Shown one piece after another: positions 1-64,000 of a stretch of 64,000 nucleotides of DNA. Position 1 is the first letter of the stretch, and every line of letters starts with the position of its first letter. The DNA lies in contig SCUM01000001.1 of the NCBI GenBank assembly GCA_004297215.1, positions 219,642 to 283,641 of the forward strand, given 5' to 3'. The notes beneath the pieces are model-generated. The model searched no databases. It was not told the origin of the DNA and was given only the letters and a program-made list of their open reading frames with translations. The stretch is from Patescibacteria group bacterium. GTDB lineage: Bacteria; Patescibacteriota; Patescibacteriia; UBA9934; GWF2-40-263. Made by a program: the position numbers and the translations under genes.

Positions 1-29
1 TCGATGATGCCATCCGGGCTTCCCTTCCG

Positions 30-581
30 ATGGATGATGGTCGTTGGCAGGATCGCATCGCTTTTTATCACTCCGTGGGACTGCTGAAAGACATCGCGGG
101 AAGGACCGACGCGGAATCGGCGAAAAAACTGCAAGAGGCATTTGCGTACGAGTGGAGCGACATTGCGGAACCGTATGACGAGATCTTCATGCTCGGCCTG
201 GATGCGGATCACGTCCTCGTGACCGACCCGGAAGCCGACGTCCTCGATGGGAATGAGATGTACGTCGAGACCTTGGACCAGCTGGCAAAGCTGTCTGACA
301 GCGCGTTTGCCCCAAAGGACATCGAGGAGCGCTGGGCCGGAGAGGAGGGTCCGGTCACCGTGTCGTTCAAGGTAGCCGGAACGTCGCATACGTTCTCCCC
401 TGCCTATCTCGACGACTGGCTGGACCTTGGCGCCACGCTCGACGCGGCGAACGCGACCCTGCCGGCCGACGGATCTCGGTTCTGGATGTTCGTCGACGGG
501 AACACCGCCATCATCGCTTTCCTCACCGCGGCCCAACATGAAGCCATCAGGACGAAGCGCGGCATCGAGTTCGTAAGATAA
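30..581 (+). CDS. hypothetical protein (reading frame is open to window start; may be 5'-partial)
   Basis: 183-aa ORF with genome-typical composition, followed by a hairpin terminator. No recognisable motif. Confidence 0.45.
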   Translation: MDDGRWQDRIAFYHSVGLLKDIAGRTDAESAKKLQEAFAYEWSDIAEPYDEIFMLGLDADHVLVTDPEADVLDGNEMYVETLDQLAKLSDSAFAPKDIEERWAGEEGPVTVSFKVAGTSHTFSPAYLDDWLDLGATLDAANATLPADGSRFWMFVDGNTAIIAFLTAAQHEAIRTKRGIEFVR

Positions 582-605
582 AAAAGCCCCGAGCGGAGTC
601 GGGGC
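581..605. terminator. bidirectional intrinsic terminator hairpin (GCCCCGA-GCGGA-GTCGGGGC flanked by A5 / T-tract on the opposite strand)
   Basis: Perfect 7-8 bp GC stem seen directly. It lies between the convergent ORFs 30..581 and 642..839. Confidence 0.5.
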
Positions 606-641
606 ATGCGTGGGCGGACTCTCGTGCGAATCCGCAGCGCG

Positions 642-839
642 TCAGCGCTTGTTCGCGCGGATGCGCTCGAGCGGGCCCATCCAGAGCGAACGGGGCCGTG
701 GCCGGTCAACGGCCGGATCGGGCGCCTCGGCCTCGTCGGCGTCATCGTCTGACGGGACCGGGGGAGGGCCGGCCGTGGAGGAAGGGGCCGGCGGTTGTTC
801 TTCGCGTCGTGGCGGCTTCTTGAATCCTTTGAAAGACAT
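642..839 (-). CDS. small Pro/Asp/Glu-rich hypothetical protein (65 aa from Met with a GGAGG SD 4 nt upstream; the ORF track extends to 905)
   Basis: ORF 642..905(-). The internal ATG at 837-839 is preceded by GGAGG. Low-complexity sequence, so it may be spurious. Confidence 0.25.
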   Translation of the reverse strand: MSFKGFKKPPRREEQPPAPSSTAGPPPVPSDDDADEAEAPDPAVDRPRPRSLWMGPLERIRANKR

Positions 840-1160
840 CGGTCCTCCGTCTGTATCGTCTCGGCACACGGTGAGCTGGAAGCCCATAAACGGTACGCCT
901 GGCATTTGCAGCCGTCAAACGTAAAACCCGCCATGAGGCGGAATGAATTGTGTTATCCACAGCCCTAGCCTTGAAGCACTGAACGAGTCATGCTAGTCTT
1001 CAAAATAGGCCGTTTTGGCCGTCATAAGTCTTTATTGGCAAGTGCTATGAAGGACTTTTTGATCGCTCCCACCTCGGAGAAGGATGAAATCCGGTAGCCG
1101 CGTGAATTCCAGTTCACAAAGCTGCTAGACAGAGGCCCGAACCTTTCGTTTGGGAGCAAC

Positions 1161-1331
1161 ATGGCACAAAGCGTCGGATGCTTGCGTGATGAAAGCAATA
1201 GCGTCTGGAAAACGCGCGGCGATGGATATGCACTGGAAATGCTGGGCCATCGCGTATATCACGACCCTGAGGAACGCAGAGTGAATATTGGCGGGGCTTC
1301 CAACCCCGTCTTTATTTTTGTCAACAAATAA
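1161..1331 (+). CDS. small hypothetical ORF (56 aa) in island, possible gene remnant
   Basis: ATG with a GGGAGC SD 5 nt upstream. It ends in the GGGGCTTCCAACCCC + T-run terminator (~1290-1320). Not in the ORF track because it is under 60 aa. Confidence 0.2.
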   Translation: MAQSVGCLRDESNSVWKTRGDGYALEMLGHRVYHDPEERRVNIGGASNPVFIFVNK

Positions 1332-2042
1332 TTACTTTGTTGAAACATTACGAACAAGCGAGACGACGCCCTTATAAAGGCAGTACACGACTACCACGTC
1401 TCCGAAGATCGCCGCGCCAGTACCAATGATATCTGCTGTCGCGTTGCCAGTATTACTTAACGCATATCCAAGCAATGCAATACACAGACCAATGACGAAA
1501 ATAACCCATATCGATATTCCACGCTTCTGCTTTCCCTTTTCTGCTTTCCCTATTTGATTGCCAAGGATGATGTAGAGTGTCGCCTGCCTGATACCAAGAA
1601 ATACAACTATAACAATGAGAAGAGCTAGCAATCCGATACCGACGGCTTCACCGCTACCATCTTCCTGTTGATTGATGCTGTTCGGTACGCAAGATTCAGT
1701 CGCGGCCACGTCATTCCAGTAGACCGGATAATAACTAAGAAAGGCACACCCGAATTCAGCATTCGTTATCCATGGATTTGAAACTTCTTTAGCAAAATCT
1801 TCGCCGAGAAATTTTTGCATCTCGGCATTATCTGCGTATGCCTCCCCAACCTTTAAACCGAACTCATCAAGTGACAGTTCACCGGTTCCCAAACACCCGA
1901 CACAGCTTGGTGTATTTTGATCCTCAGTGGCGACTGCTAGTGTCACACCCAGAACGACTATGACCGCTAGCGAAAAAACAAGCCCATACACGACTTGCAC
2001 CAAACGCCACCACGACGTTTTATTTAGCTGTTCGTACGTCAT
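1332..2042 (-). CDS. hypothetical membrane protein (N-terminal TM, ~100-aa Cys-containing extracytoplasmic domain, 2-3 C-terminal TMs)
   Basis: 236-aa ORF in the low-GC island. Hydrophobic segments are read from the translation. No family recognised. Confidence 0.55.
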   Translation of the reverse strand: MTYEQLNKTSWWRLVQVVYGLVFSLAVIVVLGVTLAVATEDQNTPSCVGCLGTGELSLDEFGLKVGEAYADNAEMQKFLGEDFAKEVSNPWITNAEFGCAFLSYYPVYWNDVAATESCVPNSINQQEDGSGEAVGIGLLALLIVIVVFLGIRQATLYIILGNQIGKAEKGKQKRGISIWVIFVIGLCIALLGYALSNTGNATADIIGTGAAIFGDVVVVYCLYKGVVSLVRNVSTK

Positions 2043-2103
2043 AGGTAAGCATCATTAATCGTTTGCAGTATAACACAACACCTGTCTTTCGGCGGGTATT
2101 TAC

Positions 2104-2769
2104 TTATTTCAGTGTCGTGACCTTGTTCGACCACCGTTCATGGAGTGCTATATGCGGGATCTGGAAAGACTCAGCCAATCTTACTACATCAGCCATCCAT
2201 ATTTCGGGAATTGCCCCGATCTGTGTAATGATTAGGTTGACCCGACAGTTCGTCTTCTTCATCAGGGCGAGCTCAATTTGTCGAAATGGATTTGTTATTG
2301 AACTAGCAGGCAGACTAACAACTATAAGCCCTAAATTGTTCTCCTCGCATCGCCTGATCCACTCAGCATCTGATAAATCCAACTGTTTATTCAGAATTTT
2401 CTTAAGTTCCTGGATCGCTCGACCTTCATCCCTGTGTCCCTTAGGAAGTTTTTTTAGAATTAGCGAGAGTCCTGCCGCTCGTTCTGTTGCTATGGGTAAA
2501 AATACCTTACCCAACCCTTCCGACTTACGTTGATAGATAACATTATTCGGGTCGCCGCCAGCCAAGGTGTGCTGGAAATATGCTTCCAGGCCATTAGCGT
2601 CTATAACCTTAAAGTCAGATTCGGGTGACTGTCCCAATCGCATAAACTCTATAACTGCTGCCCCATACACTGACTCATACCAACGATCGAAGGAATTTCG
2701 AAAAAGTCGAATTTCATCCTCAGTCCACTGTTCAAAGGCGTTGATTGAAATTACTTCTCTAACATTCAT
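2104..2769 (-). CDS. hypothetical cytosolic protein, first gene of the island two-gene module
   Basis: 221-aa ORF at ~44% GC. No recognisable motif. Confidence 0.55.
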   Translation of the reverse strand: MNVREVISINAFEQWTEDEIRLFRNSFDRWYESVYGAAVIEFMRLGQSPESDFKVIDANGLEAYFQHTLAGGDPNNVIYQRKSEGLGKVFLPIATERAAGLSLILKKLPKGHRDEGRAIQELKKILNKQLDLSDAEWIRRCEENNLGLIVVSLPASSITNPFRQIELALMKKTNCRVNLIITQIGAIPEIWMADVVRLAESFQIPHIALHERWSNKVTTLK

Positions 2770-2778
2770 AACCTAGAC

Positions 2779-2802
2779 AAAACCCGCCGTGAGGCGGGTT
2801 TT
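2779..2802. terminator. intrinsic terminator hairpin CCCGCC-GTGA-GGCGGG flanked by A4/T4 (bidirectional)
   Basis: Seen in sequence immediately downstream of rpsI. Confidence 0.6.
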
Positions 2803-2810
2803 CGGTTCGC

Positions 2811-3215
2811 TTAACGCTTGGCCCACTGCGGGGAGCGGCGGGCGCCTTTCTTGCCGTATTTCTTGCGCTCGCGCTTGCGCGCGTCGCGGGTGAGGAAACG
2901 GTTCTTCTTGAGCACCGCGCGGTATTCCGGATTGAAGACGAGCAGGGCGCGGGAGATGCCCAGGCGGATGGCGTCGGCCTGGCCGGTGATGCCGCCGCCT
3001 TCGGTGGCGGCGGTCACGTCGAATTTCCCTTCCATCCCGATCGCGGTGAACGGACGGACCACGTTCTGGCGCAGGATGTCGGTGCCGAAGTACTGGCCCA
3101 GGTCCTTGCCGTTGATGGTGACCTTGCCGGTTCCCCCCGCGATGAGGTGCACGCGCGCCGTGCTGGTCTTGCGGCGGCCGAGGCCGTAGTACTGGTTGTC
3201 TTTCGTTTCTGCCAT
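2811..3215 (-). CDS. rpsI: 30S ribosomal protein S9
   Basis: 134 aa with the typical basic C-terminus ...RKRERKKYGKKGARRSPQWAKR and the GLGRRK N-terminal motif. Confidence 0.95.
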   Translation of the reverse strand: MAETKDNQYYGLGRRKTSTARVHLIAGGTGKVTINGKDLGQYFGTDILRQNVVRPFTAIGMEGKFDVTAATEGGGITGQADAIRLGISRALLVFNPEYRAVLKKNRFLTRDARKRERKKYGKKGARRSPQWAKR

Positions 3216-3219
3216 ACGT

Positions 3220-3579
3220 TTAAGCCTTCACGGTGAGCCGCTTGAGTCGCGGGGTGCGGTGGCTGTTTTTCGGGAGCATGCGCGAGACCGCGCGGGTGAT
3301 CACCTGCGTCGGGTCCTCTTCCATGGCGGTCTTCATCGCCTTGGTGCGTAGGCCGCCTGGGGCGCCGGTGTGGTGGTAGTAGGCCTTCTGCTCAAGCTTG
3401 CGGCCCGTGACCTTCACCTTGGCGGCGTTCACCACCTCCACGATGTCCCCGGCGTCGACGTTGGGGAAGAAATCCACCTTATGCTTGCCGATGAGCAGGT
3501 GCGCGATGCGCGAAGCGAGCCGGCCCGGGGCCTGGCCTTCGGCGTCGATCACGTGCGTGGCGCGGGAAATCTTTGCCAT
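3220..3579 (-). CDS. rplM: 50S ribosomal protein L13
   Basis: 119 aa with GRLASRIAHLLIGKHK, typical of L13. Confidence 0.93.
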   Translation of the reverse strand: MAKISRATHVIDAEGQAPGRLASRIAHLLIGKHKVDFFPNVDAGDIVEVVNAAKVKVTGRKLEQKAYYHHTGAPGGLRTKAMKTAMEEDPTQVITRAVSRMLPKNSHRTPRLKRLTVKA

Positions 3580-3580
3580 A

Positions 3581-3931
3581 TCAGACGAGTTCGATTTGCA
3601 CCATGTCGGCCGCGTCGTTGGCGCGATGGCCGAGCTTCACGATGCGCGTGTAGCCGCCCGGACGGGTGGCATAGCGCGGGGACACCACCTCGAGGATCTT
3701 CTTGACCGCGTTCTCGGTATAGAAGAACGACAGGAGCGCGCGGCGGGCCGCGAGGGTGTTGCGCTTGCCGGTGGTGATCATCTTCTCCACGATCGGCTTT
3801 ACCGCCTTGGCCTTGGCCTCGGTGGTCTTCACCTTTTCGTACAGGATGACGGAAGCCGCAAGATTGCGAAGCATGGCTTCGCGCGGAGCCTTTTCTCGAC
3901 CGAGGATTGCGCCTTTCTTACGGTGTCGCAT
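3581..3931 (-). CDS. rplQ: 50S ribosomal protein L17
   Basis: 116 aa with an MRHRKKG.. N-terminus. Position after rpoA is conserved. Confidence 0.93.
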   Translation of the reverse strand: MRHRKKGAILGREKAPREAMLRNLAASVILYEKVKTTEAKAKAVKPIVEKMITTGKRNTLAARRALLSFFYTENAVKKILEVVSPRYATRPGGYTRIVKLGHRANDAADMVQIELV

Positions 3932-3940
3932 ATGAGGAAA

Positions 3941-4675
3941 TTACTCCTTGGCCGGTTCCTCCACCGGCATTTCTCCGCCTTCGGCGGGAGGATTTTGGAG
4001 CAGGATGGAAAAATGGTCGATGAGGGTGTTGGCGGCGCTCTTCACGGCCTCTTCGGGCGTGATGGTGCCGTCGGTCTCGATGGTCATCGTGAGCTTGTCG
4101 TAGTTGGTGATCTCGCCCACGCGCGTGTTTTCCACCTTGTATCCCACGCTGCGGACCGGGGAGAACAGGGCGTCCACCGCGATGGTGCCGAGCTCGGCGG
4201 CCCCGGAGGGGCGCTCCTCGGTCGGGCTGTAGCCCCGGCCGCGGCCCACGGTGATTTCCATGTCGAGGACCGCCTTGTCATCGGTGAGCGTGGCGATCGT
4301 CAGGCTCGGGTTCGCGATCTCGACGTCCGCGTTCTTCTCGATGTCCTTGGCCGTGACGACCTTCGCGCCCTTCACCTTGAGCGAGAGCTTGACCGGCTCC
4401 TCGCTGTGGGACTTGAGGCGCAGCCCCTTGAGGTTGAGGATCATCTCAAGCACGTCCTCCTTGACCCCGTCAATGGCCTGGAACTCATGCGTGGCGCCCT
4501 TGATGCGGATGGCGGTGACCGCCGCTCCGGTAAGGGACGAGAGCATGACGCGGCGCAGGGCGTTGCCGAGCGTCGTGCCGTATCCGTGGTAACACGGTTC
4601 CACCACGACGACGCCCTCGTTGGGGCGCTCGCCGGCTTCGAAGCGGATGGCGGAGGGGAGAAGGATGTTCTCCAT
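3941..4675 (-). CDS. rpoA: DNA-directed RNA polymerase alpha subunit, N-terminal (assembly) domain only; no alpha-CTD
   Basis: 244 aa that align to alpha-NTD. The ORF ends in an acidic tail, with no linker or CTD. Confidence 0.9.
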   Translation of the reverse strand: MENILLPSAIRFEAGERPNEGVVVVEPCYHGYGTTLGNALRRVMLSSLTGAAVTAIRIKGATHEFQAIDGVKEDVLEMILNLKGLRLKSHSEEPVKLSLKVKGAKVVTAKDIEKNADVEIANPSLTIATLTDDKAVLDMEITVGRGRGYSPTEERPSGAAELGTIAVDALFSPVRSVGYKVENTRVGEITNYDKLTMTIETDGTITPEEAVKSAANTLIDHFSILLQNPPAEGGEMPVEEPAKE

Positions 4676-4705
4676 AGATGGGCGTGGGGGTTTATCCCGC
4701 CGAAG

Positions 4706-5326
4706 TTAGCGGGAATAGAATTCGACGATCATGGTGGGATCGAACACCGAGCGGAGGTCTTCCCCGTCGGGCACGGCCGTGACCTTGCCCGAGAGCGTCC
4801 CGATGTCCAAGGCGAGCCACTTGGGCGGCTCGAGCTTGGCGATGCGCTCGGCAAGCCCCTGCAGGAGCCCCTTGCCTTTCTTATTCTCCTTGAACGAAAC
4901 CGTGTCGCCCACGCGCAGGCGGTACGAGGGGATGTTCACCGGCTTGCCGTTCACCAGGAAGAACCCATGGCTCGCCATCTGGCGCGCCTGGCGGCGGGTC
5001 TTGGCGAAGCCGAGGCGGTAGGCCGCGTTATCGAGGCGCAGCTCGAGCATCTGCACGAGGCGCGTGGCCGTGTTGCCTTTCTGGCGGGAGGCCTCCTCGA
5101 AATAGTTGCGGAACTGCGTCTCAAGCACCAGGTACAGGCGCTTTGCCTTTTGCTTCTCGCGCAACTGGGTGCCGTACGAGGACAGGCGCGGCCGGCGCAA
5201 GCTTTGCGCGGGGCCGTGCACGCCCGGCGGGAACGCGCGGCGCTTGACCGCGCATTTCTCGCGCCCGCACAGGGACACCCCTTCGCGGCGGCACATCTTG
5301 CAGGTGGTTTTCAGCGTCTTGCCCAT
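4706..5326 (-). CDS. rpsD: 30S ribosomal protein S4 (with N-terminal Cys4 zinc ribbon)
   Basis: 206 aa with CKMCRREG..C..EKC plus the S4 domain. Confidence 0.93.
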   Translation of the reverse strand: MGKTLKTTCKMCRREGVSLCGREKCAVKRRAFPPGVHGPAQSLRRPRLSSYGTQLREKQKAKRLYLVLETQFRNYFEEASRQKGNTATRLVQMLELRLDNAAYRLGFAKTRRQARQMASHGFFLVNGKPVNIPSYRLRVGDTVSFKENKKGKGLLQGLAERIAKLEPPKWLALDIGTLSGKVTAVPDGEDLRSVFDPTMIVEFYSR

Positions 5327-5332
5327 ATCAGG

Positions 5333-5767
5333 TTACACGCGGCGGGCGCGGCGAGGCCGGCAGCCGTTATGCGGAAGCGGGGTGAGGTCCTTGATGGAAA
5401 GCACGTTGAACAGGTTGGCGTTGAGCGCGCGCACCGCGCTGTCGCGGCCGCTTCCCACCCCTTTCAAGAACACGCTCAGGTCGCGCATGCCATAATCCTT
5501 GATCTTGTCCGCGACGGCCTTGACGATGACGCCGGCCGCGTACGGGGTGGCCTTCTTCGGGCCGCGGAACCCGCATCCACCCGAACTTGCCCAGGCAAGC
5601 GTGTTGCCGTTGAGGTCCGTGATCGTGATGATGGTGTTGTTGAACGTGGCCTGAACGTACGCGCATCCGTGCGGCACGGAGCGGACGGCCTTCGCCTTCT
5701 TCTTGGGCTTCCCGACCGGCTTGGCGCCTTCCTCCGCCACGGCCGTGCCTTTCATCTGTTCGGACAT
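5333..5767 (-). CDS. rpsK: 30S ribosomal protein S11
   Basis: 144 aa with a conserved S11 core. Confidence 0.93.
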   Translation of the reverse strand: MSEQMKGTAVAEEGAKPVGKPKKKAKAVRSVPHGCAYVQATFNNTIITITDLNGNTLAWASSGGCGFRGPKKATPYAAGVIVKAVADKIKDYGMRDLSVFLKGVGSGRDSAVRALNANLFNVLSIKDLTPLPHNGCRPRRARRV

Positions 5768-5774
5768 AGGGAGG

Positions 5775-6161
5775 TTAGGTCTTGGTGAGGATGCGCTTGC
5801 CGCTGCCCGTGGTCTTGCGCACGTTGCCGCGCACGGAGCGGGAGTTGGTGCGGGTGCGCTGGCCGCGCGCCGGCAGGCGCTTGGTGTGGCGCGTGCCGCG
5901 GTAGGAACCGATGTCCTTGAGACGCTTGATGTTGCCGAGCACGTCGCGGCGCAGGTCGCCTTCGAGCTTATAGGTCTTTTCGAGCAGCGTGCGCAGCGCG
6001 TTCACGTCGGCCTCGCTCAAGTCCTTCACGCGGACGTTGCCATCCACCTTGGTCTGCGCAAGCACGTTCTTGGCCGTGGTGTTACCCACCCCGTAGATAT
6101 AGGTGAGGGCGATGACCGTGCGCTTGTTGTTCGGGAGAGTGACTCCGGCGATACGTGCCAT
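5775..6161 (-). CDS. rpsM: 30S ribosomal protein S13
   Basis: 128 aa with an MARIAGV.LP N-terminus. Confidence 0.93.
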
Positions 6162-6170
6162 AGGAAAAGG

Positions 6171-6284
6171 TTAGCCCTGACGCTGCTTATGGCGCGGGTT
6201 CTTGCAGATGACAACGACCCGGCCTTTGCGGCGGGTGGTCTTGCAATCGCGGCAGATCGCCTTGACGGATGCGCGGACCTTCAT
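6171..6284 (-). CDS. rpmJ: 50S ribosomal protein L36
   Basis: Hand-translated as [37 protein letters not shown] (37 aa, C..C..C..H zinc ribbon). Not in the ORF track. Confidence 0.9.
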
Positions 6285-6338
6285 AGAGAGGGGTAACGAG
6301 AAACGCCGTCAGGCGGCTGCCTGATGGCGTTGGGGACT

Positions 6339-6563
6339 CTAGAAACGGTAGACGATGCGTCCCTTCGTAAGGTCGTAAGGGCTCATTTCGACTTTCACCT
6401 CGTCGCCTGGGAGGATGCGGATGCGGTTCATGCGCATTTTCCCGGAGAGGTGGCCAAGGATCTCCTGGCCGTTCTCGAGACGGATTTTGAAATTCGCCGC
6501 CGGCATCAGCTCAAGGACCGAACCGCGCATCTCGATGAACTGCTTCGAACCGTTGTCGGCCAT
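6339..6563 (-). CDS. infA: translation initiation factor IF-1
   Basis: The 74-aa core [16 protein letters not shown]... matches IF-1. The ORF track's 5' extension is not used. Confidence 0.9.
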
Positions 6564-6699
6564 AGTCGACCGAAATGCTATCAGTTGAGCGCAATTCTGG
6601 CAAGCGAGCTGTGGATACGACGAGTGGCCATATGGTACTTGCGCTCCCAGCACATGTCAAGCATCCGTGCCAGAGCCGCCTGTGGATGGATTTTTCCGC

Positions 6700-8535
6700 T
6701 TATTTCAGCGATTCATTAGCTGATACGGTCGCCTTGATGCGCCGGACTCCGGAAGCCACTGCCTCCTCCTTTTGGATGGTAAAGGCCTTGAGCTCGCCCG
6801 TATGCTCGACATGGGGGCCGCCGCAAACTTCCGCGCTCGCTACACCCCCTTGCGCTTGGTCCCCGACGAAATACACCTTGATCTTCCCGCCGAGCTCTGC
6901 GTACTTGTCCTCGAACAGGCCGATGGCGCCTCGGCGCTTGGCCTCCTCGATGTCCAGGATCTCATAGCGCACGGGGAGGTCACGTCGGATGGCGTCGTTC
7001 ACGATCTCCTCGACGCGCCTCACCTGCTCCGTTGTCATCTTCTCGGGGTGCGAGAAATCGAACCGCAGCCGCTCGCGCGTGATGTTGCTCCCCTTCTGCG
7101 CGACGTGCGGTCCGAGCACCTCGCGCAACGCCTGATGAAGGAGATGCGTGGCCGTGTGAAGGCGCGCGCACTCCGCGCTGCTGTCCGCGAGCCCGCCGGT
7201 GAATTTCTGTTCGGCGCCGGCGCGCGAGAGGTCCTGATGCTTCCTAAACTCCGCCTCGAACGCGGCACGGTCTACGTTCTGGCCCTTGTCCTTGGCGAGC
7301 TCCTCGGTAAGCTCGAGCGGAAACCCGTAGGTGGAATACAGGACGAACGCGTCGTCGCCCGTGACCTTCCCTTCCCTGGCAAACAGCTTCTCGAACTCCC
7401 GGAGCCCCTTTTCGAGCGTGCGCCCGAACTTCTCCTCCTCCTTGGTGAGCTCGTCGACCAGGCGCGCCTTCTGATCGAAAAGCGCCGGATAGGCCCCGTC
7501 GAAGGTTTCGACGATCACGTCGTACAGCTTGCCGAGGAACGCGCCGTGCAGGCTGAGCGACAGGCCATGGCGCACGCTCCGACGTATCAACCGTCGGAGC
7601 ACGTATCCCTGGTCCTTGTTGGATGGGATGATGCCGTCGGCGATCATGAACATGGCCGTGCGCGCATGGTCGGCCACGATGCGCATGGAACGCCCGGCAT
7701 CGCTCGCATACGCCTTGCCGGACATCTCCTCGAGCGCCTTGGCGATGGGCGCGAACAGGTCGGTCTCGAACACGTTGTCAAAGCCGTTCAGCACCGCGGT
7801 GATGCGCTCAAGGCCCATGCCGGTATCCACGTTGCGCTGGCGCAGCGGCACGAATTTCCCGTCGGCCGTCTTCTCGTACTGCATGAACACGTCGTTCCAG
7901 ATCTCGATGAACCGGCCGCAATCGCAGGCAGGATGGCAGGTGGCACCAAAGGTCGGATCGTGCATTCGGCCCGTGTCATAGTACATCTCGGTGTCCGGGC
8001 CGCACGGGCCGGTGATGCCGGCCGGTCCCCACCAGTTCTGCTTCTTCGGGTACGAAAAGATCCGTTCGCCGAGTTTCGCGTCGATGCCGGCCGTCTTGAA
8101 CGCCGCCTGCCAAAAGCCGATGGACTCGTCGTCGCGCGGCGCGTCCTGGTCGCCTTCGAATACCGAAACGTACAGGCGCTTGGGATCGAGCCCGAGCCAT
8201 TCCTTTCCCGTGAGGAACTCGAAGCTCCAGGCGATCGCTTCTTGCTTGAAGTAGTCGCCCAGCGACCAGTTGCCGAGCATCTCGAAGAAGGTGAGGTGCC
8301 GGTTGTCTCCCACGTCGTCTATGTCGCCAGTGCGCACGCACTTCTGCACGTCTGCAAGTCGCTTTCCCCCTGGATGCGCCTCGCCCAACAGGTACGGCAC
8401 GAGCGGATGCATCCCGGCCGTAGTGAACAGCACCGTGGGATCATTTTCCGGAACGAGCGAAGCCGACGGGATCACGGTGTGGCCCTTGGAACGGAAGAAC
8501 TCGAGGAATTTAGACCGGATCTGGGCAGAGGTCAT
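6700..8535 (-). CDS. alaS: alanine--tRNA ligase (catalytic + tRNA-binding + editing domains; no C-Ala domain)
   Basis: N-terminus MTSAQIRSKFLEFFRSKGH. HxxxH and CxxxH editing motifs are present. 611 aa when started from the internal Met. Confidence 0.9.
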   Translation of the reverse strand: MTSAQIRSKFLEFFRSKGHTVIPSASLVPENDPTVLFTTAGMHPLVPYLLGEAHPGGKRLADVQKCVRTGDIDDVGDNRHLTFFEMLGNWSLGDYFKQEAIAWSFEFLTGKEWLGLDPKRLYVSVFEGDQDAPRDDESIGFWQAAFKTAGIDAKLGERIFSYPKKQNWWGPAGITGPCGPDTEMYYDTGRMHDPTFGATCHPACDCGRFIEIWNDVFMQYEKTADGKFVPLRQRNVDTGMGLERITAVLNGFDNVFETDLFAPIAKALEEMSGKAYASDAGRSMRIVADHARTAMFMIADGIIPSNKDQGYVLRRLIRRSVRHGLSLSLHGAFLGKLYDVIVETFDGAYPALFDQKARLVDELTKEEEKFGRTLEKGLREFEKLFAREGKVTGDDAFVLYSTYGFPLELTEELAKDKGQNVDRAAFEAEFRKHQDLSRAGAEQKFTGGLADSSAECARLHTATHLLHQALREVLGPHVAQKGSNITRERLRFDFSHPEKMTTEQVRRVEEIVNDAIRRDLPVRYEILDIEEAKRRGAIGLFEDKYAELGGKIKVYFVGDQAQGGVASAEVCGGPHVEHTGELKAFTIQKEEAVASGVRRIKATVSANESLK

Positions 8536-8575
8536 ATCGACGGCATCATGCAGGATTCGCGGTCCGGAATCAACT

Positions 8576-10195
8576 TCACGCCGTCCCTTCGGCGGGCGGG
8601 ATGGCCTCCTCGGGGGCGGCCTTGCGCAATACCTTACGACGCATCCCTTCCATGAGGTCGTGAAGCTCGCGCGTGCGCAGGAGCCGACAGATCGCCACGT
8701 ACGCCGCGAGCCCGAGTCCGCCGGCGATGAATCCCTGGCCGAACACGCCGAAGAAGGTGTCAATCGAGAACAGGGAGAGCACGAGCGGCTTGGTGGCCTG
8801 CATCACGGCGGAGGCGACCATGGACGCGAGCGCGATACGGACGAGCGAGGGGAACATGCTCGCCTCGCCCAGCGTCCCCACGCGCCCGCGCAGCGTGGCC
8901 CACAGGAGCGCCGCGTTCGCGAATGACGCGAGCGAGAACGCCATGGCGAGCCCCGTGACCCCGAAGGGGCCGGTGAGCCAGAAGGCGGTCACGATTCCCA
9001 GGATGCCGGACATGATGCCGGCGACAAGCGGAGTCGCCGTGTCGTGCAGGGCGAAGAACGCGCGTGAAAGGAGATACACGAGCGATTGCGGGACGAAAGA
9101 CAACGCGAAGAACGCGAGCGTATCCGCCGTGACGATGGTCGCGGGCCAATCGAACGCCCCGGCGCCTACCACGACGCGCACCACCTGGGCGCGCACGACC
9201 AGGAACAGCGCGGTGAGCGGGACGATGAAGAACAGCATCTGGCGCACGGACGTCGCGAACGTCTCCACGAACCGATCGTCCTCCTTCCTGGCCGCGTGCT
9301 CGGCAAGCGATGGGAACGCGGCGATGGCGAAGGACACGCCCACGATCCCCACCGGGAAGAACTGGATGTTGTAGGCGAACTGGAACACGGTCACCGATCC
9401 TTCGCTGAGCGTGGACGCGATTCCCGCGAGCGCCACGAACGTGAGCTGCGCGACGGCGATCCCGATCATGCGCGGAGCGGTGAGGCGGAACACCTCGCGC
9501 GCGTCCCTGTCCAGGATCGGCCGCTTGAACGCGGGCCGCCATCCGGCGTTCCATACCCCGATCCCCTGCACGAGTGCGTGCAGCAGGGCCCCCAGCACCA
9601 CGCCCCACGCAAGCCCGATGGGCCCGATGGAGCGCGCGAGCGTCACGGCGCCGACGATGATTCCCAGGTTATAGAGCACGGGCGCGCTCGCGTAGAGCAC
9701 GAACCGCTTCATCCCCTGCAAGGCGCTCCCGAACACGATCGAAAACGAAAGGATGGCCTGCGCGAGCAACATCACGCGCATGTGTCCGGCGACCATCAGC
9801 TGCTTCTGCGGCGCGAATCCAGGCGCGACGAGCGCGGCGAGCGGGTTCGCGAGCGCGGCGGCCACGAGCGCGACCAGTCCCATCCCGACCACGACCACGG
9901 CAAGCACGTGCGAGGTGAGCCGCCACGCGCGCTCATGCGCGAGAGGATTCCCCCAGTACGAGGTGAACAACGGGATGAATCCGGCGGACAAGGACCCCAC
10001 CACGATCAGGGCGAACAGGAGGTCCGGCACCTTGAACGCCGCGTAGTACGCGTCGAGCGTGTCCCCGGCGCCGAATTCGCCGGCAAGGACGCGGTCTCGG
10101 ATGAGACCGAGGAAGCGGCTCGCGAACGAAAGGACGCCGACCACGGTGGCGGCGCCCACGATCGATTTTGACTCGGCGTTCAGGAACTTGAGCAC
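8576..10195 (-). CDS. murJ: lipid II flippase MurJ/MviN
   Basis: Polytopic membrane protein with a MurJ-like N-terminus. A GTG start is inferred at 10193-10195, abutting the upstream stop. Confidence 0.75.
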   Translation of the reverse strand: MLKFLNAESKSIVGAATVVGVLSFASRFLGLIRDRVLAGEFGAGDTLDAYYAAFKVPDLLFALIVVGSLSAGFIPLFTSYWGNPLAHERAWRLTSHVLAVVVVGMGLVALVAAALANPLAALVAPGFAPQKQLMVAGHMRVMLLAQAILSFSIVFGSALQGMKRFVLYASAPVLYNLGIIVGAVTLARSIGPIGLAWGVVLGALLHALVQGIGVWNAGWRPAFKRPILDRDAREVFRLTAPRMIGIAVAQLTFVALAGIASTLSEGSVTVFQFAYNIQFFPVGIVGVSFAIAAFPSLAEHAARKEDDRFVETFATSVRQMLFFIVPLTALFLVVRAQVVRVVVGAGAFDWPATIVTADTLAFFALSFVPQSLVYLLSRAFFALHDTATPLVAGIMSGILGIVTAFWLTGPFGVTGLAMAFSLASFANAALLWATLRGRVGTLGEASMFPSLVRIALASMVASAVMQATKPLVLSLFSIDTFFGVFGQGFIAGGLGLAAYVAICRLLRTRELHDLMEGMRRKVLRKAAPEEAIPPAEGTA

Positions 10196-10196
10196 A

Positions 10197-11465
10197 TCAA
10201 TCCTCGCGGCGGACGGAGAGCCTCTTTCCCTTTCCCGTCTCCCCCCGTGGCGCTTCTGGGACCTCCTTCGGACGGATCGCCTCGGGCAGGTCGATCGCCA
10301 GCTCGTAATCCCGTTCCTTATGCACCGCGAAGGTGGTGCGCACGAGGGTGAACAGCCCGCACAGAAGCAGCACGCAGAGCAAGGCCACGGCCCCTTGCAT
10401 GATCGGATTCCCCAGGCTGAAGAACGGCACCTGGACCTGCGTCTCATCCTTGGTCTCCCGACCGTCAGGATCGGTCACGCTAAGGCGGATGCGGTAGCTG
10501 CCGGAGGCGGCGTACGCATGTTCGAGGGCGTATTGGTTTGACGTGACCCCGTCGCCGAAATCCCACTGAAACCGATAGCCGGGCAGGTCGGGAGTGAGCG
10601 CCTTCACGGCGAAACGGTTCCAATCCAGGCGATCCGTGCTGAACACGGCGGAAATCATCCCGACGTCTCCATCGGGCCGTCCTGTGTCCTCTGCCGTCGG
10701 TTCGACGGGGGGTTCCGGCGGCGGCGTTTCTGAAGTGACGGCCGCCTCGACAGGCGCCGGAGCGGATGCGACGGGGGCCGGTTTTGCCGGCGCGGGGGCC
10801 GGGGCGGGCGCGGGGGCTGGAGGCGGCTCCTTCGTCCTGGTCGGATCGGTCGGGAACACGTCGTCCTTGTCGGACACGCCGTCGCCATCGGTATCCTTCT
10901 TGAGCGGGCTGGTGCCGATTTCCCTTTCCACGTCGTCGGAAAGGCCGTCATCGTCGTCGTCCTCGTCGCAGGCGTCCCCCTGCCCGTCCTTATCCGTGTC
11001 CTTCTGGTCCGCGTTCTTCTTGGAAACGCAATTGTCCTTCTCGTCCACGACCGCGTCGTGGTCCTGGTCCGCGATCGGGGTGAACAGCCCGGTGATGGCG
11101 ACGTCATTGCCGGCGTTCGTATCCTGCGGATCGGTCCCCTTGATCTCGGCGCGGATGTTGAACGACCCCGCCGGGACGGTGAAGTCCACGAACACGTCCT
11201 CGGGCACGCCGTCGGCCCGCACCGATATCACCTGGCTGTCGCCGACCGGGATGGACCCCTGGAAGAACGACACGTATCCGCTCATGTCCTCCGTCCCCAC
11301 GTTGCGGACCTGCGCATACAACCGGATGCGATCCCCGGCCACCAGCGTCTTCACGGAGAAGGAAATGTCGCTCGATCGGATGCTCAAATCGTTCGTCGCA
11401 CAGAGGGCGGCGACGGGGGCGAGGGTCAGCGCGAGGATGATGAGGAAACGGCGGAACATAGCCAC
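10197..11465 (-). CDS. cell-surface protein: signal peptide, CARDB-like N-domain, thrombospondin type-3 Ca-binding Asp repeats, PA-rich linker, PKD domain, C-terminal TM anchor
   Basis: DxDxDGxxD repeats, a PAPAPAPAPA stretch and the WDFGDG...Y.I.L.V.D PKD signature in a 422-aa ORF. Confidence 0.7.
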   Translation of the reverse strand: MAMFRRFLIILALTLAPVAALCATNDLSIRSSDISFSVKTLVAGDRIRLYAQVRNVGTEDMSGYVSFFQGSIPVGDSQVISVRADGVPEDVFVDFTVPAGSFNIRAEIKGTDPQDTNAGNDVAITGLFTPIADQDHDAVVDEKDNCVSKKNADQKDTDKDGQGDACDEDDDDDGLSDDVEREIGTSPLKKDTDGDGVSDKDDVFPTDPTRTKEPPPAPAPAPAPAPAKPAPVASAPAPVEAAVTSETPPPEPPVEPTAEDTGRPDGDVGMISAVFSTDRLDWNRFAVKALTPDLPGYRFQWDFGDGVTSNQYALEHAYAASGSYRIRLSVTDPDGRETKDETQVQVPFFSLGNPIMQGAVALLCVLLLCGLFTLVRTTFAVHKERDYELAIDLPEAIRPKEVPEAPRGETGKGKRLSVRRED

Positions 11466-11474
11466 ATGATACCA

Positions 11475-12035
11475 CTATCCGACCTTGCGGACGGAGGCCC
11501 GGTCACCCGCGGTTACCCACAGTTCGGCCGCCTCGTCGGGAGAGAGGTGGCATTCGAGGGCAAAACTTGGATGCACGCGCACCAGGACATGCTCGACGTG
11601 CGCCCCCGTCTTGTAGAGTTCGAGCGTGACCACGTCTCCGTCCTTCACCCCCAGCCGTGTGGCGTCCGCGCCGTTCGCATGCAGGTGCCGGATGGGGATG
11701 ATGGCGCATTTGCGCCGGACCTGGCCGTGCGGCCCGCGGAGCGTGACCGTGGCGGCGCCCGAAAGCTCGCCGCTCGCGCGCACCGGCGCATCCACCCCGA
11801 GCGCCGCGGCCTCCACGGGCGACAGCTCGAGCTGCGTGGACTCGCGCGCCGGGCCCAGCACGCGCACATGCTCGAGGATCCCCTGCTCGCCGATCACCGC
11901 GACCGTCTCCTTGAACACGTGCTGTCCCTTATGGCCGAGCTCGGCGATCGGCGCGAGCTTCGAGCCGAACAACGCGTCCATGTCCTTTTGCGACAGGTGG
12001 ACGTGCCGATGATGGACGATGATCGGGATTTTCAT
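11475..12035 (-). CDS. pduL: phosphate propanoyl/acetyl-transferase PduL-type
   Basis: Two PduL repeats: IPIIVHHRHVHLSQKDMDALFG and IIPIRHLHANGADATRLGV, plus VRVLGPARESTQLELS. Start taken at the internal Met (12033-35). Confidence 0.8.
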   Translation of the reverse strand: MKIPIIVHHRHVHLSQKDMDALFGSKLAPIAELGHKGQHVFKETVAVIGEQGILEHVRVLGPARESTQLELSPVEAAALGVDAPVRASGELSGAATVTLRGPHGQVRRKCAIIPIRHLHANGADATRLGVKDGDVVTLELYKTGAHVEHVLVRVHPSFALECHLSPDEAAELWVTAGDRASVRKVG

Positions 12036-12067
12036 ACGTCTCGATGCCTCAGGAATCCCTGAAGCCT

Positions 12068-12796
12068 TCACGCCTGCGGCCTTCCCGCCTTTCCATGCCC
12101 GAACGAATAGTTGAACAGGTCGTGCTTGATCGGCCCGAGCGTGGCCAGGTGCAGCTCGGCCAGCATGAACTTGAGCGCGATGTTCACGCGTCCGTCGCGG
12201 TCGAGCCGGCGCACGGACACCGGCACCTTGAACGGCAGGAACCCGAACGAGCCCGCGCGCGCGCCACGGCGCGCGTAGTCGTGGTCTTCGCAGAACGTGA
12301 CGCTCTCGTCGAACCCGCCGATCGCGTCATGGAGCGACCTGCGTACGAGCAGGCAGAACCCGGGCGCATGCGGGAACGCCTTGCCGAGGGCGCGGACGTA
12401 GCGGTTATAGGCGCCGTGCATCACATGGTCGAGTGGGGCGTCGGAAAGGGGGAACACGTCGCATGTGGCGAGGTCGAGCTTGCGGTCTCGCATGCACGCG
12501 ACGGCCTGCTCGAGGAACGTCGGGTCATCAAGCTCCACGTCGGCGTCGAGGAACAGGATGAGCTCGGTGGATGCATGCGCGGCGCCGCGATTGCGTCCGG
12601 GACCTGGCATGCCGCCATCCACCACGCGCGCGCCAAACGAAACCGCGACCTCTCGCGTTCGATCGGTCGAAAACGCGTCCGCCACGATGATTTCGGCAGG
12701 CTGAAGCGTCTGGCGACGGATGGACGCGAGAAGGCGCGGCAGGTAAGTCTCTTCGTCTTTGGCGGGGATGACGATGGTCAGCACACTACCACCCAT
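12068..12796 (-). CDS. family 2 glycosyltransferase
   Basis: GT2 core ...ADA.S.D.T and a DAD motif. Start at the Met abutting the upstream TAG. The C-terminal 7 aa are encoded by a REP copy. Confidence 0.65.
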   Translation of the reverse strand: MGGSVLTIVIPAKDEETYLPRLLASIRRQTLQPAEIIVADAFSTDRTREVAVSFGARVVDGGMPGPGRNRGAAHASTELILFLDADVELDDPTFLEQAVACMRDRKLDLATCDVFPLSDAPLDHVMHGAYNRYVRALGKAFPHAPGFCLLVRRSLHDAIGGFDESVTFCEDHDYARRGARAGSFGFLPFKVPVSVRRLDRDGRVNIALKFMLAELHLATLGPIKHDLFNYSFGHGKAGRPQA

Positions 12797-12797
12797 C

Positions 12798-13277
12798 CTA
12801 GCCGATTTTGCGTCCAAGGACAAACAACGCGACCCCTGTCGCCACGGCCACGTTGAGCGACCGTTTGGCGCCAGGAAGCGGGATTTCCACGGTCGCATCG
12901 CAAGCCGCAACGACTTCTTTGGGGACGCCTTCCACCTCGCTGCCCAGGATCAGGGCGAGACCGGGAGATTGCTTCGTCCCCTTCGACAAGCTCAGGGTCC
13001 TCGCAAAGACAGATAGGTCAACTGCCCCTTCGCGATTGTCGAGCGCGACGACCGTCATCCCCTTTCCCTTCAATTCCACGATGAGCGCCAGCACGTCTTC
13101 CCGCTTTTCCCACGGCATACGGTCCTGACTTCCCAAAGCCGTCTTCGCGATCTCATTCCTTGGCGGAGTCCCGGTGTATCCGGTAAGGTACAATTTCTCC
13201 ACGCCAAAGGCATCGGCGCTCCGAAAGATGGAACCGACGTTATGGAGGCTGCGGATGTCGTGGGCGATGAGGAACAT
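12798..13277 (-). CDS. SPOUT (SpoU/TrmH-family) RNA 2'-O-methyltransferase, TrmL-like
   Basis: 159 aa with SpoU motifs (..LILGSE..GV.., E.PLPGA..SLNVA.A). Confidence 0.65.
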   Translation of the reverse strand: MFLIAHDIRSLHNVGSIFRSADAFGVEKLYLTGYTGTPPRNEIAKTALGSQDRMPWEKREDVLALIVELKGKGMTVVALDNREGAVDLSVFARTLSLSKGTKQSPGLALILGSEVEGVPKEVVAACDATVEIPLPGAKRSLNVAVATGVALFVLGRKIG

Positions 13278-13330
13278 GGGGAAAGGTTTGAAGGGTTGTA
13301 AGGGTTGTAAAGGTGTAGGATGTCTTTTTT

Positions 13331-14695
13331 GTGAAATTATATCAACCGATAAGCGGCAAGATCGAACGTCTCGCGCATGACGGCAGCGGGGAGATTTCGC
13401 GTGCCGAAGGAAAGCCGTATTTCATCTACAACACGATTCCTGGCGAGACGATCACGGCGCTCCCGTTCAAGCGGGCGAAGGAAGGCGTGCGCGCGGAACT
13501 TCAGTCCGTGGCCGAAGCGTCGCTGGATCGCGTCAAACCGACCTGCCCGTATGCCGGCACCTGCGGCGGATGCAAATGGCAGCACATGGGCTACGAGCGC
13601 CAGCTCGCCGAAAAGCTTGCTGGCATCCGTGACGCCTTCGAGAAGGCCGGCCTTACATGTCCCGTCTCTTCCGTGATGCCCTGCCCGGACCCGCTGTACT
13701 ACCGCAATCGGATGGATTACGTGTTCGGTCGCAACGGGGAGCTCGGGCTCAAGCAGCCCAACAAGTGGTGGGCCACGCTCGATCTGGAAACCTGTTATCT
13801 CCTTTCTGAAGAGTCCGTCGAGGTGACGAGACGCGTCCGTGAATGGACACGAAAGACGGGTCTGCCCTTCTGGGACGCGAAGACACAAACGGGATTCTTC
13901 CGCTACCTCGTCATACGCGAGGGAAAGAACACGGGCGAGCGCATGGTAATGATCGTCACCGCTCGACCTGAAGCTCCCCAAGCTCATCAAGCTCTTCAAG
14001 AACTCCCCGCTCTTCTCGACAATCTGGCGACGTCCGTCATCTGGGGCATCAACCCGCATCTGACGGACCTTTCGATCGCCCACGAGATCATCCCGCTCAA
14101 AGGCAACCCGTGGATCCACGAACGGGTGAACGGCGTCTCCTACAAGATCACGCCCAACGCCTTTTTCCAGACCAACACGGTGATGGCCGCGAAGCTGCAA
14201 GACACGGTCCGTGATTTCTGCGGCGACCTGTCGGGCAAGACGCTGCTTGATCTGTACTGCGGGTCAGGATTCTTCTCGCTGGCGCTGGCGCGCGACCCCC
14301 TCATGCTCCCCCTTTCCAAGGGGGAGGTAGCGCGAGTGATCGGCATCGAGCTGTCGGCTGAGGCTATTGAGTGTGCGAAGGAGAATGCGGTCGCGAACGG
14401 GATAACTGCCGAATATTTCGCCTCATCCGCCGAAGCGTTCGACTGGAAAGGCTACGCGCCGGACGTGGTGATCCTCGACCCACCGCGCGCCGGGATGCAC
14501 CCGAAGGTAATCGAAACGATCCTTGAGGCCGCGCCTCCAGTCCTTGTGTACGTATCCTGCAGTTATACGCGTTTTATCCAGGAATTCACGAAGCTCGGCG
14601 ATAAGTACGTCCTCGACTCCGCCACCGCCCTCGACCTATTCCCGCAGACGCCGCACGTGGAGTGCGTGTTCAAACTCGTCCGTCGTCAATCATAA
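13331..14695 (+). CDS. rlmD: 23S rRNA (uracil-5-)-methyltransferase RlmD/RumA (TRAM + 4Fe-4S + SAM MTase)
   Basis: CPYAGTCGGCKWQ cluster, DPPRAG, and the C-terminal DLFPQTPHVE motif. Confidence 0.88.
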   Translation: MKLYQPISGKIERLAHDGSGEISRAEGKPYFIYNTIPGETITALPFKRAKEGVRAELQSVAEASLDRVKPTCPYAGTCGGCKWQHMGYERQLAEKLAGIRDAFEKAGLTCPVSSVMPCPDPLYYRNRMDYVFGRNGELGLKQPNKWWATLDLETCYLLSEESVEVTRRVREWTRKTGLPFWDAKTQTGFFRYLVIREGKNTGERMVMIVTARPEAPQAHQALQELPALLDNLATSVIWGINPHLTDLSIAHEIIPLKGNPWIHERVNGVSYKITPNAFFQTNTVMAAKLQDTVRDFCGDLSGKTLLDLYCGSGFFSLALARDPLMLPLSKGEVARVIGIELSAEAIECAKENAVANGITAEYFASSAEAFDWKGYAPDVVILDPPRAGMHPKVIETILEAAPPVLVYVSCSYTRFIQEFTKLGDKYVLDSATALDLFPQTPHVECVFKLVRRQS

Positions 14696-14943
14696 ATGGA
14701 ATGGTCGCCGATCGAATGGAAAAGTGCATGATGCCGGTCGATGAGCCGAAAGATGATCCGATAACGAAAATTAATCGAGAACGACCAATATTCCTGGAGT
14801 CTGCCGGTCAATTTATGCGTCTTGAGTGTAGGCTCGAACGGGTCAACCAAGAAACGCTCGACGCGGTCTTTCACGATGGAACGAAGCGATGCCGGCAGCT
14901 TCTTCGCTTCGCGCGCGAACCTGGAGGTATAGCTGACTTCCAC
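14686..14943 (-). CDS. type II toxin, RelE/ParE superfamily
   Basis: C-terminal ..YRIIFRLIDRHHALFHSIGDHSIYD is typical of RelE/ParE. A GTG start is inferred 5 nt after the antitoxin stop. Confidence 0.7.
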   Translation of the reverse strand: MEVSYTSRFAREAKKLPASLRSIVKDRVERFLVDPFEPTLKTHKLTGRLQEYWSFSINFRYRIIFRLIDRHHALFHSIGDHSIYD

Positions 14944-14948
14944 AGTCC

Positions 14949-15167
14949 CTAGGCCCAAAGTTCATCGATCTTTTTCAGCTTCTTCGCCTTGCCTGCCGTG
15001 AATTCCTTCTCGCCTTCCTGCAGGTCAACCAGCAACCGTCCGGCCATCCAATCACGGAGCAGGTGCCTGAAAAACTCGCTTTTCGAAGCATAGTGCTTCC
15101 CCTTCACCTCCCGGTCCACGACCGCGTTCAGTTCCGCGGGCAAAGAGATGTTCACGACGTTGCGCAT
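14949..15167 (-). CDS. type II antitoxin, ribbon-helix-helix (ParD/CopG-like)
   Basis: VNISLPAELNAVVD...ASKSEFFRHLLRDW RHH signature. Lies upstream of and adjacent to the toxin. Confidence 0.7.
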   Translation of the reverse strand: MRNVVNISLPAELNAVVDREVKGKHYASKSEFFRHLLRDWMAGRLLVDLQEGEKEFTAGKAKKLKKIDELWA

Positions 15168-15175
15168 ATCCAAGG

Positions 15176-15196
15176 CTGTAATAATATGTATTACAG
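15176..15196. promoter_or_regulatory. perfect 21-bp palindrome CTGTAATAATATGTATTACAG just upstream of the antitoxin start; candidate TA autoregulatory operator / -10 region
   Basis: Inverted repeat seen directly. Confidence 0.45.
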
Positions 15197-15197
15197 T

Positions 15198-15293
15198 ATG
15201 TCATCGGGCAGGCTCCGTCAAATCGCCGCCACCCTCGACCTGTTCCCGAACACGCCGCATGTAGAGGGCGCGTTCAAGCTGGTGAGGAAATAA
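15198..15293 (+). pseudogene. degenerate duplicate of the rlmD 3' end (encodes ..IAATLDLFPNTPHVEGAFKLVRK*)
   Basis: About 80% nucleotide identity to 14618-14695, and protein-level identity to the RlmD C-terminus. Confidence 0.6.
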
Positions 15294-15336
15294 AAAAACA
15301 GCTCCCGAGTCGGGAAGCCGTTGAGACAGTCGGACG

Positions 15337-16161
15337 TCAAAGAGGTGATTCAACCCCATCGCGAACCCGAATTACTTTGCCACCAGGCAAATGGCAGAAG
15401 GCAGGGTAGACGTCGAAGGACCAATGTATTTGGCCGTTCTCCTCGTCATGCTCGAATTCCACTGTCGGAAACGTGTCTCCTACGTCCCCATAAGGACCGT
15501 AAATCTTTCCATCAGCCACTATAGTCACGTGAATGCCTTCTCTCAAAAAGATAAAGGTGTGACCGGCAAATGTCCGTACCGATTTAATGTGATTGTCCGG
15601 ATGGAACGGCCCAATCCTCCAGCCGTCTCCGATAAGGAATAATTCATTCGGCTCGAGGATCGCAGCGATGATGCCGTATTCTTGATACAACGTGATCGAA
15701 TCGCGTCTGAACGGTTCGCTCAATGTCCCGTTCGTGATGAGGAACGATTGTCCGCCGCGTTGCACAATGAATCCGTTGCCCCACCAACCGTCTGGCAGGA
15801 CTTTCTCGACATCGAACGGCACGCCATTCACTTCCCCCGTCACCACCGTGGCGACGGCCCCATCGGGATACGCCTTCAGGAAGCGGTCTCCGTCGGCAAG
15901 CAGCAGATATTCGTCATTCTCCTTTTTGGACGGCCTGCCACGTGATTTCGCAAGGATGCCGAGCATCTCATCAGGCATCTCGAGGAGCGCCTGAATATGC
16001 GCCGGCGTGATTCGGCCAGCGTTGAACTGCTGGAGCAGTTCGATGATCTGGTTTGGAATGGACGCTTTCGCCACGATGCACCTCTTTACCGTTCGGAAGC
16101 GCGCAGGTGTTCCCACGTTCGCTTCTCCGGGCATGGCATGACCACACGACGGATGTCGCAC
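15337..16161 (-). CDS. hypothetical protein (start uncertain), lower-GC (~50%) gene adjacent to TA cassette
   Basis: 274-aa ORF with no recognisable family. Confidence 0.5.
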   Translation of the reverse strand: MRHPSCGHAMPGEANVGTPARFRTVKRCIVAKASIPNQIIELLQQFNAGRITPAHIQALLEMPDEMLGILAKSRGRPSKKENDEYLLLADGDRFLKAYPDGAVATVVTGEVNGVPFDVEKVLPDGWWGNGFIVQRGGQSFLITNGTLSEPFRRDSITLYQEYGIIAAILEPNELFLIGDGWRIGPFHPDNHIKSVRTFAGHTFIFLREGIHVTIVADGKIYGPYGDVGDTFPTVEFEHDEENGQIHWSFDVYPAFCHLPGGKVIRVRDGVESPL

Positions 16162-16235
16162 GGGTCCAGTTGGACACGCGTAAAATAGCTCAATCTTGCC
16201 AAAATGTCAATCCTCTGCTAGCCTACGCGTAATTT

Positions 16236-17105
16236 ATGGCTGAAACGCAGAAGAAATCCGGGTTCGCCGTGATGGTGGGGCGCTCCAACGTGGGGAAATC
16301 CACGATCTTGAACGAACTCGTTGGCTCCAAGGTGGCCATCACCACGCCAAAGCCGCAAACCACCCGCCTGCCCGTTCAGGGCATCGTTTCGCGTCCGGAA
16401 GGACAGGTGGTGTTCGTGGACACGCCGGGGATCATCCAGAAGTCCCGCGATTCCCTCACCCAGCGGATGACCAAGTCGGCAAAGGACTCGCTGCGCGACA
16501 TCGACGTGGTGCTGTATGTCGTGGACCCCACCCGTCACATCGGGGACGAGGAAAAGGCCGTGATGCGCATGCTCGAGGACGTGACGAAACCCAAGTTCCT
16601 CGTGATCAACAAGATGGACCTGCCCGAGGGCGAACGGGAATTCCAGGACTATTACGACGACCTTCAGGGGCTCTACGACGGGACGTTCGAGGTATCCGGC
16701 AAGACCGGCAAGGGCCTTGATGCGCTGCTCGCGGCGGTGTTCGAGAAGCTGCCGGAGGGCGAACCGTATTATCCGGAAGGCCAGCTCACCAACATGCCGA
16801 GCGAGCGCTGGGTGGCCGAGCTCATCCGCGAGAAGCTGTTCCTGCGCCTACGCGAGGAAGTGCCTTACTCCACGCACGTGGAGGTGGAAGAGCTGGAGCG
16901 CCGCGAGGACGGGACGATGTACGTCAAGGCGACCGTCTACACCACGGAGGAGCGCTACAAGCGCATGATCATCGGCGCGCGCGGCCAGGGCATCAAGGAG
17001 ATCGGAAGCAGCACGCGGCATGAGCTGGAGGCCGTGATGCAGACGAAAGTGTTCCTGGACCTGAACGTGGACACGGACCCGCATTGGGTGGACAGGATGG
17101 AGTGA
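16236..17105 (+). CDS. era: GTPase Era
   Basis: GRSNVGKSTILN G1 motif, DTPG, NKMD, and a KH domain at the C-terminus. Confidence 0.92.
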   Translation: MAETQKKSGFAVMVGRSNVGKSTILNELVGSKVAITTPKPQTTRLPVQGIVSRPEGQVVFVDTPGIIQKSRDSLTQRMTKSAKDSLRDIDVVLYVVDPTRHIGDEEKAVMRMLEDVTKPKFLVINKMDLPEGEREFQDYYDDLQGLYDGTFEVSGKTGKGLDALLAAVFEKLPEGEPYYPEGQLTNMPSERWVAELIREKLFLRLREEVPYSTHVEVEELERREDGTMYVKATVYTTEERYKRMIIGARGQGIKEIGSSTRHELEAVMQTKVFLDLNVDTDPHWVDRME

Positions 17106-17222
17106 GCGAAAACTTGAAACGTGAAAACTTGAAATCTTGAAAGGAAACGTGAAAACTTTTGAAAAGGCGAAACGGATAAACCGCTTCGTCTTTTTTCATC
17201 GTTTCAAAGTTTCAAGTTTTTC
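17106..17222. terminator. AT-rich intergenic palindromic repeat structure (GAAAACTTGAAA x3 direct + inverted copy) between convergent era and pilD; probable bidirectional terminator
   Basis: Direct and inverted repeats seen in sequence. Confidence 0.5.
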
Positions 17223-18012
17223 ACCCAAAAAACCCCATGTACCACGTGAGGATCGGTCGTCCGAACAGCAGCATCACGAGCGTTGCCAGGGTAAGGAACG
17301 TGCCGAACGGGACCTGCGTCTGCCAGGCCGCCTTCTCGCGCTGGATGAGGAAGAGCCCCACGACGGCACCCAGGGCATAGGCGATGAACAGGGCGCCCAG
17401 CGCGTCCTTCCAGCCGAGCATGAATCCCATGAGCACGCCCAGGCGGATGTCCCCGCCGCCGATCCAGCGGCCTTTGGAGAACAGGTATTGGGCCAGGAAG
17501 AATCCGCCCAGGATCAGCCCTCCCGACAGGAGATCGTACGGATGGAAGGTGCCAACCCACACGTTGAAGGCGAACGCGATCGCCATGGCCGGGACCGTGA
17601 ACCGATCCAGGATGAGGTAATACTTGAGGTCGTAGACGAACAGGAGCATCAGGGAGGTGACGAACGCCAGGTCGCGCAGGAAGAACGCCACCGACTGCAT
17701 CGGGGAAAGCTCCGGCGGCAAGCCGAATCCGTACATGAACCGGAGGTAAAAGACGAAAAACAGCAGCCCGGTGCCGAATTCCACCAGCGGGTACTGCCAG
17801 GAGATGCGCTCGCCGCAGCTTCGGCACTTGCCGCGCAGCGCGATGAAGCTCAAGACCGGGATCAGGTCCTTTGGGGCGATTTGCGCCTGGCAGGACAGGC
17901 AACGCGAACGCCCGCCAAAAGAACTCCCGGCGTTCGTGCGCAGGATGACCACGTTGAGGAAGCTCCCGACCGAGAGCCCGATGACGAAGGCCAAGAGCGC
18001 GCCCATCATCAT
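17221..18012 (-). CDS. pilD: type IV prepilin peptidase (A24 family)
   Basis: MMMGALLAFVIGLSVGSFLNVVILR, a Cys pair and polytopic TMs. Internal start abuts the upstream stop. Confidence 0.8.
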   Translation of the reverse strand: MMMGALLAFVIGLSVGSFLNVVILRTNAGSSFGGRSRCLSCQAQIAPKDLIPVLSFIALRGKCRSCGERISWQYPLVEFGTGLLFFVFYLRFMYGFGLPPELSPMQSVAFFLRDLAFVTSLMLLFVYDLKYYLILDRFTVPAMAIAFAFNVWVGTFHPYDLLSGGLILGGFFLAQYLFSKGRWIGGGDIRLGVLMGFMLGWKDALGALFIAYALGAVVGLFLIQREKAAWQTQVPFGTFLTLATLVMLLFGRPILTWYMGFFG

Positions 18013-18014
18013 AG

Positions 18015-18506
18015 CTAGAGGCGGCAGGCGCCGGCCGAGAGCCCGTCCGGACTCGCGCAGTTGAGGCCCTTCGCGAGGCCGGCCTCGGGCCAATTCCCTT
18101 CGAGCTCGAATTGGATGCGGTACGTGGAATCTTCCCGGATGGAGAGGTAGCACAACGCATCCGCCTCGCCGGCGCAGGAGGCCAGGCCATCGAGCCCCTT
18201 GACGACCGTGGCCGGGACCCTGCGCAGGAACGTGGCGCCGGCGCAGGAGGCGGCGAACCCCTCTTCGCCCAAACATCCGGTCTCAAGCACGCCCAGCGCG
18301 ATCCCTTCCCCTCCCGGCGGGTAGGCGTTCTTCTGGTTGAAGTAATTCTCCATGGCCGCCTGGACCTGGCGAACGTTAGAAAGACGCACGGCGTCCCGCG
18401 CCTGCGCGCGAGCCGCGTTCACCTCGACCGCGGCGAACGCGCCGATGAGGCCGATCGCCAGCAGGCCGGCCAGGATCTGGATGATCTTGCGCTGTCGTTC
18501 CTCCAT
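18015..18506 (-). CDS. pilin-like protein with non-canonical N-terminus (no G/FxxxE prepilin motif) and C-terminal Cys pairs
   Basis: Hydrophobic N-helix followed by ARDAVRLSNVRQVQAAMENYF...YP, a pilin-like signature. Start at the internal Met. Confidence 0.45.
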   Translation of the reverse strand: MEERQRKIIQILAGLLAIGLIGAFAAVEVNAARAQARDAVRLSNVRQVQAAMENYFNQKNAYPPGGEGIALGVLETGCLGEEGFAASCAGATFLRRVPATVVKGLDGLASCAGEADALCYLSIREDSTYRIQFELEGNWPEAGLAKGLNCASPDGLSAGACRL

Positions 18507-18527
18507 AGGGTCTGGATGAAGAATGTG

Positions 18528-18581
18528 GGATGAAGGATGTAGGATTTCTTTGCGTATCCTACATCCTACATCCTTCATCCT
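18528..18581. promoter_or_regulatory. 19-bp perfect inverted repeat GGGATGAAGGATGTAGGAT / ATCCTACATCCTTCATCC(C) with heptamer duplications, between response-regulator stop and pilin start
   Basis: Seen directly. It overlaps the last codons of the response regulator. Confidence 0.45.
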
Positions 18582-18969
18582 ACATTCTAACCCGTTCCTT
18601 TACGAGCCGCTCCACGTGCGCGCGCGTTTCCGTCGGCGTGACATGGCCCTTGAGCAGGTATCCGTCCGTGCCGCAGGCAAGCGTCTCGCGCACATGCTCG
18701 CGGTCCCCGCGCGCCGTGAGCGCGACCACGACGATGCCGGAGCTGGTCGGGTCTTCCTTGAGCGCGCGGACGAGCGCGAACGCCTCCGGCACCGTATCGG
18801 CGTCGAGGAGCATCGCGTCCGGAGCCTTCTTCGCGACGAGCTTGCGCGCCTCCTTCGCGTCCGGCGCGAGGCGCGCGACCCACCGGGCCGCCTCGAACCG
18901 CCGCGCGTAGATGCCGGCGAACGTCGCGTCCGGATCAACGATGAGCAGCTGGCGCTTGCGGGCAGGCAC
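18580..18969 (-). CDS. stand-alone response regulator receiver (CheY-like) protein
   Basis: 129 aa with LLIVDPD, MLLDAD, VVALTARGD and the GTDGYLLKG receiver motifs. Confidence 0.7.
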   Translation of the reverse strand: MPARKRQLLIVDPDATFAGIYARRFEAARWVARLAPDAKEARKLVAKKAPDAMLLDADTVPEAFALVRALKEDPTSSGIVVVALTARGDREHVRETLACGTDGYLLKGHVTPTETRAHVERLVKERVRM

Positions 18970-18970
18970 A

Positions 18971-20083
18971 CTACTCGATGTCGCGCATCGCGAGCCCGAT
19001 CGACACGGCCATGCGCGGTCCGATCTCGTCGAGCACCGGACGCAGGTCCGCCGGGTAGGACACCCGCGCCCACGGGTCGCCGCGATAGACGTTCAGGTTG
19101 AGCGAGGCGGAGAGGAACTCGGGCACGCCCGGGAGATGCGCGCTGCCGCCGGTCACCACCACCTTTTCCACCTTCTTGAACTCCGTGAGCTCCATGCGCG
19201 CGTACAGCTGGAGCGCGTACTGGATCTCGTGGAGGATGGGTCCCATCGCAGCCTCCACCGCGGGCGGGAGCTTGCCTCCGGGCATGGCCGGCTGGTTCCC
19301 CAGGTCGGTCTTGATCTGTTCGGCCTCCGATTCGGGCACCGACATCTGCTCCATGATCTTCTTCGTGACGGACGATCCTCCCACGTTGATGGACCTGGTG
19401 AGGAACGGGATGCCTTTCTCGACCACGGTGATGTTCGTGCGCCCGAACCCGATGTCGAGGATGAGCACCGCGCTCTTGTCCTTGCCGATCAGGCTGCGGA
19501 TGAGGGCGAAGGACTCGGTATCGATCGCCTGGAGCTCGAGCTTGGCCGTGCGGAAGATCTCGATGTACTTCTGCACGAGCGTCTTGGCCGCGCCCGTGAC
19601 GAGCACGCGCACGTAGTCGGACGGCTTGCCAGCCGGAACCGTTTGTTCTTTTCCTGCGGCCTTCGTGCCTGAGGCCTTCCCCGCCTGCAGAGGATCGATG
19701 AACGTCGAATAGGTGATCATCTCCGAGATGGGAAGCGGGGTGAGCTTGGCCACCTGCGCGTCGATGAGCGGTTTCATCTCCTTCTCGTCCTTGCGCCGCG
19801 GCACCGCCACGATCGTCGAAAAGATCGAGGACAGCGGGAGCGCCGCCATGGCCTTGTTCGTCTTCACCCCGGCGCGCTTGCACAGTTCGGCAAGCGTCTC
19901 CCCGGCGCCCTTGACGTCCTCGAACGGCGAAACCACGGCCTCTCCCGGCTTGCGCTCGGAATAGCCGTAGGTCAGCAGCGTGGCGCGGCCCTTCTCGTTG
20001 GAAAGCTCCACCACCTTGACCCCCCCGGCGCCGACGTCCACGCCGAGGAAACTTTGCTTTTTCGGAGCGCCGAACAGGGCCAT
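18971..20083 (-). CDS. pilM: type IV pilus assembly protein PilM (actin-like ATPase)
   Basis: SFLGVDVGAGGVKVVELS N-terminus and the actin fold ~350 aa. Confidence 0.75.
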   Translation of the reverse strand: MALFGAPKKQSFLGVDVGAGGVKVVELSNEKGRATLLTYGYSERKPGEAVVSPFEDVKGAGETLAELCKRAGVKTNKAMAALPLSSIFSTIVAVPRRKDEKEMKPLIDAQVAKLTPLPISEMITYSTFIDPLQAGKASGTKAAGKEQTVPAGKPSDYVRVLVTGAAKTLVQKYIEIFRTAKLELQAIDTESFALIRSLIGKDKSAVLILDIGFGRTNITVVEKGIPFLTRSINVGGSSVTKKIMEQMSVPESEAEQIKTDLGNQPAMPGGKLPPAVEAAMGPILHEIQYALQLYARMELTEFKKVEKVVVTGGSAHLPGVPEFLSASLNLNVYRGDPWARVSYPADLRPVLDEIGPRMAVSIGLAMRDIE

Positions 20084-20107
20084 AACCGGCTCAGTATACC
20101 ACAACGG

Positions 20108-20509
20108 TCAGGTGTGCGCGTCCAGACACGCATTCACCGCCGCATCCGCCTCCGTGTTCTGCTCGCGTCGCACGTGCTTGAACGTGACGCGCTTGAAGCC
20201 GAGGGCGAGGTTGTGCACCTGCATGAACAGCTTCGCGAGGTCCGGATTCTTCACCTTATACTCGCCCTTGAGCTGCTTCACCGCCAGTTCCGAATCCATG
20301 CGCATCTCCACTTCCGTCGCCCCATGCCGCTTGGCCGCTTCGAGCGCGATGACGATGCCGGTGTACTCCGCCACGTTGTTGGTGGCGCGACCCAGGAACC
20401 GCGAGAGCGTCTCGAGCACTTCGCCGTCCGCGGTCTTCACGACCGCGCCGCCGCACGCCGGCCCCGGGTTGCCGCGCGATCCTCCGTCGGAATAGGTGAT
20501 GAGTTTCAT
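20108..20509 (-). CDS. rnhA: ribonuclease HI
   Basis: MKLITYSDGGSRGNPG, with DEDD catalytic residues in the pattern. Confidence 0.85.
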   Translation of the reverse strand: MKLITYSDGGSRGNPGPACGGAVVKTADGEVLETLSRFLGRATNNVAEYTGIVIALEAAKRHGATEVEMRMDSELAVKQLKGEYKVKNPDLAKLFMQVHNLALGFKRVTFKHVRREQNTEADAAVNACLDAHT

Positions 20510-20523
20510 ACGGATAGGCAGGA

Positions 20524-20588
20524 AGGCCTCAGACGTGAAGGCGTTAAGGGTAATCCCTGAGGCCTTGTCCGCCTAAGGCCTTCACGCC
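20524..20588. repeat. full-length copy of dispersed palindromic REP/MITE-like element (L-arm units ..GTGAAGGCGTTAAGG / centre / R-arm CCTGAGGCCTTGTCCGCCTAAGGCCTTCACGCC)
   Basis: Shares the core GGCCTTGTCCGCCTGAGGCC with at least 12 other loci. It supplies the recJ stop codon. Confidence 0.8.
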
Positions 20589-22396
20589 TTCAAGTCAACG
20601 ATCCTCAACTGCAATTCCCGGTTCCCCTTCCACTCGTTCACGCCTAATTCGAAGGCGACGTCCAATGCCTGCCCCGGTTTCAGTCGCTTCACCCATTCCC
20701 CGAACCGGAACCCGATGAACTTGGCTATTCTCCCACCCTTGCCGCGCGCCGACAACCGGAGATGCTTCCCGTCCGCGCCGACCGTGTCAAAGGCGACGAC
20801 GGTCGCGCGCGAGGCGAACAATGGACGCGGGTTCTTCTCGCCGAACGGTTCGAGTTTCTGCACGGCCTCGAGCAACGCCCAATCCACGTCCTCGAGGTCG
20901 AGGTCGGCGTCCACGCGCAGGATCGGACGCAAGTCATCCGGCTTGATGTGCGCGTCGGCGTGCTTATGGAGCGATTCGACGAGGAACGCGAACCGTTCTT
21001 CCCCGCTCACCGAAAACCCGCACGCCTGCGGATGCCCGCCGAACCGATCGAGGTGTTCCTTGCACGCGTGAAGCGCCGCGGTCACGTCGAACCCGCCGAA
21101 GCTACGGCCGGAGCCGACATAACGCTCGCCATCTTTTCCGACCGCATACACCGGACGACAAAAATCGTTCACCAACTTGCCCGCGACGAGCCCGACGAGT
21201 CCCGGCGACCAGCCGGCGCTTGAGACGATGACGCACTTCGTGTCACCGGGATCGCCGACGAGACGCTTCGCCTCCTGATACATCGCCTCGGACGCCTTCT
21301 GACGATCTGCGTTCACTTCGTTGAGACGCATGGCAAGCTCGGCCGCTCGCGTCGGGTCTTCTTCGAGCAACAACTCGACCGCGCCACGTGCGTGCTCCAT
21401 GCGTCCAGCTGCATTCAGCCGCGGTCCGATCTGAAAACCTATGGTCACGGTGTCGAGCTCCCCGCCCTTGTTACCAGCCGCCTCGAGGAGTTTTTGGATG
21501 CCCACGCGCCGCGTCTTGTTGAGCACTTTGAGCCCATACGTCTCGAGCACGCGGTTCTCCCCCATGAGCGGCATCACGTCCGTGACGGTCGCGATGGCGA
21601 CGAGGTCGAGCAGCCATTTCTCATACCCTTCCGCGAAGCTCGCACCACGTTTAGATGCCTCATGGATAAGCGCGCTCGCCAACTTAAAGGCGACTCCTGT
21701 CCCGCACAGCGTCTTGTTCGGATACGTCTCCCCTGGCACTTGCGGGTGCAGCAGGATGGCCGCGTCCGGGAGCGCGTCGGGCACGGCATGGTGATCGCAC
21801 ACGATGGTGTCCACGCCCAGCTCGCGGCCCCGGTCGATCGCGTCCTTGTTGGAAATGCCGCAGTCCACGGTGATGACCAGCTTTGTCCCTTCGGCCGCAA
21901 GCTTTTCCATGGTCGCGACGGACAGGCCGTAGCCTTCCTTCTCGCGGTGAGGGATATAGGAGGAGAGCTGAAAGGCGGTAGAGGCCCGCAGGCCCGCAGG
22001 GTTTTCCCTGAAAGCCTTGTCCGCCTGGGGGCCTTGTCCGCCTAACGATCGACAGATGTCGCACAGCGTGGACATGAGCACGGTCGTGCCGCACACGCCG
22101 TCCGCGTCGTAGTCGCCGTGGACCGTGATGCGCTCGCCGGCCTCAAGCGCCGCGAAGACGCGCTCAACGGCCGCTTGCATGTTGCGAAACATCGAGGGCG
22201 AGTGCGCATCACGACTCCAATCCGGCCCCAGGAACACGTCCATTTCGGCTTGGGTCCTCACTCCCCTGTTCCACAGCAACCGTAATGCCACCGGATGCAC
22301 GTCCGGGAATGCCGCCCGAGCCTCGTCGGGCACGGCCGGATCGGTTATCCACACGCGCTCTTTCATGGCACGAGGATAGCACAAACGGACCCGCAC
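20582..22396 (-). CDS. recJ: single-stranded-DNA-specific exonuclease RecJ
   Basis: DHH motifs (HGDYDADG) and DHHA1. Contains a ~26-codon in-frame REP insertion (..GGQGPQADKAFRENPAGLRAS..). Confidence 0.88.
   Translation of the reverse strand: MRVRLCYPRAMKERVWITDPAVPDEARAAFPDVHPVALRLLWNRGVRTQAEMDVFLGPDWSRDAHSPSMFRNMQAAVERVFAALEAGERITVHGDYDADGVCGTTVLMSTLCDICRSLGGQGPQADKAFRENPAGLRASTAFQLSSYIPHREKEGYGLSVATMEKLAAEGTKLVITVDCGISNKDAIDRGRELGVDTIVCDHHAVPDALPDAAILLHPQVPGETYPNKTLCGTGVAFKLASALIHEASKRGASFAEGYEKWLLDLVAIATVTDVMPLMGENRVLETYGLKVLNKTRRVGIQKLLEAAGNKGGELDTVTIGFQIGPRLNAAGRMEHARGAVELLLEEDPTRAAELAMRLNEVNADRQKASEAMYQEAKRLVGDPGDTKCVIVSSAGWSPGLVGLVAGKLVNDFCRPVYAVGKDGERYVGSGRSFGGFDVTAALHACKEHLDRFGGHPQACGFSVSGEERFAFLVESLHKHADAHIKPDDLRPILRVDADLDLEDVDWALLEAVQKLEPFGEKNPRPLFASRATVVAFDTVGADGKHLRLSARGKGGRIAKFIGFRFGEWVKRLKPGQALDVAFELGVNEWKGNRELQLRIVDLKA
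21966..22043. repeat. REP-like element inserted in-frame inside recJ CDS
   Basis: GCCTTGTCCGCCTGGGGGCCTTGTCCGCCT plus an AGGCCCGCAGGCCCGCAGG arm. It interrupts the conserved DHH region. Confidence 0.75.
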
Positions 22397-22408
22397 GGGT
22401 CCGTTTGC

Positions 22409-24202
22409 CTACCCCCGTTTCAGCACGCTCATGTACGCCTCGCTCGGGATGTCGACGGAGCCGCGGCCGAACTCGGCCATCTTGGCCTTGCCCTTCTTCT
22501 GCTTCTCGAGGAGCTTGCGCTTGCGCGTGACGTCGCCGCCGTAGAGCTTGGCCGTGACGTCCTTGCGCATGGCGCTGATGCGCTCGCTTGCCACGATCTT
22601 GCCGCCCACCGCGGCCTGCAGCTTGATCACGAAGTTCTGCGCCGGGATGCTTTCCTTGAGGCTCTCGAGCATGCGGCGGCCCACGCGGTCGGCCTCGTCG
22701 CGATAGACGAGCGACGCGAACGCTTCGACCGGTTCTTCCGCGACCAGGATGTCCAATTTCACGACGTCCGCGACGCGAAAATCCATCAGCTCGTAGTTGA
22801 GGCTGGCGTACCCGCTGGTGACCGACTTGAGCTTGTCGTAGAAATCCACGATCACCATGGCGAGCGGGATCTCGTAGTGGAGGATGACCCGGTTCTCGGA
22901 CAGGTATTCGGTGTCCTTGTAGATGCCCCGGCGATCCGTGACCAGCTGCATCACGCCGCCGATGTGGTCGCTGGGCGTGACGATGTCGGCCTTCACCCAC
23001 GGCTCCTCGATCTCCTTGATGTGCGACATGTCGGGAAGCTCCGAGGGGGACTTCACGACGAGCGTCTCCCCGGACATCTTGAGCACCTTGTACGCCACGC
23101 TCGGCACGGTCACCACGAGCTCGATGTCGAACTCGCGCGACAGGCGCTCCTTCACGATCTCCATGTGCAGCATGCCCAGCAACCCGCAGCGGAACCCGTA
23201 GCCGAGCGCGGGCGAATGCTCGGGCTCGTAGGTGAGCGAGGCGTCGTTGAGCTTGAGCCGCTCCATCCCCTCGCGCAATCGCGCGAAGTCGAACCCTTCC
23301 TTGGGGAACAGCCCGGCGAACACCATGGGCCGCACCTCGCGGTACCCGGAGAGCGCCTCGGTGGCCGGCACCTTGAGGCTCGTGACCGTGTCGCCCACGC
23401 GGCAGGCCGCGATGTCCTTGAACCCGGTCACGACGTAGCCGATCTGCCCGCATTCGAGCTCGGGCATGGCGTCGAAGCGGCCCGGGCGCAGCGCGCCCAC
23501 GTCGAGCAGCTCGCCGTCGCTGCGGCTGGCCATCATCAGGATCCTGTCGCCCTTCTTGAACGCGCCGTCCACCACGCGCACGTACGCCACCACGCCCTTG
23601 TAGTCGTCGTAGGCCGAGTCGAACACGAGCGCGCGGGCGCTCGCCGCGGGGTTCCCTTCCGGCGCAGGCACGCGCTCCACGATGGCGTCGAGAAGTTCAG
23701 GAACGCCCTGCCCCGTCTTTCCGCTCACCAGCAGCACGTCTTCCTCCTTGCATCCGATGAGCTGCACCAGCTCGGCCATGCGCCGTGGCACGTCGGCGGC
23801 GGGCATGTCGATCTTGTTGAGCGCCGGGATGATCACGAGGTCTTCGGCGAGCGCGAGGTACAGGTTGCCGATGGTCTGCGCCTGCACGCCCTGCGTGGCG
23901 TCCACGAGCAGCACCGCGCCTTCCACGGCCGCGAGCGAGCGCGACACCTCGTAGTTGAAATCGACGTGGCCAGGGGTGTCGATCAGGTTGAGGATATGGC
24001 CCTTGTGGGTCATGCGCGCCGGAGCGAGCTTGATGGTGATCCCGCGTTCGCGCTCGAGGTCCATGGAGTCGAGCATCTGGTCCTTCATCTGACGCTTGTC
24101 GACCGTCCCGGTGACCTCAAGCAGCCGGTCGGAAAGCGTGGACTTCCCGTGGTCGATGTGCGCGATGATGCAGAAGTTGCGGATCTTGGACTGGGGAACC
24201 AT
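22409..24202 (-). CDS. lepA: elongation factor 4 (LepA)
   Basis: IRNFCIIAHIDHGKST G-domain and the LepA C-terminal domain. Confidence 0.92.
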   Translation of the reverse strand: MVPQSKIRNFCIIAHIDHGKSTLSDRLLEVTGTVDKRQMKDQMLDSMDLERERGITIKLAPARMTHKGHILNLIDTPGHVDFNYEVSRSLAAVEGAVLLVDATQGVQAQTIGNLYLALAEDLVIIPALNKIDMPAADVPRRMAELVQLIGCKEEDVLLVSGKTGQGVPELLDAIVERVPAPEGNPAASARALVFDSAYDDYKGVVAYVRVVDGAFKKGDRILMMASRSDGELLDVGALRPGRFDAMPELECGQIGYVVTGFKDIAACRVGDTVTSLKVPATEALSGYREVRPMVFAGLFPKEGFDFARLREGMERLKLNDASLTYEPEHSPALGYGFRCGLLGMLHMEIVKERLSREFDIELVVTVPSVAYKVLKMSGETLVVKSPSELPDMSHIKEIEEPWVKADIVTPSDHIGGVMQLVTDRRGIYKDTEYLSENRVILHYEIPLAMVIVDFYDKLKSVTSGYASLNYELMDFRVADVVKLDILVAEEPVEAFASLVYRDEADRVGRRMLESLKESIPAQNFVIKLQAAVGGKIVASERISAMRKDVTAKLYGGDVTRKRKLLEKQKKGKAKMAEFGRGSVDIPSEAYMSVLKRG

Positions 24203-24221
24203 ACGTGCGCGCATCCTAATA

Positions 24222-24246
24222 GAAAAAGCCCTGGAAATCCAGGGCG
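24222..24246 (-). terminator. intrinsic terminator (GCCCTGGA-AAT-CCAGGGC + T-run on minus strand)
   Basis: Seen directly, downstream of the 147-aa gene. Confidence 0.55.
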
Positions 24247-24277
24247 CGAAGGCGCGGGGACGGGCCGAAGCGGCGGG

Positions 24278-24721
24278 TCAATCCTCTTCGATGAGGCGTA
24301 CGGCGCGCTCGAGATCGGCACGCGAGTCCGAATCGAGCTGTTCGCGGGCGAGGACGAAGCCCGCATCCGCGCTGTTCGCGAGCGTCTTGTCCACGTCCGA
24401 GCGCACGGCATGACGCACTTCGGCGTAGCACAGCGCGCGCTGGTAGGCGCTTTCCATCCTCGACGCGAGGGCGAGCGCTTGGGCGTACTGCCCGAGCCCG
24501 ACGTGCGCGTCCACGACGAAACCGCGGGCCGCGTCGCGCAGCCACGGGTCGCGGATGCGCGCGATCTCCTCCAGCGCGGCGACGAACACCGCCTCGGCCT
24601 GGCCCGGCTCGACCTGCGTGGCGAGCTTGGCGAGGCGCGCGGCGCGGCGGATGGGATCTCGCAGGGCACGGGTGCTCTCGACGAGCGAGAGGATTTTGGA
24701 AGGTCCGTGGTTCTTCGACAT
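24278..24721 (-). CDS. hypothetical protein (147 aa, alpha-helical)
   Basis: C-terminal portion of ORF 24278..25282 starting at the internal Met. Followed by a terminator. Confidence 0.45.
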   Translation of the reverse strand: MSKNHGPSKILSLVESTRALRDPIRRAARLAKLATQVEPGQAEAVFVAALEEIARIRDPWLRDAARGFVVDAHVGLGQYAQALALASRMESAYQRALCYAEVRHAVRSDVDKTLANSADAGFVLAREQLDSDSRADLERAVRLIEED

Positions 24722-24837
24722 GCTTCCTCCTTGGGTTGAAGCCCCACGAAGATACCCGCTTCGGACGCGAGCGTCAATCCGCGGAAAAAGAAAACACCCT
24801 GGGACCCAGGATGCGAGCGTCGTGGTGGCGCGCGGCA

Positions 24838-25275
24838 TCAGGCCATGGAGCCGCGTGGCACGATCGAGGACTTGGTCGGGACGCGCACGTCCATCATCAC
24901 CACCTGCGCGCGACGCCTGGGATCCCTGATGTACGGCACCAGGTCGTTGGCCGCGTCGACCGCCCCGATGCGCACGAAGAGCTCGAGCGCCTTCTCGATC
25001 CTCGCCTCGAGCGCGTTCGCGTCGAGCCGTTCGAGGCAGTACGACGCCCGGTTGGCGAGATTCCTCGCCTGCGACCTCTTGTCCATCCTCTCGGCGAAGC
25101 GCACCACGAGCAGCATGGCGTCCGCCTTGCGCCGCGGTTCGACGGCGCGCAACGCCTGCTGCTCGGCCTTCCACAACGGCACGTCGAGGTGGGCCCACCC
25201 GTCGCCGGTCTCGACGTAGCGCTCCACTTCCTTGAAAAAAGGATCTAACGCGAACACGGACATCGTTTCCTCCAT
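24838..25275 (-). CDS. hypothetical protein (145 aa)
   Basis: ORF with plausible composition. Competing plus-strand ORFs look like GC artefacts. Confidence 0.35.
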   Translation of the reverse strand: MEETMSVFALDPFFKEVERYVETGDGWAHLDVPLWKAEQQALRAVEPRRKADAMLLVVRFAERMDKRSQARNLANRASYCLERLDANALEARIEKALELFVRIGAVDAANDLVPYIRDPRRRAQVVMMDVRVPTKSSIVPRGSMA

Positions 25276-25319
25276 TTGGCAACGCGGATGGTACGCCCGC
25301 GTGAGACGGGCGTCAACCG

Positions 25320-26687
25320 TCAGACCTCGACCGTCTCCCCGAAGCTCGGGGCGTGGACCTCGGTCTTCAGCTCGTGGCGCAGATGCGTCTCGAACACGTC
25401 CTGCGCCTCGGGGTCGCCGTGCACGAGGAAGATCTTCTTGGGCACCCCGCCCTCCTCGGGCATGAGCCAGCGCGTGAGCTTGTTCATGTCGCCGTGCGCG
25501 GAAAACGAACCGATGGCGGACACTTTGCAGCGCACCGTCACCTCCTCACGGAACACCTTCACGCGCTTGGCCCCCTCGTAGATCTTGCGGCCGAGCGTGC
25601 CGGCCGCCTGGTAGCCGATGATGAGCAGCGTCGATTTCGGGTCAGGCAGGTGGCGGATGAGGTGGTGCAGGATGCGCCCGCCGCTCATCATGCCGCTCCC
25701 GGCGATGAGCACGTACGGCGGCTTCACGTCGAAGATCGCTTTCGACTCGGGAACCGTGAGCGTCTCGCGCAAATTGGGGAAGCTGAAGAAGTCCCGATCC
25801 GGCTCGGACAGGATGGAGCGGTCGAACAGGAGGTACTCCTTGAACTGCCGGTAGATCTCGGTGGCGCGGATGGCCATCGGCGAATCGAGGAACATCGGGA
25901 TGTCCGTCCGAAGGTCCTTGAGCAGGTTATTGATGGCATACAGGAGCTCCTGCGTGCGCTCGATGGAGAAGCTCGGGATCATGAGCACCCCGCGGTCGCG
26001 GATGACCTGCTCGATGGCCGCGCGCAGCTTCTCCCCGCGCTCCTTCATGGGCTCATGCACGCGGTGGCCGTAGGTGGATTCGCACACCACGGCGTCGGCG
26101 CGCGAGAGGCGCTCGGTGGGCGGAAGGATCGGGACGTTGTCGTTCCCGATGTCGCCCGAAAAGACGACGCGCTTCCCTTCGGCCTCGATCGAGACGAACG
26201 AGCTGCCGAGGACGTGGCCGGCGTCGTGGAACATCACGGTGATGCCCGGGGCGATCTCGACCTGCTCGTGGTAGCCCACCCCCTCGCAGCGGGAAATGAG
26301 CGCATCCAGGTCTTCGGGCGCATACAAGACCGGATCGCCGCAGCGCTTGGCGTTCTCCTCCATGATGTGCGCCGCGTCCAGGAGTACGATGCGGGTGAGC
26401 GCGCAGCACGGGCGCGTCATGATCACGCGGCCGGCGAACCCTTCCTTGAGGAGCTTGGGCAGGCGCCCGGTGTGGTCGGCGTGCGGATGCGTGACGAACA
26501 CGGCCTCCACGGACTCCGGGTCGAACCCGAACGGCAGCATGTTCTTGCTCCCGCACAGGCGCTCCTCGCCCTGGAACATCCCGCAGTCCACGAGGAACCG
26601 GTGCGCCTGTCCGGCGCTGTCCGCCGCTTCGACGAGGTAGCAAGAGCCCGTGACCTCGCGCGCGGCGCCGTAAAAGGAGATCTTCAC
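25320..26687 (-). CDS. MBL-fold beta-CASP RNA-metabolising hydrolase (RNase J / CPSF-like)
   Basis: HxHxDH (VTHPHADH) and a beta-CASP C-terminal region. 455 aa. Confidence 0.8.
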   Translation of the reverse strand: MKISFYGAAREVTGSCYLVEAADSAGQAHRFLVDCGMFQGEERLCGSKNMLPFGFDPESVEAVFVTHPHADHTGRLPKLLKEGFAGRVIMTRPCCALTRIVLLDAAHIMEENAKRCGDPVLYAPEDLDALISRCEGVGYHEQVEIAPGITVMFHDAGHVLGSSFVSIEAEGKRVVFSGDIGNDNVPILPPTERLSRADAVVCESTYGHRVHEPMKERGEKLRAAIEQVIRDRGVLMIPSFSIERTQELLYAINNLLKDLRTDIPMFLDSPMAIRATEIYRQFKEYLLFDRSILSEPDRDFFSFPNLRETLTVPESKAIFDVKPPYVLIAGSGMMSGGRILHHLIRHLPDPKSTLLIIGYQAAGTLGRKIYEGAKRVKVFREEVTVRCKVSAIGSFSAHGDMNKLTRWLMPEEGGVPKKIFLVHGDPEAQDVFETHLRHELKTEVHAPSFGETVEV

Positions 26688-26929
26688 AGCTGCGGCTGCT
26701 CCGTGTCCAAGCCGATCGCGGCCTGATACTCCGCGAACCGTCCGCGAAGCGCTTCGGCCATGCCCACGGTCGACGAGTCGTCATGCATTTCGCCGAATCC
26801 GCGATGCCGTTCGATCACTTCGTCCACGAGGTCGACGTATTGCTCCTTCGTGTTGATGCCCTCGGCGCGGCCGAGCTCGACGATCTCCAGGAAGATTTCG
26901 GACGGGTCGACGTTGAGGAATTCGATCAT
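26684..26929 (-). CDS. small hypothetical protein (81 aa), 4-nt overlap with downstream MBL gene
   Basis: ORF; operon position only. Confidence 0.4.
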   Translation of the reverse strand: MIEFLNVDPSEIFLEIVELGRAEGINTKEQYVDLVDEVIERHRGFGEMHDDSSTVGMAEALRGRFAEYQAAIGLDTEQPQL

Positions 26930-26935
26930 ATGAGG

Positions 26936-27012
26936 ATAGGCGTTAAGGCTTCAGGCGTGAAGGCGTTAAGGGATTTCCTGAGGCCTTATCGCCTGAGGCC
27001 TTCATGCCTGAG
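26936..27012. repeat. full-length REP-like element (inverted arrays of ~15-bp units around GGATTTCC centre)
   Basis: GCGTTAAGGCTTCAGGCGTGAAGGCGTTAAGGGATTTCCTGAGGCCTTATCGCCTGAGGCCTTCATGCC. It encodes the last 7 aa and stop of the VKOR gene. Confidence 0.8.
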
Positions 27013-27432
27013 AAGAATGACGCAAAGGATGAGGATCGTCAGAATGGAGACTTGCGACGTCACGCACAGCAGGCACCAGCTCTTGAGCACGAACGCCTCG
27101 ATGCCCGAAAGGTAAAGCGCGAAGGCCGTCCCGCCGGCGGCGGCGGCGAGCAGGATGCGCGTGAGGTTCTTGTCCTGCATGTCGCGGCGCTTGAGCGCCG
27201 CGGCGGCGAGCAGGAACAGGTATCCGAGTACGCCGATGCCTGCCACGGGGATGCCGAACAGCACCGAATACGGCCCCTTGTTGACCACGTCGCAATTGAA
27301 CGTGTCGCCGATGGTGCAGAACGACCCCGACGAGAACCCGCGATTATGAAGGAAGGCGTAGGTCGATATCGAAAGGCCGATGGCGGAGAGGAGCATCACG
27401 AGGTGCAGGACGTGCTTGTCTTTCCCTTCCAT
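26986..27432 (-). CDS. vitamin K epoxide reductase (VKOR) family membrane protein
   Basis: Loop Cys pair (CTIGDTFNCD) and a CLLC active site in the TM helix. Confidence 0.75.
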   Translation of the reverse strand: MEGKDKHVLHLVMLLSAIGLSISTYAFLHNRGFSSGSFCTIGDTFNCDVVNKGPYSVLFGIPVAGIGVLGYLFLLAAAALKRRDMQDKNLTRILLAAAAGGTAFALYLSGIEAFVLKSWCLLCVTSQVSILTILILCVILLRHEGLRR

Positions 27433-27439
27433 ATCCTGC

Positions 27440-27835
27440 CTATCGGGCCGTCTCCGCCGGAAGTTCGCACCCGACCTTGGCGCCCAGCGCTTCGAACGAC
27501 TGCTCGCCGGAAAGGCGCGTGCCGTCGGGGAACGTCCAGGTGGGATATCCTTCGACCCCGTCGTCCTTGCACTTTTGCGACATGGCCTTGGTGCCGCCCG
27601 GGGAACATTCGACGTAGTCCACCTTGGAGAAGGCGTTACCGAACAGCGCCTTCTGCTTGGTGCAGTGCGGACACCACCAGGCGCCGTACATCTTCGCCCC
27701 TTTCTCGGTGAGGCACTGCGCGAAGGCGGTCGCGGGAGACGGGACCTGCCCGTTCTTCACCACGAAGCCGATGAGACCGATGGCGACCACGGCCGCGACG
27801 AGCATGAGGATCTGGGAGGACGTGACCTTCGCCAT
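27440..27835 (-). CDS. membrane-anchored thioredoxin-like thiol-disulfide oxidoreductase (VKOR partner, DsbA-like role)
   Basis: N-terminal TM and the WCPHC motif. Confidence 0.75.
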   Translation of the reverse strand: MAKVTSSQILMLVAAVVAIGLIGFVVKNGQVPSPATAFAQCLTEKGAKMYGAWWCPHCTKQKALFGNAFSKVDYVECSPGGTKAMSQKCKDDGVEGYPTWTFPDGTRLSGEQSFEALGAKVGCELPAETAR

Positions 27836-27910
27836 ACGGGGATTGACCCGGCAGCTGCCAGGGTTGAGGAATCAGGGAGTTTCGGCTAGTATACGCGGAT
27901 TCCGAAACGT

Positions 27911-28921
27911 ATGGCAACGCTCGACTGGAACAGCCTGCCCCGCCCGATCGTGGCGCTCTCGCCCATGGCCGACATGACCGACTCGGCGTTTTGCCGCATC
28001 GTGAAGTCCATGGCGTCGCCCGTCGTGTTCCGCGAGATGGTCTCCTCCGAGGCGGTCGTGCGCGGCAACGACAAGACGCTCGGAATGACCGGCATCCATC
28101 CGGCCGAGCGCCCGCTCGTACAGCAGCTGTTCGGCTCGGACCCGGCCGTGATGGCCGAGGCGGCGCGCGTCATCTACGAGTCTCACGGGCCCGAGGCGTT
28201 CGACGTCAACATGGGCTGCCCGGTGTACAAGATCGTGCACAATTTCAACGGCGCGGCGCTCATGAAGGAGCCGGCGCGCGCCGCCGCGATCGTGAAGGCG
28301 ATCCGCGAGGCCGTGCCCGTCCCTGTTTCCGTGAAGATCCGCACCGGCTGGAGCGACCCCGCGGACTGCCTCGCCTTCGCGCCTGTGCTCGAACAGGCCG
28401 GCGCGGCGCTCATCACCATCCACGGCCGCACCAAGGCGCAGGGCTACGCCGGCGTTTCCGACTGGGCGCGCATCGCCGAGGTGAAGAGGCTGGTCTCGAT
28501 CCCCGTGCTCGCCAACGGCGATGCGCACACCGCGCCGAGGGTCGTTGAGATGCTCGAGGCCACCGGAGCCGACGGCGCCATGGTGGCGCGCGGCGCGCTC
28601 GGCAACCCGTGGATCTTCGCGCAGGCGGACGACCTGCTCGCCGGACGTCCTCCGAGAGAGGTCACGACGGAGGAGCGGATTCGCGTCGTGAAGGCTCACG
28701 CCAGGCTTCACGTCGAACAGTACGGGGACCCTTCGACTTCACTCAGGGTCGGGCTGAGCCAGTCGAAGCCCGAACGAGGAGTCCACACCTTCCGCAAACA
28801 CCTCTCGTGGTACTTCAAGGGCCAACGCGGGGCGAAGCTTTTCCGCGAAAAGCTCATGCGGGTTTCCACGCTTGCAGAGCTTGATGCGGCGCTGGATGCC
28901 GTTTCCGCATCGGCGCCCTGA
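27911..28921 (+). CDS. dusB: tRNA-dihydrouridine synthase
   Basis: TIM-barrel Dus motifs (LSPMADMTD, NMGCP, KIR.G). Confidence 0.85.
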   Translation: MATLDWNSLPRPIVALSPMADMTDSAFCRIVKSMASPVVFREMVSSEAVVRGNDKTLGMTGIHPAERPLVQQLFGSDPAVMAEAARVIYESHGPEAFDVNMGCPVYKIVHNFNGAALMKEPARAAAIVKAIREAVPVPVSVKIRTGWSDPADCLAFAPVLEQAGAALITIHGRTKAQGYAGVSDWARIAEVKRLVSIPVLANGDAHTAPRVVEMLEATGADGAMVARGALGNPWIFAQADDLLAGRPPREVTTEERIRVVKAHARLHVEQYGDPSTSLRVGLSQSKPERGVHTFRKHLSWYFKGQRGAKLFREKLMRVSTLAELDAALDAVSASAP

Positions 28922-29142
28922 AAAGCAAAATGCCCGGCCCCCACGACCAGGCATCCTGCGAAGAGCGCCGGAACGGATCAGCCGATGCGGGCGGCGGAGA
29001 GCCGTCCTCATCACGCGTCCATTTCAGCGCTGCCATTGTACCGAAGGGCCTGAAAACGGGCAAGAAGGGATATCCACGGCGCGGATTGACAGGGCCGCAT
29101 GCCTTGTCAGGACGACGATCCCTTGGTACTCTTTCGCCGTTC

Positions 29143-29216
29143 TCCGGGATCGTCTAATGGCAGGACAACAGACTCTGAATCTGTTTATCTTGGTTCGAAT
29201 CCAAGTCCCGGAACCA
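29143..29216 (+). tRNA. tRNA-Gln (anticodon CUG)
   Basis: Hand-folded cloverleaf. 7-bp acceptor with U1:A72, a perfect anticodon stem ACAGA/TCTGT, loop CTCTGAA, a GGTTCGAATCC T-arm, and encoded CCA. Confidence 0.8.
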
Positions 29217-29218
29217 AT

Positions 29219-29253
29219 ATTCCTCCATACGCGATGATGGAGGAATTTTTTTC
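29219..29253 (+). terminator. intrinsic terminator (ATTCCTCCAT-loop-ATGGAGGAAT + T8)
   Basis: 10-bp perfect stem followed by TTTTTTTT, directly after the tRNA. Confidence 0.8.
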
Positions 29254-29311
29254 TCGGGACGGGTTCGAGTCGCCTGTAGATAAGTGCCCGAACCCCAATG
29301 AACCGGGGACG

Positions 29312-29339
29312 TTGACCGTGCTTTTCATTCGTCTATAAT
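29312..29339 (+). promoter_or_regulatory. sigma70-like promoter TTGACC-16nt-TATAAT for nrdDG
   Basis: Consensus hexamers seen. Followed by a ~160-nt leader. Confidence 0.5.
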
Positions 29340-29499
29340 CAGGAAGCGATGTGTGTCACTTGTGCTCCCCGAATTCGGATGTCTTTTCTGCTCTACGCTC
29401 CTGTCGAAGGACGTGGTGGGAGAGGCGGGAATCGAGGCCGCATGCAAGGGACGCGTAGCTCGTGAAGCTCGCGGTTCAGCGGGCGTATTCCCCCACCGT

Positions 29500-31296
29500 A
29501 TGCCATCTCCATCCACCATCGACGTGACCGGCACGGTCGAAGAGTACCTCGGACGCGAGGACTGGCGCGTGAACGCGAACGCCAACCAGGGCTACTCCCT
29601 GGGCGGCATGATCCTGAACATGGCCGGAAAGGTGACGGCGAAGTACTGGCTGCACAACGTCTATCCGGAGGCGATCCGGGACGCCCACATCGACGGGGAC
29701 TTCCATATCCATGACCTTGACATGTTTTCCGGCTACTGCGCCGGATGGAGCCTTCGCCAACTCCTCGAGGAAGGGTTCAACGGGGTGGCGAACAAGGTGG
29801 AATCCGCCCCGCCCAAGCATTTCGACACCGCCCTCGGGCAGATGGTGAACTTTCTCGGCACCTTGCAGAACGAATGGGCCGGCGCCCAGGCGTTCTCCTC
29901 GTTCGATACCTACCTCGCCCCCTACGTCAAGGCCGACGGCCTCACCTACGACCAGGTGCGGCAAGGGGTCCAGACCTTCGTGTTCAACCTCAACGTCCCG
30001 TCGCGCTGGGGGATGCAGACCCCGTTCACGAACATCACCCTGGACTGGACCTGCCCGGAAGACATGCGCGAGAAGCAGCCCATGATCGGGGGAGTCGTGC
30101 AGCCCTTCACGTATGCCGATTGCCAGCCGGAGATGGACATCATCAACCGCGCGTACATCGACGTGATGAGCGCCGGTGACAATAAGGGGCGCATCTTCAC
30201 CTTCCCCATCCCCACCTACAACGTCACGAAGGATTTCGACTGGGACCATCCCAACGCCCAAGGGCTGTTCGAGATGACGGCCAAGTACGGCATCCCCTAT
30301 TTCCAAAACTTCCTCAACTCCTCCCTCAACCCGAGCGACGTGCGCAGCATGTGCTGCCGCCTCCAGCTGGACCTGCGGGCGCTCAAGGCGCGCGGGGGCG
30401 GCCTGTTCGGCTCGGCGGAAATGACCGGGAGCGTGGGCGTGGTCACGATCAACCTGCCGCGCATCGGCTACCTCTCGCGCACGAAAGAGGAGTTCTTCAC
30501 GCGCCTGGGGACGCTCATGGACCTCGCGCAGACCTCGCTCGAGCTCAAGCGCAAGGTGGTGCAGGAAAACATGGATCGCGGCCTGCTCCCGTACACCAAG
30601 CGCTACCTGTACTCGCTGCGCAACCATTTCTCCACCATCGGGCTCAACGGGATGAACGAGGCGTGCCTCAACTTCCGCGGATGCGACATCGCCTCGCAAG
30701 ACGGCAAGGCGTTCGCGGAGGAGGTGCTGGTCTTCATGCGCGACCGGCTCGTGGAATACCAGGAGCATACCGGCCACCTGTACAACCTCGAGGCCACGCC
30801 GGCCGAAGGGACGACCTATCGGTTCGCGCGCAAGGACCGCAAGCGGTTCCCGGACATCGTCCAGGCCGGCACGCCGGACGCCCCGTACTACACCAACTCC
30901 TCCCACCTCCCCGTCGGGTACTCGGACAACCCGTTCGACGCGCTCCGGCACCAGGACGACCTGCAGACGAAATACACCGGCGGCACCGTGCTCCATCTCT
31001 TCCTCGGGGAGCGGGTGGAGGACTGGAAGGCGTGCCGCGCGTTCGTCCGCAAGGCCCTGGAAAACTTCCGCCTCCCCTACATCACCGTCACGCCGACGTT
31101 CAGCATCTGCCCGACGCACGGATACCTGCGCGGCGAGCTCCCGACCTGCCCGACCTGCGCGGCGGAATGCGAGGTGTGGTCGCGGATCGTGGGGTATTTC
31201 CGGCCGGTCAGCCAGTGGAACAAGGGAAAGAAGTCGGAGTTCGCCGAACGGGTCGAGTACCGCACGGAAGCTTCCCTTGAACCGGTGTGCGCCTAG
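29500..31296 (+). CDS. nrdD: anaerobic ribonucleoside-triphosphate reductase (class III)
   Basis: C-terminal CPTCAAEC zinc ribbon and the glycyl-radical motif SRIVGYFRP. Confidence 0.88.
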   Translation: MPSPSTIDVTGTVEEYLGREDWRVNANANQGYSLGGMILNMAGKVTAKYWLHNVYPEAIRDAHIDGDFHIHDLDMFSGYCAGWSLRQLLEEGFNGVANKVESAPPKHFDTALGQMVNFLGTLQNEWAGAQAFSSFDTYLAPYVKADGLTYDQVRQGVQTFVFNLNVPSRWGMQTPFTNITLDWTCPEDMREKQPMIGGVVQPFTYADCQPEMDIINRAYIDVMSAGDNKGRIFTFPIPTYNVTKDFDWDHPNAQGLFEMTAKYGIPYFQNFLNSSLNPSDVRSMCCRLQLDLRALKARGGGLFGSAEMTGSVGVVTINLPRIGYLSRTKEEFFTRLGTLMDLAQTSLELKRKVVQENMDRGLLPYTKRYLYSLRNHFSTIGLNGMNEACLNFRGCDIASQDGKAFAEEVLVFMRDRLVEYQEHTGHLYNLEATPAEGTTYRFARKDRKRFPDIVQAGTPDAPYYTNSSHLPVGYSDNPFDALRHQDDLQTKYTGGTVLHLFLGERVEDWKACRAFVRKALENFRLPYITVTPTFSICPTHGYLRGELPTCPTCAAECEVWSRIVGYFRPVSQWNKGKKSEFAERVEYRTEASLEPVCA

Positions 31297-31982
31297 GGGG
31301 ATTCATCCCCGTAAGCCTGCTGGATTATCCGGGCAAGGTGGCCGCGGTCGTGTTCACGCAAGGGTGCCCGTTCCGCTGCGTCTATTGCCACAATCCCGAA
31401 CTGATCCCGTCCGACCGGCCCGGAGCGATCGACGAGGAAGAGGTCATCTCGCGGCTCGCCGTCGACCGCGCCCTGCTCGACGGGGTGTGCGTCACCGGCG
31501 GCGAACCGACGTCCCAGCCGGACCTCCCCGCGTTCCTCGCCCGCATCAAGGCGCTCGGCCTCGCGGTAAAGCTCGACACCAACGGGATGCACCCGCGCAT
31601 GGTGGCGTCCTGCCTTGAGGCCGGCCTCGTGGATTGCCTCGCCATGGACCTCAAGCACCGGTGGGAGCGGTATGCGGACGTGATCGGCGAGCAGGCCGCG
31701 GCGGCCGTCTCGCGATGCCGCGAGACGTTCGCCCTCATCCAGCGCTCCGGCATCGACCATGAGTTCCGCACGACGACGTATCCCCGACTCCATACGGCCG
31801 AGGACCTGCACGAGATCGCCTCCCACCTGAGGCCGGGGGAGCGGTATTTCATACAGCCGATCCGTTACGGCAAGACGTTCGTGCCGGATCTTGAGCGGGT
31901 GCCCATGGACTACGCCGAAACGGTGGCATCCCTTCAGCGGGCCTATCCTCTCCTGGAGATCGCCGTGCGCGGCCAGGCCTGA
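31287..31982 (+). CDS. nrdG: anaerobic RNR activating protein (radical SAM)
   Basis: CPFRCVYCHN CxxxCxxC motif. GTG start overlapping the nrdD stop. Confidence 0.85.
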   Translation: MRLGGFIPVSLLDYPGKVAAVVFTQGCPFRCVYCHNPELIPSDRPGAIDEEEVISRLAVDRALLDGVCVTGGEPTSQPDLPAFLARIKALGLAVKLDTNGMHPRMVASCLEAGLVDCLAMDLKHRWERYADVIGEQAAAAVSRCRETFALIQRSGIDHEFRTTTYPRLHTAEDLHEIASHLRPGERYFIQPIRYGKTFVPDLERVPMDYAETVASLQRAYPLLEIAVRGQA

Positions 31983-32083
31983 ACCGCTCGCTTAGAGCCC
32001 GGTCTCGCGATTTATCCACCGTTGACAACCATGCCGGATTCAGGCATCATTTCGGTTCCATCGAACATTTTCGCGGAGGCTAG

Positions 32084-32284
32084 ATGGACATGAAGTGCCC
32101 TACGTGCGCCCGTCCCCTTCCTGACCTTCCCTCTTCCTCCCCTCCAGGCGTGTGCGCCCAGTGCCAGGAGGGGTTCAAGGCTCTCGACCGCGCGCTCCAG
32201 AAAGACCGCGCGAGGCTCCGACGCCGCAAGCCGCTCGCCGACGTCCTTTCCCGCCATCTGCGCCAGGGCAAACGACCGCCCTGA
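32084..32284 (+). CDS. small zinc-ribbon protein (66 aa)
   Basis: CPTC...CAQC. A GGAGG SD 5 nt upstream. Followed by two hairpins. Confidence 0.4.
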   Translation: MDMKCPTCARPLPDLPSSSPPGVCAQCQEGFKALDRALQKDRARLRRRKPLADVLSRHLRQGKRPP

Positions 32285-32292
32285 GTTCCTTC

Positions 32293-32365
32293 GCCTGCCT
32301 GCCGGTAGGCAGGTCGCAGAGACTCCTCATGATGACCCTCCCCTCTGCGGGAAGGGTCTTTTTTC
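32293..32365 (+). terminator. tandem hairpins (CCTGCCT-GCCGGT-AGGCAGG; GACCCTCC-loop-GGAAGGGTC + T6)
   Basis: Seen directly. Confidence 0.5.
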
Positions 32366-33986
32366 ATGCCGCGCTGCCGCCGAACTCCTCGAGAAGGAGG
32401 TCCACGGCCTCGTCCGGATCCGTCGCTCGCGCATACGTGCCGTGCAGGTGCAGGCGCGCGCCGTACACGCGCTCGAGCACGGGATCGAGGATGAGGCGGT
32501 TGCGGACGGTATTGAGCGTGTCGGCGTGGAGCGAATAGGCGAAGCTGATCTCGATGCGGTCGCCATCCACCCTGGAGATCTCTCCGGTCCGCAGCACGAC
32601 GGGCAGCGACGCGTTTGCGGCCTTCACCAGCTGGAACACGTCCGGCCATTTGGCCTTGACCTGGTCGATGGAGAGGACGGGGACGGTGCCGAGAGCAGTG
32701 GGGGGAGAAGGCGGTAAGGCATCAGGCGTTGAAGGCCTCAGGACGGGCGAATCGGAGACCGAAATAGTCTGAACTTCTACGTTCCCTTCGGCCTTGTCGC
32801 CTACGGCCTTCACGCCTCCCTCTAGCCTCACCGAACCAACCCTCGTCCTCCTAAAATCCGCGCTTCCCTGCGGGCCTTGTCCGCCTGAGGCCTTGTCCGC
32901 CTCGCCGACGCACGACTCCACGATCGCGATCTCTAACGGGAGCGATGGAATGGATTCGCCTTTGGACTGACGCCGCGCCTTTTCAAAACGATCGATGAGC
33001 ACGGCGATCGCACGCGGATTCGTCTGCCCAAGCAATGCGGTAAGTCGTCCTGCGCTGTCATGGTCGAGGCGCGAGGGGAGCGCTTGCGCGTCGCCAAGGC
33101 TCGCGTGGAGCAGGGCGCGCAAGGCGTCCACCACGTCGGCGGCGAAATGCGGGAGATCGACCCCCTGCTCCGCCACCTTCCCGACGAGGGCCACGGCCGA
33201 GGCCGCGTCGCGCTTCACCACGTGTTCGACGAGTTCGGCGGCCGCCAGCGCGTTGGTCGCGGGCAAGACGAGCGAGGCCTCTTCCATCCCCACCTTCTTG
33301 CCGCCGATGGCGAACAGCTGGCCAAGAAGCGACTCGGCATCGCGCAATCCTCCTTCGGCATGACGCGCCACGGCCGCGAGCACGGCTTCCTCGACCTCCA
33401 CCCCTTCCTTCTTGGCGATGCCACGGAGCGTCTCGACGAGTTCCGCGACGGGGATGCGTCGGAAATCGAACCGTTCGCAGCGGCTGATCACCGTCGCGGG
33501 GACCTTGTGGATCTCGGTGGTGGCCAGGATGAACACGGCGTGCGCGGGCGGCTCCTCGAGCGTCTTTAAGAGCGCGTTGAACGAACCGGCGGAGAGCATG
33601 TGCACCTCGTCGATCACGTACACGCGGCGCTTGAGGCGGTTGGGCGCGAAACGCACGGCCTCGATCACCGTCTCGCGGATGTTGTCGACGCCCGTGTGCG
33701 TGGCCGCGTCGATCTCGAGCACGTCCATGGCCGAACCGGCGGCGACGGACTGGCAGGACTCGCACGCGTTACACGGCTCGCCCCCCTTCGACGCGAGACA
33801 ATTCACGGCCTTGGCCAGGATGCGGGCGATGGTGGTCTTCCCCACCCCGCGCGGACCCGTGAACAGATACGCATGCGCGACCTTGCCCGAAACAACCTCG
33901 TTTCTGAGCGTGGTCTTCACGTGGTCCTGGCCGACCACTTCGTCGAAGCAGGTCGGACGGTAGGTTCGATACAAGGCTTCGGACAT
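32364..33986 (-). CDS. dnaX: DNA polymerase III subunit gamma/tau
   Basis: GPRGVGKTT Walker A, a Cys4 Zn module and sensor motifs. Carries 3 in-frame REP-derived segments in the linker. Confidence 0.9.
   Translation of the reverse strand: MSEALYRTYRPTCFDEVVGQDHVKTTLRNEVVSGKVAHAYLFTGPRGVGKTTIARILAKAVNCLASKGGEPCNACESCQSVAAGSAMDVLEIDAATHTGVDNIRETVIEAVRFAPNRLKRRVYVIDEVHMLSAGSFNALLKTLEEPPAHAVFILATTEIHKVPATVISRCERFDFRRIPVAELVETLRGIAKKEGVEVEEAVLAAVARHAEGGLRDAESLLGQLFAIGGKKVGMEEASLVLPATNALAAAELVEHVVKRDAASAVALVGKVAEQGVDLPHFAADVVDALRALLHASLGDAQALPSRLDHDSAGRLTALLGQTNPRAIAVLIDRFEKARRQSKGESIPSLPLEIAIVESCVGEADKASGGQGPQGSADFRRTRVGSVRLEGGVKAVGDKAEGNVEVQTISVSDSPVLRPSTPDALPPSPPTALGTVPVLSIDQVKAKWPDVFQLVKAANASLPVVLRTGEISRVDGDRIEISFAYSLHADTLNTVRNRLILDPVLERVYGARLHLHGTYARATDPDEAVDLLLEEFGGSAA
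32708..32902. repeat. cluster of three REP-like arm copies inside dnaX CDS (32708-32742, 32789-32816, 32868-32902), all in-frame
   Basis: AGGCGTTGAAGGCCTCAGG; GGCCTTGTCGCCTACGGCCTTCACGCC; GGGCCTTGTCCGCCTGAGGCCTTGTCCGCC. Confidence 0.75.
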
Positions 33987-33987
33987 G

Positions 33988-34605
33988 TCAGCTCTTCATC
34001 ACGTTCTCCATCGCCGCCCACACGGATTTCGCCCCTTTCGGGACCAGCACCGCCGCCTCGTCGCCGGGCTCGGCGCGATAGAAGGTGATGCTCGCGGTAA
34101 GTACCTTGTACACCGCCCCGGGCGTGCTCACAAGGTAGGAATCCGTGCTGGGGTCGAACGCCACTTTTCCCGTGACGCGCCGGCGCTCGACCGGGCTGAT
34201 CTGCTTGAAAAGGTGCGCGCCGTCCGCGCGGATGCACAGCTTCAGCACGTCCCCTTCCACCAGGCGGGATTTGGACGCGTAATTGGGCGGCACCCGATAG
34301 CTGCGGCCGTCGTTGCCCACCATGGCGCACCCGTCGAACACCCCTTCCACGACCTGTCCGCCGCCTTGGAGCGCCTCTGCGGCCTGCCGCTTCCCCGCGA
34401 CAAGCGAGGCGATGTGCCGGTGCGCCAGTGCCCCGTCGCCGCCCTCAAGCAGGGCGAGCGCGTTGCCGATCGCCTCGTGCGCCTGATGGAGGATCCGCGC
34501 CGCCAGTTCCGTCCGGCCTTGCGCACAGAGCGCCGGCGCCGACGGATCGCCCGCCTCGTCGGGTTCGGGCTCGAAAGACGTGAAATCAGGCTGGTCGGTT
34601 GGCAT
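33988..34605 (-). CDS. hypothetical protein (205 aa) between dnaX and the TM ATPase
   Basis: ORF tightly packed in the operon (2-nt and 18-nt gaps). Confidence 0.55.
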   Translation of the reverse strand: MPTDQPDFTSFEPEPDEAGDPSAPALCAQGRTELAARILHQAHEAIGNALALLEGGDGALAHRHIASLVAGKRQAAEALQGGGQVVEGVFDGCAMVGNDGRSYRVPPNYASKSRLVEGDVLKLCIRADGAHLFKQISPVERRRVTGKVAFDPSTDSYLVSTPGAVYKVLTASITFYRAEPGDEAAVLVPKGAKSVWAAMENVMKS

Positions 34606-34623
34606 ATTGGTGTTTGTCTGGAT

Positions 34624-37176
34624 TTATTTCCCTCCCACGTCCGACTGGATGGGCGCGGCGGCGGCGATAGACGTGCGTTCCAGGATTTCCGCCTCCACGA
34701 GACGCTTGTCGCGGCCGTACTTGAGGCGTGAGAGCTCCTTGATCGCCTCGGCAAGCTCGACGTTTCCCTTGGGCGCGGGGGTGAAGCCCATCGTGAACGG
34801 CTTCACCGAAGCGTTATCCACGATCATCTTGGTATACCAGGTGAACTTGTCGCTGTTCTGCATGTCGTACCCGGAAAAGTCCGGCGCGTAGATCTTCTCG
34901 AAGATCTCCACGTCCTCGGGACCGATGCGGCCCACCATCATGGTGCCGGCGTTGCCGAACACGGCGTCCTTGATCTTCGTGTCGTTGTCCTTCACCAGCT
35001 GTCCGACATATTGGTGGGCGATGATGAGGTCGAGCCGGTACTTGCGCGCCTCCGACAGGATGGTGGCGATCGAATCCGTGATGAAATTCTGGAACTCGTC
35101 GATGTAGAGGTAGAAATCGCGACGTTCGCTCTCCGGCATGTCGGCGCGGGCGAGCGCGGCCATCTGGAGCTTGGACACGATGATGAGGCCCAAGAGCTCC
35201 GCGTTGACGTCGCCAGTCTTCCCCTTCGACAGGTTCACGAGCAGGATCTTCCCCTCATCCATCACCTCGCGGAAATCGAAGCTCGACTCCTGCTGGCCGA
35301 TGATGTTGCGCATCATCTCGTTCTCCACGAACCGGCCCACCTTGGAAATGAGGTATCCGAGCATCTCGGACTTGTGGAAGTCGCTCGTCTTGTCCACCTC
35401 GTTCACCCAGTAGGACATCACCACCGGGTCCGTGATCTTCGCCCGCCACTTGTTCTGGAAATCCACGTCCGAGAACATGCGCGGAATCTCGATGATGCTC
35501 CCCGCCTGCTCCGGATCGGACATGAGGGTGAGCATCGCGTTGCGCATGTGGTGCTCGAACATGGGCCCGATCATCTCCGGCGGGAACAGCTTGTAGAAGA
35601 TGGCGATCATCTCCTGCACGGCCATGTCCTTCTGGCTCGGATCCTTGCATTCGAGCATGTTGAGCCCCATGGGCCGGTCCGTGTCCGACGGGCAGAAATG
35701 CACGACGTCGTCCACGCGCTCCTTGGGGATGTTCGCGAGGAGATGCTCGATGAGGTCGCCGTGCGGGTCCACCACGGCCACGCCGCGGCCGGCCTTGATG
35801 TCCTGGACGGCGAGCGAGGCGATCAGCTGGGTCTTTCCCGCGCCGGACTTGCCCATGACGTACATGTGGCGCTGGCGGTCGGCCTCCTTGATCCACACCG
35901 GGGTCTTCACCCCGCGGTACACGTTATATCCCATCTCGAGCACGCCGCCGTCCTGCGGACCGGTGGGCACGTTGCTTGGCACGGCGCCGGCGCGCGCCCC
36001 GAGCCACTGGATGTTGGGGGTCTCGGTCCAGGGCGTGGGCATGTGCCAGAGCGTGGCCATCTCCTCGGCGTTGAGCACGATCCTCGCCTTCTCGTCGAAC
36101 GCGCGCGCGATGAACTGGCGCACGATCTTCGTCTTCGACCGGGGCACGCGCTTCTCGAAGGAATTGCCGTACTCGTAGATGTTGAACGGCGAAAAGGCGT
36201 TCAACATGTTGGACAGCGTCGACTGCGCGCTCTGCGCGTCCGGTCCGCTTACCATGAGGCGGATGTTGGCCTCCATCCCGGCCTTGCTCGCCTTTTCCTC
36301 GAGCCCCTTCACCAATTGCTCTTCCTGCGGCGACAGCTTGTGCTCCCTGGGCGGCTCCTGCCCTTCCTTCGCGGACGCGAATCCGGAGAGCTGCGCGACG
36401 CTGCTCCCTTCGCCCTTGCGCTTGCCCTTGATCGCCTCCTCAAGCGTCATCCCCTGCTGCATGTTCTTCGCGATGCGCACGCCGGCCCTGCGCCAGCCGC
36501 CCGGGGCGGAGCGGACGACGAACTGGAACGCGGCCCCGCTCCCCTCGGGGATCTTGGCGATCGCGTTGGTGATGGCGGAGAGCGGATCCTTGTCCTGGCC
36601 GCGGTACGTCTTGATCGGGAACACGCTGTCGCGGCGCAGCGCGAGGTGCGCGCCAAGGATGACGCCGGTAGGCGCGAAGATGTTATAGTCCTCGACTTCT
36701 TCCACGTGCGCGTCGTGATAGCTGGCGGAAAAGGTCTGCTCGACGAACGCCTGCAGGTGGCGGGGAGCGGCCACATAGAACCGGATGAGCTTCTCATGGC
36801 TCACGATCTCGAAGGACATCTCCTCATGGTTCCCTTTGAGCCAGGTGAAGAACCCGTGACGGGGCTTGAGCCCGCCGATCGCGGAGAACATCGTTTCCGC
36901 CGCGGCCACGGCCTCGATGAGCTGCTCCTTGGTGCCCGTGCGCGTGCTCTCCTCCTCGTGCCGGAACTTCGGGAGGCTCACGGACAGCACCACGTGGTCG
37001 AACCCGCCGCGGCGGGCGCGGATCCGACGGCGGATGAGCAGGAGGACGAGCCCGGCGAACGACAGGATGCCGACGCCAACCGCCGCCACCCACCCGTACT
37101 GGGCGATGGCGTCGTTTGCCGCCGACGTGTCGACGAAGGACGGGGGAACGTCCGTTTCGAGGCCGAACTGGAACAT
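34624..37176 (-). CDS. membrane-anchored P-loop ATPase, type IV coupling protein-like (TraD/TraG/VirD4, AAA_10-type)
   Basis: N-terminal TM. Walker A VMGKSGAGKTQ followed by VAVVDPHGDL (T4CP-like), and Walker B LYIDEFQNF. 850 aa. Confidence 0.5.
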   Translation of the reverse strand: MFQFGLETDVPPSFVDTSAANDAIAQYGWVAAVGVGILSFAGLVLLLIRRRIRARRGGFDHVVLSVSLPKFRHEEESTRTGTKEQLIEAVAAAETMFSAIGGLKPRHGFFTWLKGNHEEMSFEIVSHEKLIRFYVAAPRHLQAFVEQTFSASYHDAHVEEVEDYNIFAPTGVILGAHLALRRDSVFPIKTYRGQDKDPLSAITNAIAKIPEGSGAAFQFVVRSAPGGWRRAGVRIAKNMQQGMTLEEAIKGKRKGEGSSVAQLSGFASAKEGQEPPREHKLSPQEEQLVKGLEEKASKAGMEANIRLMVSGPDAQSAQSTLSNMLNAFSPFNIYEYGNSFEKRVPRSKTKIVRQFIARAFDEKARIVLNAEEMATLWHMPTPWTETPNIQWLGARAGAVPSNVPTGPQDGGVLEMGYNVYRGVKTPVWIKEADRQRHMYVMGKSGAGKTQLIASLAVQDIKAGRGVAVVDPHGDLIEHLLANIPKERVDDVVHFCPSDTDRPMGLNMLECKDPSQKDMAVQEMIAIFYKLFPPEMIGPMFEHHMRNAMLTLMSDPEQAGSIIEIPRMFSDVDFQNKWRAKITDPVVMSYWVNEVDKTSDFHKSEMLGYLISKVGRFVENEMMRNIIGQQESSFDFREVMDEGKILLVNLSKGKTGDVNAELLGLIIVSKLQMAALARADMPESERRDFYLYIDEFQNFITDSIATILSEARKYRLDLIIAHQYVGQLVKDNDTKIKDAVFGNAGTMMVGRIGPEDVEIFEKIYAPDFSGYDMQNSDKFTWYTKMIVDNASVKPFTMGFTPAPKGNVELAEAIKELSRLKYGRDKRLVEAEILERTSIAAAAPIQSDVGGK

Positions 37177-37178
37177 GG

Positions 37179-37709
37179 TTAGACGGCGTTGCCGCGCTCA
37201 CGCTTCTCCGCTTCCGCGAGCAAGAGGAGCTTGTCGGTCTTGATCTTGGCTTCCTGCTCCAAGTAGAACCTGTTCGCCCGGTCGGAGAGGAGCTTCAGCC
37301 AGTCGCGGATGGCGTCGAACACCTTCTTCACGTTCACCTTGGTCTGCATGAGCAGCTCCCGCACCGAACGCGCGGTCTCTTCGCCCTGCTTCTTGAAATG
37401 CGCGCGCTCCTTGGGAGAAAGCTGCTTGTAGATTTCTTCAAGCCCTTCGGAAAGGACCGCTTCGACCTCCGCCGTCATCCGGTCCTTGGGGGCCTGGATG
37501 ACCCGTTGCACCATCTGCACGGGGGTCGGTGCCGCGACAGGTTCGGTCGCAGCCTGCTCTGTCGTTGGCTCCTCAAGCTCTTCAAACTCCTCTTTCCCTT
37601 CCGGCGCAGCTTCAACCCGCCTGCCCGCCGTAGCTTCAGCGGAGGCGGGTTCAACTCGAATCTCCCCGCCGACCGGGGCAAGACCTTTCTTTTCGGGCTC
37701 CAAGGCCAT
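37179..37709 (-). CDS. hypothetical protein (176 aa; acidic N-half, helical C-half)
   Basis: C-terminal portion of ORF 37179..38105, from the internal Met that follows the cysS stop and a REP copy. Confidence 0.45.
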   Translation of the reverse strand: MALEPEKKGLAPVGGEIRVEPASAEATAGRRVEAAPEGKEEFEELEEPTTEQAATEPVAAPTPVQMVQRVIQAPKDRMTAEVEAVLSEGLEEIYKQLSPKERAHFKKQGEETARSVRELLMQTKVNVKKVFDAIRDWLKLLSDRANRFYLEQEAKIKTDKLLLLAEAEKRERGNAV

Positions 37710-37731
37710 AGATGGGGCTATTGTAGCACAA

Positions 37732-37767
37732 AAGGCGGACAAGGCCTCAGGCGTTGAAGGCCTTAGG
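37732..37767. repeat. REP-like L-arm copy (AAGGCGGACAAGGCCTCAGGCGTTGAAGGCCTTAGG); contains cysS stop codon
   Basis: Family core in reverse orientation. Confidence 0.75.
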
Positions 37768-39139
37768 AAGTCTTGATGACGGGTCCGTTCGCGCCGTCTT
37801 CGACGGCAAACCCTCGAACGGCGATCTCGTCGCGCAGCCGGTCGGATTCCTTCCAATCCTTTGCCTTCCGCGCCGCTTCGCGGGCCTGCACCAGCATATG
37901 GACGTCGTCCGGGACTTCGATCGCCTTTCCGACGAGATCGACGAGTCCCAACCCGAATACCGAGTCGAACACGGCGAGCGACTTGGCCTTCGCCGCGCTC
38001 GGGAGCGACGCGTCCTCGACCATGTTCCACAGGGCTGCCAGCGCTTCCGGCGTGTTCAGGTCGTCTTCGATCGCCTTCCAGAACGCACGCTCGTGATCGG
38101 CACATCCGACCGTGCCAGGCTCATCCCAACCTCGGACCGTGTCGCGCAGGCGCTTGAGCGCATTCTGCGCCGCCGTGAGCGCTTCCCAGGTGAAATTCAG
38201 CTTCGTCCGGTAATGGGCGCCCAGGCAGAAATAGCGGAAGGCGAGCGGATCGAATCCGCGGGTGACCAATTCCTCGAGCGTGAACAGGTTGCCGAGCGAC
38301 TTGCTCATCTTGCCGCCGTCGACCGTGAGGAACTCGCCGTGCATCCAGACGTTGGCCTCGAGGACGCCGTCGGCCCCTTGCGTCTGCGCGAGCTCGTTCT
38401 CGTGGTGCACCGGCACATGGTCGATGCCGCCGGTGTGGATGTCGAACGGGACGCCGAGAAACTTCTTGGACATCGCGGAGCACTCGATGTGCCAGCCCGG
38501 GAACCCTTTTCCCCAGGGAGATTCCCACTCCATTTCGCGTTTCCCGTCCGTCGGCGAGAACTTCCACAGGGCGAAGTCCGTCGAATTCCGCTTTTCGCCC
38601 ATGTCCACGCGCGCGCCCGCCTTCTTGTCTTCCGCTTTCTGACCGGACAGCCGGCCGTAATCCGGGAGCTTCGACGTTTCGAAATACACGCCGTCGGACG
38701 TGACGTACGCGTACCCGTTCTTCTCCAGTCGACGGATCATGTCGATCTGCTCCGGAATGTTGTCGGTGGCCCGCGGATACGCATCCGCCGGCAGGACGTT
38801 CAACCGCGCCAGGTCCTTCATGAACGCCGCCTCGTAGAACCGGGCGATGTCGTAGGCGGTCTTCCCCTCGCGACGCATCGCGAGCAGCATCTTGTCCTCG
38901 CCCAGGTCGGCGTCATCCGTGAGATGGCCCACGTCGGTGACGTTCATGACGAGCTTCGTCTTCAGGCCGGCCATCGACAGGGCACGTCGCAGCACGTCCA
39001 CGAACACGTATGTGCGCAAATTTCCCACATGCGCGAACCAATACACGGTGGGGCCGCAGGCATAGATGCCGACATTCCCTTCCTGGATGGGCTTGAATTC
39101 CTCGACCTTGCGTGTGAGCGTGTTGTAGAGCCGGATCAT
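37763..39139 (-). CDS. cysS: cysteine--tRNA ligase
   Basis: MIRLYNTLTRK..YACGPTVY, HVGN (HIGH) and KMSKS motifs. Start at the internal Met. Confidence 0.9.
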   Translation of the reverse strand: MIRLYNTLTRKVEEFKPIQEGNVGIYACGPTVYWFAHVGNLRTYVFVDVLRRALSMAGLKTKLVMNVTDVGHLTDDADLGEDKMLLAMRREGKTAYDIARFYEAAFMKDLARLNVLPADAYPRATDNIPEQIDMIRRLEKNGYAYVTSDGVYFETSKLPDYGRLSGQKAEDKKAGARVDMGEKRNSTDFALWKFSPTDGKREMEWESPWGKGFPGWHIECSAMSKKFLGVPFDIHTGGIDHVPVHHENELAQTQGADGVLEANVWMHGEFLTVDGGKMSKSLGNLFTLEELVTRGFDPLAFRYFCLGAHYRTKLNFTWEALTAAQNALKRLRDTVRGWDEPGTVGCADHERAFWKAIEDDLNTPEALAALWNMVEDASLPSAAKAKSLAVFDSVFGLGLVDLVGKAIEVPDDVHMLVQAREAARKAKDWKESDRLRDEIAVRGFAVEDGANGPVIKTS

Positions 39140-39175
39140 AGTCGCACGCAGTATATCGGGAGCGACCCTAAACGC

Positions 39176-39201
39176 AAACCCCGCCTGGACGGCGGGGTTT
39201 T
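39176..39201. terminator. intrinsic terminator AAACCCCGCC-TGGAC-GGCGGGGTTTT (bidirectional)
   Basis: Seen directly. Confidence 0.6.
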
Positions 39202-39206
39202 GCTGC

Positions 39207-40670
39207 TTAGTCCTCGTCTTCGTCCTCGCTGTCATCATCCTCGTCTTCGTCACTCTCGTCGGTATCCTCATCATCATCCTCGTCTTCGTCCTCATCCGCA
39301 TCCTCCTCCTCGGCATCTTCCGGCTCCTGCTCGCGCACAATATCCTCGGCGTGGCGCTTTCCGTGGGCGGTCTCGATGCGCTCCTTCACGATCTCCTTGA
39401 GCGGCCGCTCGCGCTTGAGCGGGTGGAAATCGGCCGACGTGGCGTGGATGAAGGAGGCGGCGACCGTGTGCAGGGTGGCGTTGGCGACCCCTTCCACGCG
39501 GACGATGTCCCCGACCTTGAGGTCGGCCTCCGTGGCTTCCTTGCCATTCTTCTTGATCTTCGTGTCGTCCGTGTACGTCACCTTCCACGTGACGCTCGTG
39601 TCGATCCGGGAAACCCCTTCGTTCTGGGCATGGATGGACCCCTTGAGCTCCTTGCGCAGGGCGAGCTCGACCGTCAATTCGTTCTTGGCCGTGTCGATCG
39701 CCTTGATCTTGCCCAGATGGCGGGCCACGCCGCGCTTGAAGATGGATTCGTCCTTGATGAGCCGAGCCGTGATGGTGCCGTCGTCGTCCACGCGGCCGAC
39801 CACGAACAGCGTGTCGCCGACCGTGAGCTCGTCGAGCGACGCCTCTCCCTTGTACTTTCGTACGAACTTGGTGTGCTCATCCACCTTGACGGTGACCAGC
39901 TCTCCCGGGACGCCCACCAGGTTGTTCACGTCGTCGGCGCGCAGGCGCTTGTCAGCCGCGAGCTCCACCGTGAGCGTCTTCGCGGACTCGTCGATCGCCT
40001 TGAGCGTGCCCGTGAACGGGCGCGTGCGGGCCTTCAGGAAGATGTCGTCCCCGCGGCGAAGCGCCACGATGATGCTCGCCTCGTTCGTGGCCGTCCCTTC
40101 GACCAGGCGGGCGCGGACGCGGTCTCCGACCTTGAAATCGGCAAGGACGGCCGGGTTCTTGGGCGGGACCACGAGATGCGTCTTGCCCGTCACCTTGAGC
40201 ACGGTGTCCTTTTCCTTCCACGTGACCGTCATCGTCGATGCGGCCGTATCGATCGCCTTCACCCAGCCGTTCACCCCTTCGCGGCCGGAAAGGCTCAAGG
40301 AAAGGTCCTTGACCTCGCGCGCCGTCACGACGAGGGTGTTGTCGTTGAGCGTCCCTTCCACCTTGAGGGAATCCCCGGTGATCCAGGTGGACATGGCCGG
40401 TTTCACCTCGGCGCCGACGGGCACCTCCACCGTGTAATCCTTGAACGCGCCGGTCGGGTTCACGCGCACGACGATGGTCGTGGGCAGGTCGGTGGAGGAC
40501 AGCTCGATGAGCTGGCCCTTGAGCTCGATCTTGGTCGTCGTCTCCTCCGTCGCTTCCGCCTCGGCGGAATCCTGGGCGGCCGCGGGCAATACCGGCAGCA
40601 CGACGAGGGCGGCGGCGAGCGCGAGGCACGCGGCGATCCACGATCGCTTGAGGACGATGGTCATCGTCAT
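39207..40670 (-). CDS. secreted repeat protein with poly-acidic (D/E) C-terminal tail
   Basis: Signal peptide. About 4 internal repeats (...KAIDTA..TLTVEL...). The last ~45 aa are almost all D/E. Confidence 0.6.
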   Translation of the reverse strand: MTMTIVLKRSWIAACLALAAALVVLPVLPAAAQDSAEAEATEETTTKIELKGQLIELSSTDLPTTIVVRVNPTGAFKDYTVEVPVGAEVKPAMSTWITGDSLKVEGTLNDNTLVVTAREVKDLSLSLSGREGVNGWVKAIDTAASTMTVTWKEKDTVLKVTGKTHLVVPPKNPAVLADFKVGDRVRARLVEGTATNEASIIVALRRGDDIFLKARTRPFTGTLKAIDESAKTLTVELAADKRLRADDVNNLVGVPGELVTVKVDEHTKFVRKYKGEASLDELTVGDTLFVVGRVDDDGTITARLIKDESIFKRGVARHLGKIKAIDTAKNELTVELALRKELKGSIHAQNEGVSRIDTSVTWKVTYTDDTKIKKNGKEATEADLKVGDIVRVEGVANATLHTVAASFIHATSADFHPLKRERPLKEIVKERIETAHGKRHAEDIVREQEPEDAEEEDADEDEDEDDDEDTDESDEDEDDDSEDEDED

Positions 40671-40680
40671 AAGAGAAGGG

Positions 40681-41307
40681 TTAATTTTCGTAAGATGGAT
40701 GATCTTCGTCCCGGTCGCGTCCGTCCATGCCGCCGCGACGGTGCGAGTCGATGAGCTTCTTCGCCTCTTCCTTGAAACGCTTGCGCTTTTCCTCGCGGGT
40801 GCCGTCGCCGTCGCGGACGCGCTTCACGAGGTCGCGGACCTCCGGGCCGAGCCGGGACTTGGACTCCTCACGCAACTTTACACGCTCGCGCACGGATTCG
40901 TAACGCTCCCGTTCGTCCGCCGCCCGCTCGATGAGGCGCTCCTGCCGCCCGTTTGCGATCCGCTCCGCTTCCTTGAGGCGTTTTTCCAGCATCTTCGCGT
41001 AAAACGCTGCGGCGCGTTCGGGGCTCGTCTTCGCGATCGCCGCCTCGGCCGTCTCGATCCCCTGCTTCATCGCGAACAACGGGTGCCCTTCCACCACGTC
41101 CGGGCTCTCATAGGCGAACGCGCCGGTGCCGGAGACGAGCAACGCGAACGCGCACAGCCCCACCGCCACCGGACGAAGGCGCATCGCGGGACGCGCCACG
41201 AACCCGCCCTCGGCGGCGAGCCGCGCATACAACGCGACACGAAACGCTCGGCGCGGGGAAAGGCGCCGGCGCATCCGGTTGAGGTTGAAACGTGTCAGCC
41301 AATCCAT
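40681..41307 (-). CDS. putative anti-sigma factor (single-pass membrane protein downstream of ECF sigma)
   Basis: Gene order sigma then anti-sigma. TM segment, then a charged helical C-terminus. Confidence 0.45.
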   Translation of the reverse strand: MDWLTRFNLNRMRRRLSPRRAFRVALYARLAAEGGFVARPAMRLRPVAVGLCAFALLVSGTGAFAYESPDVVEGHPLFAMKQGIETAEAAIAKTSPERAAAFYAKMLEKRLKEAERIANGRQERLIERAADERERYESVRERVKLREESKSRLGPEVRDLVKRVRDGDGTREEKRKRFKEEAKKLIDSHRRGGMDGRDRDEDHPSYEN

Positions 41308-41311
41308 ACGA

Positions 41312-41791
41312 TCACAGCAATCCGCGGAGTTTCTTGATCACGCGATGCGTGGCCATCTTGAGCGACGTCGCGGGCCGGCCGAGCAATTCGGCCATGTCCG
41401 CGTATCCATACCCCTCAAGGTACTTGAGCGTAACAAGGCGTCGTTCCTCGGGTTCCAGCGCCGAAAAGGCCCTGGCCACCAGCCGCTGGTCGTCGGTCCG
41501 CTGCTCCAGGCCGCGACCGTCCTGTCCCACGAGCAGGTCGCAGACGTCATCGAGGTCCACATGCATGCGCCGGTCGCGGTACCAGTTGGCGAGGTGGTTA
41601 TGCGCGATGCGGTAGATCCAGGCCGAGCGGGACACGGCCTCGTCGTAGCGGTCGAACGCCGCGAGCGCCTTCAGGAAGATCTCGCTCGTCAGGTCCTCGG
41701 CGGTCGGCTCGTCCGGGACGCGCAAACGGACGTATCGGTAGATACGATCGATGTTCGCGCAATAGAAGCGGTCAAATGCCCTGCGATCCAT
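41312..41791 (-). CDS. ECF-type RNA polymerase sigma factor
   Basis: Sigma70 region 2 (..YRIAHNHLANWYR) and region 4 (LKYLEGYGYADMAELLG). Confidence 0.8.
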   Translation of the reverse strand: MDRRAFDRFYCANIDRIYRYVRLRVPDEPTAEDLTSEIFLKALAAFDRYDEAVSRSAWIYRIAHNHLANWYRDRRMHVDLDDVCDLLVGQDGRGLEQRTDDQRLVARAFSALEPEERRLVTLKYLEGYGYADMAELLGRPATSLKMATHRVIKKLRGLL

Positions 41792-41796
41792 GGATG

Positions 41797-41882
41797 AGGC
41801 GATAAGGCCTCAGGCAAGAAGGCCACAGATTGACGAATCCTTCAAATCCCTGAAGCCTTGTCCGCCTGAGGCCTTCACGCCT
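41797..41882. repeat. full-length REP-like element between sigma factor start and upstream gene stop
   Basis: GGCGATAAGGCCTCAGGCAAGAAGG..centre..CCTGAAGCCTTGTCCGCCTGAGGCCTTCACGCC. Confidence 0.8.
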
Positions 41883-42432
41883 CCCTACGCCGGATCGCGC
41901 CGAATGCCACCATCGCGACGATGGGGAGCAGGGCCCACACGCTCTTGCCCCCGTCGCTCGTGAAGACGGTGCGCGTGAGCGGCGACAGCCAGGGCGACGT
42001 GTCGGCCGGGAAGAAGGACAGGGTGACGCTGATGAGCAGGCCCGCGTGCAGGACGGAAAACGCGGCAACTTGCATGAAGCTCCCCTGCTCGGCCGACGCG
42101 CCGAACGCCTTGAGGAGCGCGGACTGCGACAGGAGGAAGAACAGCAGGATGAACGCGCCCAGGAACACGCTCACCTTGAGCGCGAAGGTGTCGTTCACGG
42201 AGATGCTCGCCTGGAACTCGCTGATGAACGGCACGTACTTCACCACGGCGAGCGCCATGTAGATCGCCACCATCATCACGAGGATGCGGTCGCGGCCGAG
42301 GCTGATGCCGTAGAGCAGCGAGGAAACGAGGAAGAACAGGATGATGAACACATCCCACGACGGCTGCAGCCAGTTGATGCTCGACAGGTACTGGGCGGCC
42401 TGGTGCGTGTCGATGACGACGGTCTGTAGCAT
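41875..42432 (-). CDS. hypothetical polytopic membrane protein
   Basis: 185-aa ORF with 5-6 hydrophobic helices. Confidence 0.5.
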   Translation of the reverse strand: MLQTVVIDTHQAAQYLSSINWLQPSWDVFIILFFLVSSLLYGISLGRDRILVMMVAIYMALAVVKYVPFISEFQASISVNDTFALKVSVFLGAFILLFFLLSQSALLKAFGASAEQGSFMQVAAFSVLHAGLLISVTLSFFPADTSPWLSPLTRTVFTSDGGKSVWALLPIVAMVAFGAIRRREA

Positions 42433-42488
42433 GGATCCCCCTTATGGGCTGAAGTATAACACAAAATGGCCTCTCGGCCATTTCGGGA

Positions 42489-42857
42489 TCATCGGGCGAG
42501 CGCCACGCTCGGGCGTCCCGCCTCCACGTAGGCCGGCGCGTCCGCTCGCACGAGCCCCATCATCTTCACGGATTGTTCCAAACGGACCAGCGACTGCGCC
42601 TTGCGCGCCGCCACCTCCAGCTTCTCGTTCTCGAGCGCGAGCGCGTCCACGCGCACCTCAAGGTCGCGCAGCGCATACCCGGCCGCCACGGACCCGTTGA
42701 TCTGCGCGATGTACGCCGAAACCCCGCACAGCACCGCGACGAAGCCGAGCACGTTGAACGCCACCACGTGGCGTCCGAAAAACTCGGACGCGGCGCGGAT
42801 CGCATGCTTCGGCGCTCCCGAAGGAGGCGTTTGCGTCGTGGGGGGGACGTTGTTCAC
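42489..42857 (-). CDS. FtsL-like cell-division protein (TM + coiled coil)
   Basis: Position after rsmH. Single TM and a leucine-rich coiled coil. GTG start inferred. Confidence 0.4.
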   Translation of the reverse strand: MNNVPPTTQTPPSGAPKHAIRAASEFFGRHVVAFNVLGFVAVLCGVSAYIAQINGSVAAGYALRDLEVRVDALALENEKLEVAARKAQSLVRLEQSVKMMGLVRADAPAYVEAGRPSVALAR

Positions 42858-42865
42858 AAAATGAT

Positions 42866-43750
42866 TCAGGTCTTTTCCGCGACGCGCAGCTTGGCGCTGC
42901 GGGCGCGCGGGTTTCTTCGTGCTTCCTCGTCGGAAGCGGGGATGGGCCGTTTGGTGATGAGACGGAGGCCCTTCCCGTCCTGTGCCTTGAAAAACCGTTT
43001 CACGATGCGATCCTCGAGCGAGTGGAACGAAATGACCGCGATGCGGCCGCCGGGGGGCAATAATCCTACGAGCTCCGGCAATGCGCGCGCGAGCCCGCCC
43101 AACTCGTCGTTCACTGCGATGCGCAACGCCTGGAACGTGCGCGTGGCCGGATGGATCCGCCCCGTGCGCCGCACGACCGTTCCCACGATCTCGGCCAGGC
43201 GGCCGGTCGTGAGGATCCGCTCTTCCCGTCTTGCCGCGACGATCGCCTTCGCGATCCGTCGCGCGTTCGGCTCTTCTCCGTAAAGCCGGAGCATCTCGGC
43301 AAGTTCCTCCTCTCTCCATCCGTTCACCACCGCCGCGGCGGTGAGCTCAGCCCCCGGGTCGTAACGCATGTCGAGCGGCCCGTCGTGGATGAACGAGAAT
43401 CCGCGCGACGCATCCTCGATGTGCGCAGACGAAAACCCAAGATCCAGAAGGATCCCGGAAAATCTCCCAACCATTGCATGCGCACGGGCCACCTCGGCCG
43501 CGTCCGCGTAATTCCCTTGCACGGCGATCACCCGGTTCCCGAACGGCTTGAGCCGTTCCTTGGCAACCTCCAGGTTGCGCGGGTCCCGATCGATCGCGAG
43601 CACCCTTCCCAGGGGTGCGGTTCTCTGAAGGATGGCAACGCTATGGCCACCCTGCCCCACGGTTCCATCAAGGAAGTCCTCGCCTGGTTTCGGATCTAAG
43701 GCTTGGAGGACTTCGGTCAACATCACTGGAACATGCACGATTTCGCTCAT
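42866..43750 (-). CDS. rsmH: 16S rRNA (cytosine1402-N4)-methyltransferase
   Basis: GGHS..., DLG.SS MraW motifs. Lies downstream of mraZ. Confidence 0.88.
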   Translation of the reverse strand: MSEIVHVPVMLTEVLQALDPKPGEDFLDGTVGQGGHSVAILQRTAPLGRVLAIDRDPRNLEVAKERLKPFGNRVIAVQGNYADAAEVARAHAMVGRFSGILLDLGFSSAHIEDASRGFSFIHDGPLDMRYDPGAELTAAAVVNGWREEELAEMLRLYGEEPNARRIAKAIVAARREERILTTGRLAEIVGTVVRRTGRIHPATRTFQALRIAVNDELGGLARALPELVGLLPPGGRIAVISFHSLEDRIVKRFFKAQDGKGLRLITKRPIPASDEEARRNPRARSAKLRVAEKT

Positions 43751-43925
43751 ACGGGACGCGCTCGAGTGGCGCGGTACCGGTACGGATGCGGGAAAAGGTT
43801 CAGTAAACCCGCATCCATGCCGGAGCCGCGCCACTCAAGTCCTGGGCTGACCCTCCTTCGCTCCTGATCCACCTTCGTCCTGCTGGACTTCGGTGGACGG
43901 GTGGAGCTTCGGAAGGGCTGACAAG

Positions 43926-44357
43926 CTACACGCCCAGCTCCCCGAGCTTCTCTGCGATGTTCCCTGCTTCCGCTTCGGTCTGGACCTTGTAGGCCTCCCA
44001 GCGCTCCGTATCCCAGAGCTCCAGGCGGTTATAGAGGCCCGCGACCACCACGTTCTTGGCTATTCCGGCGTACTTCCGAAGATATTCCGGAACCACGAGC
44101 CGTCCCTGCTTGTCCACGTCCACGTCCATTGCCCCCGCAAGCATGAGCCGGGCGAATGCGCGCGAATTGGACTGCCCCAGGGGCAAACCTGCCAGCTTTT
44201 CGGCAAGCTTGTCCCACTCCTCCTTGGGGAACAGGAACAGCGAAGCGTCAAGACCTCGCGTAACCACAGCCCCTCTCGCGAGGTCTTGGCGAAACTTCAC
44301 CGGGATCGCCAGGCGTCCCTTCTCGTCGATGGTGTGTTTGTACTCACCAATGAACAT
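43926..44357 (-). CDS. mraZ: transcriptional regulator MraZ
   Basis: Duplicated DxxxR / KGR.. motifs. 143 aa. Confidence 0.88.
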   Translation of the reverse strand: MFIGEYKHTIDEKGRLAIPVKFRQDLARGAVVTRGLDASLFLFPKEEWDKLAEKLAGLPLGQSNSRAFARLMLAGAMDVDVDKQGRLVVPEYLRKYAGIAKNVVVAGLYNRLELWDTERWEAYKVQTEAEAGNIAEKLGELGV

Positions 44358-44519
44358 GGGACTGTGGGTGGGGTAGAACTGCTTAAGAAAAAGCGAGCAC
44401 TGAACCGAAGTTCAATCCCCACTTCGTTCCACCTGCAACCACTATATGCCACTGCGTGACACGGGTCAACACGTTCCACCATCGCTGAATCTTGGCTAAT
44501 CCTGTATCATTTATAAAAA

Positions 44520-44540
44520 TTATCCATGTTCTGTGGATAA
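44520..44540. promoter_or_regulatory. inverted pair of DnaA-box-like 9-mers (TTATCCATG ... TGTGGATAA) in mraZ/doxX divergent region
   Basis: TGTGGATAA is a perfect match to the E. coli DnaA R-box. Seen directly. Confidence 0.35.
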
Positions 44541-44556
44541 CTAATCATTCCCCACT

Positions 44557-44952
44557 ATGATGTACGGATACTTCATGGCCGGCGGCCTGGGCATGCTCGC
44601 CTTGCGCCTTGCCCTTGCCGCGATCTTCATCGTCCACGGCCTCCCCAAGATCCAAAAGCCCGAGGGCATGGCAACGGCGATGAAATGGTCGAAAACGCAG
44701 GTGCAGGTGCTGGGCATCGCGGAGCTCGTGGGCGGATTGGCCGTTGGCACGGGGATTGCCATGAGCCTTGGCGCGCTCGTGCTCGCGGCGGTCATGGTGG
44801 GCGCGATCTACTACAAGACCCAGGTGTGGAAGACGCCGTTCACGGCGCACGACAAGATGGGCTGGGAGTTCGACCTCATCCTGCTCGCCGCGGCGCTCGC
44901 GGTGTGGTCCTCTTCCGGTTGGGGCTGGGGGATGATGGGCCGCTGGTACTAG
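44557..44952 (+). CDS. DoxX-family membrane protein
   Basis: 131 aa with a 4-TM DoxX pattern. Confidence 0.6.
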   Translation: MMYGYFMAGGLGMLALRLALAAIFIVHGLPKIQKPEGMATAMKWSKTQVQVLGIAELVGGLAVGTGIAMSLGALVLAAVMVGAIYYKTQVWKTPFTAHDKMGWEFDLILLAAALAVWSSSGWGWGMMGRWY

Positions 44953-44957
44953 GCAAC

Positions 44958-44988
44958 CAAAACGCCCGGCGCGTGCCGGGCGTTTTTA
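44958..44988 (+). terminator. intrinsic terminator ACGCCCGGC-GCGTG-CCGGGCGT + T5
   Basis: Seen directly. Confidence 0.8.
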
Positions 44989-44998
44989 TGTCGCCTTA

Positions 44999-45232
44999 CT
45001 ACGATTTCCGCAATCCCACCATTCCGCCGAGAATAGCGCCGAGGACCGAGCCGCCGATCATCGCGATTTGTACCGGAAGACCCTCGACGCCTGGTTCACC
45101 GCCTGGCAGGACGCTCGCGAGACCAATGATGAGATAGAGGAACAGGATGCCGCACACCATTCCGATCAGCCCCCCAAGGACAGCATGGATGGTGGTGACC
45201 GTAAGCGGATCGCGCTTGAGATCGTAGGACAT
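44999..45232 (-). CDS. small Gly-zipper membrane protein (77 aa)
   Basis: ORF with two hydrophobic helices. Confidence 0.4.
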   Translation of the reverse strand: MSYDLKRDPLTVTTIHAVLGGLIGMVCGILFLYLIIGLASVLPGGEPGVEGLPVQIAMIGGSVLGAILGGMVGLRKS

Positions 45233-45241
45233 ACGTTCGAA

Positions 45242-46591
45242 TTACCTTTTTCCTAAAGACTTTTTCCCTCGCACGTTGCGATGGTACTTTACCGCGAACC
45301 GGTGCGCCTCGTCACGGACGGCCTGGAACAGCTCTTTGCCGCGATGGATGACCTTCACGAGCTCGGCATCGTCCTTGTCATACACCAGTCGATCCTGACG
45401 ACGATCGAACCCCTTCGCGATTCCCAGCACATGAAGCTCCTCAAGCTCCCCAAGCTCCTCGATTACTCCCTCGACGGTGTTCACCTGCCCCTCTCCCCCG
45501 TCGATCACCATCACCTGCGGCAGCTCCCATCCCTTCTCGCCGCGGATGCCGCGCACGAGGCGACGGCGCACCACCTCGGCCATGGACGCGAAATCGTTGG
45601 CGCCCTCGACCGTCTTTACCCTGAACGTGCGGTACAGCGTCTTGTCCGGACGGCCTTCCACGAACACGGTCATGGACGCCACGTTCGACGTGCCGGAGAT
45701 GTTGCTGATGTCGAACGCCTCGATGCGGCCGTCCAGGTCGATTCCCCCGTCCGTTTCGGGCTTCGAGAACGGGAGCTCCACGTCCTCGCGCGTGATGAGC
45801 GCCACGTCGCGGATGTGCTCGAGCGCATAAATCCCGTTACGCAACTTTGCCGCCTCCTCAAACTGATTCGCTTTCGCCGCCGCTTTCATGTCGCGTTCCA
45901 TCTGACTGACAAGGAGCGCCTTCCTCCCCTCAAAGAACAGCACGAACCGACGTATGATCTTCCTGTAGTCTGCGGACGAGATCGCTCCCGTACACACGCC
46001 CGGACAGCGGCCGAGGTGGACGTCGAAGCAGGGGCGGGAGTTGGTATGTGGGAGTTGGGAGTTGGTATGCGCAGGCGGGATGCAGGTACTCCACGGAATC
46101 ACCTTGCGGATGAGGTCGAGCGCGCGCTTCAGGGACAGGCCGCTCGTGTACGGGCCGAAGACGCGAAGGAACTTCTTTTTCGCGGCGCCGGAGAGCGCGG
46201 CGTCGAACGGGTTCACGCCCAGCTTCTCGAGCTCGTGGCCGCGCATGATGAGCGGGCGCGGGAATCTCTCGTTGGTGACGACGAGATAATTGAACGTCTT
46301 GTCGTCCGTCATCAGCACGTTGTAGTACGGCTTGAGCGCCTTGATCTTATTCGCTTCAAGCACGAGCGCCTCGATCACCGTGGGCGTCTCCACGTAGTCG
46401 ATGCGGGCGATCCGACCGACCATTTCCGCGAGACGGGCGTTGTGCGCCTTGGTGAAATACGACGCGACGCGTTTCTTGAGCGAGGTGGCCTTGCCGACGT
46501 ACAGCAACGCGTCGGCCGCGTCGTAATAGAAATACACCCCGGGAGAATCGGGGAGCGAACCGTCCTTGATGGTTATGGATGCCGGGAGCAT
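45242..46591 (-). CDS. uvrC: excinuclease ABC subunit C, lacking C-terminal (HhH)2 domain
   Basis: GIY-YIG N-terminus (PGVYFYYD..LYVGKA), a UvrBC domain and an RNase H-like domain. Starts at the internal Met. Carries a small in-frame tandem duplication. Confidence 0.85.
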   Translation of the reverse strand: MLPASITIKDGSLPDSPGVYFYYDAADALLYVGKATSLKKRVASYFTKAHNARLAEMVGRIARIDYVETPTVIEALVLEANKIKALKPYYNVLMTDDKTFNYLVVTNERFPRPLIMRGHELEKLGVNPFDAALSGAAKKKFLRVFGPYTSGLSLKRALDLIRKVIPWSTCIPPAHTNSQLPHTNSRPCFDVHLGRCPGVCTGAISSADYRKIIRRFVLFFEGRKALLVSQMERDMKAAAKANQFEEAAKLRNGIYALEHIRDVALITREDVELPFSKPETDGGIDLDGRIEAFDISNISGTSNVASMTVFVEGRPDKTLYRTFRVKTVEGANDFASMAEVVRRRLVRGIRGEKGWELPQVMVIDGGEGQVNTVEGVIEELGELEELHVLGIAKGFDRRQDRLVYDKDDAELVKVIHRGKELFQAVRDEAHRFAVKYHRNVRGKKSLGKR

Positions 46592-46625
46592 AATTGCTTC
46601 AATTGATACTAGCCTCAAACTCGCT

Positions 46626-47030
46626 ATGAAGAAAGCGCTCCTCGTCCTGTCCGCCCTCGCGCTCGCCGGCGCCGGATGCTCATCGGCCGCCCCCGCCACG
46701 ACCGAAACGGCCCCGACGCCGTCCATCGCGGTTGGCGAACCGAACCCGTCGGCTCCGGACGGGGACGTCCTCAAGGTGGACATGGAGGTCGGCAATTTCT
46801 TCTTCTCTCCGACGACCATCACGGCCAAGGCCGGGCAAAAGGTGGACATCACGTTCACCAAGAACGAGGGGTTCCACACCTTCGTGATCGACGGGGTCGC
46901 CAAGCTCCCGATCGCGGTGGGAACGACAAAGTCGTTCACGGTGCCGACCGCGCCGGGCTCTTACGAATTCTGGTGCGACGTGGGGAGCCACAAGGCCAAG
47001 GGCATGGTCGGCACCTTGATCGTGGAATAG
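46626..47030 (+). CDS. cupredoxin (type-1 blue copper) lipoprotein
   Basis: Lipobox LAGAGC. Copper ligands H..C...H...M (FWCDVGSHKAKGM). Confidence 0.75.
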   Translation: MKKALLVLSALALAGAGCSSAAPATTETAPTPSIAVGEPNPSAPDGDVLKVDMEVGNFFFSPTTITAKAGQKVDITFTKNEGFHTFVIDGVAKLPIAVGTTKSFTVPTAPGSYEFWCDVGSHKAKGMVGTLIVE

Positions 47031-47031
47031 T

Positions 47032-47445
47032 GTGACCGCTTTCGCCATCCTCTTCACCATGGCCGCGATCGGCATTGCCGAGACGAGCTACCTCATCCGC
47101 GCCCGCAAGGCGGCCGAACGGCCGGTGTGCGTGCTCGTGAACGGGTGTTCCAAGGTGCTTGAGAGCCGGTACAATTCCCTCTTCGGTGTGCACAACGACC
47201 TGCTGGGCCTCGCGTTCTACCTCGCGATGAGCGCCCTTACCGCGCTGCTGGTGATAGGCGCCGGTCCGGTGCCGTGGTGGGAACTGGGCGCCAAGCTCCT
47301 GGTGGGCGGCGGCCTGGTCATGTCTGCGGCGCTCACCTTCATCCAATGGCGCGTCCTCAAGGCCTGGTGCTTCTGGTGCCTCATGTCAGCCGGCACGGTG
47401 CTCGTCATGGCCCTTGTCCTCTTGCCTGCGGCCTTGTCCGCCTGA
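47032..47445 (+). CDS. VKOR-family membrane protein (second copy)
   Basis: Loop Cys pair VNGC and a CFWC active site. The last 7 aa plus stop come from a REP copy. Confidence 0.7.
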   Translation: MTAFAILFTMAAIGIAETSYLIRARKAAERPVCVLVNGCSKVLESRYNSLFGVHNDLLGLAFYLAMSALTALLVIGAGPVPWWELGAKLLVGGGLVMSAALTFIQWRVLKAWCFWCLMSAGTVLVMALVLLPAALSA

Positions 47446-47458
47446 GGCCTTCAATGCC
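47426..47458. repeat. REP-like R-arm copy (CTGCGGCCTTGTCCGCCTGAGGCCTTCAATGCC)
   Basis: Family core. It provides the VKOR stop codon. Confidence 0.75.
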
Positions 47459-47849
47459 TATCCCTATGTCAAAACCTTCCGCCTACCACATCATGCGCGT
47501 CGCAATGGGGATCACCTTCGCCTGGATCGGCATCCTCATCTTCAAAGAGCCGGAATCTTGGGGCGGGTTCATCCAGCCTTGGGCCGCGAACCTCCTCCCC
47601 GTCCCGCTCGAACTCGCCATGATCGGCACGGCCGTGCTCGACCTCGCTATCGGCTTGCTCCTGCTCGTGGACGCGTTCGTCTGGATCGCCGCGACCGTGG
47701 CCGTTGCGCATCTCGCCATCGTCCTTACCGTGTCCGGCATCGATTCCGTCACCGTGCGCGACATCGGGCTTCTCGGCGCCGCCATCATGCTGTTCTGGGA
47801 AGACGCGCCCGAGACGCTCAAGGCGAAATTCCGCCGATTCCAGCACTAG
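47454..47849 (+). CDS. DoxX-family membrane protein
   Basis: 131 aa with multiple TMs. Start at the internal Met immediately after the REP copy. Confidence 0.5.
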   Translation: MPIPMSKPSAYHIMRVAMGITFAWIGILIFKEPESWGGFIQPWAANLLPVPLELAMIGTAVLDLAIGLLLLVDAFVWIAATVAVAHLAIVLTVSGIDSVTVRDIGLLGAAIMLFWEDAPETLKAKFRRFQH

Positions 47850-47940
47850 GCGACCGAAACCGTTTCGTCCACCGCTCGTCGGGGTTGACCCGCGGGCGGT
47901 TTTCGTCTATCATTGCGATTCCACGTATGGAGGCACGTGC

Positions 47941-48294
47941 ATGAAGCAAGATGACGCCGGAGGCGATCGCCCTGACAACCGGATCGACAGCTACGACGCG
48001 CTCGTGGAAGAAGCCGCGAAACGCCGGATCCGCAGTGCCGAAGGGTACGACCGGGCGGCGCGCGAAGACCCGCAGTTCCCGGCGCAGCCGTACTACGCGT
48101 TCCGCGAAGAATGGAAGCTCCACGGCGACTGGCCGGGGTTCCTCAAGAGGGTCGACGCGCACATGAAGCTCGGCGCCAGGAAATCGTCCAAGCGCATCCC
48201 GCCGCCGAGGATTCCGCCGCACGCGGTGCGCGCCAAGGATCCGGCGATCCGCGGACGTCTCGTGCGCGTCGCGGGCGCGGACATCGAGGACTGA
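47941..48294 (+). CDS. hypothetical protein (117 aa), paralog of next gene
   Basis: Shares a Y..DP..P..P..Y..F...KGGW..FLG-like core with 48415..48969. Confidence 0.45.
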   Translation: MKQDDAGGDRPDNRIDSYDALVEEAAKRRIRSAEGYDRAAREDPQFPAQPYYAFREEWKLHGDWPGFLKRVDAHMKLGARKSSKRIPPPRIPPHAVRAKDPAIRGRLVRVAGADIED

Positions 48295-48414
48295 CTTCCT
48301 CCTCGCCCGTCGGACCGCCGCCTCCACGCAAGGGGCGGCTTTTTCTTCATCATCCCATTGACACGGACGCGAGGTTCCGATAGAACGGACGGAGCCCCCT
48401 TGAAAGGAGGCCGC

Positions 48415-48969
48415 ATGGACGACCGAGCAAGGCGCGATACGCCGCCGTATGAGACGTTCGAGGAGGCCTCCGCGGAGGCGCGCGCCCTTGGGACGCGGAA
48501 CCGGTTGGAATACGACTACTTCGTCGAGCTCCGGCTCGACCCGCGGCTTCCGGAACATCCGGCCGCCCAGTATCTGGACTTCCACGAAAAGGGCGGATGG
48601 GACGCGTTCCTCGGCAAGACGCCGATCGTCCGGCCGAAGCCGCAACCGCCTCGCCCCGCGTCCCAGACGCCCGAGCCGGAACCGCCGGCCCCGACTCCGG
48701 CGCCTGCACCGCCAATGGCACGACCGGAACCGGAAGCGGTCGTGATGCCCAGCGGCGCCAAGGCGTCGGTGCGCACCGGACGGCCGAAACGGCTCAAGCC
48801 GCCGCCGGCCGTGGAGGCGCACGAGGAACCGCTTCCGGTCGCGAAAAAGCCTCCGCCGGAACCCAAGAAGCCGTCCGTGCCGCGGATGCGCCGCAACGAC
48901 CTCAAGAGCGAAGAAGCCAAACGCGTGTTCGATATGTTCTCCTGCATCACGGGAGACTGGGACGACTGA
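48415..48969 (+). CDS. hypothetical protein (184 aa) with Pro-rich basic C-terminal extension
   Basis: AGGAGG SD 5 nt upstream of the ATG. Paralogous N-domain. Confidence 0.55.
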   Translation: MDDRARRDTPPYETFEEASAEARALGTRNRLEYDYFVELRLDPRLPEHPAAQYLDFHEKGGWDAFLGKTPIVRPKPQPPRPASQTPEPEPPAPTPAPAPPMARPEPEAVVMPSGAKASVRTGRPKRLKPPPAVEAHEEPLPVAKKPPPEPKKPSVPRMRRNDLKSEEAKRVFDMFSCITGDWDD

Positions 48970-49032
48970 ACGAGGTCCTTCGCCGCTGACGCGTCTCTGG
49001 ATGACCGGATCCTCTGCGGATCCGGTCATTTT

Positions 49033-51591
49033 TCATTTCAGCAACCGCTTGAGGTAATGGCCGGTGGCGCTCCTCGCGTTGCGCGCGATGTCCTCGGGCG
49101 TGCCCGTGGCCACGACCTCCCCGCCCTTGTCGCCGCCCTCGGGGCCGAGGTCGATGATCCAGTCCGCGGTCTTGATCACGTCGAGGTTGTGCTCGATGAC
49201 GACCACGGTGTTCCCCTTCTTGACCAGCGTATGGAGGACCTCCAGCAGCTTCCGCACGTCCGCGAAGTGCAGTCCTGTCGTCGGCTCGTCGAGCAAGTAC
49301 AGCGTGCGGGTGGTCGAGCGCTTGCACAATTCGCTCGACAGCTTCACGCGCTGCGCTTCCCCGCCCGACAAGGTCGTCGCGCTTTGGCCGATCTTGAGGT
49401 AGCCGAGGCCGACTTCGACCAGGGTGTCGAACTTGTCCGCGATGGGCGAGATGTCCTTGAAGAACTCCGCGCCTTCCTCGACCGTCATCTCGAGGACATC
49501 CCAGATGTTCTTCTCCTTGAATTGCACCTCGAGCGTCTCGCGGTCGAACCGCTTGCCGCGGCACACCTCGCACGCCACGTGCACCGTGGGGAGGAAATGC
49601 ATCTCGATCGCGATCGTGCCGTGGCCCTCGCAGTTCTCGCACCGGCCGCCCGGCGTGTTGAAGCTGAAGCGCCCCGGCTTGTACCCGCGGAAGCGCGCCT
49701 CCTCGGTGGCCGCGTACAGGTCGCGGATGGGGCCCCAGGCTCCGGTGTAGGTGGCCGGGTTGCTGCGCGGCGTGCGGCCAATCGGCCCCTGGTCGATGAG
49801 GATCGCCTTGTCGATGTATTCGATGCCGAGTACGGCCTTGTGCTTGCCGGGCGTATGCGCCGTGCCGTAGAGGCGCCGCGCGATCTCCTTGTACATCGTC
49901 TCGTACGCGAGCGTGGATTTGCCCGAGCCGGATACCCCCGTGATGCACACGAAGCGACGCAACGGCAGGTCCACGTCCACGTTCTTCAAGTTGTTCTCTG
50001 AGGCCCCGCGTATCTTGATGACGTCCTTGGCCGGGCTGCGGCGCTCCTCGGGGACCGGCACCATCTCGTCGCCGCGCAGATAGGCGGCCGTGAGCGACTT
50101 CTTGTCCTCGAAGATCTTGGGCGTGGGCCCGGCGGCCACCACTTCCCCGCCGTGCACGCCCGCTCCCGGCCCGATCTCGATCATGTAGTCGCTGGCGCGG
50201 ATCGTGTCCTCGTCATGTTCGACGACAAGCACGGTGTTGCCCGCGTCGCGCAGTTGCAGCAGCGTCTCGATGAGGCGGTCGTTGTCGCGCTGGTGAAGTC
50301 CGATCGTGGGCTCGTCGAGCACGTACAAGGCGCCCACGAGGCGCGAACCGACCTGGCTCGCGAGACGGATGCGCTGCGCCTCGCCGCCCGAGAGCGTTCC
50401 GGCCATGCGGTTCAGCGTAAGGTAATGCAGCCCCACGTCGAGCATGAAGGTGAGGCGCGAAAGCACCTCCTTCATGGCCGCGCCCGAGATCTCCTTCTCG
50501 CGCTCCGACAGCAGAAGCGTCGACAGGTACGAATGCGCTTGGTCGATCGAGAGCTTCGTGAGGTCGACAATCGACATCCCTGCGGCCTTCCTGCCTGGGG
50601 CCTTGTCCGCCTTGCCCCCCGGCAGCCAGACGTGCAGCGCCTCCTTTCTCAGTCGGTCGCCCGTGCACAACCCGCACAGCTCCTCGCTGAACAGCTCGGC
50701 CGTGCCCAGGCCGTGGCACTCGGGGCAGGCGCCGTAGGGCGAGTTGAACGAGAACAGGCGCGGCTCGATTTCGGGGAACGAGAACCCGTCGTCCGGGCAG
50801 GAGAACTTGGCGGAAAGCAATTGTTCGCGCCCGTCCGGGAAGATCGCCGTCACCACGTCCTCGCCGCGCTCCACGGCCTGTACCAGCGCGTCAGCCAGGC
50901 GTTGGCGCGCGGCCTTCTCGTCCTTGGCGAACAGCGAGAGCGCGATCGTGTCCACCACCACTTCGATCGTGTGCTGCTGGTAGCGCGACAGCTTGATCTG
51001 CTTGCTCAAGTCGTATTCCTTGCCGTCGATGCGCACCTTGGCGAACCCGGAGTTGTAGAGGTCGTACAGCAGCTGGTAGTACTCCCCCTTGCGCCCGCGG
51101 ACCATCGGGGCCAGAATCTTAATCGATCCCTTCCCCCCTTCGGTCCCTTCGGCCACTCCGGCCCCTTTCAGCACCACGTCCACCATCTCTTCATTGGTCA
51201 GCTTCCGGATCTCCTTCTTGCAGGTGACGCAATGCGGCACGCCGATGCGCGCGTACAGCACGCGCAGGTAGTCGTAGATTTCCGTGATCGTGGCCACGGT
51301 CGATCGCGGGTTGCTGGAGTGCGCCTTCTGGTCGATGGAAATGGCCGGCGACAGCCCTTCGATCTCGTCCACGTCCGGCTTTTCCATCTGCCCCAGGAAC
51401 TGCCGGGCGTACGCGGACAGGGACTCGACGTACCGGCGCTGCCCCTCGGCGAAGATGGTGTCGAACGCGAGCGAAGACTTCCCCGAGCCCGAAAGCCCCG
51501 TGATGGTCACGAGCTTGTTGCGCGGGATGTCGAGCGAGATGTTCTTGAGGTTATGCTCGCGCGCGCCCTTGATGCGGATGGAATCGTTCAT
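49033..51591 (-). CDS. uvrA: excinuclease ABC subunit A
   Basis: Two ABC modules (GLSGSGKSS / GVSGSGKST) and zinc fingers. Contains an in-frame REP segment (..[14 protein letters not shown]..). Confidence 0.92.
50578..50614. repeat. REP-like R-arm copy inserted in-frame in uvrA
   Basis: CTGCGGCCTTCCTGCCTGGGGCCTTGTCCGCCTT. Confidence 0.75.
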
Positions 51592-51597
51592 ACGGAT

Positions 51598-51668
51598 AGG
51601 CGGTAAGGCTTCAGGCGTGAAGGCCTTAGGATTTCCTGAGGCCTTGTCCGCCTGAGGCCTTCTTGCCT
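51598..51668. repeat. full-length REP-like element in uvrA-uvrB junction; encodes the last ~12 aa of UvrB
   Basis: AGGCGGTAAGGCTTCAGGCGTGAAGGCCTTAGGATTTCCTGAGGCCTTGTCCGCCTGAGGCCTTCTTGCC. Confidence 0.8.
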
Positions 51669-53692
51669 TTCAGTTCTCTCATCAGATACACGATTTCGTC
51701 GCGCAGGATGGCGGCGGTCTCGAAGTCGAGCTCCTTGGCCGCGACCTTCATTTGTTTCTCTTTCTCCTTGATGACGGCCTCGATCTCATGCGGCTCGGCT
51801 ACCATCTCGATGTCGAGGATCTTCTCGACCGTCGCATCCGGATCGGCGCCGAGCATGGCGCGGATGTCCTTGATCTTCTTTTGAATCGTCTTGGGGGTGA
51901 TGCCGTGCTCCGCGTTGTGCGCGAGCTGGATCTTGCGGCGGCGGTCGGTCTCGCGGATGGCGCTCTTGAGCGAGCCGGTCATCTGGTCGGCGTAGAGGAT
52001 CACCTTGCCGTCCACGTTGCGCGCCGCGCGGCCGATCGTTTGGATGAGCGACGTCTCGGAGCGCAGGAACCCTTCCTTGTCCGCGTCGAGGATGGCGACG
52101 AGCGTGACTTCCGGCAGGTCGAGCCCTTCGCGCAGCAGGTTCACGCCCACCAGCACGTCGTAGGTGCCCTTGCGGAAATCCGTAAGGACCGTGATGCGGT
52201 CGAGCGTGCTCACGTCGGAGTGGAGGTATTGCACCTTGATGTCCTTCTCCTTCAGGAACTCCGTGAGGTCCTCGGCCATCTTCTTGGTGAGCGTGGTGAC
52301 CAGCGTGCGCTCGTTCTTGGCCGCCCGCGCGACGATCTCGCCTATCAGGTCTTCGACCTGCCCCTTTCCGCCCTTTCCGTCTTTTCCACCCTTTCCGGAA
52401 ACCGGCCGCACTTCCACGGCCGGGTCAACCAGCCCGGTCGGACGGATGATCTGTTCGACCGTCTGCGCCGACACCTTGTGCTCGAACAGGCCCGGCGTGG
52501 CCGAGACGAACACGGCCTGGCCGATCTTCTTTTCGAATTCCTGCCATTTGAGCGGGCGGTTGTCGCGCGCGCTCGGGAGGCGGAACCCGTGGTCGATGAG
52601 CGTGTTCTTGCGCGCCTGGTCGCCGTTATACATCCCGCCCACTTGCGGGACCGTGACATGCGACTCGTCCACGAATAGCAGGAAATCTTCCGGGAAGTAA
52701 TCGAGCAGGGTGTACGGCGGCTCCCCGGCCTTGCGTCCGTCGAAATGGCGCGAATAGTTCTCGATGCCGTTGCAGTACCCCACGTTCTGGATCATCTCGA
52801 TGTCATAGCGCGTGCGGCGCTTGAGGCGTTCGGCCTCAAGCGGCTTCCCTTCGGCCTCCAGTTCCTTGAGCCGTTCGTCGAGCTCGCGGCGCATGTCCGT
52901 AAGCGCGCGTTCCTTGGTCCGTTCCGGGACCACGTAGTGCTTGGCCGGGAATAGCCATTCGTCCTGGCGCGACGCCTTGTGCGAACGCGTCACCGGGTCG
53001 AGCTCGTCGATGCGCGAAGCCGTGTCGCCCTCGAAGGAGATGCGGTAGATGATCTCCTCGTTCATGGGCATCACCTCCATCACGTCGCCGCGCACGCGGT
53101 AGCTGCCGCGCTTCAAGTCCGCCGTGGTGCGCTCGAACTGCATGTCCACGAGCCGGCTCATCGTCTCTTCGCGATTCGATCCCTGCCCTGAGCCTGTCGA
53201 AGGGTCGCCGACCTTGAGATGCAGCACCTCCTTCTTGTACTCGGTGGGCGAGCCGAGGCCGTAGATGCAGGAGACGGACGCCACGATGATCGTGTCTCGT
53301 CGGGAAAGGATGGCCGACGTTGCCGCGTGGCGCAGGCGGTCGATCTCGTCGTTGATCATCGCCTCCTTTTCGATGTACGTGTCGGTGCGCGGCAGATACG
53401 CCTCCGGCTGGTAGTAGTCGTAGTACGACACGAAATACTCCACCGCGTTCTCCGGGAAGAACTCCCGGAACTCGTTGCACAGCTGCGCCGCCAGCGTCTT
53501 GTTATGCGCGAGCACGAGCGCCGGCCGCTGCGTCTGTTGGATGACGTTGGCCATCGTGAACGTCTTTCCCGAGCCGGTGACGCCAAGCAGCGTCTGGAAG
53601 CGGTCCTTGGACTTCAAGCCTGCGACCAACTGTTCGATGGCTTTCGGCTGGTCGCCAGCAGGTATATACGGAGCCTTCAGTTTGAATTTCAT
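51626..53692 (-). CDS. uvrB: excinuclease ABC subunit B
   Basis: Helicase motifs ([12 protein letters not shown]), a beta-hairpin and a UVR domain. Contains an in-frame GK-rich tandem-repeat insertion. Confidence 0.92.
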
Positions 53693-53832
53693 AAAAATTA
53701 TCCTTCCCTACCACCTACCCACTACCCCCTAACTTATGCGCAAACGCCCCGAGAGCCAGGGCTCTAGGGGGTATGTGAACGGATTGTGGGGACAGGCTAT
53801 CGGGAATCAGGCGAGTTGTCCACAATCTGATG

Positions 53833-53861
53833 TTGACGGAAAACACTTTTTAGCATATGCT
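53833..53861 (+). promoter_or_regulatory. sigma70-like promoter TTGACG-17nt-TATGCT
   Basis: Hexamers seen upstream of the tRNA region. Confidence 0.4.
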
Positions 53862-53912
53862 GTTCTCATCCAGGTGAGGTTCATGGTTGAATCCTCTCGG
53901 TGTCACATAAAA

Positions 53913-53942
53913 CGACCCTCTGAAATGAGGGGCGTTTTTTGT
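53913..53942 (+). terminator. hairpin + T6 between promoter and tRNA (attenuator or end of a short transcript)
   Basis: CGACCCTC-TGAAAT-GAGGGGCG followed by TTTTTT. Confidence 0.45.
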
Positions 53943-53962
53943 TCGTACCCTGGGCAGATCGT

Positions 53963-54038
53963 GGGCCCATGGAAGTAGTGGCAACTTCACCTGGATTGAC
54001 ACCGGGAGTCGCGGGTTCGATTCCCGCTGGGTCCACCA
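53963..54038 (+). tRNA. tRNA with atypical anticodon loop ATTGACA (nominal anticodon UGA, Ser-reading) but class-I architecture and alanine-like acceptor identity (G3:U70, A73)
   Basis: Hand-folded. Acceptor GGGCCCA/TGGGTCC, D-stem GAAG/CTTC, anticodon stem CCTGG/CCGGG, T-arm GCGGG-TTCGATT-CCCGC, and CCA. Followed by a terminator. Confidence 0.6.
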
Positions 54039-54046
54039 GCCCGGGA

Positions 54047-54086
54047 CCAACCGCCCCGCCCATTTGGGCGGGGTTGGAACCCTTTT
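54047..54086 (+). terminator. GC-rich hairpin (CCAACCGCCCCGCCC-ATTT-GGGCGGGGTTGG) + T-run
   Basis: Seen directly after the tRNA. Confidence 0.6.
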
Positions 54087-54301
54087 CCATCAAAAGTCGA
54101 GGATCTCTCTTCCGAGAAGGCCGTCTCGGTGTTCCTATCCTTCATTTCAAAAAGATTGTCTCCATCGGATCCAAAATCTGCGTTCAAATCACTCAAACGG
54201 CTTCTGGCGCTCAATACGAAAAAGAACTACAAGGATTTCGAACTTGCGCAACGAAAGATCGTGTTCTTGAATGTCACGTAAACTGCCGCGCGCTCCCACA
54301 C

Positions 54302-54814
54302 CTATTTCTCCCCGTACTCGATCACGATCACGTCGTGGTCGCGCATCACGAGATTCTCGAACTTCGTCGACGGCTTGCCGTTGACCGTCATCGTGACCGC
54401 ATGCGAGTCATCCGCCACCTTGTCGAGAATCTGCGTGGCGGAGAACGGCTTGCCCCATACGGCGAAGAAGTCGCCGAGGGTGAAAGGCTGCTCGGTGGGA
54501 TACTCTATGTGAATCTTGCCGGTGGCGTCGTGCGTGTGCAATGCGCGCATGCATGAGGCATCGACCCCGATGTCGGCGGGAAGCTCCACGCGCTCTCCGT
54601 CCACGAGGATGGCGAGCTCGGGATGCACGTGATAGCTGATCGCGGACCCGTGCGTGACGCAGGCCATGGCCAGCTCGCGGGTCGACGACTCGGGTTCGGA
54701 GATTTCCAGAGCAGGTTCGGGCACGGAGGGTTCCGGCGCTTCCGACTTCAAGGCGAAGACGAGCAGGGTGACGACCGCGAGGACGGGGATGCCGTACGTG
54801 AGGATCGGTTTCAT
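54302..54814 (-). CDS. hypothetical secreted/membrane-anchored protein (HTHD motif)
   Basis: 170 aa with a signal anchor, next to the copper cluster. Confidence 0.5.
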   Translation of the reverse strand: MKPILTYGIPVLAVVTLLVFALKSEAPEPSVPEPALEISEPESSTRELAMACVTHGSAISYHVHPELAILVDGERVELPADIGVDASCMRALHTHDATGKIHIEYPTEQPFTLGDFFAVWGKPFSATQILDKVADDSHAVTMTVNGKPSTKFENLVMRDHDVIVIEYGEK

Positions 54815-54816
54815 GT

Positions 54817-55305
54817 TCAGGTATTACAAGCTGTCTCGCAGGTGCCGTTCACCTTCTTGGCGGTGGCATGCATGGCGAACAGGGTGATGCCGATGGCGGC
54901 GGCGGAAAACCACCAGCGGTTGGTGACGATGAACGCGGTGCCGCCCACCCCGAACACGGCGAGCACCGACGAATAGCAGGCTGCGCACGCGAGCGTGGAG
55001 AGCACCGACGCGCCGGCGATGCCAAGCAGCGTGGTCGCTTCCTTCGTGCTCGGGCGCCTCTTCTCGTTCCGCTTCGCATGGCGGTACATGACGAACAGCA
55101 GGCCGTTCAGGACGGAAAGCAGTCCCATGAGCACGATCACTTCCCAGGGCGTGATGTGCAGCTGGAACAGGATGTCGTTCCCGGGCGTGGTGTACACCGG
55201 GACGAGGATGAGGAGGGCGAACACGGCGAGCGCCGCGGCCGCGGCTTCGAGGCCGGCGCGCGGGGAGTCGATGGACGTCTTGATGGCTTTCAGGGCGGAT
55301 TTCAT
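54817..55305 (-). CDS. hypothetical membrane protein with C-terminal CETAC motif
   Basis: Start at the internal Met. 4 TMs. Immediately downstream of copA. Confidence 0.45.
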   Translation of the reverse strand: MKSALKAIKTSIDSPRAGLEAAAAALAVFALLILVPVYTTPGNDILFQLHITPWEVIVLMGLLSVLNGLLFVMYRHAKRNEKRRPSTKEATTLLGIAGASVLSTLACAACYSSVLAVFGVGGTAFIVTNRWWFSAAAIGITLFAMHATAKKVNGTCETACNT

Positions 55306-55397
55306 ACGCCTGTCTTTGCGAGGAGCGTGCCGTCCAGGCGACGAAGCAATCTCCCGGGAGGTTGCTTCGTCGACCTGCGGGTCTCCTCGCAAAGACG

Positions 55398-57671
55398 TTA
55401 TAATTTCGCTTTCCGAATTCGCAACGAGTTTAGCACCACCGAGACCGATGAGAAAGCCATGGCGGCGGAGGCGATGATGGGGTTGAGCAGTCCGAGGGCC
55501 GCGAGCGGAATGGCCGCCACGTTGTAGAAGAACGCCCAGAACAGGTTCTGCCGGATGCCGGCGTAGGTGCGCCGCGACAGGCGGATGGCGTCAACGACCT
55601 TTTCCGGTCCGCCTCCGACCAGGACGATCTGTCCGGCCTCGATCGCCACGTCCGTGCCGCTCCCCACCGCGATGCCGAGGTCAGCCTGGGTGAGCGCGGG
55701 CGCGTCGTTGATCCCGTCGCCCACGAACGCCACCTTCTTGCCCGCGGCCTGCGCCTCCTTCACGATCTCGAGCTTGCGCGCCGGGAGCACTTCCGCCTCG
55801 ATGCGGTCGATCCCGAGCTCCCTCCCGACCGCTTCGGCCGTGGCGCGATGGTCGCCGGTGATCATGACGACCTCGACGCCCATGGTCCGCAACTCCTTCA
55901 CGGCTTCCGCTGCCGTCGCTTTCGCCTTGTCCGCGACCGAGATCGCGGCAACGGCCTTCTTGTCGCGCGCGAGCACCATCACGGTCTGCGCCTTCGCCTG
56001 CATCGCGACGACGGCCTCGCGCACGGCGGACACGTCCACGCCCTCTTCTTCCATCAGCCGGAGATTGCCGAGCAGGACCGGTCCCCCGTCGACGGAACCC
56101 GACACGCCGCGTCCGGCCACGGCCGAGAACCCGGACACCTTGGCCGGCGCGACGCCCTTCTCCTTCGCGTACGCGACGATCGCCTTGGCAAGCGGATGCT
56201 CGGAGTTCGCCTCCAAACCCGCCGCGATCGCAAGAACCTCAGGCTCCTCAAGCTCCTTCGTCACCTCGATACCCGTCACCACCGGCCTCCCTTCCGTGAG
56301 CGTCCCGGTCTTGTCGAACATCACGACATGGAACGCCTTGCTGCGCTCGAGCGCCTCCCCGCTCTTGATGAGGATACCCATGCCCGCGCCGCGACCCGTC
56401 CCGACCATGATGGCGGTCGGCGTCGCGAGCCCGAGCGCGCACGGGCAGGCGATGATGAGCACGGCGACGGCCGGCACGAACGAGGCCGTGACGTCGCCCG
56501 TCGCGACGAACCAGGCGACGAAGGTGACGGCGGCCGCGCCGATGACGACCGGCACGAACACGCCGGAGATGCGGTCCACCAGCTTCTGGATCGGCGCCTT
56601 CTTCATCTGCGCGTCAGCCACGAGCCGCACGATCTGCGCGAGCACGGTGTCCCCCGCGGCCTTCTTCACCTCGACGGTCAAGGCTCCCTGCTGGTTCACG
56701 GTCGCGCCGAACACGAGGTCGCCGGCCTTCTTCGACACGGGCAGCGATTCGCCCGTAAGCATGGACTCGTCGAGCGACGAGGCGCCCTCGAGGATGACCC
56801 CGTCCACCGGCACTTTCTCGCCAGGCTTCACGAGCACGACGTCGCCCACTCGCAATCCGTCGACTGCGACTTCTTCCGTTTCCATCCCTGAGGCCTTGTC
56901 CGCCTGAGGCCTTCCCGCCTTAAACCGATGCGCCGTCTTCGCCCCAAGCTCCACCAGCTTCGCGATCGCCGCGCTCGCGCGCCCCTTGCTCTTGGCCTCG
57001 AAGTAGCGGCCGAGCAGGATGAAGGCGGTGATGATCGCCGCGACCTCGAAATAGAGGTGACCGTCGACGAACAGCTGCCACCAGCTGAATAGGAGCGCCG
57101 TAAGCGTTCCCATGGAAATGAGCGCATCCATGCCGAACGAGAGCCGGATCGCCTGCTTTACGGCCACGCGGTGGAACTCCATGCCCGGCCCAAGCACCAC
57201 GATCGTCGCGAGGATCGCCTGCACCCACACCGACGGGCTGATGCCCACGACGTCGCCCGGGATCTCGAGCCCCGACATGACGAGCACGAGCGGGATCGCG
57301 GCGAGCCCGAGTGCGAGCGCCGCCTTTCGTCCGGCCTTCCTCATGTCCGCGCCGTGCGCCATATGCCCGCCCGCCGAAGCCTCGGCGGAGGCGGGGTCTT
57401 CCCCGCTCATCACGGTGCCGTCCGGCATGACATGGCTGCCCGCCGACGCCTTGGCAGAGGCGGAACCGGCGACCGAATACCCTTGGTCCGTGACGGCCTT
57501 ATGCAGCGTCGTCTCGTCCGTTTTCTCGGGATCGTATTCGACCGCCGCCTTCTCAAGCGCGTAATTGACGCTCGCCGAAGATACGCCGGGCGTCTTCGCC
57601 AGGCTGCTCTCGATCTTCACCGCGCAGCTCGCGCAATGCATCCCCCTGATGCCGAAAGAGGTCTTTTCCAT
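55398..57671 (-). CDS. copA: copper-translocating P1B-type ATPase with N-terminal HMA domain
   Basis: GMHCASC, CPC, DKTGTLT and GDGINDAP motifs. Contains an in-frame REP segment ([12 protein letters not shown]). Confidence 0.92.
56887..56922. repeat. REP-like R-arm copy inserted in-frame in copA
   Basis: CCTGAGGCCTTGTCCGCCTGAGGCCTTCCCGCCTT. Confidence 0.75.
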
Positions 57672-57672
57672 A

Positions 57673-58758
57673 TCAGGTGTTCGGTTCGACCACCATCGTC
57701 CCACGGAACATCCCCATCGAACAGGTGAACGGGTATCGGCCGGGGCGCTGCGGGGTGAAGGAGAAGACGTTCTCGCCAGGCTTCAGTTGCGCCCGGATCC
57801 CTCCTTCCTTGAACAGGAGGGTGCCGCCGCATCCCACTTCGTTGCCGCGTTCCACCTCCCAACGCACCGGGACGCCGGCTCGCACCGTGAGCACGTCCGG
57901 CTCGTACGTCCCGTACCGCGTGACTTCCATCTGGATGAGCTGTTCGCCGTTCGCGAGAGAGCTTGAGGAGATTGAGGGGCTTGAGGAGCTTGAGGCTGCC
58001 ACCGGGGCGATCCCAAGAAGCGCTAGCCCATTCTGCGCGTTGAAGATGCCAAGCGTCGCGATGAGGATGCCGGCCGCCGTGGAAAAATGCTTTGAGCGCT
58101 TCTTTCCGGAAGAGGCGGCCATGCCCACGGCGATGAGCGGCGGCGCGGACCCGAGCGCGAACAGCGCCATCACGAGGGCGCCTTGCGTGGGACTTCCCGC
58201 GGTAGCGGCGTACAGCTGCATGGACTGGGTGAATCCGCACGGGAGGAAGAACGTGGCGCCGCCAAGCAACAACGGGTCGCTCGAGAGCTTCGCGACGAAT
58301 GCCGGCGTCTTGAACGAGAGCAGGCGCCCCGGGACGAGTCCGAGCATCTTGAGGCCGTAGGCGAGCATCAGGGCGGCCACGACGAGCACCAACGCGCCCG
58401 ACATGGCCGGAGAGAGTGATAGGGATCCGCCGATCCATCCGAGCGCGGCGCCCAGCGTGGCGAACGTGAGGATGCGTCCGGCATGGAACTGCAGGTGAAA
58501 GGACAGGGGTTTGGCCGAGGCGGCGACGAGCGCCGTGACGAGCGCCCCGCACGAGGAGAGCGTGGACGCAAGCCCGATGACGAGCACGGATCCCAGGCCC
58601 ACGGCCGCGCCGACTTGCGGCGAGAAGCGCGCGAGGCCGGTGCGGTCGAGAATCAGGTACGTGCCGAGGATGGCGAGCGCGAACGCGCCGACGCGTTTCC
58701 AGTCGGTCGTGCGCGGCGCGTCCGGCGTGCAGCAGTCGGGTAGCTGATGTTCAGACAT
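57673..58758 (-). CDS. DsbD_2-like (two conserved Cys) polytopic membrane domain fused to C-terminal cupredoxin-like domain
   Basis: TM Cys residues (SCGALV, LPCGF). The C-terminal ~100 aa have a beta-sandwich pattern with FTCSMGMF. Start overlaps the copA region. Confidence 0.5.
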
Positions 58759-58802
58759 AGGAAGAAATCAAAAACGAAGAAACGAGACGCCGTCCCTTCG
58801 CT

Positions 58803-59108
58803 TCATTCCCGCCGTTGCGACAACCTTCTCCGTCTCCATCGGTCGGAGTCCTGCGCCGTCTGCGCCTCGAAACGCGACGTGAGGTCCGGGGTCGCGAACA
58901 GCCAGGCAAACGCGCTGATGGCGACCGTCGCCGCCAGGGCGAGCGAAGCCGCCGGAGCCGCATCCTGCATCGCCTGGTCGATGCAGGATGAAAGGCAGCC
59001 CAGGTCCATCTCCGGCATCATCGAGAGCTGCGTGGACGCCTGCGCGACGGCAAAGAAGCCGCACAGGGCGGCCGCGGCGATCGTCAGGATGGTCAGTCTT
59101 CGATTCAT
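58803..59108 (-). CDS. small secreted hypothetical protein (101 aa)
   Basis: Signal peptide MNRRLTILTIAAAALCGFFAVAQA. ATGA overlap with the upstream gene. Confidence 0.45.
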   Translation of the reverse strand: MNRRLTILTIAAAALCGFFAVAQASTQLSMMPEMDLGCLSSCIDQAMQDAAPAASLALAATVAISAFAWLFATPDLTSRFEAQTAQDSDRWRRRRLSQRRE

Positions 59109-59791
59109 GCCTTCGTTCTTGCCATGAGCATCGAGAGCCAGACGTAGATAAGGATCGCCTGGGTCCAGAACATCACCACATTTATGCCATGAGTGCCCGG
59201 ACCTGTCCAGCCGGCCGCCAGATAGAAGTTGGCGTTCATGAGCATCCCGCCGAACAAGGCGATGGCGGAAACGGCTAAGGCGTTGTGTCGGGATTCCGCG
59301 TCCTTCAGGAAGACGTAGGCGGCCCCGGCGGCGGCGAGCGTCAGGCCGATGGCGACCTGGCTCCACTGCACCGCTTGCGCAAACACTGTCGCGTTCTCGC
59401 TCGCGAACCCGAGGAGGAAATCCTTATACCACGGGAACGGGTTCTCGCTCGCGAAACGCGCGAGCGTGCCGCCGATGCCCTGGACGAATCCGGGGCTCGA
59501 CACCTTTTCCCATCCCGCGGACCACCACTCGTACGCGAGCACCATCTGCGTCCCGACCACGCCTATGAGCAGCAAGGCCTTCTCGTCGAGGCGATCCTTC
59601 ACGCCCTTCGCCCCCAGATGCGCGGCAAGCGGACAGGCGGCGGACAGGCCTTCCGCGAGCGCGAAAAGTCCGCCGACGAATGCCAGGATCCTGGCAACCG
59701 GATGTTGATAGAGCACGACCGCGGCGAAGAGGAGGATCGCGGCGAGCGCGATGCGGACGAGGCGATCGAACGGGGCGAGATTCCGTCTCAT
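59105..59791 (-). CDS. membrane protein, YgaP/DUF2892-like N-terminus + DoxX-like domain
   Basis: 228 aa with a CP motif in the first helix and multiple TMs. Confidence 0.5.
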   Translation of the reverse strand: MRRNLAPFDRLVRIALAAILLFAAVVLYQHPVARILAFVGGLFALAEGLSAACPLAAHLGAKGVKDRLDEKALLLIGVVGTQMVLAYEWWSAGWEKVSSPGFVQGIGGTLARFASENPFPWYKDFLLGFASENATVFAQAVQWSQVAIGLTLAAAGAAYVFLKDAESRHNALAVSAIALFGGMLMNANFYLAAGWTGPGTHGINVVMFWTQAILIYVWLSMLMARTKA

Positions 59792-59993
59792 ATCCTTACT
59801 TCGAATGTTTCTTGATCAGCACCCACAGGAGCCAACCGACGAGGACCGAGTTCACCGTCCAGGTGAGTATCCAGACGAATCCGAACAGGGACATGACACC
59901 GAATCCGGCTCCCATCATCCCCCAACCGTCGTAGAAACCCATCATACTGTCGATGATACTGAATGATTACGCTATACTATACAGGATTGACCT

Positions 59994-61694
59994 ATGGCCG
60001 TCATGCGCCGTCCGCATCTGAAACGCGTCCGCGAAGTGGTCGGCGTCTTTTACGACCTCGGGTTCGGCGCGTGGATCAGCCGGATGAAGCTGCAGTTCGT
60101 CGTCCCGATCCACAAGCGATGGATGAGGCGAACAGGCGGACCTGCGGACCTTCCTTGTCCGATCGAAGAAGAAGCGATGACGGAACTCTCGGATGTTCCT
60201 AAAAAACTCCGTCTGGCCTTCGAGCGTCTGGGCGGCACGTACGTGAAGCTCGGACAGATGTTGAGTCTGCGCGCCGATCTGGTGACGCAGCCGGTCGCCG
60301 ACGAGCTCCGTAAGCTGCAAGACAGGGTCCCGCCGTTCCCGTTCGAGCAGGTCAAGGCCTCGATCGAGAAGGAACTCGGGAAGCCGCTAACGAAGCTGTT
60401 CAGGTCTTTCGACAAGAAACCCGTCGGCGCCGCGTCGCTCGCCCAAGTCCACCGCGCCGTGTTGCCGAACGGAAAAACCGTCGCGGTAAAGGTTTTGCGT
60501 CCGAATATCGAGGCGCTTGCCCGGGAGGACATCGCCTTGCTGCGATGGCTCGCAAGGCTTCTGGAGGACCATGTCCCTGCAACCCGTCCGTATCAGCCTC
60601 GCCGGGTGATTGACGAATTTCGGGAATGGACGCTCCGCGAGCTCAACCTGGTGAACGAGGGAGTCAACATCGAGCATTTCCGAACGCTTTACAAAGACGA
60701 CGAACAGGTCTTTATCCCAGGCGTCCACTGGACACACACGAACCCGCGCATCCTGACGACCGACTTCAGCCATGGAATCCACATGGACGATTTCGCGTCG
60801 TATAGGAAAATTCGTTGTTCGCGGAAGGTCGTGGCCGAAATCGGCGCCAGGCTCGTCTACAGCCAGTTCTTTGAACACGGGTTTTTTCATGGCGATCCTC
60901 ATCCGGGAAACTTCTTCGTCCTGCCGAACAACGTCGTATGCCTGCATGATTTCGGCATCGTCGGGCACATCGACGACAAGACGCGGCGCGAACTGATCGG
61001 CTGCTTCGTCGACTTCCTGGAGAAGAACGCTAACGGGGCCGTCAACCACATGCTCCATATGGCGCGCACGGACAACCGGTCGGACGTGGACGGGTTCCGG
61101 CGGGACGTCACGGTCATCCTGGAGCGTTGGTTCTATTCCCCGACGGCCGGAGAACGCCTGTCCATGGCGTTTTATCGCACGGTCGTGAGCGGCGCGTCGC
61201 ACGGGGTGACATTCCCCTCAAGCGTCGTCCTGCTCGCGAAAGCCATCGTCACTATGGAGGGCATGGCGCTCCTGCTCGATCCGAAATTCGACGTCGCGGA
61301 AAAGCTACGGCCGTACCTCCAGCGGATCATGACCCTGGACCTCACGCCGGAGCGTATCGCGAAACGCGGCCGTGACGTGCTGCTCGACGCCGCGAACCTC
61401 CTCGAAGACATTCCCGAGGCAGCGCGTAAGCTCATGAAGCTCGTGCAAAGCGAAGAAATCGGGATCAAGGTCGACGCGACGGATTTCGACGCGATCAAGG
61501 AGGAGATCGACCGTCAGGCCGACATCAAGTTCCTCACGCTTTTTCTTGTGGCCGACCTGCTCGCGACCGCCGTCCTGCTCCATCTGGAAGGGGTGGAACG
61601 CATCGCCGGCATCCCATTCGGGGCTGCCGGCGTGGTGATCGGAACCGTGCTTGGCCTGCTCGTCCTGTCGAAAATCAGGCAAAAACCCTCCTGA
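59994..61694 (+). CDS. ubiB: ABC1/UbiB-family atypical protein kinase
   Basis: AASLAQVH, a kinase core with HGDPHPGN and DFG, and C-terminal TMs. Confidence 0.85.
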   Translation: MAVMRRPHLKRVREVVGVFYDLGFGAWISRMKLQFVVPIHKRWMRRTGGPADLPCPIEEEAMTELSDVPKKLRLAFERLGGTYVKLGQMLSLRADLVTQPVADELRKLQDRVPPFPFEQVKASIEKELGKPLTKLFRSFDKKPVGAASLAQVHRAVLPNGKTVAVKVLRPNIEALAREDIALLRWLARLLEDHVPATRPYQPRRVIDEFREWTLRELNLVNEGVNIEHFRTLYKDDEQVFIPGVHWTHTNPRILTTDFSHGIHMDDFASYRKIRCSRKVVAEIGARLVYSQFFEHGFFHGDPHPGNFFVLPNNVVCLHDFGIVGHIDDKTRRELIGCFVDFLEKNANGAVNHMLHMARTDNRSDVDGFRRDVTVILERWFYSPTAGERLSMAFYRTVVSGASHGVTFPSSVVLLAKAIVTMEGMALLLDPKFDVAEKLRPYLQRIMTLDLTPERIAKRGRDVLLDAANLLEDIPEAARKLMKLVQSEEIGIKVDATDFDAIKEEIDRQADIKFLTLFLVADLLATAVLLHLEGVERIAGIPFGAAGVVIGTVLGLLVLSKIRQKPS

Positions 61695-61994
61695 TCAGCT
61701 CCGCTTCTTCTTTTTTCCCGCGACCCGGCGCTTCAGCGCCTCGAATTCCGACCGCGTCGGGATGTCGAGCGTCTTGAGCGTCTCCCGGACGGCCTTCCCA
61801 TACCCGGTCGACATCGCCCGATATTCCGTTTTCCCCCGGGCGGCCAGGTCCTTGCGCATCCTGGCTTGGTCCTTGGCGGCCAGCTTCCCTTCCTTCAGGA
61901 GGTAATCAAGGAAGTCCGCCGCGCGCTCTTTGGCGAGCGATGCGACTCCCAACCCCAGCATCAACGGCTCCTCGAGCTTCAGCTTTTTTGCCAT
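61695..61994 (-). CDS. small helical protein, phasin-like (uncertain)
   Basis: 99 aa, Lys-rich coiled-coil. Confidence 0.4.
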   Translation of the reverse strand: MAKKLKLEEPLMLGLGVASLAKERAADFLDYLLKEGKLAAKDQARMRKDLAARGKTEYRAMSTGYGKAVRETLKTLDIPTRSEFEALKRRVAGKKKKRS

Positions 61995-62011
61995 ATGCCG
62001 GCTTCTGTAGG

Positions 62012-62278
62012 TTATTTCTTAGGCGCGCAGCCGTTCTCGTGGAAGGCATGGAAGACGAGCGAACCCGCGAACCCATACGCGAAACTCCAGAGGGCGCCCA
62101 CGATGATGCTCGGCAAGGCGAACCCCGTGAACCCCGGGAACAGGAACTTGAGCGAGGTGAGATGGAACTCCTGGACCGCCGGGTCCGTGCTCCACATCTG
62201 CCAGATGAGGCAAAGCGCGTACAGGATGACGAAGAACCCGGCAACGCGCAGAGCGTGTGACGACTGGGCTTTTTGCAT
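62012..62278 (-). CDS. small membrane protein (88 aa)
   Basis: Start at an internal Met with AAGGAG upstream. Two or three TMs. Confidence 0.45.
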   Translation of the reverse strand: MQKAQSSHALRVAGFFVILYALCLIWQMWSTDPAVQEFHLTSLKFLFPGFTGFALPSIIVGALWSFAYGFAGSLVFHAFHENGCAPKK

Positions 62279-62307
62279 ACTCCTTAAGGAGTTAAGGATA
62301 AGTTGGA

Positions 62308-62817
62308 TTATTTCCCTTTCACCCGTTCCACCCCGTTGAGCGCCGAGATGGTGGCCGCGACCTCTTCCGGCACCTTCGCCTTCCAGTCGCCCCCTGCTTT
62401 CATCATCGCGCGTACGTCCGTCGCGCTGATGCCCGGCACCTCCTTGATGTCCTTCACCTCCTTGCCGAGCGCGACGAATGGCGCCTTGGTGGCCGGGTTG
62501 CCGGTCCACACCTGGTGCACCTCGCCTGCCTTTTCCAACACGGCCTTGGCCCACGCCTCATCAGAAGCCATGTCCGGGACCATGACGAACTCCACGTCGA
62601 AGTTTGGGATGATGTCCTCGCCCTGCAGCGCGCGCTGGATCATGTCGCGGCGCTCCTCGGCCGTGAACGGGTTTTCGTTCGTGCCGCTCTTGTCGGAGGA
62701 ACCGATCGCCACTACCAGCTTGCCGCATAGCTTGGCCATTCCCTTCACGACCAGCATGTGGCCGTTGTGGAACGGCTGGAAACGGCCTGGGAACAGGCAG
62801 GTGAATTTGGTAGGCAT
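62308..62817 (-). CDS. nadM: nicotinamide-nucleotide adenylyltransferase (archaeal-type, cytidylyltransferase fold)
   Basis: GRFQPFHNGH HxGH motif. 169 aa. Confidence 0.8.
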   Translation of the reverse strand: MPTKFTCLFPGRFQPFHNGHMLVVKGMAKLCGKLVVAIGSSDKSGTNENPFTAEERRDMIQRALQGEDIIPNFDVEFVMVPDMASDEAWAKAVLEKAGEVHQVWTGNPATKAPFVALGKEVKDIKEVPGISATDVRAMMKAGGDWKAKVPEEVAATISALNGVERVKGK

Positions 62818-62826
62818 ATGATGAGA

Positions 62827-62931
62827 GGCGATAAGGCCGCAGGCGATAAGGCCGCAGGCGATAAGGCCGCAGGCGATAAGGCCGCAGGCGATAAGGCCGC
62901 AGGCGATAAGGCCGCAGGCGATAAGGCCTAA
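62827..62931. repeat. 7 contiguous 15-bp tandem units GGCGATAAGGCCGCA (last unit variant) abutting nadM start codon
   Basis: Counted directly: 6 perfect units plus 1 variant. The unit equals the REP L-arm subunit. Confidence 0.9.
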
Positions 62932-62969
62932 GCGCTGAAGCCTTGTCCGCCTGAGGCCTAAGGCCTGAC
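62932..62969. repeat. REP-like R-arm copy (GCGCTGAAGCCTTGTCCGCCTGAGGCCTAAGGCC); supplies stop codon of DUF362 gene
   Basis: Family core. Confidence 0.8.
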
Positions 62970-63839
62970 AAAAAATTTTATGGACCTCTTCCAGTCCGTC
63001 TCGCCGACCACGTCGATCCGCGTTTCATCCAACACACCGTACCCCCGCTGCGACGCCAGGGCAAGATAGCGGATGCCCGAGGGATCGATGCCCATGAGCC
63101 GGCAACCGATCGAATCGACCGCGACCGCGTCCGTGCCGGCGAGGGCGAGCTTCATCTCGACCGGGTCGCCATGCGTGGGTCCGTCCCCTTCCATGGCGAG
63201 GAAGGCGTCCACGACGCACAGGTCGGGCTTGGTCTGGCGCAGGAGCTCCGCGATCGTCTCGTGGTGGGCGTCGTTCCCCTGCGCGTGCAGGTACGGAGCG
63301 CGCGCCCAGATCCGGCCCGAAAGCCCGATGCTGGAAGCCGCCACCCACGTGCCGATGGTCCAATTCTTCACGCACAAGGAGACGCCGACGTCGCGATGGG
63401 TCTTCATGACCGTCAGGTCGACCGTAAAATCGGATTCCGCGACCGTTTTCGCGATTCCCATGGGCCCGAGCGATCCGTCGCGCTTCACGTACGTGCCCGG
63501 CACGGTCGCGTCGTCGTTCAGGTCAAACAGCCGGACGTCCGGGTATTCGCCAGGCAGGTTCTCGTACCCGAAATGGCGGAACGCGGCCTTGGTGCCGTGA
63601 TACGAGGCGTCGGCGATGACGACGGGCGCGGCCGTCTTCGAACGGACGACGTCGAGCACGGCCCGTACCGCGTCCGCATGCGTCGAGGCGAGCTGGTTCA
63701 AGTGGTGCACCAGGTTTGGCTTGATGAGTACCGAACGGGCCGACACGAGCCCCGCGAGGACATCGGGAGGCAACGCCTCGATGGCTCGTCGGACGTTTTC
63801 CCTGCGGTTTTCCCCACGGATGACAGATACCTGTACCAT
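62958..63839 (-). CDS. DUF362-domain protein
   Basis: VLIKPNLV motif. Start at the internal Met. Confidence 0.5.
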
Positions 63840-63860
63840 AGTGTCGAAAGTATATCCCAT

Positions 63861-64000
63861 ATGCTGGGCATATTCGACTCCGGATTCGGCGGGCTCACGG
63901 TGCTCAAGGACATCCACCGCCGCCTTCCTTCCCTCTCCACCGTCTACCTCGGCGACAACGCCCGGGCGCCGTACGGGACCAGGCCCCAGGACGAGATCTT
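63861..64000 (+). CDS. murI: glutamate racemase (5' part; continues beyond window)
   Basis: [18 protein letters not shown]...[12 protein letters not shown]-terminal signature. Confidence 0.8.

Follow-up and report, generated by a model that had tools for sequence, protein, structure and literature searches.

We found that a 1.84-kb segment of low GC content (positions 942-2778) in a Candidatus Uhrbacteria (Patescibacteria) genome is an insertion: alignment with related genomes and its foreign composition identify it as horizontally acquired DNA that was recombined into the terminator hairpin of rpsI. The segment, called the island below, lies in the 64-kb stretch of DNA analysed here (the window, to which all positions refer), and its features are collected in Table 1. 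As a genomic islet with orphan cargo, it is of an ordinary kind. Our overall explanation, which we consider probable but far from certain, is a foreign islet in the rpsI terminator, which would have been placed there by a recombinase acting in trans, would be expressed by read-through and may carry cargo of the conflict type.

Table 1. Features of the island and its flanks.
Feature	Position	Strand	Basis
Host small gene, 65 aa, Pro/Asp-rich, SD GGAGG	642..839	-	ORF; GC3 0.74
Distal 19-nt repeat copy = 5'-truncated hairpin, 6-bp stem + UUUUACGUUU	923..941	-	repeat search, fold
Island tail, 390 nt, without credible minus-strand gene	942..1331	+	ORF list, fold, family searches
Cargo gene 2, 236-aa four-helix membrane protein, EPO34_01105	1332..2042	-	ORF, topology; GC3 0.45
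Degenerate third hairpin copy (AAATACCCGCCGAAAGACAGGTGTT)	2077..2101	-	best island match to window hairpin
Cargo gene 1, 221-aa soluble protein, EPO34_01110	2104..2769	-	ORF; GC3 0.43
rpsI-proximal 19-nt repeat copy	2779-2797	-	part of complete hairpin
Complete rpsI intrinsic terminator hairpin (AAAACCCGCC-gtga-GGCGGGTTTT)	2779..2802	-	fold; aligns with single hairpin of empty-site relatives
rpsI, last gene of rpsM-rpsK-rpsD-rpoA-rplQ-rplM-rpsI operon	2811..3215	-	ORF, Pfam Ribosomal_S9

By composition count, the island interior has a GC content of 0.458, compared with 0.634 for the remaining window; outside the island, 300-nt windows vary in GC with a standard deviation of 0.042, and no GC trough within the 64 kb is deeper or longer than that of the island. 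The original prediction had described a drop from about 68% to about 45%. The contrast is real, although about 68% slightly overstates the general level, the 200-nt windows adjoining the island having GC of 0.62-0.74. Near-identical 19-mers had also been reported at both boundaries, and these were recovered as a 19-nt direct repeat, AAAACCCGCC(A/G)TGAGGCGG, with 18 of 19 positions identical. A search of the window allowing up to three mismatches returned this pair and no other match (0.06 expected from shuffles). A dispersed REP-like repeat was rejected, as the hairpin has no further copies in the window; no hairpin-type flanking repeats were found at the window's other low-GC stretches. The rpsI-proximal repeat copy belongs to a complete hairpin, AAAACCCGCCgtgaGGCGGGTTTT, located 8 nt downstream of the rpsI stop codon and having a 10-bp stem (-17.9 kcal/mol). 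In the distal (left) copy one arm lacks its outer 5 nt, and the shorter stem folds with -10.5 kcal/mol. No tRNA was found near the insertion site.

Five loci from at least four related genomes (L082, L083, L084, L092/L093 and L103) carry a single hairpin and no island; their rpsI DNA is 88-91% identical to that of the window. On the rpsI-proximal side the window agrees with these empty sites from rpsI as far as GGCGGGTTTT. On the distal side the agreement starts at (T)CCGCC and includes acgtttgacgg, the ancestral flank that directly follows the distal repeat copy; from there the alignment continues into the upstream region of the small gene. The relatives align with the window both before and after the insert, which means that a 19-20 nt stretch of the hairpin was duplicated; this left the full terminator beside rpsI and a 5'-truncated copy past the insert. 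The original prediction had taken the repeats as a sign of insertion or duplication and had suggested looking in close relatives for a single hairpin next to rpsI; the five loci bear it out on both points. In several relatives an orthologue of the small gene follows the single hairpin immediately, so that this gene forms the other flank of the insertion (tblastn match to locus L092, E = 2e-4), opposite rpsI as the conserved flank. In the more distant relatives L104/L105, rpsI is followed after about 66 nt by a flippase gene. The pre-insertion state shown by these alignments was rpsI, one hairpin, and then either the small gene or a Wzx-type flippase. Across relatives the hairpin has compensatory stem changes (AAAAC/GTTTT versus ACAC/GTGT) and a loop of variable length, which, as judged from these sequences, is terminator-like behaviour.

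It is very improbable that the island is an assembly chimera, i.e. low-GC DNA of another organism or a small circle mis-joined at a short repeat. The bounding repeat is short, of the kind at which graph assemblers can mis-join, and the island is known from one sequencing run, but a Logan contig, assembled independently from k-mers of that run, is identical to the window over 5172 nt, both junctions included. Logan contigs are understood to be built from 31-mers; if so, read k-mers must span both junctions, since the repeat, at 19-20 nt with one mismatch, is shorter than a 31-mer. Moreover, the host contig is 842 kb long, and a comparable insert occupies the same place in a sister genome that comes from another study and is seen in two records (L002/L085).

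This sister genome, Ca. Uhrbacteria RIFCSPHIGHO2_01_FULL_63_20 (L002), carries a segment of roughly 0.9 kb with GC of 0.46-0.50 after its rpsI hairpin. The insert encodes an 84-aa protein with a HicA_toxin match (PF07927, E = 1.6e-6) that exceeds the gathering score. The window genome and L002 share 82% identity in the flanking flippase. Since low-GC DNA unrelated to the island, with a gene for a HicA-family toxin, lies at the same spot, the comparison of the two occupied genomes available shows this intergenic spot to be a recurrent insertion hotspot. The two insertions fall within about 20-40 nt of each other; the low-GC DNA of the sister begins about 18 nt downstream of its hairpin, not within it.

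Like integrase-type islands, the segment has target direct repeats at both ends, is absent from syntenic relatives and is atypical in composition. The island encodes no tyrosine or serine recombinase, the 221-aa, 236-aa and 56-aa ORFs having no recombinase match and no ORF other than the two cargo genes being of recombinase size, and a regex scan for tyrosine/serine recombinase motifs over the 64-kb window, which is not a full annotation, gave two loose matches in unrelated large ORFs. This agrees with the earlier statement that the window holds no recombinase: there is none in the island, and the scan found none convincing in the window. A recombinase is therefore hypothetical. If one acted, either in trans or before it was lost, the 19-nt repeats could represent its attL/attR-type cores, and the island would be a non-autonomous integrative islet comparable to cis-mobilisable elements. 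The offset start of the sister insert is a poor fit to a strictly site-specific mechanism.

Insertion sequences, transposons and MITEs have terminal inverted repeats and a target-site duplication of 2-14 bp, a transposase being optional. Such an element was rejected here: there are no terminal inverted repeats (208 of 500 shuffles gave an end-to-end match as good as the best one here, 12/20), the duplication measures 19-20 nt, and no transposase family was matched. An IS200/IS605-type element was rejected on the ground that the hairpins at the flanks duplicate sequence of the host.

Illegitimate capture, needing neither a dedicated recombinase nor a mobile element, would also explain several of these features, though we think it unlikely. 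The palindrome would have been broken by cruciform or hairpin cleavage or by replication stalling, foreign DNA taken up from a low-GC organism would have entered by end-joining or template switching, and most of the palindrome would have been duplicated when staggered ends were filled in. The duplicated segment is indeed almost exactly the palindrome, the sister insertion point is nearby and not identical, and we found neither a recombinase nor terminal inverted repeats, nor any related element in the databases searched. Against this, two independent insertions so close together, along with the hairpin-like sites within both inserts described below, point to a targeted process. Integration by a trans-acting recombinase is the reading that we carry forward.

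The 221-aa, 236-aa and 56-aa ORFs had been placed correctly, as had the common orientation of the two large ones. Both of these are co-oriented with rpsI and are separated from each other by a 61-nt spacer, and the ATG of cargo gene 1 lies 9 nt beyond the terminator T-tract. In shuffled DNA of 46% GC the longest ORF averages 105 codons, as against 221 and 236 codons here, and in both genes GC is highest at the first codon position and lowest at the second (GC1 > GC3 > GC2). Location on one strand, length relative to shuffles and GC by codon position all count in favour of two real genes. Their codon composition is foreign, with GC3 of 0.43-0.45 versus 0.81-0.90 for host genes. The 236-aa product had been described as a membrane protein with a Cys-containing extracytoplasmic domain, and this description holds: it has four hydrophobic segments (residues 11-41, 128-162, 172-199 and 201-230) and a 90-residue acidic loop carrying C47xxC50, C99 and C118. 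By the positive-inside rule, this acidic four-cysteine (CxxC) loop is predicted to be extracellular.

As had been supposed, neither cargo protein belongs to a recognisable family. A word-indexed search of 5.8 billion protein clusters returned only the query for both, as did a full phmmer search of 1.84 billion representatives for the 221-aa protein. Pfam, PADLOC, PHROGs and NCBIfam gave only noise for all island ORFs; PADLOC-DB 2.0 contained no defence family at E <= 1 for the three island ORFs, and the cargo proteins showed neither HicA/HicB similarity nor a match to any toxin or antitoxin family. PDB sequence searches with the cargo proteins gave no family match, and the best match, a 'nuclease' at E = 0.56, was disregarded. 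No paralogues of the island proteins were found by tblastn in all sequence collected, including the relatives' loci. Viral contigs yielded no relatives of either cargo protein, and the island DNA had no blastn match in phage and plasmid collections. Family and structure searches had been proposed together with the original prediction. The AF2 single-sequence models were too poor to use (pLDDT 47.6 for the 221-aa and 58.7 for the 236-aa protein), and their fold matches were generic, with beta-alpha-beta units for the 221-aa model. GT-A glycosyltransferases and two PD-(D/E)xK CdiA-CT toxins among these matches were not taken as evidence.

A consensus scan of positions 500-3300 found no sigma-70-like promoter. 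The cargo genes would then have no promoter of their own and depend on weak transcription that passes the rpsI terminator. The source of this read-through would be the strongly expressed ribosomal-protein operon, while the truncated distal hairpin may shield the downstream gene.

Our best guess, made by analogy, is that the cargo consists of accessory genes of the conflict type, perhaps toxin/immunity or abortive-infection-like, which are the usual occupants of such hotspots; the membrane protein might act as effector, with the soluble protein as its sensor or neutraliser. The HicA-family toxin module at the same hotspot in the sister genome gives this circumstantial support. Both cargo proteins exceed the typical size of type II toxin-antitoxin components. 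Another function was considered on account of the neighbouring surface-polysaccharide cluster, which contains a Wzx flippase (Polysacc_synt), GT4 and GT2 glycosyltransferases and a Wzy-like protein. The cargo could be envelope-related and tied to this cluster rather than to toxicity or defence, in the manner of the low-GC serotype-specific genes that border glycan loci. The island is co-oriented with the flippase/glycosyltransferase cluster and lies about 1.6 kb upstream of it, and one of its products is a membrane protein whose outside loop is rich in cysteine. We nevertheless give this reading a low probability: no glycosyltransferase or other envelope family was matched at any threshold, the 221-aa model and its generic matches are unreliable, the other occupant of the hotspot is a toxin-antitoxin module and not a glycan gene, and the small gene and an opposite-strand 253-aa gene separate the island from the flippase.

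The tail of the island contains the 56-aa ORF on the plus strand (1161-1331), preceded by an SD-like GGGAG; its frame reaches upstream to about 990 with one TAG. A plus-strand terminator-like hairpin plus T-tract lies at 1290-1320 (a fold z of -2.4 was reported for the tail). Because this terminator is inside its 3' end, the ORF, which had been called a possible remnant, is doubtful as a gene. Translation of 942-1331 (in six frames, or three by the narrower count) gave no Pfam matches, and there was no relevant Rfam match at E <= 1.

A degenerate third copy of the hairpin lies in the spacer between the cargo genes and begins 3 nt past the end of the 221-aa gene's stop codon. It matches the window hairpin at 20 of 29 positions and the sister hairpin B, which overlaps the HicA stop codon in L002, at 21 of 29; none of 300 shuffles reached either value. 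The window island has one copy of the 9-mer ACCCGCCGA and the L002 island two, in the same orientation; 8 other matches were found in about 1.97 Mb (both strands) of sequence searched. Given the third copy between them, the cargo genes are possibly separate cassettes. Of the 'two-gene module' originally proposed, the two co-oriented genes therefore stand and their unity is uncertain; the degenerate hairpin argues against a single two-gene element and points to repeated events or to a cassette structure.

These sites, together with the absence of promoter-like sites in the island genes, would be consistent with a cassette array, a reading which we consider improbable. The 221-aa gene, and the 236-aa gene with the tail, would be two promoterless cassettes with hairpin-derived end sites, inserted successively at the rpsI terminator by a trans-acting recombinase and expressed from the ribosomal operon, and the sister HicA insert would be another array. 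However, there are only two occupied genomes, no integrase adjoins the locus, and the middle site is far more diverged than the outer repeat and a poor hairpin. It is the sole window match to its pattern, the extended site pattern was found nowhere else in the window, and the island-type hairpin pattern gave 9 matches in viral contigs, which by a rough estimate is about the chance number. Nor do the hairpins resemble the attC sites of integrons, which follow the consensus RYYYAAC ... GTTRRRY and are 57-141 nt long. The flanking site is a 10-4-10 palindrome of 24 nt whose ends, cgAAAAC and GTTTTgt, are outside this consensus, and a classical integron was rejected on the grounds that there is neither an attC consensus nor an adjacent intI. 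It seems quite unlikely to us that the rpsI terminator of this Uhrbacteria genus is the docking site of a previously undescribed Patescibacteria cassette-capture system. If it were, cassettes would be placed into the hairpin or beside it, the logic would be that of an integron but with unrelated sites and without an integrase nearby, and the two orphan proteins would be independent cargo, not a pair.

To our knowledge, horizontal gene flow and mobile elements are poorly documented in the Patescibacteria (candidate phyla radiation), and a literature search found nothing directly relevant. The locus allows a single site to be followed at base-pair resolution through empty, occupied and differently occupied alleles, and shows that a terminator hairpin behind a highly expressed operon can serve as a recurrent landing pad for foreign genes in these reduced genomes. 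The orphan cargo proteins may have a new membrane-associated function, in conflict or in the envelope, and the hairpin-derived sites within the inserts hint at a cassette mechanism. Should these functions and this mechanism fail, it would be one more small orphan-gene islet.

Several known systems share features with the island. Integron cassettes and CALINs, whose typical cargo is toxin-antitoxin and orphan genes, likewise have promoterless genes behind a strong transcription source and hairpin sites at their ends, but the window sites are 24-nt perfect terminator palindromes without the R''/R' consensus or length, and the outer sites of the island duplicate host sequence instead of being cassette-specific attC. 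IMEX/pdif modules lack a recombinase and lie between Xer-type palindromic sites, with small cargo including toxin-antitoxin genes. The island resembles them in having no recombinase, directly repeated palindromic flanks and small cargo, whereas its hairpin varies like a terminator and does not look like a conserved 11-6-11 dif-like protein-binding site. The HicAB module of the sister genome is at the same hotspot, is low in GC and has two small-to-medium co-oriented genes; unlike it, the window cargo encodes proteins two to three times larger, one of them a polytopic membrane protein, and its genes are 61 nt apart and not overlapping.

Variable hotspots between conserved core genes, for example those of Pseudomonas, reportedly gather defence and toxin-antitoxin genes. 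The present locus differs from these in having no recognised defence gene in the window island, in its tiny size (0-3 kb) and in the precise 19-nt target duplication visible in the window; it is like them in its conserved flanks (rpsI and the flippase), differing low-GC cargo, which in one genome includes a toxin-antitoxin module, and several empty relatives. Islets that are att-flanked and have no integrase are exemplified by the cis-mobilisable elements (CIMEs) of the ICESt1/ICESt3 family of Streptococcus thermophilus. In contrast to CIMEs, the island targets a terminator hairpin and not a gene 3' end or tRNA, is only 1.84 kb long and has no related copy in the databases searched, and we know of no cognate integrase-bearing element for this host. 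As in CIMEs, a short foreign segment with target direct repeats and no recombination genes of its own sits at the 3' end of a gene or operon that is conserved, and close relatives lack it.

We found that the island (2778 down to 942) has a GC content of 45.8%, against 63.4% in the window outside it, which is more than 4 SD below 300-nt windows elsewhere and the deepest trough of the 64 kb. The rpsI terminator provides the flanking repeat: the 19-mer AAAACCCGCC(A/G)TGAGGCGG recurs at the distal end with 18 of 19 positions equal, as a 5'-truncated hairpin whose 6-bp stem (-10.5 kcal/mol) precedes UUUUACGUUU. No further copy with up to three mismatches was found in the window (0.06 expected), nor any terminal inverted repeats of the island. 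The coordinates, repeat and ORFs of the original prediction were all correct. It had also stated that the window holds no recombinase, and a motif scan of the window found none; the island itself is too small to also fit one. Both cargo loci (EPO34_01105 and EPO34_01110) are on an 842,311-bp contig, and the nearest named relative of the genome is Candidatus Uhrbacteria bacterium RIFCSPHIGHO2_01_FULL_63_20.

Coordinates of the island, its flanks and other features in the window and in comparison loci (L-numbers)
Feature	Sequence	Position	Strand	Remark
Operon rpsM-rpsK-rpsD-rpoA-rplQ-rplM-rpsI	window	ends 2811	-	
rpsI terminator	window	2779-2802		perfect 10-bp-stem hairpin plus T-tract; -17.9 kcal/mol; 8 nt 3' of rpsI stop codon
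19-mer copies	window	2779-2797; 923-941		
221-aa cargo gene	window	2104-2769	-	EPO34_01110
Third, degenerate hairpin copy	window	2077-2101		AAATACCCGCCGAAAGACAGGTGTT; starts 3 nt past stop codon of 221-aa gene
236-aa cargo gene	window	1332-2042	-	EPO34_01105
Island tail	window	942-1331		390 nt
Terminator-like hairpin in tail	window	1290-1310	+	plus T-tract
Small gene	window	642-839	-	
Small gene	L082	4962-5177		
Small gene	L084	2487-2699		
Small gene	L092	from 639		
253-aa gene	window	1-581	+	partial; hydrophobic N-terminus
253-aa gene	L001	4592-5353	-	complete
107-aa gene, HicA-family gene and non-coding DNA after them	L002	6489-7053; 7053-7340		
rpoA	window	3941-4675	-	
rpoA	L002	4553-5281		
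rpoA	L104	4564-5274		
60-nt direct repeat	window	14620-14679; 15224-15283		82% identity; 604 nt apart
Short stretches of ~0.49-0.50 GC	window	16951-17401; 44251-44701; 53601-54451		one surrounds tRNA-Ser (53963-54038)

A milder low-GC stretch (14.5-15.8 kb, minimum 0.49 GC) holds a 60-nt direct repeat, which may represent tandem paralogous genes. Around this and the other low-GC stretches, no hairpin-type flanking repeats were seen in the regions scanned. The rpoA product of the operon is merely 236-250 aa in this lineage; its precomputed Pfam matches are the N-terminal and dimerisation domains only (RNA_pol_L, RNA_pol_A_bac), the alpha C-terminal domain not being listed.

All evidence for the assembled island comes from one sample. 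An assembly chimera, as a rival explanation, is very unlikely: a Logan contig, an independent assembly of the same run (SRR8426588) that reaches from rpsI over the island, the small gene and the 253-aa gene into the beginning of the flippase, matches the window across both junctions and is identical over the whole 5172-nt overlap. Logan contigs are built from 31-mers; since the repeat is shorter than this and the flanks of its two copies differ, both junctions must occur in reads.

The island was compared with other assemblies whose rpsI proteins cluster at at least 90% identity with that of the window. The predicted empty site, a single hairpin after rpsI, was seen in L082, L083, L084, L092/L093 (Hainich groundwater) and L103. 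In L092/L093, L082 and L084 the hairpin is followed by an orthologue of the small gene, and then, in L082 and L084, whose contigs are long enough to include it, by a Wzx-type flippase. In L083 and L103 the flippase follows the hairpin directly, and in the more distant L104/L105 (rpsI protein 64% identical) it follows rpsI after ~66 nt. The small gene encodes 65-71 Pro/Asp-rich residues behind a strong Shine-Dalgarno sequence; found after the rpsI hairpin in some genus members, it is absent from L083, L103 and the sister genome L002.

The empty sites could be aligned with both junctions (alignment A1). On the rpsI side, window and empty sites agree from rpsI to the end of ...GGCGGGTTTT, where the island sequence (gtctaggttATG...) takes over; on the distal side, the match resumes at (T)CCGCCtcaTGGCGGGTTTT and runs on through acgtttgacgg and all of the sequence upstream of the small gene. 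A hairpin of the same type (AAAATCCGCCtcacGGCGGGTTTTcgtttgacg) is present in L092. The hairpin was therefore duplicated over 19-20 nt on insertion, which left the full terminator beside rpsI and a truncated copy at the distal end. The insertion reading is strongly supported: the junctions show that the rpsI terminator received foreign DNA by recombination, with 19-20 nt of the target being duplicated. With rpsI DNA 88-91% identical to that of the window, these relatives are congeners, not strains, and the insertion is later than their divergence. The repeats would be attL/attR-type cores, made by a site-specific recombinase that was provided in trans or has since been lost; illegitimate capture at a broken palindrome is a rival explanation of the same junctions.

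The sister genome, Uhrbacteria 63_20 (L002; identical sequence recovered as JGI contig L085), keeps both flanks (protein identity to the window 91% for rpsI and 82% for the flippase) around another, different segment, ~0.9 kb long and with 0.46-0.50 GC. Its two genes overlap: the first codes for 107 aa and gave no HicB or other family match, and the 84-aa product of the second matches Pfam HicA_toxin (E = 1.6e-6, above gathering score). This low-GC DNA starts not within the hairpin but ~18 nt past it, after gacgggtgg, which is left over from the ancestral flank. The insertion site was hit independently in the sister lineage. The two genes are followed by a non-coding stretch of ~260 nt, also of low GC, which terminates right before the flippase with a half hairpin site (ACCCGCCGATGGACA). 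A second indel at the same hotspot is the 253-aa gene, of host-like GC and without a family match, which lies between small gene and flippase in the window genome only and is absent from L082 and L084. The whole interval from the rpsI terminator to the flippase start codon is therefore variable across the genus: it is empty in some members and elsewhere holds the small gene, the HicA module or, together with extras, the orphan island.

Both large ORFs are very likely real genes. Their 221 and 236 codons on one strand fill 75% of a 46% GC segment, where shuffled sequence gives a longest ORF of 105 codons on average, and both have GC1 > GC3 > GC2 (0.53/0.43/0.36 and 0.55/0.45/0.38). Their GC3 is 0.43-0.45 versus 0.81-0.90 in neighbouring host genes; judged by composition, the island DNA is foreign and unameliorated. 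As predicted, the cargo has no recognisable family: Pfam, NCBIfam, PHROGs, PADLOC and PDB sequence searches were all negative. A word-indexed search of 5.8 billion clusters with either protein, and full phmmer over 1.84 billion representatives with the 221-aa protein, returned the query alone. Phage and plasmid collections gave no match to the island DNA, and viral contigs held no cargo relatives. The 236-aa protein has four hydrophobic helices, both termini predicted inward, an inside loop rich in Lys/Arg and, on the predicted outside, an acidic loop of 90 residues (net charge -13) that contains C47xxC50, C99 and C118. The pI of the 221-aa protein is close to neutral, and none of its segments is hydrophobic.

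The first cargo ATG lies 9 nt past the terminator T-tract and a consensus scan of 500-3300 found no sigma-70-like promoter, so expression of the cargo would most simply come from the ribosomal operon, at a low level, by read-through of the terminator. The truncated distal hairpin would limit transcription into the small gene. The tail has no convincing minus-strand gene and no family or Rfam match, and folds somewhat better than shuffles (z = -2.4). On its plus strand is an ORF of 56 aa that has an SD-like GGGAG and stays open upstream to ~990 save one TAG; a good terminator-like hairpin lies inside the last codons of this ORF. The tail could be what is left of a gene, or a small (convergent) RNA unit.

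The third hairpin copy is the island's best match both to the window's own hairpin (20/29) and to L002 'hairpin B' (21/29), which overlaps the HicA stop codon; 0/300 shuffles attained either score. The window island contains the 9-mer ACCCGCCGA once and the L002 island contains it twice, all in one orientation; eight further copies occur in the ~1.97 Mb (both strands) compared. These sites were not found elsewhere in the window. Each cargo gene could be a cassette of its own that ends in a hairpin-derived site, a lead from two occupied genomes; two unrelated cassettes would be the rival to a functional pair.

Our best guess, a doubtful one, is that the cargo is a conflict-type accessory pair of membrane effector and cytosolic partner, as suggested by the setting in a hotspot, the sister genome's HicA module and the fact that both genes are orphans. 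The toxin or defence reading of the original prediction is unproven, and a role in envelope or glycan functions tied to the neighbouring flippase and glycosyltransferase cluster competes with it.

The island is a small islet that a member of a poorly studied phylum acquired horizontally, and its cargo is orphan. Its empty and alternative alleles form an unusually clean series, and there is a modest hint of a cassette mechanism. Among known systems, an IS, transposon or MITE was rejected (no terminal inverted repeats; duplication too long), as were an integron cassette (no attC consensus, no intI) and known toxin-antitoxin or defence families (no domain matches). A Xer/dif-type module also seems unlikely because the hairpin evolves like a terminator, by compensatory stem changes and loop-length variation. 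Within its core-gene-flanked hotspot, the island behaves like a CIME, a non-autonomous att-flanked islet.

Follow-up and report, generated by a model that had tools for sequence, protein, structure and literature searches.

The window, a 64,000-nucleotide stretch of DNA from an ultra-small, groundwater-type bacterium of Candidatus Uhrbacteria, carries an rlmD gene whose 3′ end is present twice, with a two-gene toxin-antitoxin (TA) operon between the copies. The locus is composed of the following features:

13331 to 14695, plus strand: rlmD (23S rRNA m5U1939 methyltransferase, RumA family), 454 aa, ending in KLVRRQS-stop
14620 to 14683, plus strand: working (upstream) copy of the rlmD-end repeat, encoding ATALDLFPQTPHVECVFKLVR
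14684 to 14695, plus strand: substitute rlmD tail, Arg-Gln-Ser-stop, read from the sequence and also present in Hainich contig L088
14686 to 14943, minus strand: predicted toxin of the RelE/ParE superfamily (RelE-like), 85 aa, with weak HigB, YafQ, and YoeB matches
14949 to 15167, minus strand: predicted ribbon-helix-helix (RHH) antitoxin, 72 aa, RHH_1 at 23.5 bits (cut-off 20.5)
15176 to 15196, no strand assigned: candidate operator, an 8-nt inverted repeat (CTGTAATA and TATTACAG) with a 5-nt spacer
15193 to 15221, minus strand: predicted TA promoter, with −35 box TTGACG (15221-15216), 17-nt spacer, and −10 box TACTGT (15198-15193)
15222 to 15293, plus strand: native rlmD terminus, displaced downstream and now a pseudogene fragment; it encodes IAATLDLFPNTPHVEGAFKLVRK followed by a stop codon, and the strict repeat is 15224-15283
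15297 to 15322, minus strand: predicted intrinsic terminator of the convergent orphan gene, from a terminator scan (fold −16.5 kcal/mol, z = −2.4)
15337 to 16074, minus strand: orphan gene, probably 245 aa; the longest open reading frame, to 16161, has 274 aa
16236 to 17105, plus strand: era (GTPase Era; NF000908, 309 bits), the ancestral downstream neighbor of rlmD

The rlmD product scores 236 bits against TIGR00479 (cut-off 183.6), also matches Pfam tRNA_U5-meth_tr, and is 100% identical to NCBI protein P0001. RlmD proteins of this clade typically end in KLVRK-stop, whereas the working gene of the window ends in KLVRRQS-stop, and P0001 is the sole carrier of the RRQS-stop tail among the 120 best rlmD homologues. 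From 14686 onward, the tail is the antisense of the toxin stop codon and the last three toxin codons, such that the two convergent genes overlap by 10 bp. The effect on the enzyme is likely to be minor, with the conserved C-terminal motif kept and three residues replacing one, and we predict that rlmD with its substituted tail is a functional gene.

Measured from the −35 box to the toxin stop codon, the TA cassette spans 536 bp (14686-15221). The gene calls made for both proteins in an earlier note on this DNA are sound: the 85-aa length of the toxin is that of all its homologues and of the NCBI call, and the antitoxin exceeds the RHH_1 cut-off. The antitoxin reading frame ends 5 nt ahead of the toxin start in the same operon, and the pair is kept in 75 loci. 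The C-terminus of the toxin (FHSIGDHSIYD-stop) is intact, and this motif is invariant in the subfamily. The same note called the pair ParD/ParE-type. For the toxin, RelE-like families (HigB, YafQ, and YoeB) fit no less well than ParE does. Matches of the window toxin to ParE_toxin, YoeB, HigB-like, and YafQ occur at E of about 1e-3, all below Pfam cut-offs, and RelE_StbE (TIGR02385) is matched at 25.5 bits, below its cut-off of 27.9. Among 20 aligned members of the toxin family, HigB-like is matched by all 20 and YafQ by 19 at E ≤ 0.01, and ParE_toxin matches 10. A profile of the family matches HigB, RelK, and YoeB structures in the PDB (E of 1e-3 to 1e-2), all of which are RelE-like mRNases, and the NCBI name for toxin homologue P0121 is RelE/StbE family. 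The evidence leans toward a toxin nearer to RelE-like mRNases than to ParE, one that appears to represent a Patescibacteria-specific subfamily with weak matches to every curated toxin family.

The candidate operator lies across the −10 box and the probable start of transcription, and its motif TGTAATA..TATTACA is found again ahead of homologous cassettes whose surroundings are unrelated. It had been described as a perfect 21-bp palindrome; its 8-nt arms (15176-15183 and 15189-15196) are indeed perfect, but the 5-nt spacer is non-palindromic. Assignment of the promoter is a comparative inference and was not listed by a generic promoter scan; its TTGAC(A/G)-spacer-TAnnnT layout is kept in the Hainich locus and in loci L082, L083, L086, and L089. 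We take its −35 box as the probable outer limit of the cassette, and the displaced rlmD end adjoins the promoter directly upstream. Local GC content is 0.51-0.57 in the TA genes, 0.49-0.59 in the orphan gene, and about 0.6 in the flanks. The operon is likely a minimal, self-regulated type II TA system with an RHH antitoxin, a predicted RelE-like toxin, and a putative operator. Like RelBE, HigBA, and YafQ-DinJ, it places the antitoxin first, uses the RHH fold, encodes a RelE-superfamily toxin of ~85 aa, and has an inverted repeat over the promoter. Unlike those systems, its toxin matches curated families weakly and carries the invariant C-terminus.

The rlmD-end segment at 14620-14679 matches 15224-15283 at 49 of 60 positions in an ungapped alignment (82%). 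In 30 first-order-Markov randomizations of 13000-17500, the best 60-nt match gave 32-36 identities. The repeat claimed previously at ~80% identity therefore exists, and proper alignment of the two copies places it clearly above chance. It is the only gene-end duplication within the 64-kb window. The remnant translates as AATLDLFPNTPHVEGAFKLVRK followed by a stop codon, retains the KLVRK-stop ending, and is also recovered when the rlmD tail is used as a tblastn query. The spacer that follows the remnant can be aligned with that of the closest relative (L081, 81%), where rlmD ends in KLVRK-stop and is followed by a 40-nt spacer and a convergent gene, without TA genes. Because both the ending and the native downstream context match TA-free L081, the downstream copy is the displaced native terminus of rlmD, consistent with its earlier reading as a remnant, while the upstream copy runs into the cassette.

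Other relatives give the same polarity. In three Uhrbacteria loci (L001, L002, and L005), era directly follows rlmD, and rlmD-era synteny extends to L081 and to Hainich contig L087. The direct rlmD-era arrangement and the TA-free L081 locus argue for insertion of the TA pair at the rlmD 3′ end, as the note had held, and the pair is far from universally conserved at this site.

Not every gene between rlmD and era appears to belong to the insertion. The orphan gene had been given as 274 aa and as part of the acquisition. A reading frame of this length is open, but the likely start, a GTG at 16074 with GAGG ahead of it, yields 245 aa, with L081 homology from residue 6; the NCBI call is 265 aa. 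The protein begins with a helical segment and continues in beta-hairpin repeats; its N-terminal 73 aa are 34% identical to a 382-aa protein in the same slot in L081. Pfam, NCBIfam, and PADLOC gave no match, database searches returned the protein itself and one weak repeat match, and the AF2 model is unusable (pLDDT 45). Because a homologue occupies this slot in TA-free L081 and the TA-bearing Hainich locus has no orphan gene, the gene is a resident of the window/L081 lineage and lies outside the TA insertion, contrary to the earlier proposal. The U-run of its terminator overlaps the stop codon of the remnant, which likewise places this region in native context, outside the cassette.

The same layout is present in Hainich groundwater contigs L087 and L088, including rlmD ending in KLVRRQS-stop, the 10-bp overlap, the promoter, and the operator. 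The Hainich toxin is the closest homologue of the window toxin (73% aa identity), and the antitoxins are 79% identical. There, the second rlmD-end copy abuts the −35 box, is identical to its own rlmD at 41 of 41 positions, and is directly followed by era. The rlmD/toxin junction is nucleotide-identical in the window and Hainich, and nucleotide identity is 74-76% across the TA genes and 82.5% in the rlmD 3′ region. The Hainich repeat starts ~9 nt later in rlmD than the window repeat, such that a shared origin requires a later deletion, or else the two events were separate. Furthermore, the presence of the TA pair and of the orphan gene conflict on any tree of the window, L081, and Hainich, which calls for at least one loss or transfer. 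The insertion nevertheless seems old enough to be shared with the Hainich relative, by descent or by homologous transfer. Spread at the rlmD site is narrow, since Hainich apart, the rlmD C-terminal motif was found at 0 of 80 metagenome TA loci and a junction-pattern search was also empty.

Flanking direct repeats of adjacent sequence occur at 18 of 70 homologous TA loci, mostly abutting the cassette. Controls gave 0 of 88 for shifted pseudo-cassettes and 1 of 70 for mismatched flank pairs. The repeats are 21-125 nt long and unrelated in sequence between loci, and the duplicated targets include the 3′ end of fusA/EF-G (125 nt), the 3′ end of YkuD, terminators, and a promoter-like segment. The boundaries between repeat and operon are precise at many loci, falling at the −35 box on one side and a few nucleotides past the toxin stop on the other. 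Campbell-type bracketing, wherein the downstream copy continues into native sequence, is found in the window, at Hainich, at L110 (fusA), and at L097 (ykuD). These patterns suggest that ordinary recombination spreads the cassettes of this TA family, which bring no integrase themselves. Consistent with the earlier statement that the cassette has no integrase, the interval 14686-15221 contains the TA pair and no further gene, integrase or recombinase, and its neighbors are rlmD, the orphan gene, and era. The comparison with att sites fares poorly, because the repeats at homologous cassettes derive from quite different targets of 21-125 nt and have no common att core.

Two kinds of known element were considered and set aside. 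The cassette ends lack an inverted repeat or a sequence conserved across loci, and the repeats range from 21 to 125 nt in length, unlike the ends of an insertion sequence, MITE, or transposon. Unlike in an integron gene cassette, the sequence past the toxin stop is a copy of a neighboring gene 3′ end or terminator, and no attC-like element was seen. No Rfam or other structured element was found at the cassette, and no intI was seen.

We consider a single-crossover (Campbell-type) insertion-duplication, mediated by a donor rlmD 3′ segment, to be the best explanation of the locus, with a probability of roughly 60%. Under this model, incoming DNA, probably circularized, would carry the TA operon together with an rlmD 3′ segment, and one homologous crossover between this segment and the resident rlmD end would leave two copies of a ~65-75-nt segment around the cassette. 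The upstream copy would complete the working gene, with Arg-Gln-Ser-stop replacing Lys-stop, and the downstream copy would be the old terminus with its native stop and context, now decaying as a pseudogene fragment. The model presupposes that the TA operon already lay beside an rlmD end. It brings together the repeat, the polarity of the insertion, the native downstream copy, the same architecture in a second lineage, and the flanking repeats observed across the family; the circular intermediate, RecA dependence, and DNA uptake as the entry route are steps that we infer. In experiments with Escherichia coli, single crossovers with circular molecules duplicated 109-950 bp of the homologous locus, while deletions are the usual outcome of homology-facilitated illegitimate recombination (PMC3240628). 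Patescibacteria reportedly retain genes for homologous recombination and machinery for DNA uptake (PMC12455944). Acquisition by recombination with a homologous donor segment, as first proposed in the note, thus remains the best-fitting account, given this precedent and the allele-like fusA copies described below. Random circularization does not predict that repeats end exactly at the operon limits, and this precision may reflect an unknown activity or only deletion pressure.

A different origin for the repeat, which we judge rather unlikely, is that illegitimate insertion of the TA genes duplicated ~65-85 nt of the target in situ, through staggered breaks, template switching, or microhomology-mediated repair, and brought in no donor rlmD sequence. 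The copies would at first have been identical, with the working copy held by purifying selection and the other left to decay. Several observations fit. By our own count, 5 non-synonymous and 4 synonymous changes occur in the remnant alone, and they introduce an N and a G that none of 120 homologues has at the two positions concerned; the 5 derived changes private to the working copy (relative to L081) are 4 synonymous and 1 non-synonymous. The window copies differ from each other at 7 synonymous and 5 non-synonymous codons (P = 0.18 against duplication plus decay), a pattern that, for the window alone, would fit a donor-borne segment and in-situ duplication with decay equally well. Variable repeat length and targets of any kind, including terminators and a promoter-like segment, are also what such a process should give. 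Across the family, however, the evidence runs the other way. At L110, 11 codons differ synonymously between the fusA copies and only 1 non-synonymously, a pattern at odds with duplication and neutral decay of one copy (P = 1.2e-4), and therefore both evolved as functional alleles, which rejects in-situ duplication for at least one family member. The YkuD repeat and an rpoC-like repeat each have two differences, all of them synonymous, and the terminator copies at L095 differ in their stem sequences in a manner that we read by eye as compensatory. We know of no insertion mechanism that gives 20-125-nt target duplications, which counts against in-situ origin as well. Experimental duplications of this kind come from single crossovers with circles (PMC3240628).

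Two further accounts appear less probable. A finished rlmD-TA-remnant block might have moved between Uhrbacteria by double crossover in conserved flanks, such that the duplication was made once, by an unspecified event, and the window inherited or imported it. We regard this as improbable for the window, even though the identical junction, the similar order of divergence in the TA genes and rlmD 3′ region, and the conflict between TA and orphan gene presence all accord with it, and minimal mobile elements of Neisseria are defined in like manner (PMC3082526). In the window, both the tail of the remnant and the gene downstream of it are those of the window's own lineage, which would force the right crossover inside the short remnant. 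In addition, the origin of the duplication is left unexplained, and a two-armed replacement therefore complements a single-crossover insertion more than it competes with it. It is very improbable that the locus is what deletions left of an element whose integrase targeted the rlmD/rumA 3′ end and whose attP carried a replacement terminus. Elements that restore the end of their target gene are common, and the perfect 41-nt repeat at Hainich would suit one. [quoted passage not shown] Against this, the cassette lacks an integrase in the window, in the Hainich contigs, and at any homologous locus examined; viral contigs yielded no member of the toxin family; and the window copies share no identical stretch longer than 10 nt. 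The interval between repeats is exactly the minimal operon in at least 14 different contexts whose repeats are unrelated in sequence and length, and it is implausible that larger elements decayed to these limits independently each time.

We rate single-crossover TA insertion at a gene end as a variant of processes already known. As in Campbell insertion-duplication, direct repeats bracket the insert, with an upstream copy that completes the gene and runs on into insert DNA and a downstream copy in which the native end persists. Here, the event would be natural rather than the work of a suicide plasmid, the homology is 21-125 nt, and the cargo is a 0.54-kb TA operon. In chromosomal integrons, small promoter-containing TA operons likewise form discrete cassettes, but the repeats flanking the present cassettes are coding 3′ ends or terminators of a neighboring gene. 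At Rhs, CDI, and T6SS effector-immunity loci, incoming DNA that shares homology with a gene's conserved portion also delivers a new 3′ end with a linked toxin/immunity-type module and displaces the old 3′ end as an orphan (PMC5361080). What is pushed aside there is the gene's own variable toxic tip, and the exchange diversifies the toxin, whereas here the end of a housekeeping gene is merely substituted and the TA operon is separate cargo in either orientation. Neisseria minimal mobile elements are similarly small cassettes without mobility genes that are exchanged by homologous recombination after DNA uptake (PMC3082526), but they lie between two different conserved genes without duplication, whereas both flanks here are one gene end. 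Streptococcal ICEs and prophages at rumA share the target family, the 3′-end position, and the bounding direct repeats (PMC5633684; PMC7168690), but are tens of kilobases long with serine integrases and short fixed att sites, whereas the TA cassette has neither a recombinase nor an att sequence fixed across sites.

More tentatively, the whole TA family might be a recombinase-free mobile cassette, a possibility about which we remain doubtful. The minimal operon would travel as a small circle or a repeat-flanked fragment with a surrogate 3′ end of a conserved gene, enter cells through the DNA-uptake machinery, and be integrated by host homologous recombination at the end of that gene, which stays active, with the flanking repeats permitting re-excision. 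If this is true, then the rlmD locus of the window would be an old, fixed copy and that of Hainich (41/41, zero differences) a recently active one, and addiction would aid persistence of the cassette after each integration.

TA modules are highly mobile, and movement of chromosomal copies outside plasmids, phages, transposons, and integrons is rarely visible. The locus preserves an insertion scar, in which the old gene terminus has been displaced and a new tail is read from the toxin antisense strand, and a similar scar lies at various housekeeping-gene ends in about one-quarter of related loci. Short in-frame duplicates of core-gene ends in metagenome-assembled genomes should not be discarded as assembly noise, since they can help to date insertions and establish their orientation. 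If the pattern holds, selfish two-gene modules may colonize the streamlined genomes of ultra-small bacteria by means of nothing more than host recombination and short homology to conserved genes.

The 3′ end of rlmD occurs twice in the window, on either side of an operon encoding an RHH antitoxin and a RelE-like toxin (TA operon). The locus comprises the following features.

12798-13277, minus strand, SpoU methylase gene
13331-14695, plus strand, rlmD
14686-14943, minus strand, toxin gene (85 aa)
14949-15167, minus strand, RHH antitoxin gene (72 aa)
15222-15293, plus strand, second copy of the rlmD end (the remnant)
15297-15322, minus strand, terminator
15337-16074, minus strand, orphan gene
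16236-17105, plus strand, era

An earlier note had claimed this duplicate, and alignment bears it out: 49 of 60 ungapped positions are identical between the copies (82%), compared to a best match of at most 36 of 60 in 30 first-order-Markov randomisations of the 4.5-kb region. Translated in frame, the remnant gives AATLDLFPNTPHVEGAFKLVRK followed by a stop. Given these values, and because the copies are just 82% identical, chance and assembly artefact are both rejected, the latter also by a like layout in two independent assemblies of Hainich groundwater. No second gene-end duplication was found across the 64-kb window. Two further proposals were rejected as well. The 3′ end of rlmD lacks the unusual identity expected of a recombination tract in sliding-window comparisons with the relatives L081 and L001, and the resemblance of AGTATGTCATCG upstream of the remnant to AGTATGACATCG of L081 was discounted because ACAGTA is simply the −10 box TACTGT read from the opposite strand, and this box is found again in other members of the cassette family, L086 among them.

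The host belongs to Candidatus Uhrbacteria (Patescibacteria/CPR), its nearest genomic relatives are Uhrbacteria MAGs, and one NCBI protein matches its RlmD at 100% identity. In three Uhrbacteria relatives (L001, with 73% RlmD identity, L002, and L005), rlmD is directly followed by era. In the closest relative (L081, 81%), which carries no TA operon, rlmD ends in KLVRK and a stop, and a 40-nt spacer separates it from a convergent gene for a 382-aa protein, beyond which lies era. Close RlmD homologues usually end in ECVFKLVRK(A), and within the set of 120 best homologues the RRQS ending is unique to the window protein. The last codons of this upstream, working copy (CGT CAA TCA TAA) are the antisense of the conserved IYD-stop end of the toxin gene. 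The remnant, in contrast, retains the KLVRK end and the A-run that follows the stop, and its spacer can be aligned with that of L081. Judged from these sequences, the remnant is the native rlmD terminus in displaced form, and the reading frame of the working gene extends into the insert. The intrinsic terminator of the orphan gene overlaps the stop codon of the remnant, a further sign that the remnant belongs to the native context. With L081 as outgroup, the working copy has four synonymous and one non-synonymous private changes, compared to four and five for the remnant, and the remnant carries N and G at positions where these residues are absent from the 120 homologues. By these counts, the remnant is decaying.

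Other observations concern rlmD and its junction with era in relatives. In another Uhrbacteria MAG (L004:3845-7850), several genes, including those for 292-aa and 581-aa proteins, lie between rlmD and era; judging by this locus, the junction appears to accept insertions repeatedly. Close to the end of contig L091, an inverted repeat (AAATGCGACATA ... TATGTCGCAT) follows an unrelated, longer rlmD whose 558-aa product has the tail KLIRRNGVLF (5677-5803); this may mark a further insertion at the end of an rlmD gene. The L091 gene also has the AAACTCGT codons in the absence of a TA operon, so these codons were dropped as a cassette-linked marker. In L001, the closest GTDB relative, era precedes a 662-aa protein with C-terminal CxxC...CxxC that looks TnpB/Cas12-like, and a 253-aa ORF there looks Cas1-like (8340-11436). 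The least conserved stretch of the window rlmD (48% amino acid identity to L081) is a variable insertion loop in the methyltransferase domain (codons ~316-345, 14280-14340; DPLMLPLSKGEVA), at which L081 has a different, longer insert and L001 has none.

The limits of the insert follow from the promoter plan that homologous operons share in unrelated contexts: TTGAC(A/G), about 17 nt, TAnnnT, and then TGTAATA..TATTACA, a putative operator. This plan places the −35 box of the window operon at 15216-15221, right against the remnant, so that the insert amounts to a 536-bp minimal operon. The coordinates given previously for both genes are correct, and the operator candidate, described as a perfect 21-bp palindrome, proved to consist of two perfectly inverted 8-nt arms separated by a 5-nt spacer. 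The toxin, assigned to ParD/ParE in the note, probably belongs to the RelE/ParE superfamily, where RelE-like mRNase families (HigB, YafQ, and YoeB) match it no worse than ParE does. The toxin's own family matches all fall under curated cut-offs; the antitoxin scores above the RHH_1 cut-off. The operon itself is an ordinary further member of a known TA type.

The orphan ORF of 274 aa probably starts at GTG 16074, giving a 245-aa protein. From this GTG onward it resembles an L081 protein (34% over 73 aa, E = 3e-8). Family and profile searches gave zero matches, very large database searches returned only the protein itself and one weak repeat match, and a single-sequence AF2 model was unusable (pLDDT 45). 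L081, which has no TA operon, carries the homologue in the same slot, and the gene is missing from the Hainich locus, where a TA operon is present. Thus, the orphan gene is a separate, lineage-specific resident outside the cassette, and the earlier reading of it as part of the island is rejected.

The closest toxin homologue (73% amino acid identity) is encoded on two short Hainich contigs. In one (L088), the rlmD 3′ end reads HVECVFKLVRRQS and a stop and converges on the toxin gene with a window-like 10-bp overlap. In the other (L087), the region upstream of the antitoxin gene carries a window-like promoter and putative operator, and then a second rlmD-end copy abutting the −35 box, with era directly after. 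The Hainich repeat is identical at 41 of 41 positions, and the tail of its remnant (LRLTRRPN) is strongly diverged. DNA identity between the window and Hainich is 74-76% for the TA genes and 82.5% for the rlmD 3′ region, and the window, L081, and Hainich are about equally distant from one another. Because the TA operon is shared by the window and Hainich and the orphan gene by the window and L081, the two conflict on any tree, and at least one loss or transfer is required. If the two repeats recombined, rlmD would regain a native appearance, such as it has in L081. The exact junction pattern had no match in metagenome contigs, the rlmD C-terminal motif was present at 0 of 80 metagenome loci with toxin homologues, a viral-contig scan revealed no toxin relative, and an rlmD-like peptide near L111 is a coincidence in non-coding DNA.

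Flanking repeats recur among relatives of the operon. We compared 270 nt upstream of the promoter region with 270 nt after the toxin stop, counting direct repeats scoring at least 15, at 70 loci with an adjacent antitoxin-toxin pair drawn from 80 metagenome loci, earlier contexts, the window, and a Hainich composite.

Flank comparisons with a direct repeat scoring at least 15
Real cassettes: 18/70 loci
Pseudo-cassettes shifted by 1 kb: 0/88 (maximum 14.5)
Mismatched flank pairs: 1/70 (otherwise highest 11.5)

Redundancy among the loci leaves about 14 distinct contexts. The one match among mismatched pairs probably joins flanks of two of the homologous loci L089/L090/L092. The repeats mostly lie right next to the operon, with the upstream copy often stopping 0-7 nt short of the −35 box and the downstream copy, in most loci, beginning 4-12 nt past the toxin stop.

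Repeats flanking TA cassettes on other contigs
L110, 2093-2217 and 2766-2890: last 125 nt of fusA/EF-G (Pfam)
L097, 2215-2245 and 2770-2800: last 31 nt of a YkuD L,D-transpeptidase gene
L142, 2165-2194 and 2768-2797: fragment encoding GRLIPVGTGY
L163, 515-606 and 1188-1279: direct repeats
L089/L090/L092, L095, L099: terminator hairpins
L141: promoter-like segment

We take the L142 fragment to resemble the RpoC C-terminus. Neither copy is joined to a full gene (2165-2830), and a 16S rRNA gene (Rfam match 3018-3122) follows shortly downstream of this TA locus. Further repeat-flanked cassettes are present on the Patescibacteria contigs L111, L132, L166, L127, L143, and L147. The 43-nt repeat of L111 (TTGCGGTTAATAACAGAATCTGGCT..., 250-292 and 836-878) is seen again, reversed, downstream of the L127 operon (~680-725) and may be a dispersed element; it has no Rfam or tRNA match, and no ncRNA or tRNA targets were found at the flanking repeats. 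In the window and Hainich, cassette and target gene are convergent; in L110 and L097, they run in the same direction.

How the duplicate arose can be judged from differences between copies. Duplication in situ at rlmD, with no donor-borne rlmD segment, would be compatible with the 7:5 ratio of synonymous to non-synonymous codon differences in the window. At fusA, however, 11 of 12 differing codons are synonymous, which rejects an identical duplication followed by neutral decay of one copy (P = 1.2e-4), and we consider an in-situ origin unlikely for rlmD. The fusA copies therefore evolved as functional alleles, one of them in another genome; every difference in the YkuD and rpoC-like repeats is likewise synonymous. 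In Escherichia coli, homology-facilitated illegitimate recombination generally yields deletions, and partial duplications of a homologous locus were obtained when a circular molecule and the chromosome underwent a single crossover (PMC3240628). The arrangement observed here (gene end reading into the insert, insert, second copy reading into native DNA) is exactly that predicted for a single-crossover product. Patescibacteria are reported to keep recombination genes and DNA-uptake systems (PMC12455944). Taken together, these points favour Campbell-type integration, wherein incoming DNA carrying an rlmD 3′ segment beside the TA operon would undergo a single crossover with the resident rlmD end, and the reverse reaction between the repeats would lose the cassette precisely. 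The recombination idea of the earlier note was thus largely right, and its att-site analogy is not supported. Random circularisation would not predict limits as strikingly precise as those of the cassette, and no circular form was observed.

The region adjoining era (17221-20104) contains three type IV pilus-related ORFs read by eye, namely a prepilin peptidase, whose L081 homologue matches Peptidase_A24, a putative pilin, and a PilM-like ORF. Such genes would fit reports of DNA-uptake pili in Patescibacteria. The stretch separating era from the convergent prepilin-peptidase gene (17109-17220) carries three copies of GAAACGTGAAAACTT and a 20-22-nt inverted repeat (AAAACTTGAAA... / ...TTTCAAGTTTT) around a hairpin, which together probably form a bidirectional terminator. 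Elsewhere, about eight copies of a 15-nt tandem repeat, AGGCGATAAGGCCGC, lie at 62811-62945, with a related degenerate pair 21 kb upstream (41782-41841).

A limited literature search found no description of a TA cassette flanked by one gene's duplicated end. The process resembles laboratory insertion-duplication, the 3′-end displacement at Rhs, CDI, and T6SS effector loci (PMC5361080), and Neisseria minimal mobile elements (PMC3082526); streptococcal ICE and prophage integration into rumA is similar in target only (PMC5633684, PMC7168690). Unlike all four systems, the insert carries a TA operon as its only cargo, has neither a recombinase nor a fixed att site, and is flanked on both sides by copies of one housekeeping-gene end. 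Recurrent displacement of gene ends by a recombinase-free TA cassette is a new form of known processes.

Follow-up and report, generated by a model that had tools for sequence, protein, structure and literature searches.

A type IV pilin-like protein without a class III signal peptide in a conserved pilM–receiver–pilD gene set of Patescibacteria

Type IV pili are regarded as key to host attachment and DNA uptake in ultrasmall CPR bacteria, and the class III signal peptide counts as a defining, near-invariant mark of bacterial pilins, on which pilin-finding tools rely. The window analysed here (the whole 64-kb stretch of DNA) encodes, between a receiver-only gene and pilD, a pilin-like protein that lacks this signal. 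The loss of the leader is a property of the protein's family and not a one-off. With moderate confidence, we read the protein as an ex-pilin that would be left uncut by PilD and would serve as a membrane-anchored accessory part of the pilus machinery.

Gene content and conservation of the locus

The features of the locus are collected in Table 1. Profile matches bear out the identities proposed in the preliminary description for all four minus-strand genes, i.e. pilM, a receiver-only regulator, a pilin-like gene and pilD, as well as their position directly after lepA, recJ and rnhA. The pilD gene falls just beyond the segment covered by that description (18015–20083).

Table 1. Features of the locus (window coordinates)
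Feature	Position	Strand	Description
pilD	17221–18012	minus	Prepilin peptidase/N-methyltransferase (peptidase A24), 263 aa, ATG start; PF06750 and PF01478
Pilin-like gene	18015–18506	minus	163 aa, MEERQRKIIQILAGLLAIGLIGAFAAV...; pilin fold, degenerate class III signal peptide, six invariant Cys
Inverted repeat (hairpin)	18508–18593	minus	Between receiver gene and pilin-like gene
Receiver-only (REC) gene	18580–18969	minus	129 aa, GTG start; PF00072
pilM	18971–20083	minus	370 aa, start MALFGAPKK; PF11104 (PilM_2) and TIGR01175
rnhA	20108–20509	minus	PF13456 and PF00075; conserved upstream neighbour of pilM
recJ	20582–22396		Upstream of rnhA
lepA	22409–24214		Farther upstream than rnhA

On the basis of PF11104 (6e-34, 117.9 bits, cut-off 27) and TIGR01175 (140.6 bits, cut-off 133), PilM is assigned as a cytoplasmic, actin-like type IV pilus assembly protein with an ATPase-type fold. 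The receiver protein matches PF00072 (1.4e-9, 38.5 bits, cut-off 30.2), carries no output domain and keeps the D-P-D (D-x-D) acidic motif, the phospho-acceptor Asp in LLD, the Thr in LTA and the Lys in LLK. The label of CheY-like regulator is therefore apt for the window copy, but less so for its family, which is often degenerate: the conserved Thr and Lys are frequently lost, and the phospho-acceptor Asp is replaced by E or Q in loci L004 and L016. PilD matches PF06750 (2.4e-29) and PF01478 (4.4e-12), and a search of NCBIfam gave no match for it. Its CxxC...CxxC pairs (CLSC...CRSC) and the Asp motifs YDLK..ILD and GGGDIR are kept in the window and in 17 relatives (18 orthologues); from established knowledge of A24 peptidases, we take the two Asp motifs to be the catalytic sites. 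Judged from its sequence, the window PilD is intact, with both the A24 N-terminal domain and the catalytic domain present.

The genes had been described as abutting or overlapping, which applies to two of the three junctions (1 nt between pilM and the receiver gene, 2 nt between the pilin-like gene and pilD) but not to the third, where a 73-nt spacer between the receiver and pilin-like genes is occupied by a hairpin. This element is built of GGATG(A/T)AG heptamers; its 5′ arm contains the receiver stop codon, and it ends 1 nt ahead of the ATG of the pilin-like gene. The arms can be drawn as 26 nt at 96% or 38 nt at 79% complementarity, and the RNA fold reaches −47 kcal/mol (z −6.5). The repeat is unique within the window. 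It is conserved in locus L026 (−31.9 kcal/mol, z −4.6), whereas L027, L028 and most relatives lack it and have a spacer of about 10–15 nt. An Rfam scan of the hairpin returned no family at threshold, only generic miRNA-like hairpin noise. A search for a sigma-70-like promoter found none, and sites resembling terminators occurred at chance level.

About 20 independent genomes share the order pilM–REC–pilin-like(–pilD) in synteny, a grouping beyond chance. Most related loci also repeat the order lepA–recJ–rnhA–pilM, with pilM followed by the receiver gene, the pilin-like gene and pilD/ligA. Identity to the window protein ranges from 40 to 57% for the pilin-like protein, level with PilM (42–66% among syntenic orthologues at about 20 loci) and PilD (36–54%). 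L020 and L021 lack the receiver gene, and the largest clade without Gly−1 (KR↓[LFI]..E; the arrow marks the −1/+1 boundary) also has no adjacent pilD.

Beyond these genes, pilB, pilC, pilT, pilN and pilO were looked for with Pfam among the window ORFs scanned, and none was found in the 64 kb. The 20 further ORFs searched encode alaS, murJ, cysS, uvrC, a P-type ATPase, nrdD, VKOR and others; the only match to a GspE Walker-A regex was UvrB-like. In about 20 related loci, neither of the two motifs checked, a GspE-type ATPase motif and a second prepilin motif, occurs within ±10 kb. Hence, the window does not hold a complete type IV pilus system (PilB, PilC and one or more canonical prepilins), and its scanned ORFs give PilM no PilN or PilO partner. 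The term "compact type IV pilus operon" was thus overstated, as ATPase, platform protein, PilN/PilO and any other pilin are missing from the window: pilM, REC, pilin-like gene and pilD form a conserved four-gene accessory module, not a self-sufficient pilus operon. CPR genomes generally carry genes for the assembly ATPase (PilB), the platform protein (PilC) and canonical prepilins (PMC6744442), and the PilD of the operon would presumably serve canonical pilins whose genes lie outside the window.

N-terminus and fold of the pilin-like protein

The true start of the pilin-like gene is MEERQRKIIQIL. A longer ORF of 187 aa from the ATG at 18578 was rejected, as its 24 extra codons are read-through of the hairpin (MKDVGCRIRKEILHPSSHILHPDP) and contain no Gly-Phe site. 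When aligned with canonical orthologues, the window protein has Gln at −1, Arg-Lys at +1/+2 and Gln at +5. It therefore has neither a prepilin leader ending in Gly(−1), nor a hydrophobic or aromatic residue (Phe/Met) at +1, nor Glu+5, just as had been noticed from the sequence at first reading. This missing leader also stands when alternative starts are considered: none of them, in any frame of the gene, yields a G↓F...E leader, and a six-frame regex for motifs of the [GA][FMILVYW][TSA]..E type found none in all 64 kb. The N-terminal profiles agree, with no match of the protein to TIGR02532 at E ≤ 1 or to PF07963 even at E ≤ 10. Pfam assigned it to no family, and NCBIfam gave only a sub-threshold GspG match (16.3 bits). 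The Gly that ends the prepilin leader is "absolutely critical" for processing, and Glu5 pilin mutants are unable to homopolymerise (PMC4471445); the former fits, and thereby supports, the earlier suggestion that the protein may not be a PilD substrate.

Still, its pilin-like nature is borne out by homology to pilins, by its fold and by orthologues with real prepilin leaders. The predicted structure shows a confident helix over residues 2–59 (pLDDT above 90), in which a hydrophobic α1N of about 20 residues runs unbroken into a long α1 packed on a β-sheet, i.e. the lollipop fold. Conservation within the family is highest in the α1C motif ARDAVRLSNVRQ and in the putative signal peptidase I cut region considered below. 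Of the signature initially given as ARDA.R.S..RQ.Q.A.E.Y...YP, the portion ARDAVRLSNVRQ.Q..E.YF is present, but the gap from Y to YP is six residues and not three. The C-terminal Cys pairs are confirmed, with six cysteines (C78, C88, C111, C119, C150 and C161) invariant across 25 homologues. Basic residues R4, R6 and K7 precede the hydrophobic stretch, and the predicted N-in topology leaves a cytoplasmic tail of only about 5–7 residues. A PilN-like role was considered because the "RINLIE" N-terminus of some relatives resembles the "INLLP" of PilN; as this segment falls within the membrane helix and lacks conservation, the likeness was dismissed as coincidence.

Leader loss across the six-cysteine family

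The host family comprises six-cysteine pilin relatives in Uhrbacteria-like Patescibacteria. On a tree built without the N-terminus, Gly−1 was lost independently at least seven times. It is kept in 12 of 21 six-cysteine representatives versus 106 of 116 (~91%) ordinary CPR pilins (Fisher p 3e-4), as counted in a 50%-identity library in which several further six-cysteine representatives are leaderless. Such leaderless members begin directly at +1, and in locus L016, one of the losses on the tree, a stop codon upstream shows the gene to be truly so. Members without Gly carry Q, R, K, T, P or N at −1, and they persist throughout one clade of at least 11 sequences. In every Gly-less variant, at least two basic residues come before the hydrophobic stretch, consistent with retention of an N-in anchor.

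Conversely, a cleavable G↓[FIMV]..E leader survives in about half of the family. One such protein, P0002, is 75% identical to the window protein, has the leader MSTRG↓FTTIELL and scores 18.5 against TIGR02532 (cut-off 16.3); another, P0008, exceeds the cut-offs of both TIGR02532 (22.7 vs 16.3) and PF07963 (27.4 vs 21.2). Moreover, most Gly-less members retain Glu+5 at the exact spacing. The retained Glu+5 and the cleavable leaders in half the family suggest that the N-terminus may still be used in a pilin-like manner in many lineages. A simple link between loss of Gly−1 and loss of the adjacent pilD holds in the KR clade, but fails in the clade of the window and in L021–L023.

With dN/dS values of 0.16–0.39, including between two Gly-less orthologues, the pilin-like protein is under purifying selection; CPR pilins are normally poorly conserved (PMC11623550). 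An orthologous pilin family thus sheds its class III signal repeatedly, yet remains selected and genetically tied to PilM and PilD. It follows that motif-based searches undercount pilin-fold proteins and that pilin folds may be re-used as membrane-anchored parts outside the filament. Its canonical, Gly-less and leaderless members, some 75% identical to one another, provide naturally paired variants for study of what PilD requires and of any role of Glu+5 beyond cleavage.

Interpretation and relation to known systems

Most likely, the window protein goes uncut, as judged by rules set in Proteobacteria, stays in the membrane and has a role in the machinery. The 163-aa product would be a type IV pilin descendant that is no longer a PilD-processed fibre subunit. 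The hydrophobic α1N would insert it N-in/C-out, with R4, R6 and K7 remaining cytoplasmic, and PilD would make no cut for lack of Gly at −1. Since the N-terminus would stay uncut and charged, and +5 is Gln and not Glu, neither extraction from the membrane nor polymerisation would follow, and the protein would therefore remain bitopic, its pilin head stabilised by disulfides and exposed at the outer face. It could then fill a fixed accessory role in the pilus machinery beside the co-inherited cytoplasmic PilM and receiver-like protein, possibly by docking or nucleating true pilins via α1–α1 contacts. Counting against this explanation are the still tight coupling of pilD, 2 nt past the pilin-like stop codon, the shortness of the cytoplasmic tail (~5–7 residues) for a PilN-like contact with PilM, and the fact that about half of the family has a cleavable leader and most Gly-less members have Glu+5.

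The protein could instead be a working minor pilin, its leader trimmed by a relaxed or shifted CPR PilD or by another protease, that enters the fibre in low copy, e.g. at a tip where Glu+5 is dispensable as in GspK- or PilX-type proteins. This is unlikely. An intact pilD directly adjoins the gene, the register of the class III peptide is exact and Glu+5 usual even in Gly-less relatives, and the leaderless variants, with M at +1 and E at +5, resemble a mature pilin N-terminus. In the window protein, however, the charges of Arg-Lys at +1/+2 would have to cross the membrane during extraction; the largest Gly-less clade has lost the adjacent pilD, and the known Glu5-less tip pilins retain Gly−1. 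Glu5 mutants can co-assemble in mixed fibres, but none of the residues Q, R, K, T, P and N at −1 is tolerated by characterised prepilin peptidases (PMC4471445).

Cleavage of an ordinary Sec signal peptide by signal peptidase I (e.g. after AVEVNA), giving a soluble, disulfide-bonded extracellular protein with no part in pilus assembly, appears improbable. Although the N-terminus offers a positive n-region, a hydrophobic core and A-x-A-like small residues (V-N-A↓A) near residues 25–31, and genes for VKOR and a membrane thioredoxin-like CPHC protein, which would serve extracytoplasmic disulfides, are present in the window, the hydrophobic stretch of about 20 residues continues unbroken into the predicted helix 2–59, as in a typical pilin α1 anchor and unlike a cleaved signal peptide. 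Moreover, the putative cut region and α1C (ARDAVRLSNVRQ) are the best conserved in the family, and synteny with pilM and pilD is maintained. Synteny aside, the intact reading frame, the six conserved cysteines and the dN/dS of 0.16–0.39 make it very improbable that the gene is a decaying, functionless pilin remnant, or its odd N-terminus an assembly or annotation artefact tied to insertion of the hairpin. Such a history is hinted at by the lost hallmark residues, by the 73-nt hairpin right at the start codon and by a mosaic-looking N-terminus, in which the core is nearest to P0002 with its canonical leader and the first ~8 codons match P0003–P0005. An identical protein (P0001, 100% identity) nevertheless comes from a separate assembly, the MEE(R/Q)Q(R/K)K start is shared by three further assemblies without the hairpin, and one clade of 11 or more sequences is Gly-less throughout.

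Among known systems, the window protein is homologous to the type IV pilins and pseudopilins of Patescibacteria (COG2165, PulG-like; TIGR02532/PF07963), and the family profile matches 35,864 representatives at E ≤ 1e-3. It has in common with them the lollipop fold, a hydrophobic α1N with Gly14 and the ARDA.R.S motif of α1C, and orthologues with G↓FT.IE leaders exist. Unlike these pilins, it carries Q−1, R+1 and Q+5 and matches neither N-terminal HMM, its family's globular head is unusually conserved with six invariant cysteines, and its gene is fixed between pilM/REC and pilD beside housekeeping genes and not in a pilB/pilC/pilin locus. Tip minor (pseudo)pilins without Glu5, such as GspK (PDB 3ci0_K) and PilX-type proteins, retain Gly−1 with a hydrophobic residue at +1 and serve as substrates of PilD/GspO, whereas the window protein has Arg-Lys at +1/+2 and no cleavage site at all. 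By their description, PilX1 and PilX2 of Saccharibacteria TM7x are set apart as large tip adhesins with an extra C-terminal β-jelly roll and β-propeller; the window protein is a minimal 163 aa. The receiver is likened by type to PilG/PilH-type CheY-like regulators, which also are stand-alone receivers beside pilus genes. Its phosphorylation residues are kept in the window, but no Chp-type kinase or chemosensory genes lie nearby, and its family is often degenerate and sometimes absent.

The archaeal ArlF/ArlG (FlaF/FlaG), the archaellum stator, are homologues of filament subunits that turned into fixed machine parts after loss of the class III signal (PMC10117864). The evolutionary route is the same as that proposed for the window protein, by analogy only: ArlF/ArlG have the archaellin β-sandwich and not the bacterial pilin α/β roll, share no kinship in sequence or fold, and belong to another machine in another domain of life. 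On this analogy, and as a rather doubtful extension, the six-cysteine family might be in mid-change from a PilD-processed subunit to a fixed, unprocessed or leaderless membrane part, a bacterial counterpart of ArlF/ArlG. Together with a PilM devoid of PilN/PilO and a pseudo-receiver, it might form a distinct pilus-base module in Uhrbacteria-like CPR, e.g. as an anchor or terminator whose partners in the membrane would be pilin α1 helices.

Gene order and surroundings

Domain matches and, for the pilin-like gene, homology bear out the preliminary description of four close-packed minus-strand genes behind lepA-recJ-rnhA; the range assigned there holds for the gene set, except that pilD lies just beyond it. 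The gap between pilM and the receiver gene is 1 nt and that between the pilin-like gene and pilD 2 nt, with a 73-nt spacer between the receiver and pilin-like genes. Comparison with relatives identifies ATG 18506 as the true pilin-like start (product MEERQRKIIQILAGLLAIGLIGAFAAV...), and a 187-aa ORF from 18578 was rejected as a mechanical read-through of an inverted repeat.

Features of the pilin-like locus and its surroundings (positions in the window)
Feature	Coordinates	Strand	Remarks
lepA	22409-24214	minus	head of gene run
recJ	20582-22396	minus	after lepA
rnhA	20108-20509	minus	precedes the four close-packed genes
pilM	18971-20083	minus	PF11104 6e-34; TIGR01175 140.6 bits, cut-off 133
Stand-alone receiver domain	18580-18969	minus	129 aa; PF00072 38.5 bits vs 30.2
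Inverted repeat	18508-18593	minus	GGATG(A/T)AG heptamers
Pilin-like gene	18015-18506	minus
pilD	17221-18012	minus	PF06750 + PF01478
VKOR homologue	47020-47445	plus	PF07884 8e-22
Thioredoxin-like protein	27440-27871	minus	membrane-anchored; CPHC motif
Coupling-protein-like gene	34624-37197	minus	857 aa; weak TrwB/VirD4/TraG-type matches: PF10412 1e-8, PF02534 1.8e-7, PF12696
Unannotated ORF	33988-34623		211 aa; adjoins coupling-protein-like gene
rumA-like	13331-14695
Low-GC patch	14686-16161	minus	between rumA-like and era
Putative RelE/ParE-type toxin	14686-14958		small ORF, by eye
Ribbon-helix-helix antitoxin (putative)	14949-15173		small ORF, by eye; overlaps toxin
ORF in low-GC patch	15337-16161		274 aa; no Pfam match
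era	16236-17105
Predicted surface protein	10197-11474	minus	425 aa; CARDB/Ig-like, thrombospondin type 3, PKD; hydrophobic C-terminal segment
Predicted surface protein	39207-40823	minus	538 aa; DUF5666

The order (lepA-recJ-)rnhA-pilM-receiver-pilin-like-pilD is repeated in most related loci. The 64-kb window yielded neither a secretion ATPase nor PilC, PilN/PilO or a second prepilin, and when 10 kb on either side of related loci was scanned for motifs, no GspE-type ATPase or further prepilin emerged. The locus is therefore an accessory set and not a self-sufficient pilus operon, so that of the "compact type IV pilus operon" proposed earlier the conserved pilus gene set stands, but as an accessory module. 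Complete pilus gene sets are general in genomes of Patescibacteria (CPR) (PMC6744442), which also have a thiol-disulfide oxidoreductase/VKOR pair. The thioredoxin-like and VKOR genes of the window correspond to this system for extracytoplasmic disulfides, whose enrichment in CPR has been reported, and it would plausibly oxidise the six cysteines of the pilin-like protein.

Both CxxC pairs and both Asp motifs are kept in the window PilD and 17 orthologues; by its motifs, the peptidase thus looks functional. The window receiver has retained Thr, Lys and the phospho-acceptor Asp. In many members of its family the conserved Thr and Lys are gone, the Asp is Glu/Gln in loci L004 and L016, and the gene is missing from L020 and L021.

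Among the other genes, the 857-aa product is a putative ATPase like those of type IV secretion and conjugation, here in a CPR genome, and the two predicted surface proteins are possible cell-surface or adhesion factors. GC dips to 0.557 at 14001-16000; at the position of the low-GC patch, locus L028 carries a different 382-aa unknown gene, and the patch thus seems to be a variable islet.

A pilin family without a fixed leader

Searches among 5.8 billion proteins retrieved 25 homologues, the named ones all from Patescibacteria/Candidatus Uhrbacteria. When aligned, they share an invariant alpha1C motif (AR..ARDAVRLS.VRQ.Q..E..F) as well as six invariant cysteines, and by homology and fold the window protein is a member of the pilin superfamily. 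Homologue P0002 (75% identity) has a textbook prepilin leader, MSTRG↓FTTIELL (arrow between -1 and +1), as do P0006, P0007, P0019 and P0008, the last above the cut-offs of both PF07963 (27.4 vs 21.2) and TIGR02532 (22.7 vs 16.3). Conversely, the window protein fails every class III signal peptide test: as proposed from first inspection, Gly-1, Phe+1 and Glu+5 are absent, the aligned residues being Gln, Arg and Gln, and both N-terminal models remain silent even at permissive thresholds. A canonical leader at another start was sought as a refutation, and no G[FM]..E-type motif occurs in any frame of the window.

To place this loss, 39 distinct family sequences from a protein search and 20 genome loci were compared. 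The leader register was set from the RDAVRL anchor and the tree was built from residues +9 onward, so that it is independent of the leader motif. Gly-1 is kept by about half of the sequences and was replaced at least 7 separate times. The variants comprise an 11-sequence clade (MTDQKR↓[LFI]..IE), the window protein with P0003-P0005 (MEE(R/Q)Q↓(R/K)K..(Q/E/R)), further lineages with Lys (L021), Thr (L022, with Gln+5 like the window), Pro (L023), Asn (P0020) or, in one lineage, Ser/Ala (P0023/P0024) at -1, and L016, which begins at +1; every Gly-less variant has at least two basic residues ahead of the hydrophobic stretch. When 1.84 billion cluster representatives were searched exhaustively with the family profile, Gly-1 was present in 12/21 with the RDAVRLS signature vs 106/116 ordinary CPR pilins caught by the same profile (Fisher p 3e-4); Glu+5 is kept by 109/116 of the latter. 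Judged from these comparisons, leader loss is a family trait.

More leaderless forms (MTQIE, MTRNE, MNRRE, MTRKE) occur among the non-canonical members of these 21 and of the other top-scoring representatives. In L016 (about 10010-10020), P0031, P0037, P0038 and P0040, Met sits exactly at pilin +1 (MNRLY..., MTQIE..., MTRNE..., MTRKE...), and L016 has an in-frame stop two codons 5' of it. Such members would be "pre-matured" pilin N-termini needing no PilD. In the 11-sequence clade (L002/L003/L006/L007/L009/L010) the adjacent pilD is lost, with ligA directly next. Glu+5 and exact spacing are intact in 11/11 sequences; Glu+5 thus appears to be under selection for a role unrelated to PilD-dependent maturation.

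Hairpin and mosaic 5' end

The inverted repeat occupies the receiver/pilin-like spacer and occurs once in the window. Its arms span 26 nt at 96% complementarity, or 38 nt at 79%, with a predicted RNA fold of -47 kcal/mol (z -6.5) and no match in Rfam. As the 5' arm contains the receiver stop codon and the 3' arm ends 1 nt short of the pilin-like ATG, the whole translation-initiation region is buried, and the hairpin may link translation of the pilin-like gene to termination on the receiver ORF. Only the closest relative, L026 (553-625), also has it; with the other orthologous loci lacking it, it looks like a recent insertion.

Comparison of the 5'-end regions (window 18482-18506, L026 628-660, L027 5401-5430, L028 280-310) revealed a mosaic. 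By core sequence the sister of the window protein is P0002, with canonical leader and upstream hairpin, but over roughly its first eight codons (ATGGAGGAACGACAGCGCAAGATC) the gene is almost the same as the Gly-less P0003-P0005, which have no hairpin. Among close relatives, the 5' end has therefore been swapped or has reverted on at least one occasion, which implies that the leader underwent recombination or gene conversion.

A proposed membrane-retained ex-pilin and its alternatives

In characterised systems the leader-ending Gly is "absolutely critical" for processing, whereas Glu5 is dispensable for cleavage and required for homopolymer assembly (PMC4471445). Gln-1 accordingly supports the earlier suggestion that the protein may not be a PilD substrate. 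The Q-1/R+1/Q+5 residues, and the Arg-Lys pair where the membrane helix is entered, are read as those of a membrane-retained ex-pilin. The protein would insert N-in like any prepilin, be left uncut by PilD and not be extractable into the fibre; its place of action would be the pilus base, alongside PilM and the receiver-like protein, and the operon PilD would serve canonical pilins encoded elsewhere. We hold this reading, in which non-cleavage and the machinery role are inferred, at about even confidence. In its favour, the cleavage site was lost repeatedly and independently (natively leaderless genes included), the head domain is conserved as machinery is, and synteny with pilM is fixed.

If a PilD with atypical specificity still cut the protein, it would be a minor pilin and perhaps sit at the tip; the adjacent pilD, the Glu+5 and register retained in most Gly-less members and the "pre-matured" forms would fit this reading. 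Which residues stand at -1, and the charges at +1/+2, make it unlikely. Release as a soluble protein by signal peptidase I is less probable still, as the hydrophobic segment, 20 residues long, continues directly into a conserved helix. Decay or artefact is the most improbable explanation, given selection on the gene, independent assemblies and clade-wide persistence: dN/dS is 0.16-0.32 against the three nearest orthologues and 0.38 (dS 0.42) between two Gly-less orthologues, and an identical protein (P0001) comes from an independent assembly. On sequence grounds, the gene is not decaying.

[quoted passage not shown] Across about 20 genomes, identity to the window copies is 40-57% for the pilin-like protein, 42-66% for PilM, 36-54% for PilD and 24-47% for the receiver, and the pilin-like family thereby contrasts with Patescibacteria pilins in general, which are reportedly poorly conserved (PMC11623550). 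TM7x PilX1/PilX2 resemble the window protein in that predicted PilD signals are absent (PMC11623550).
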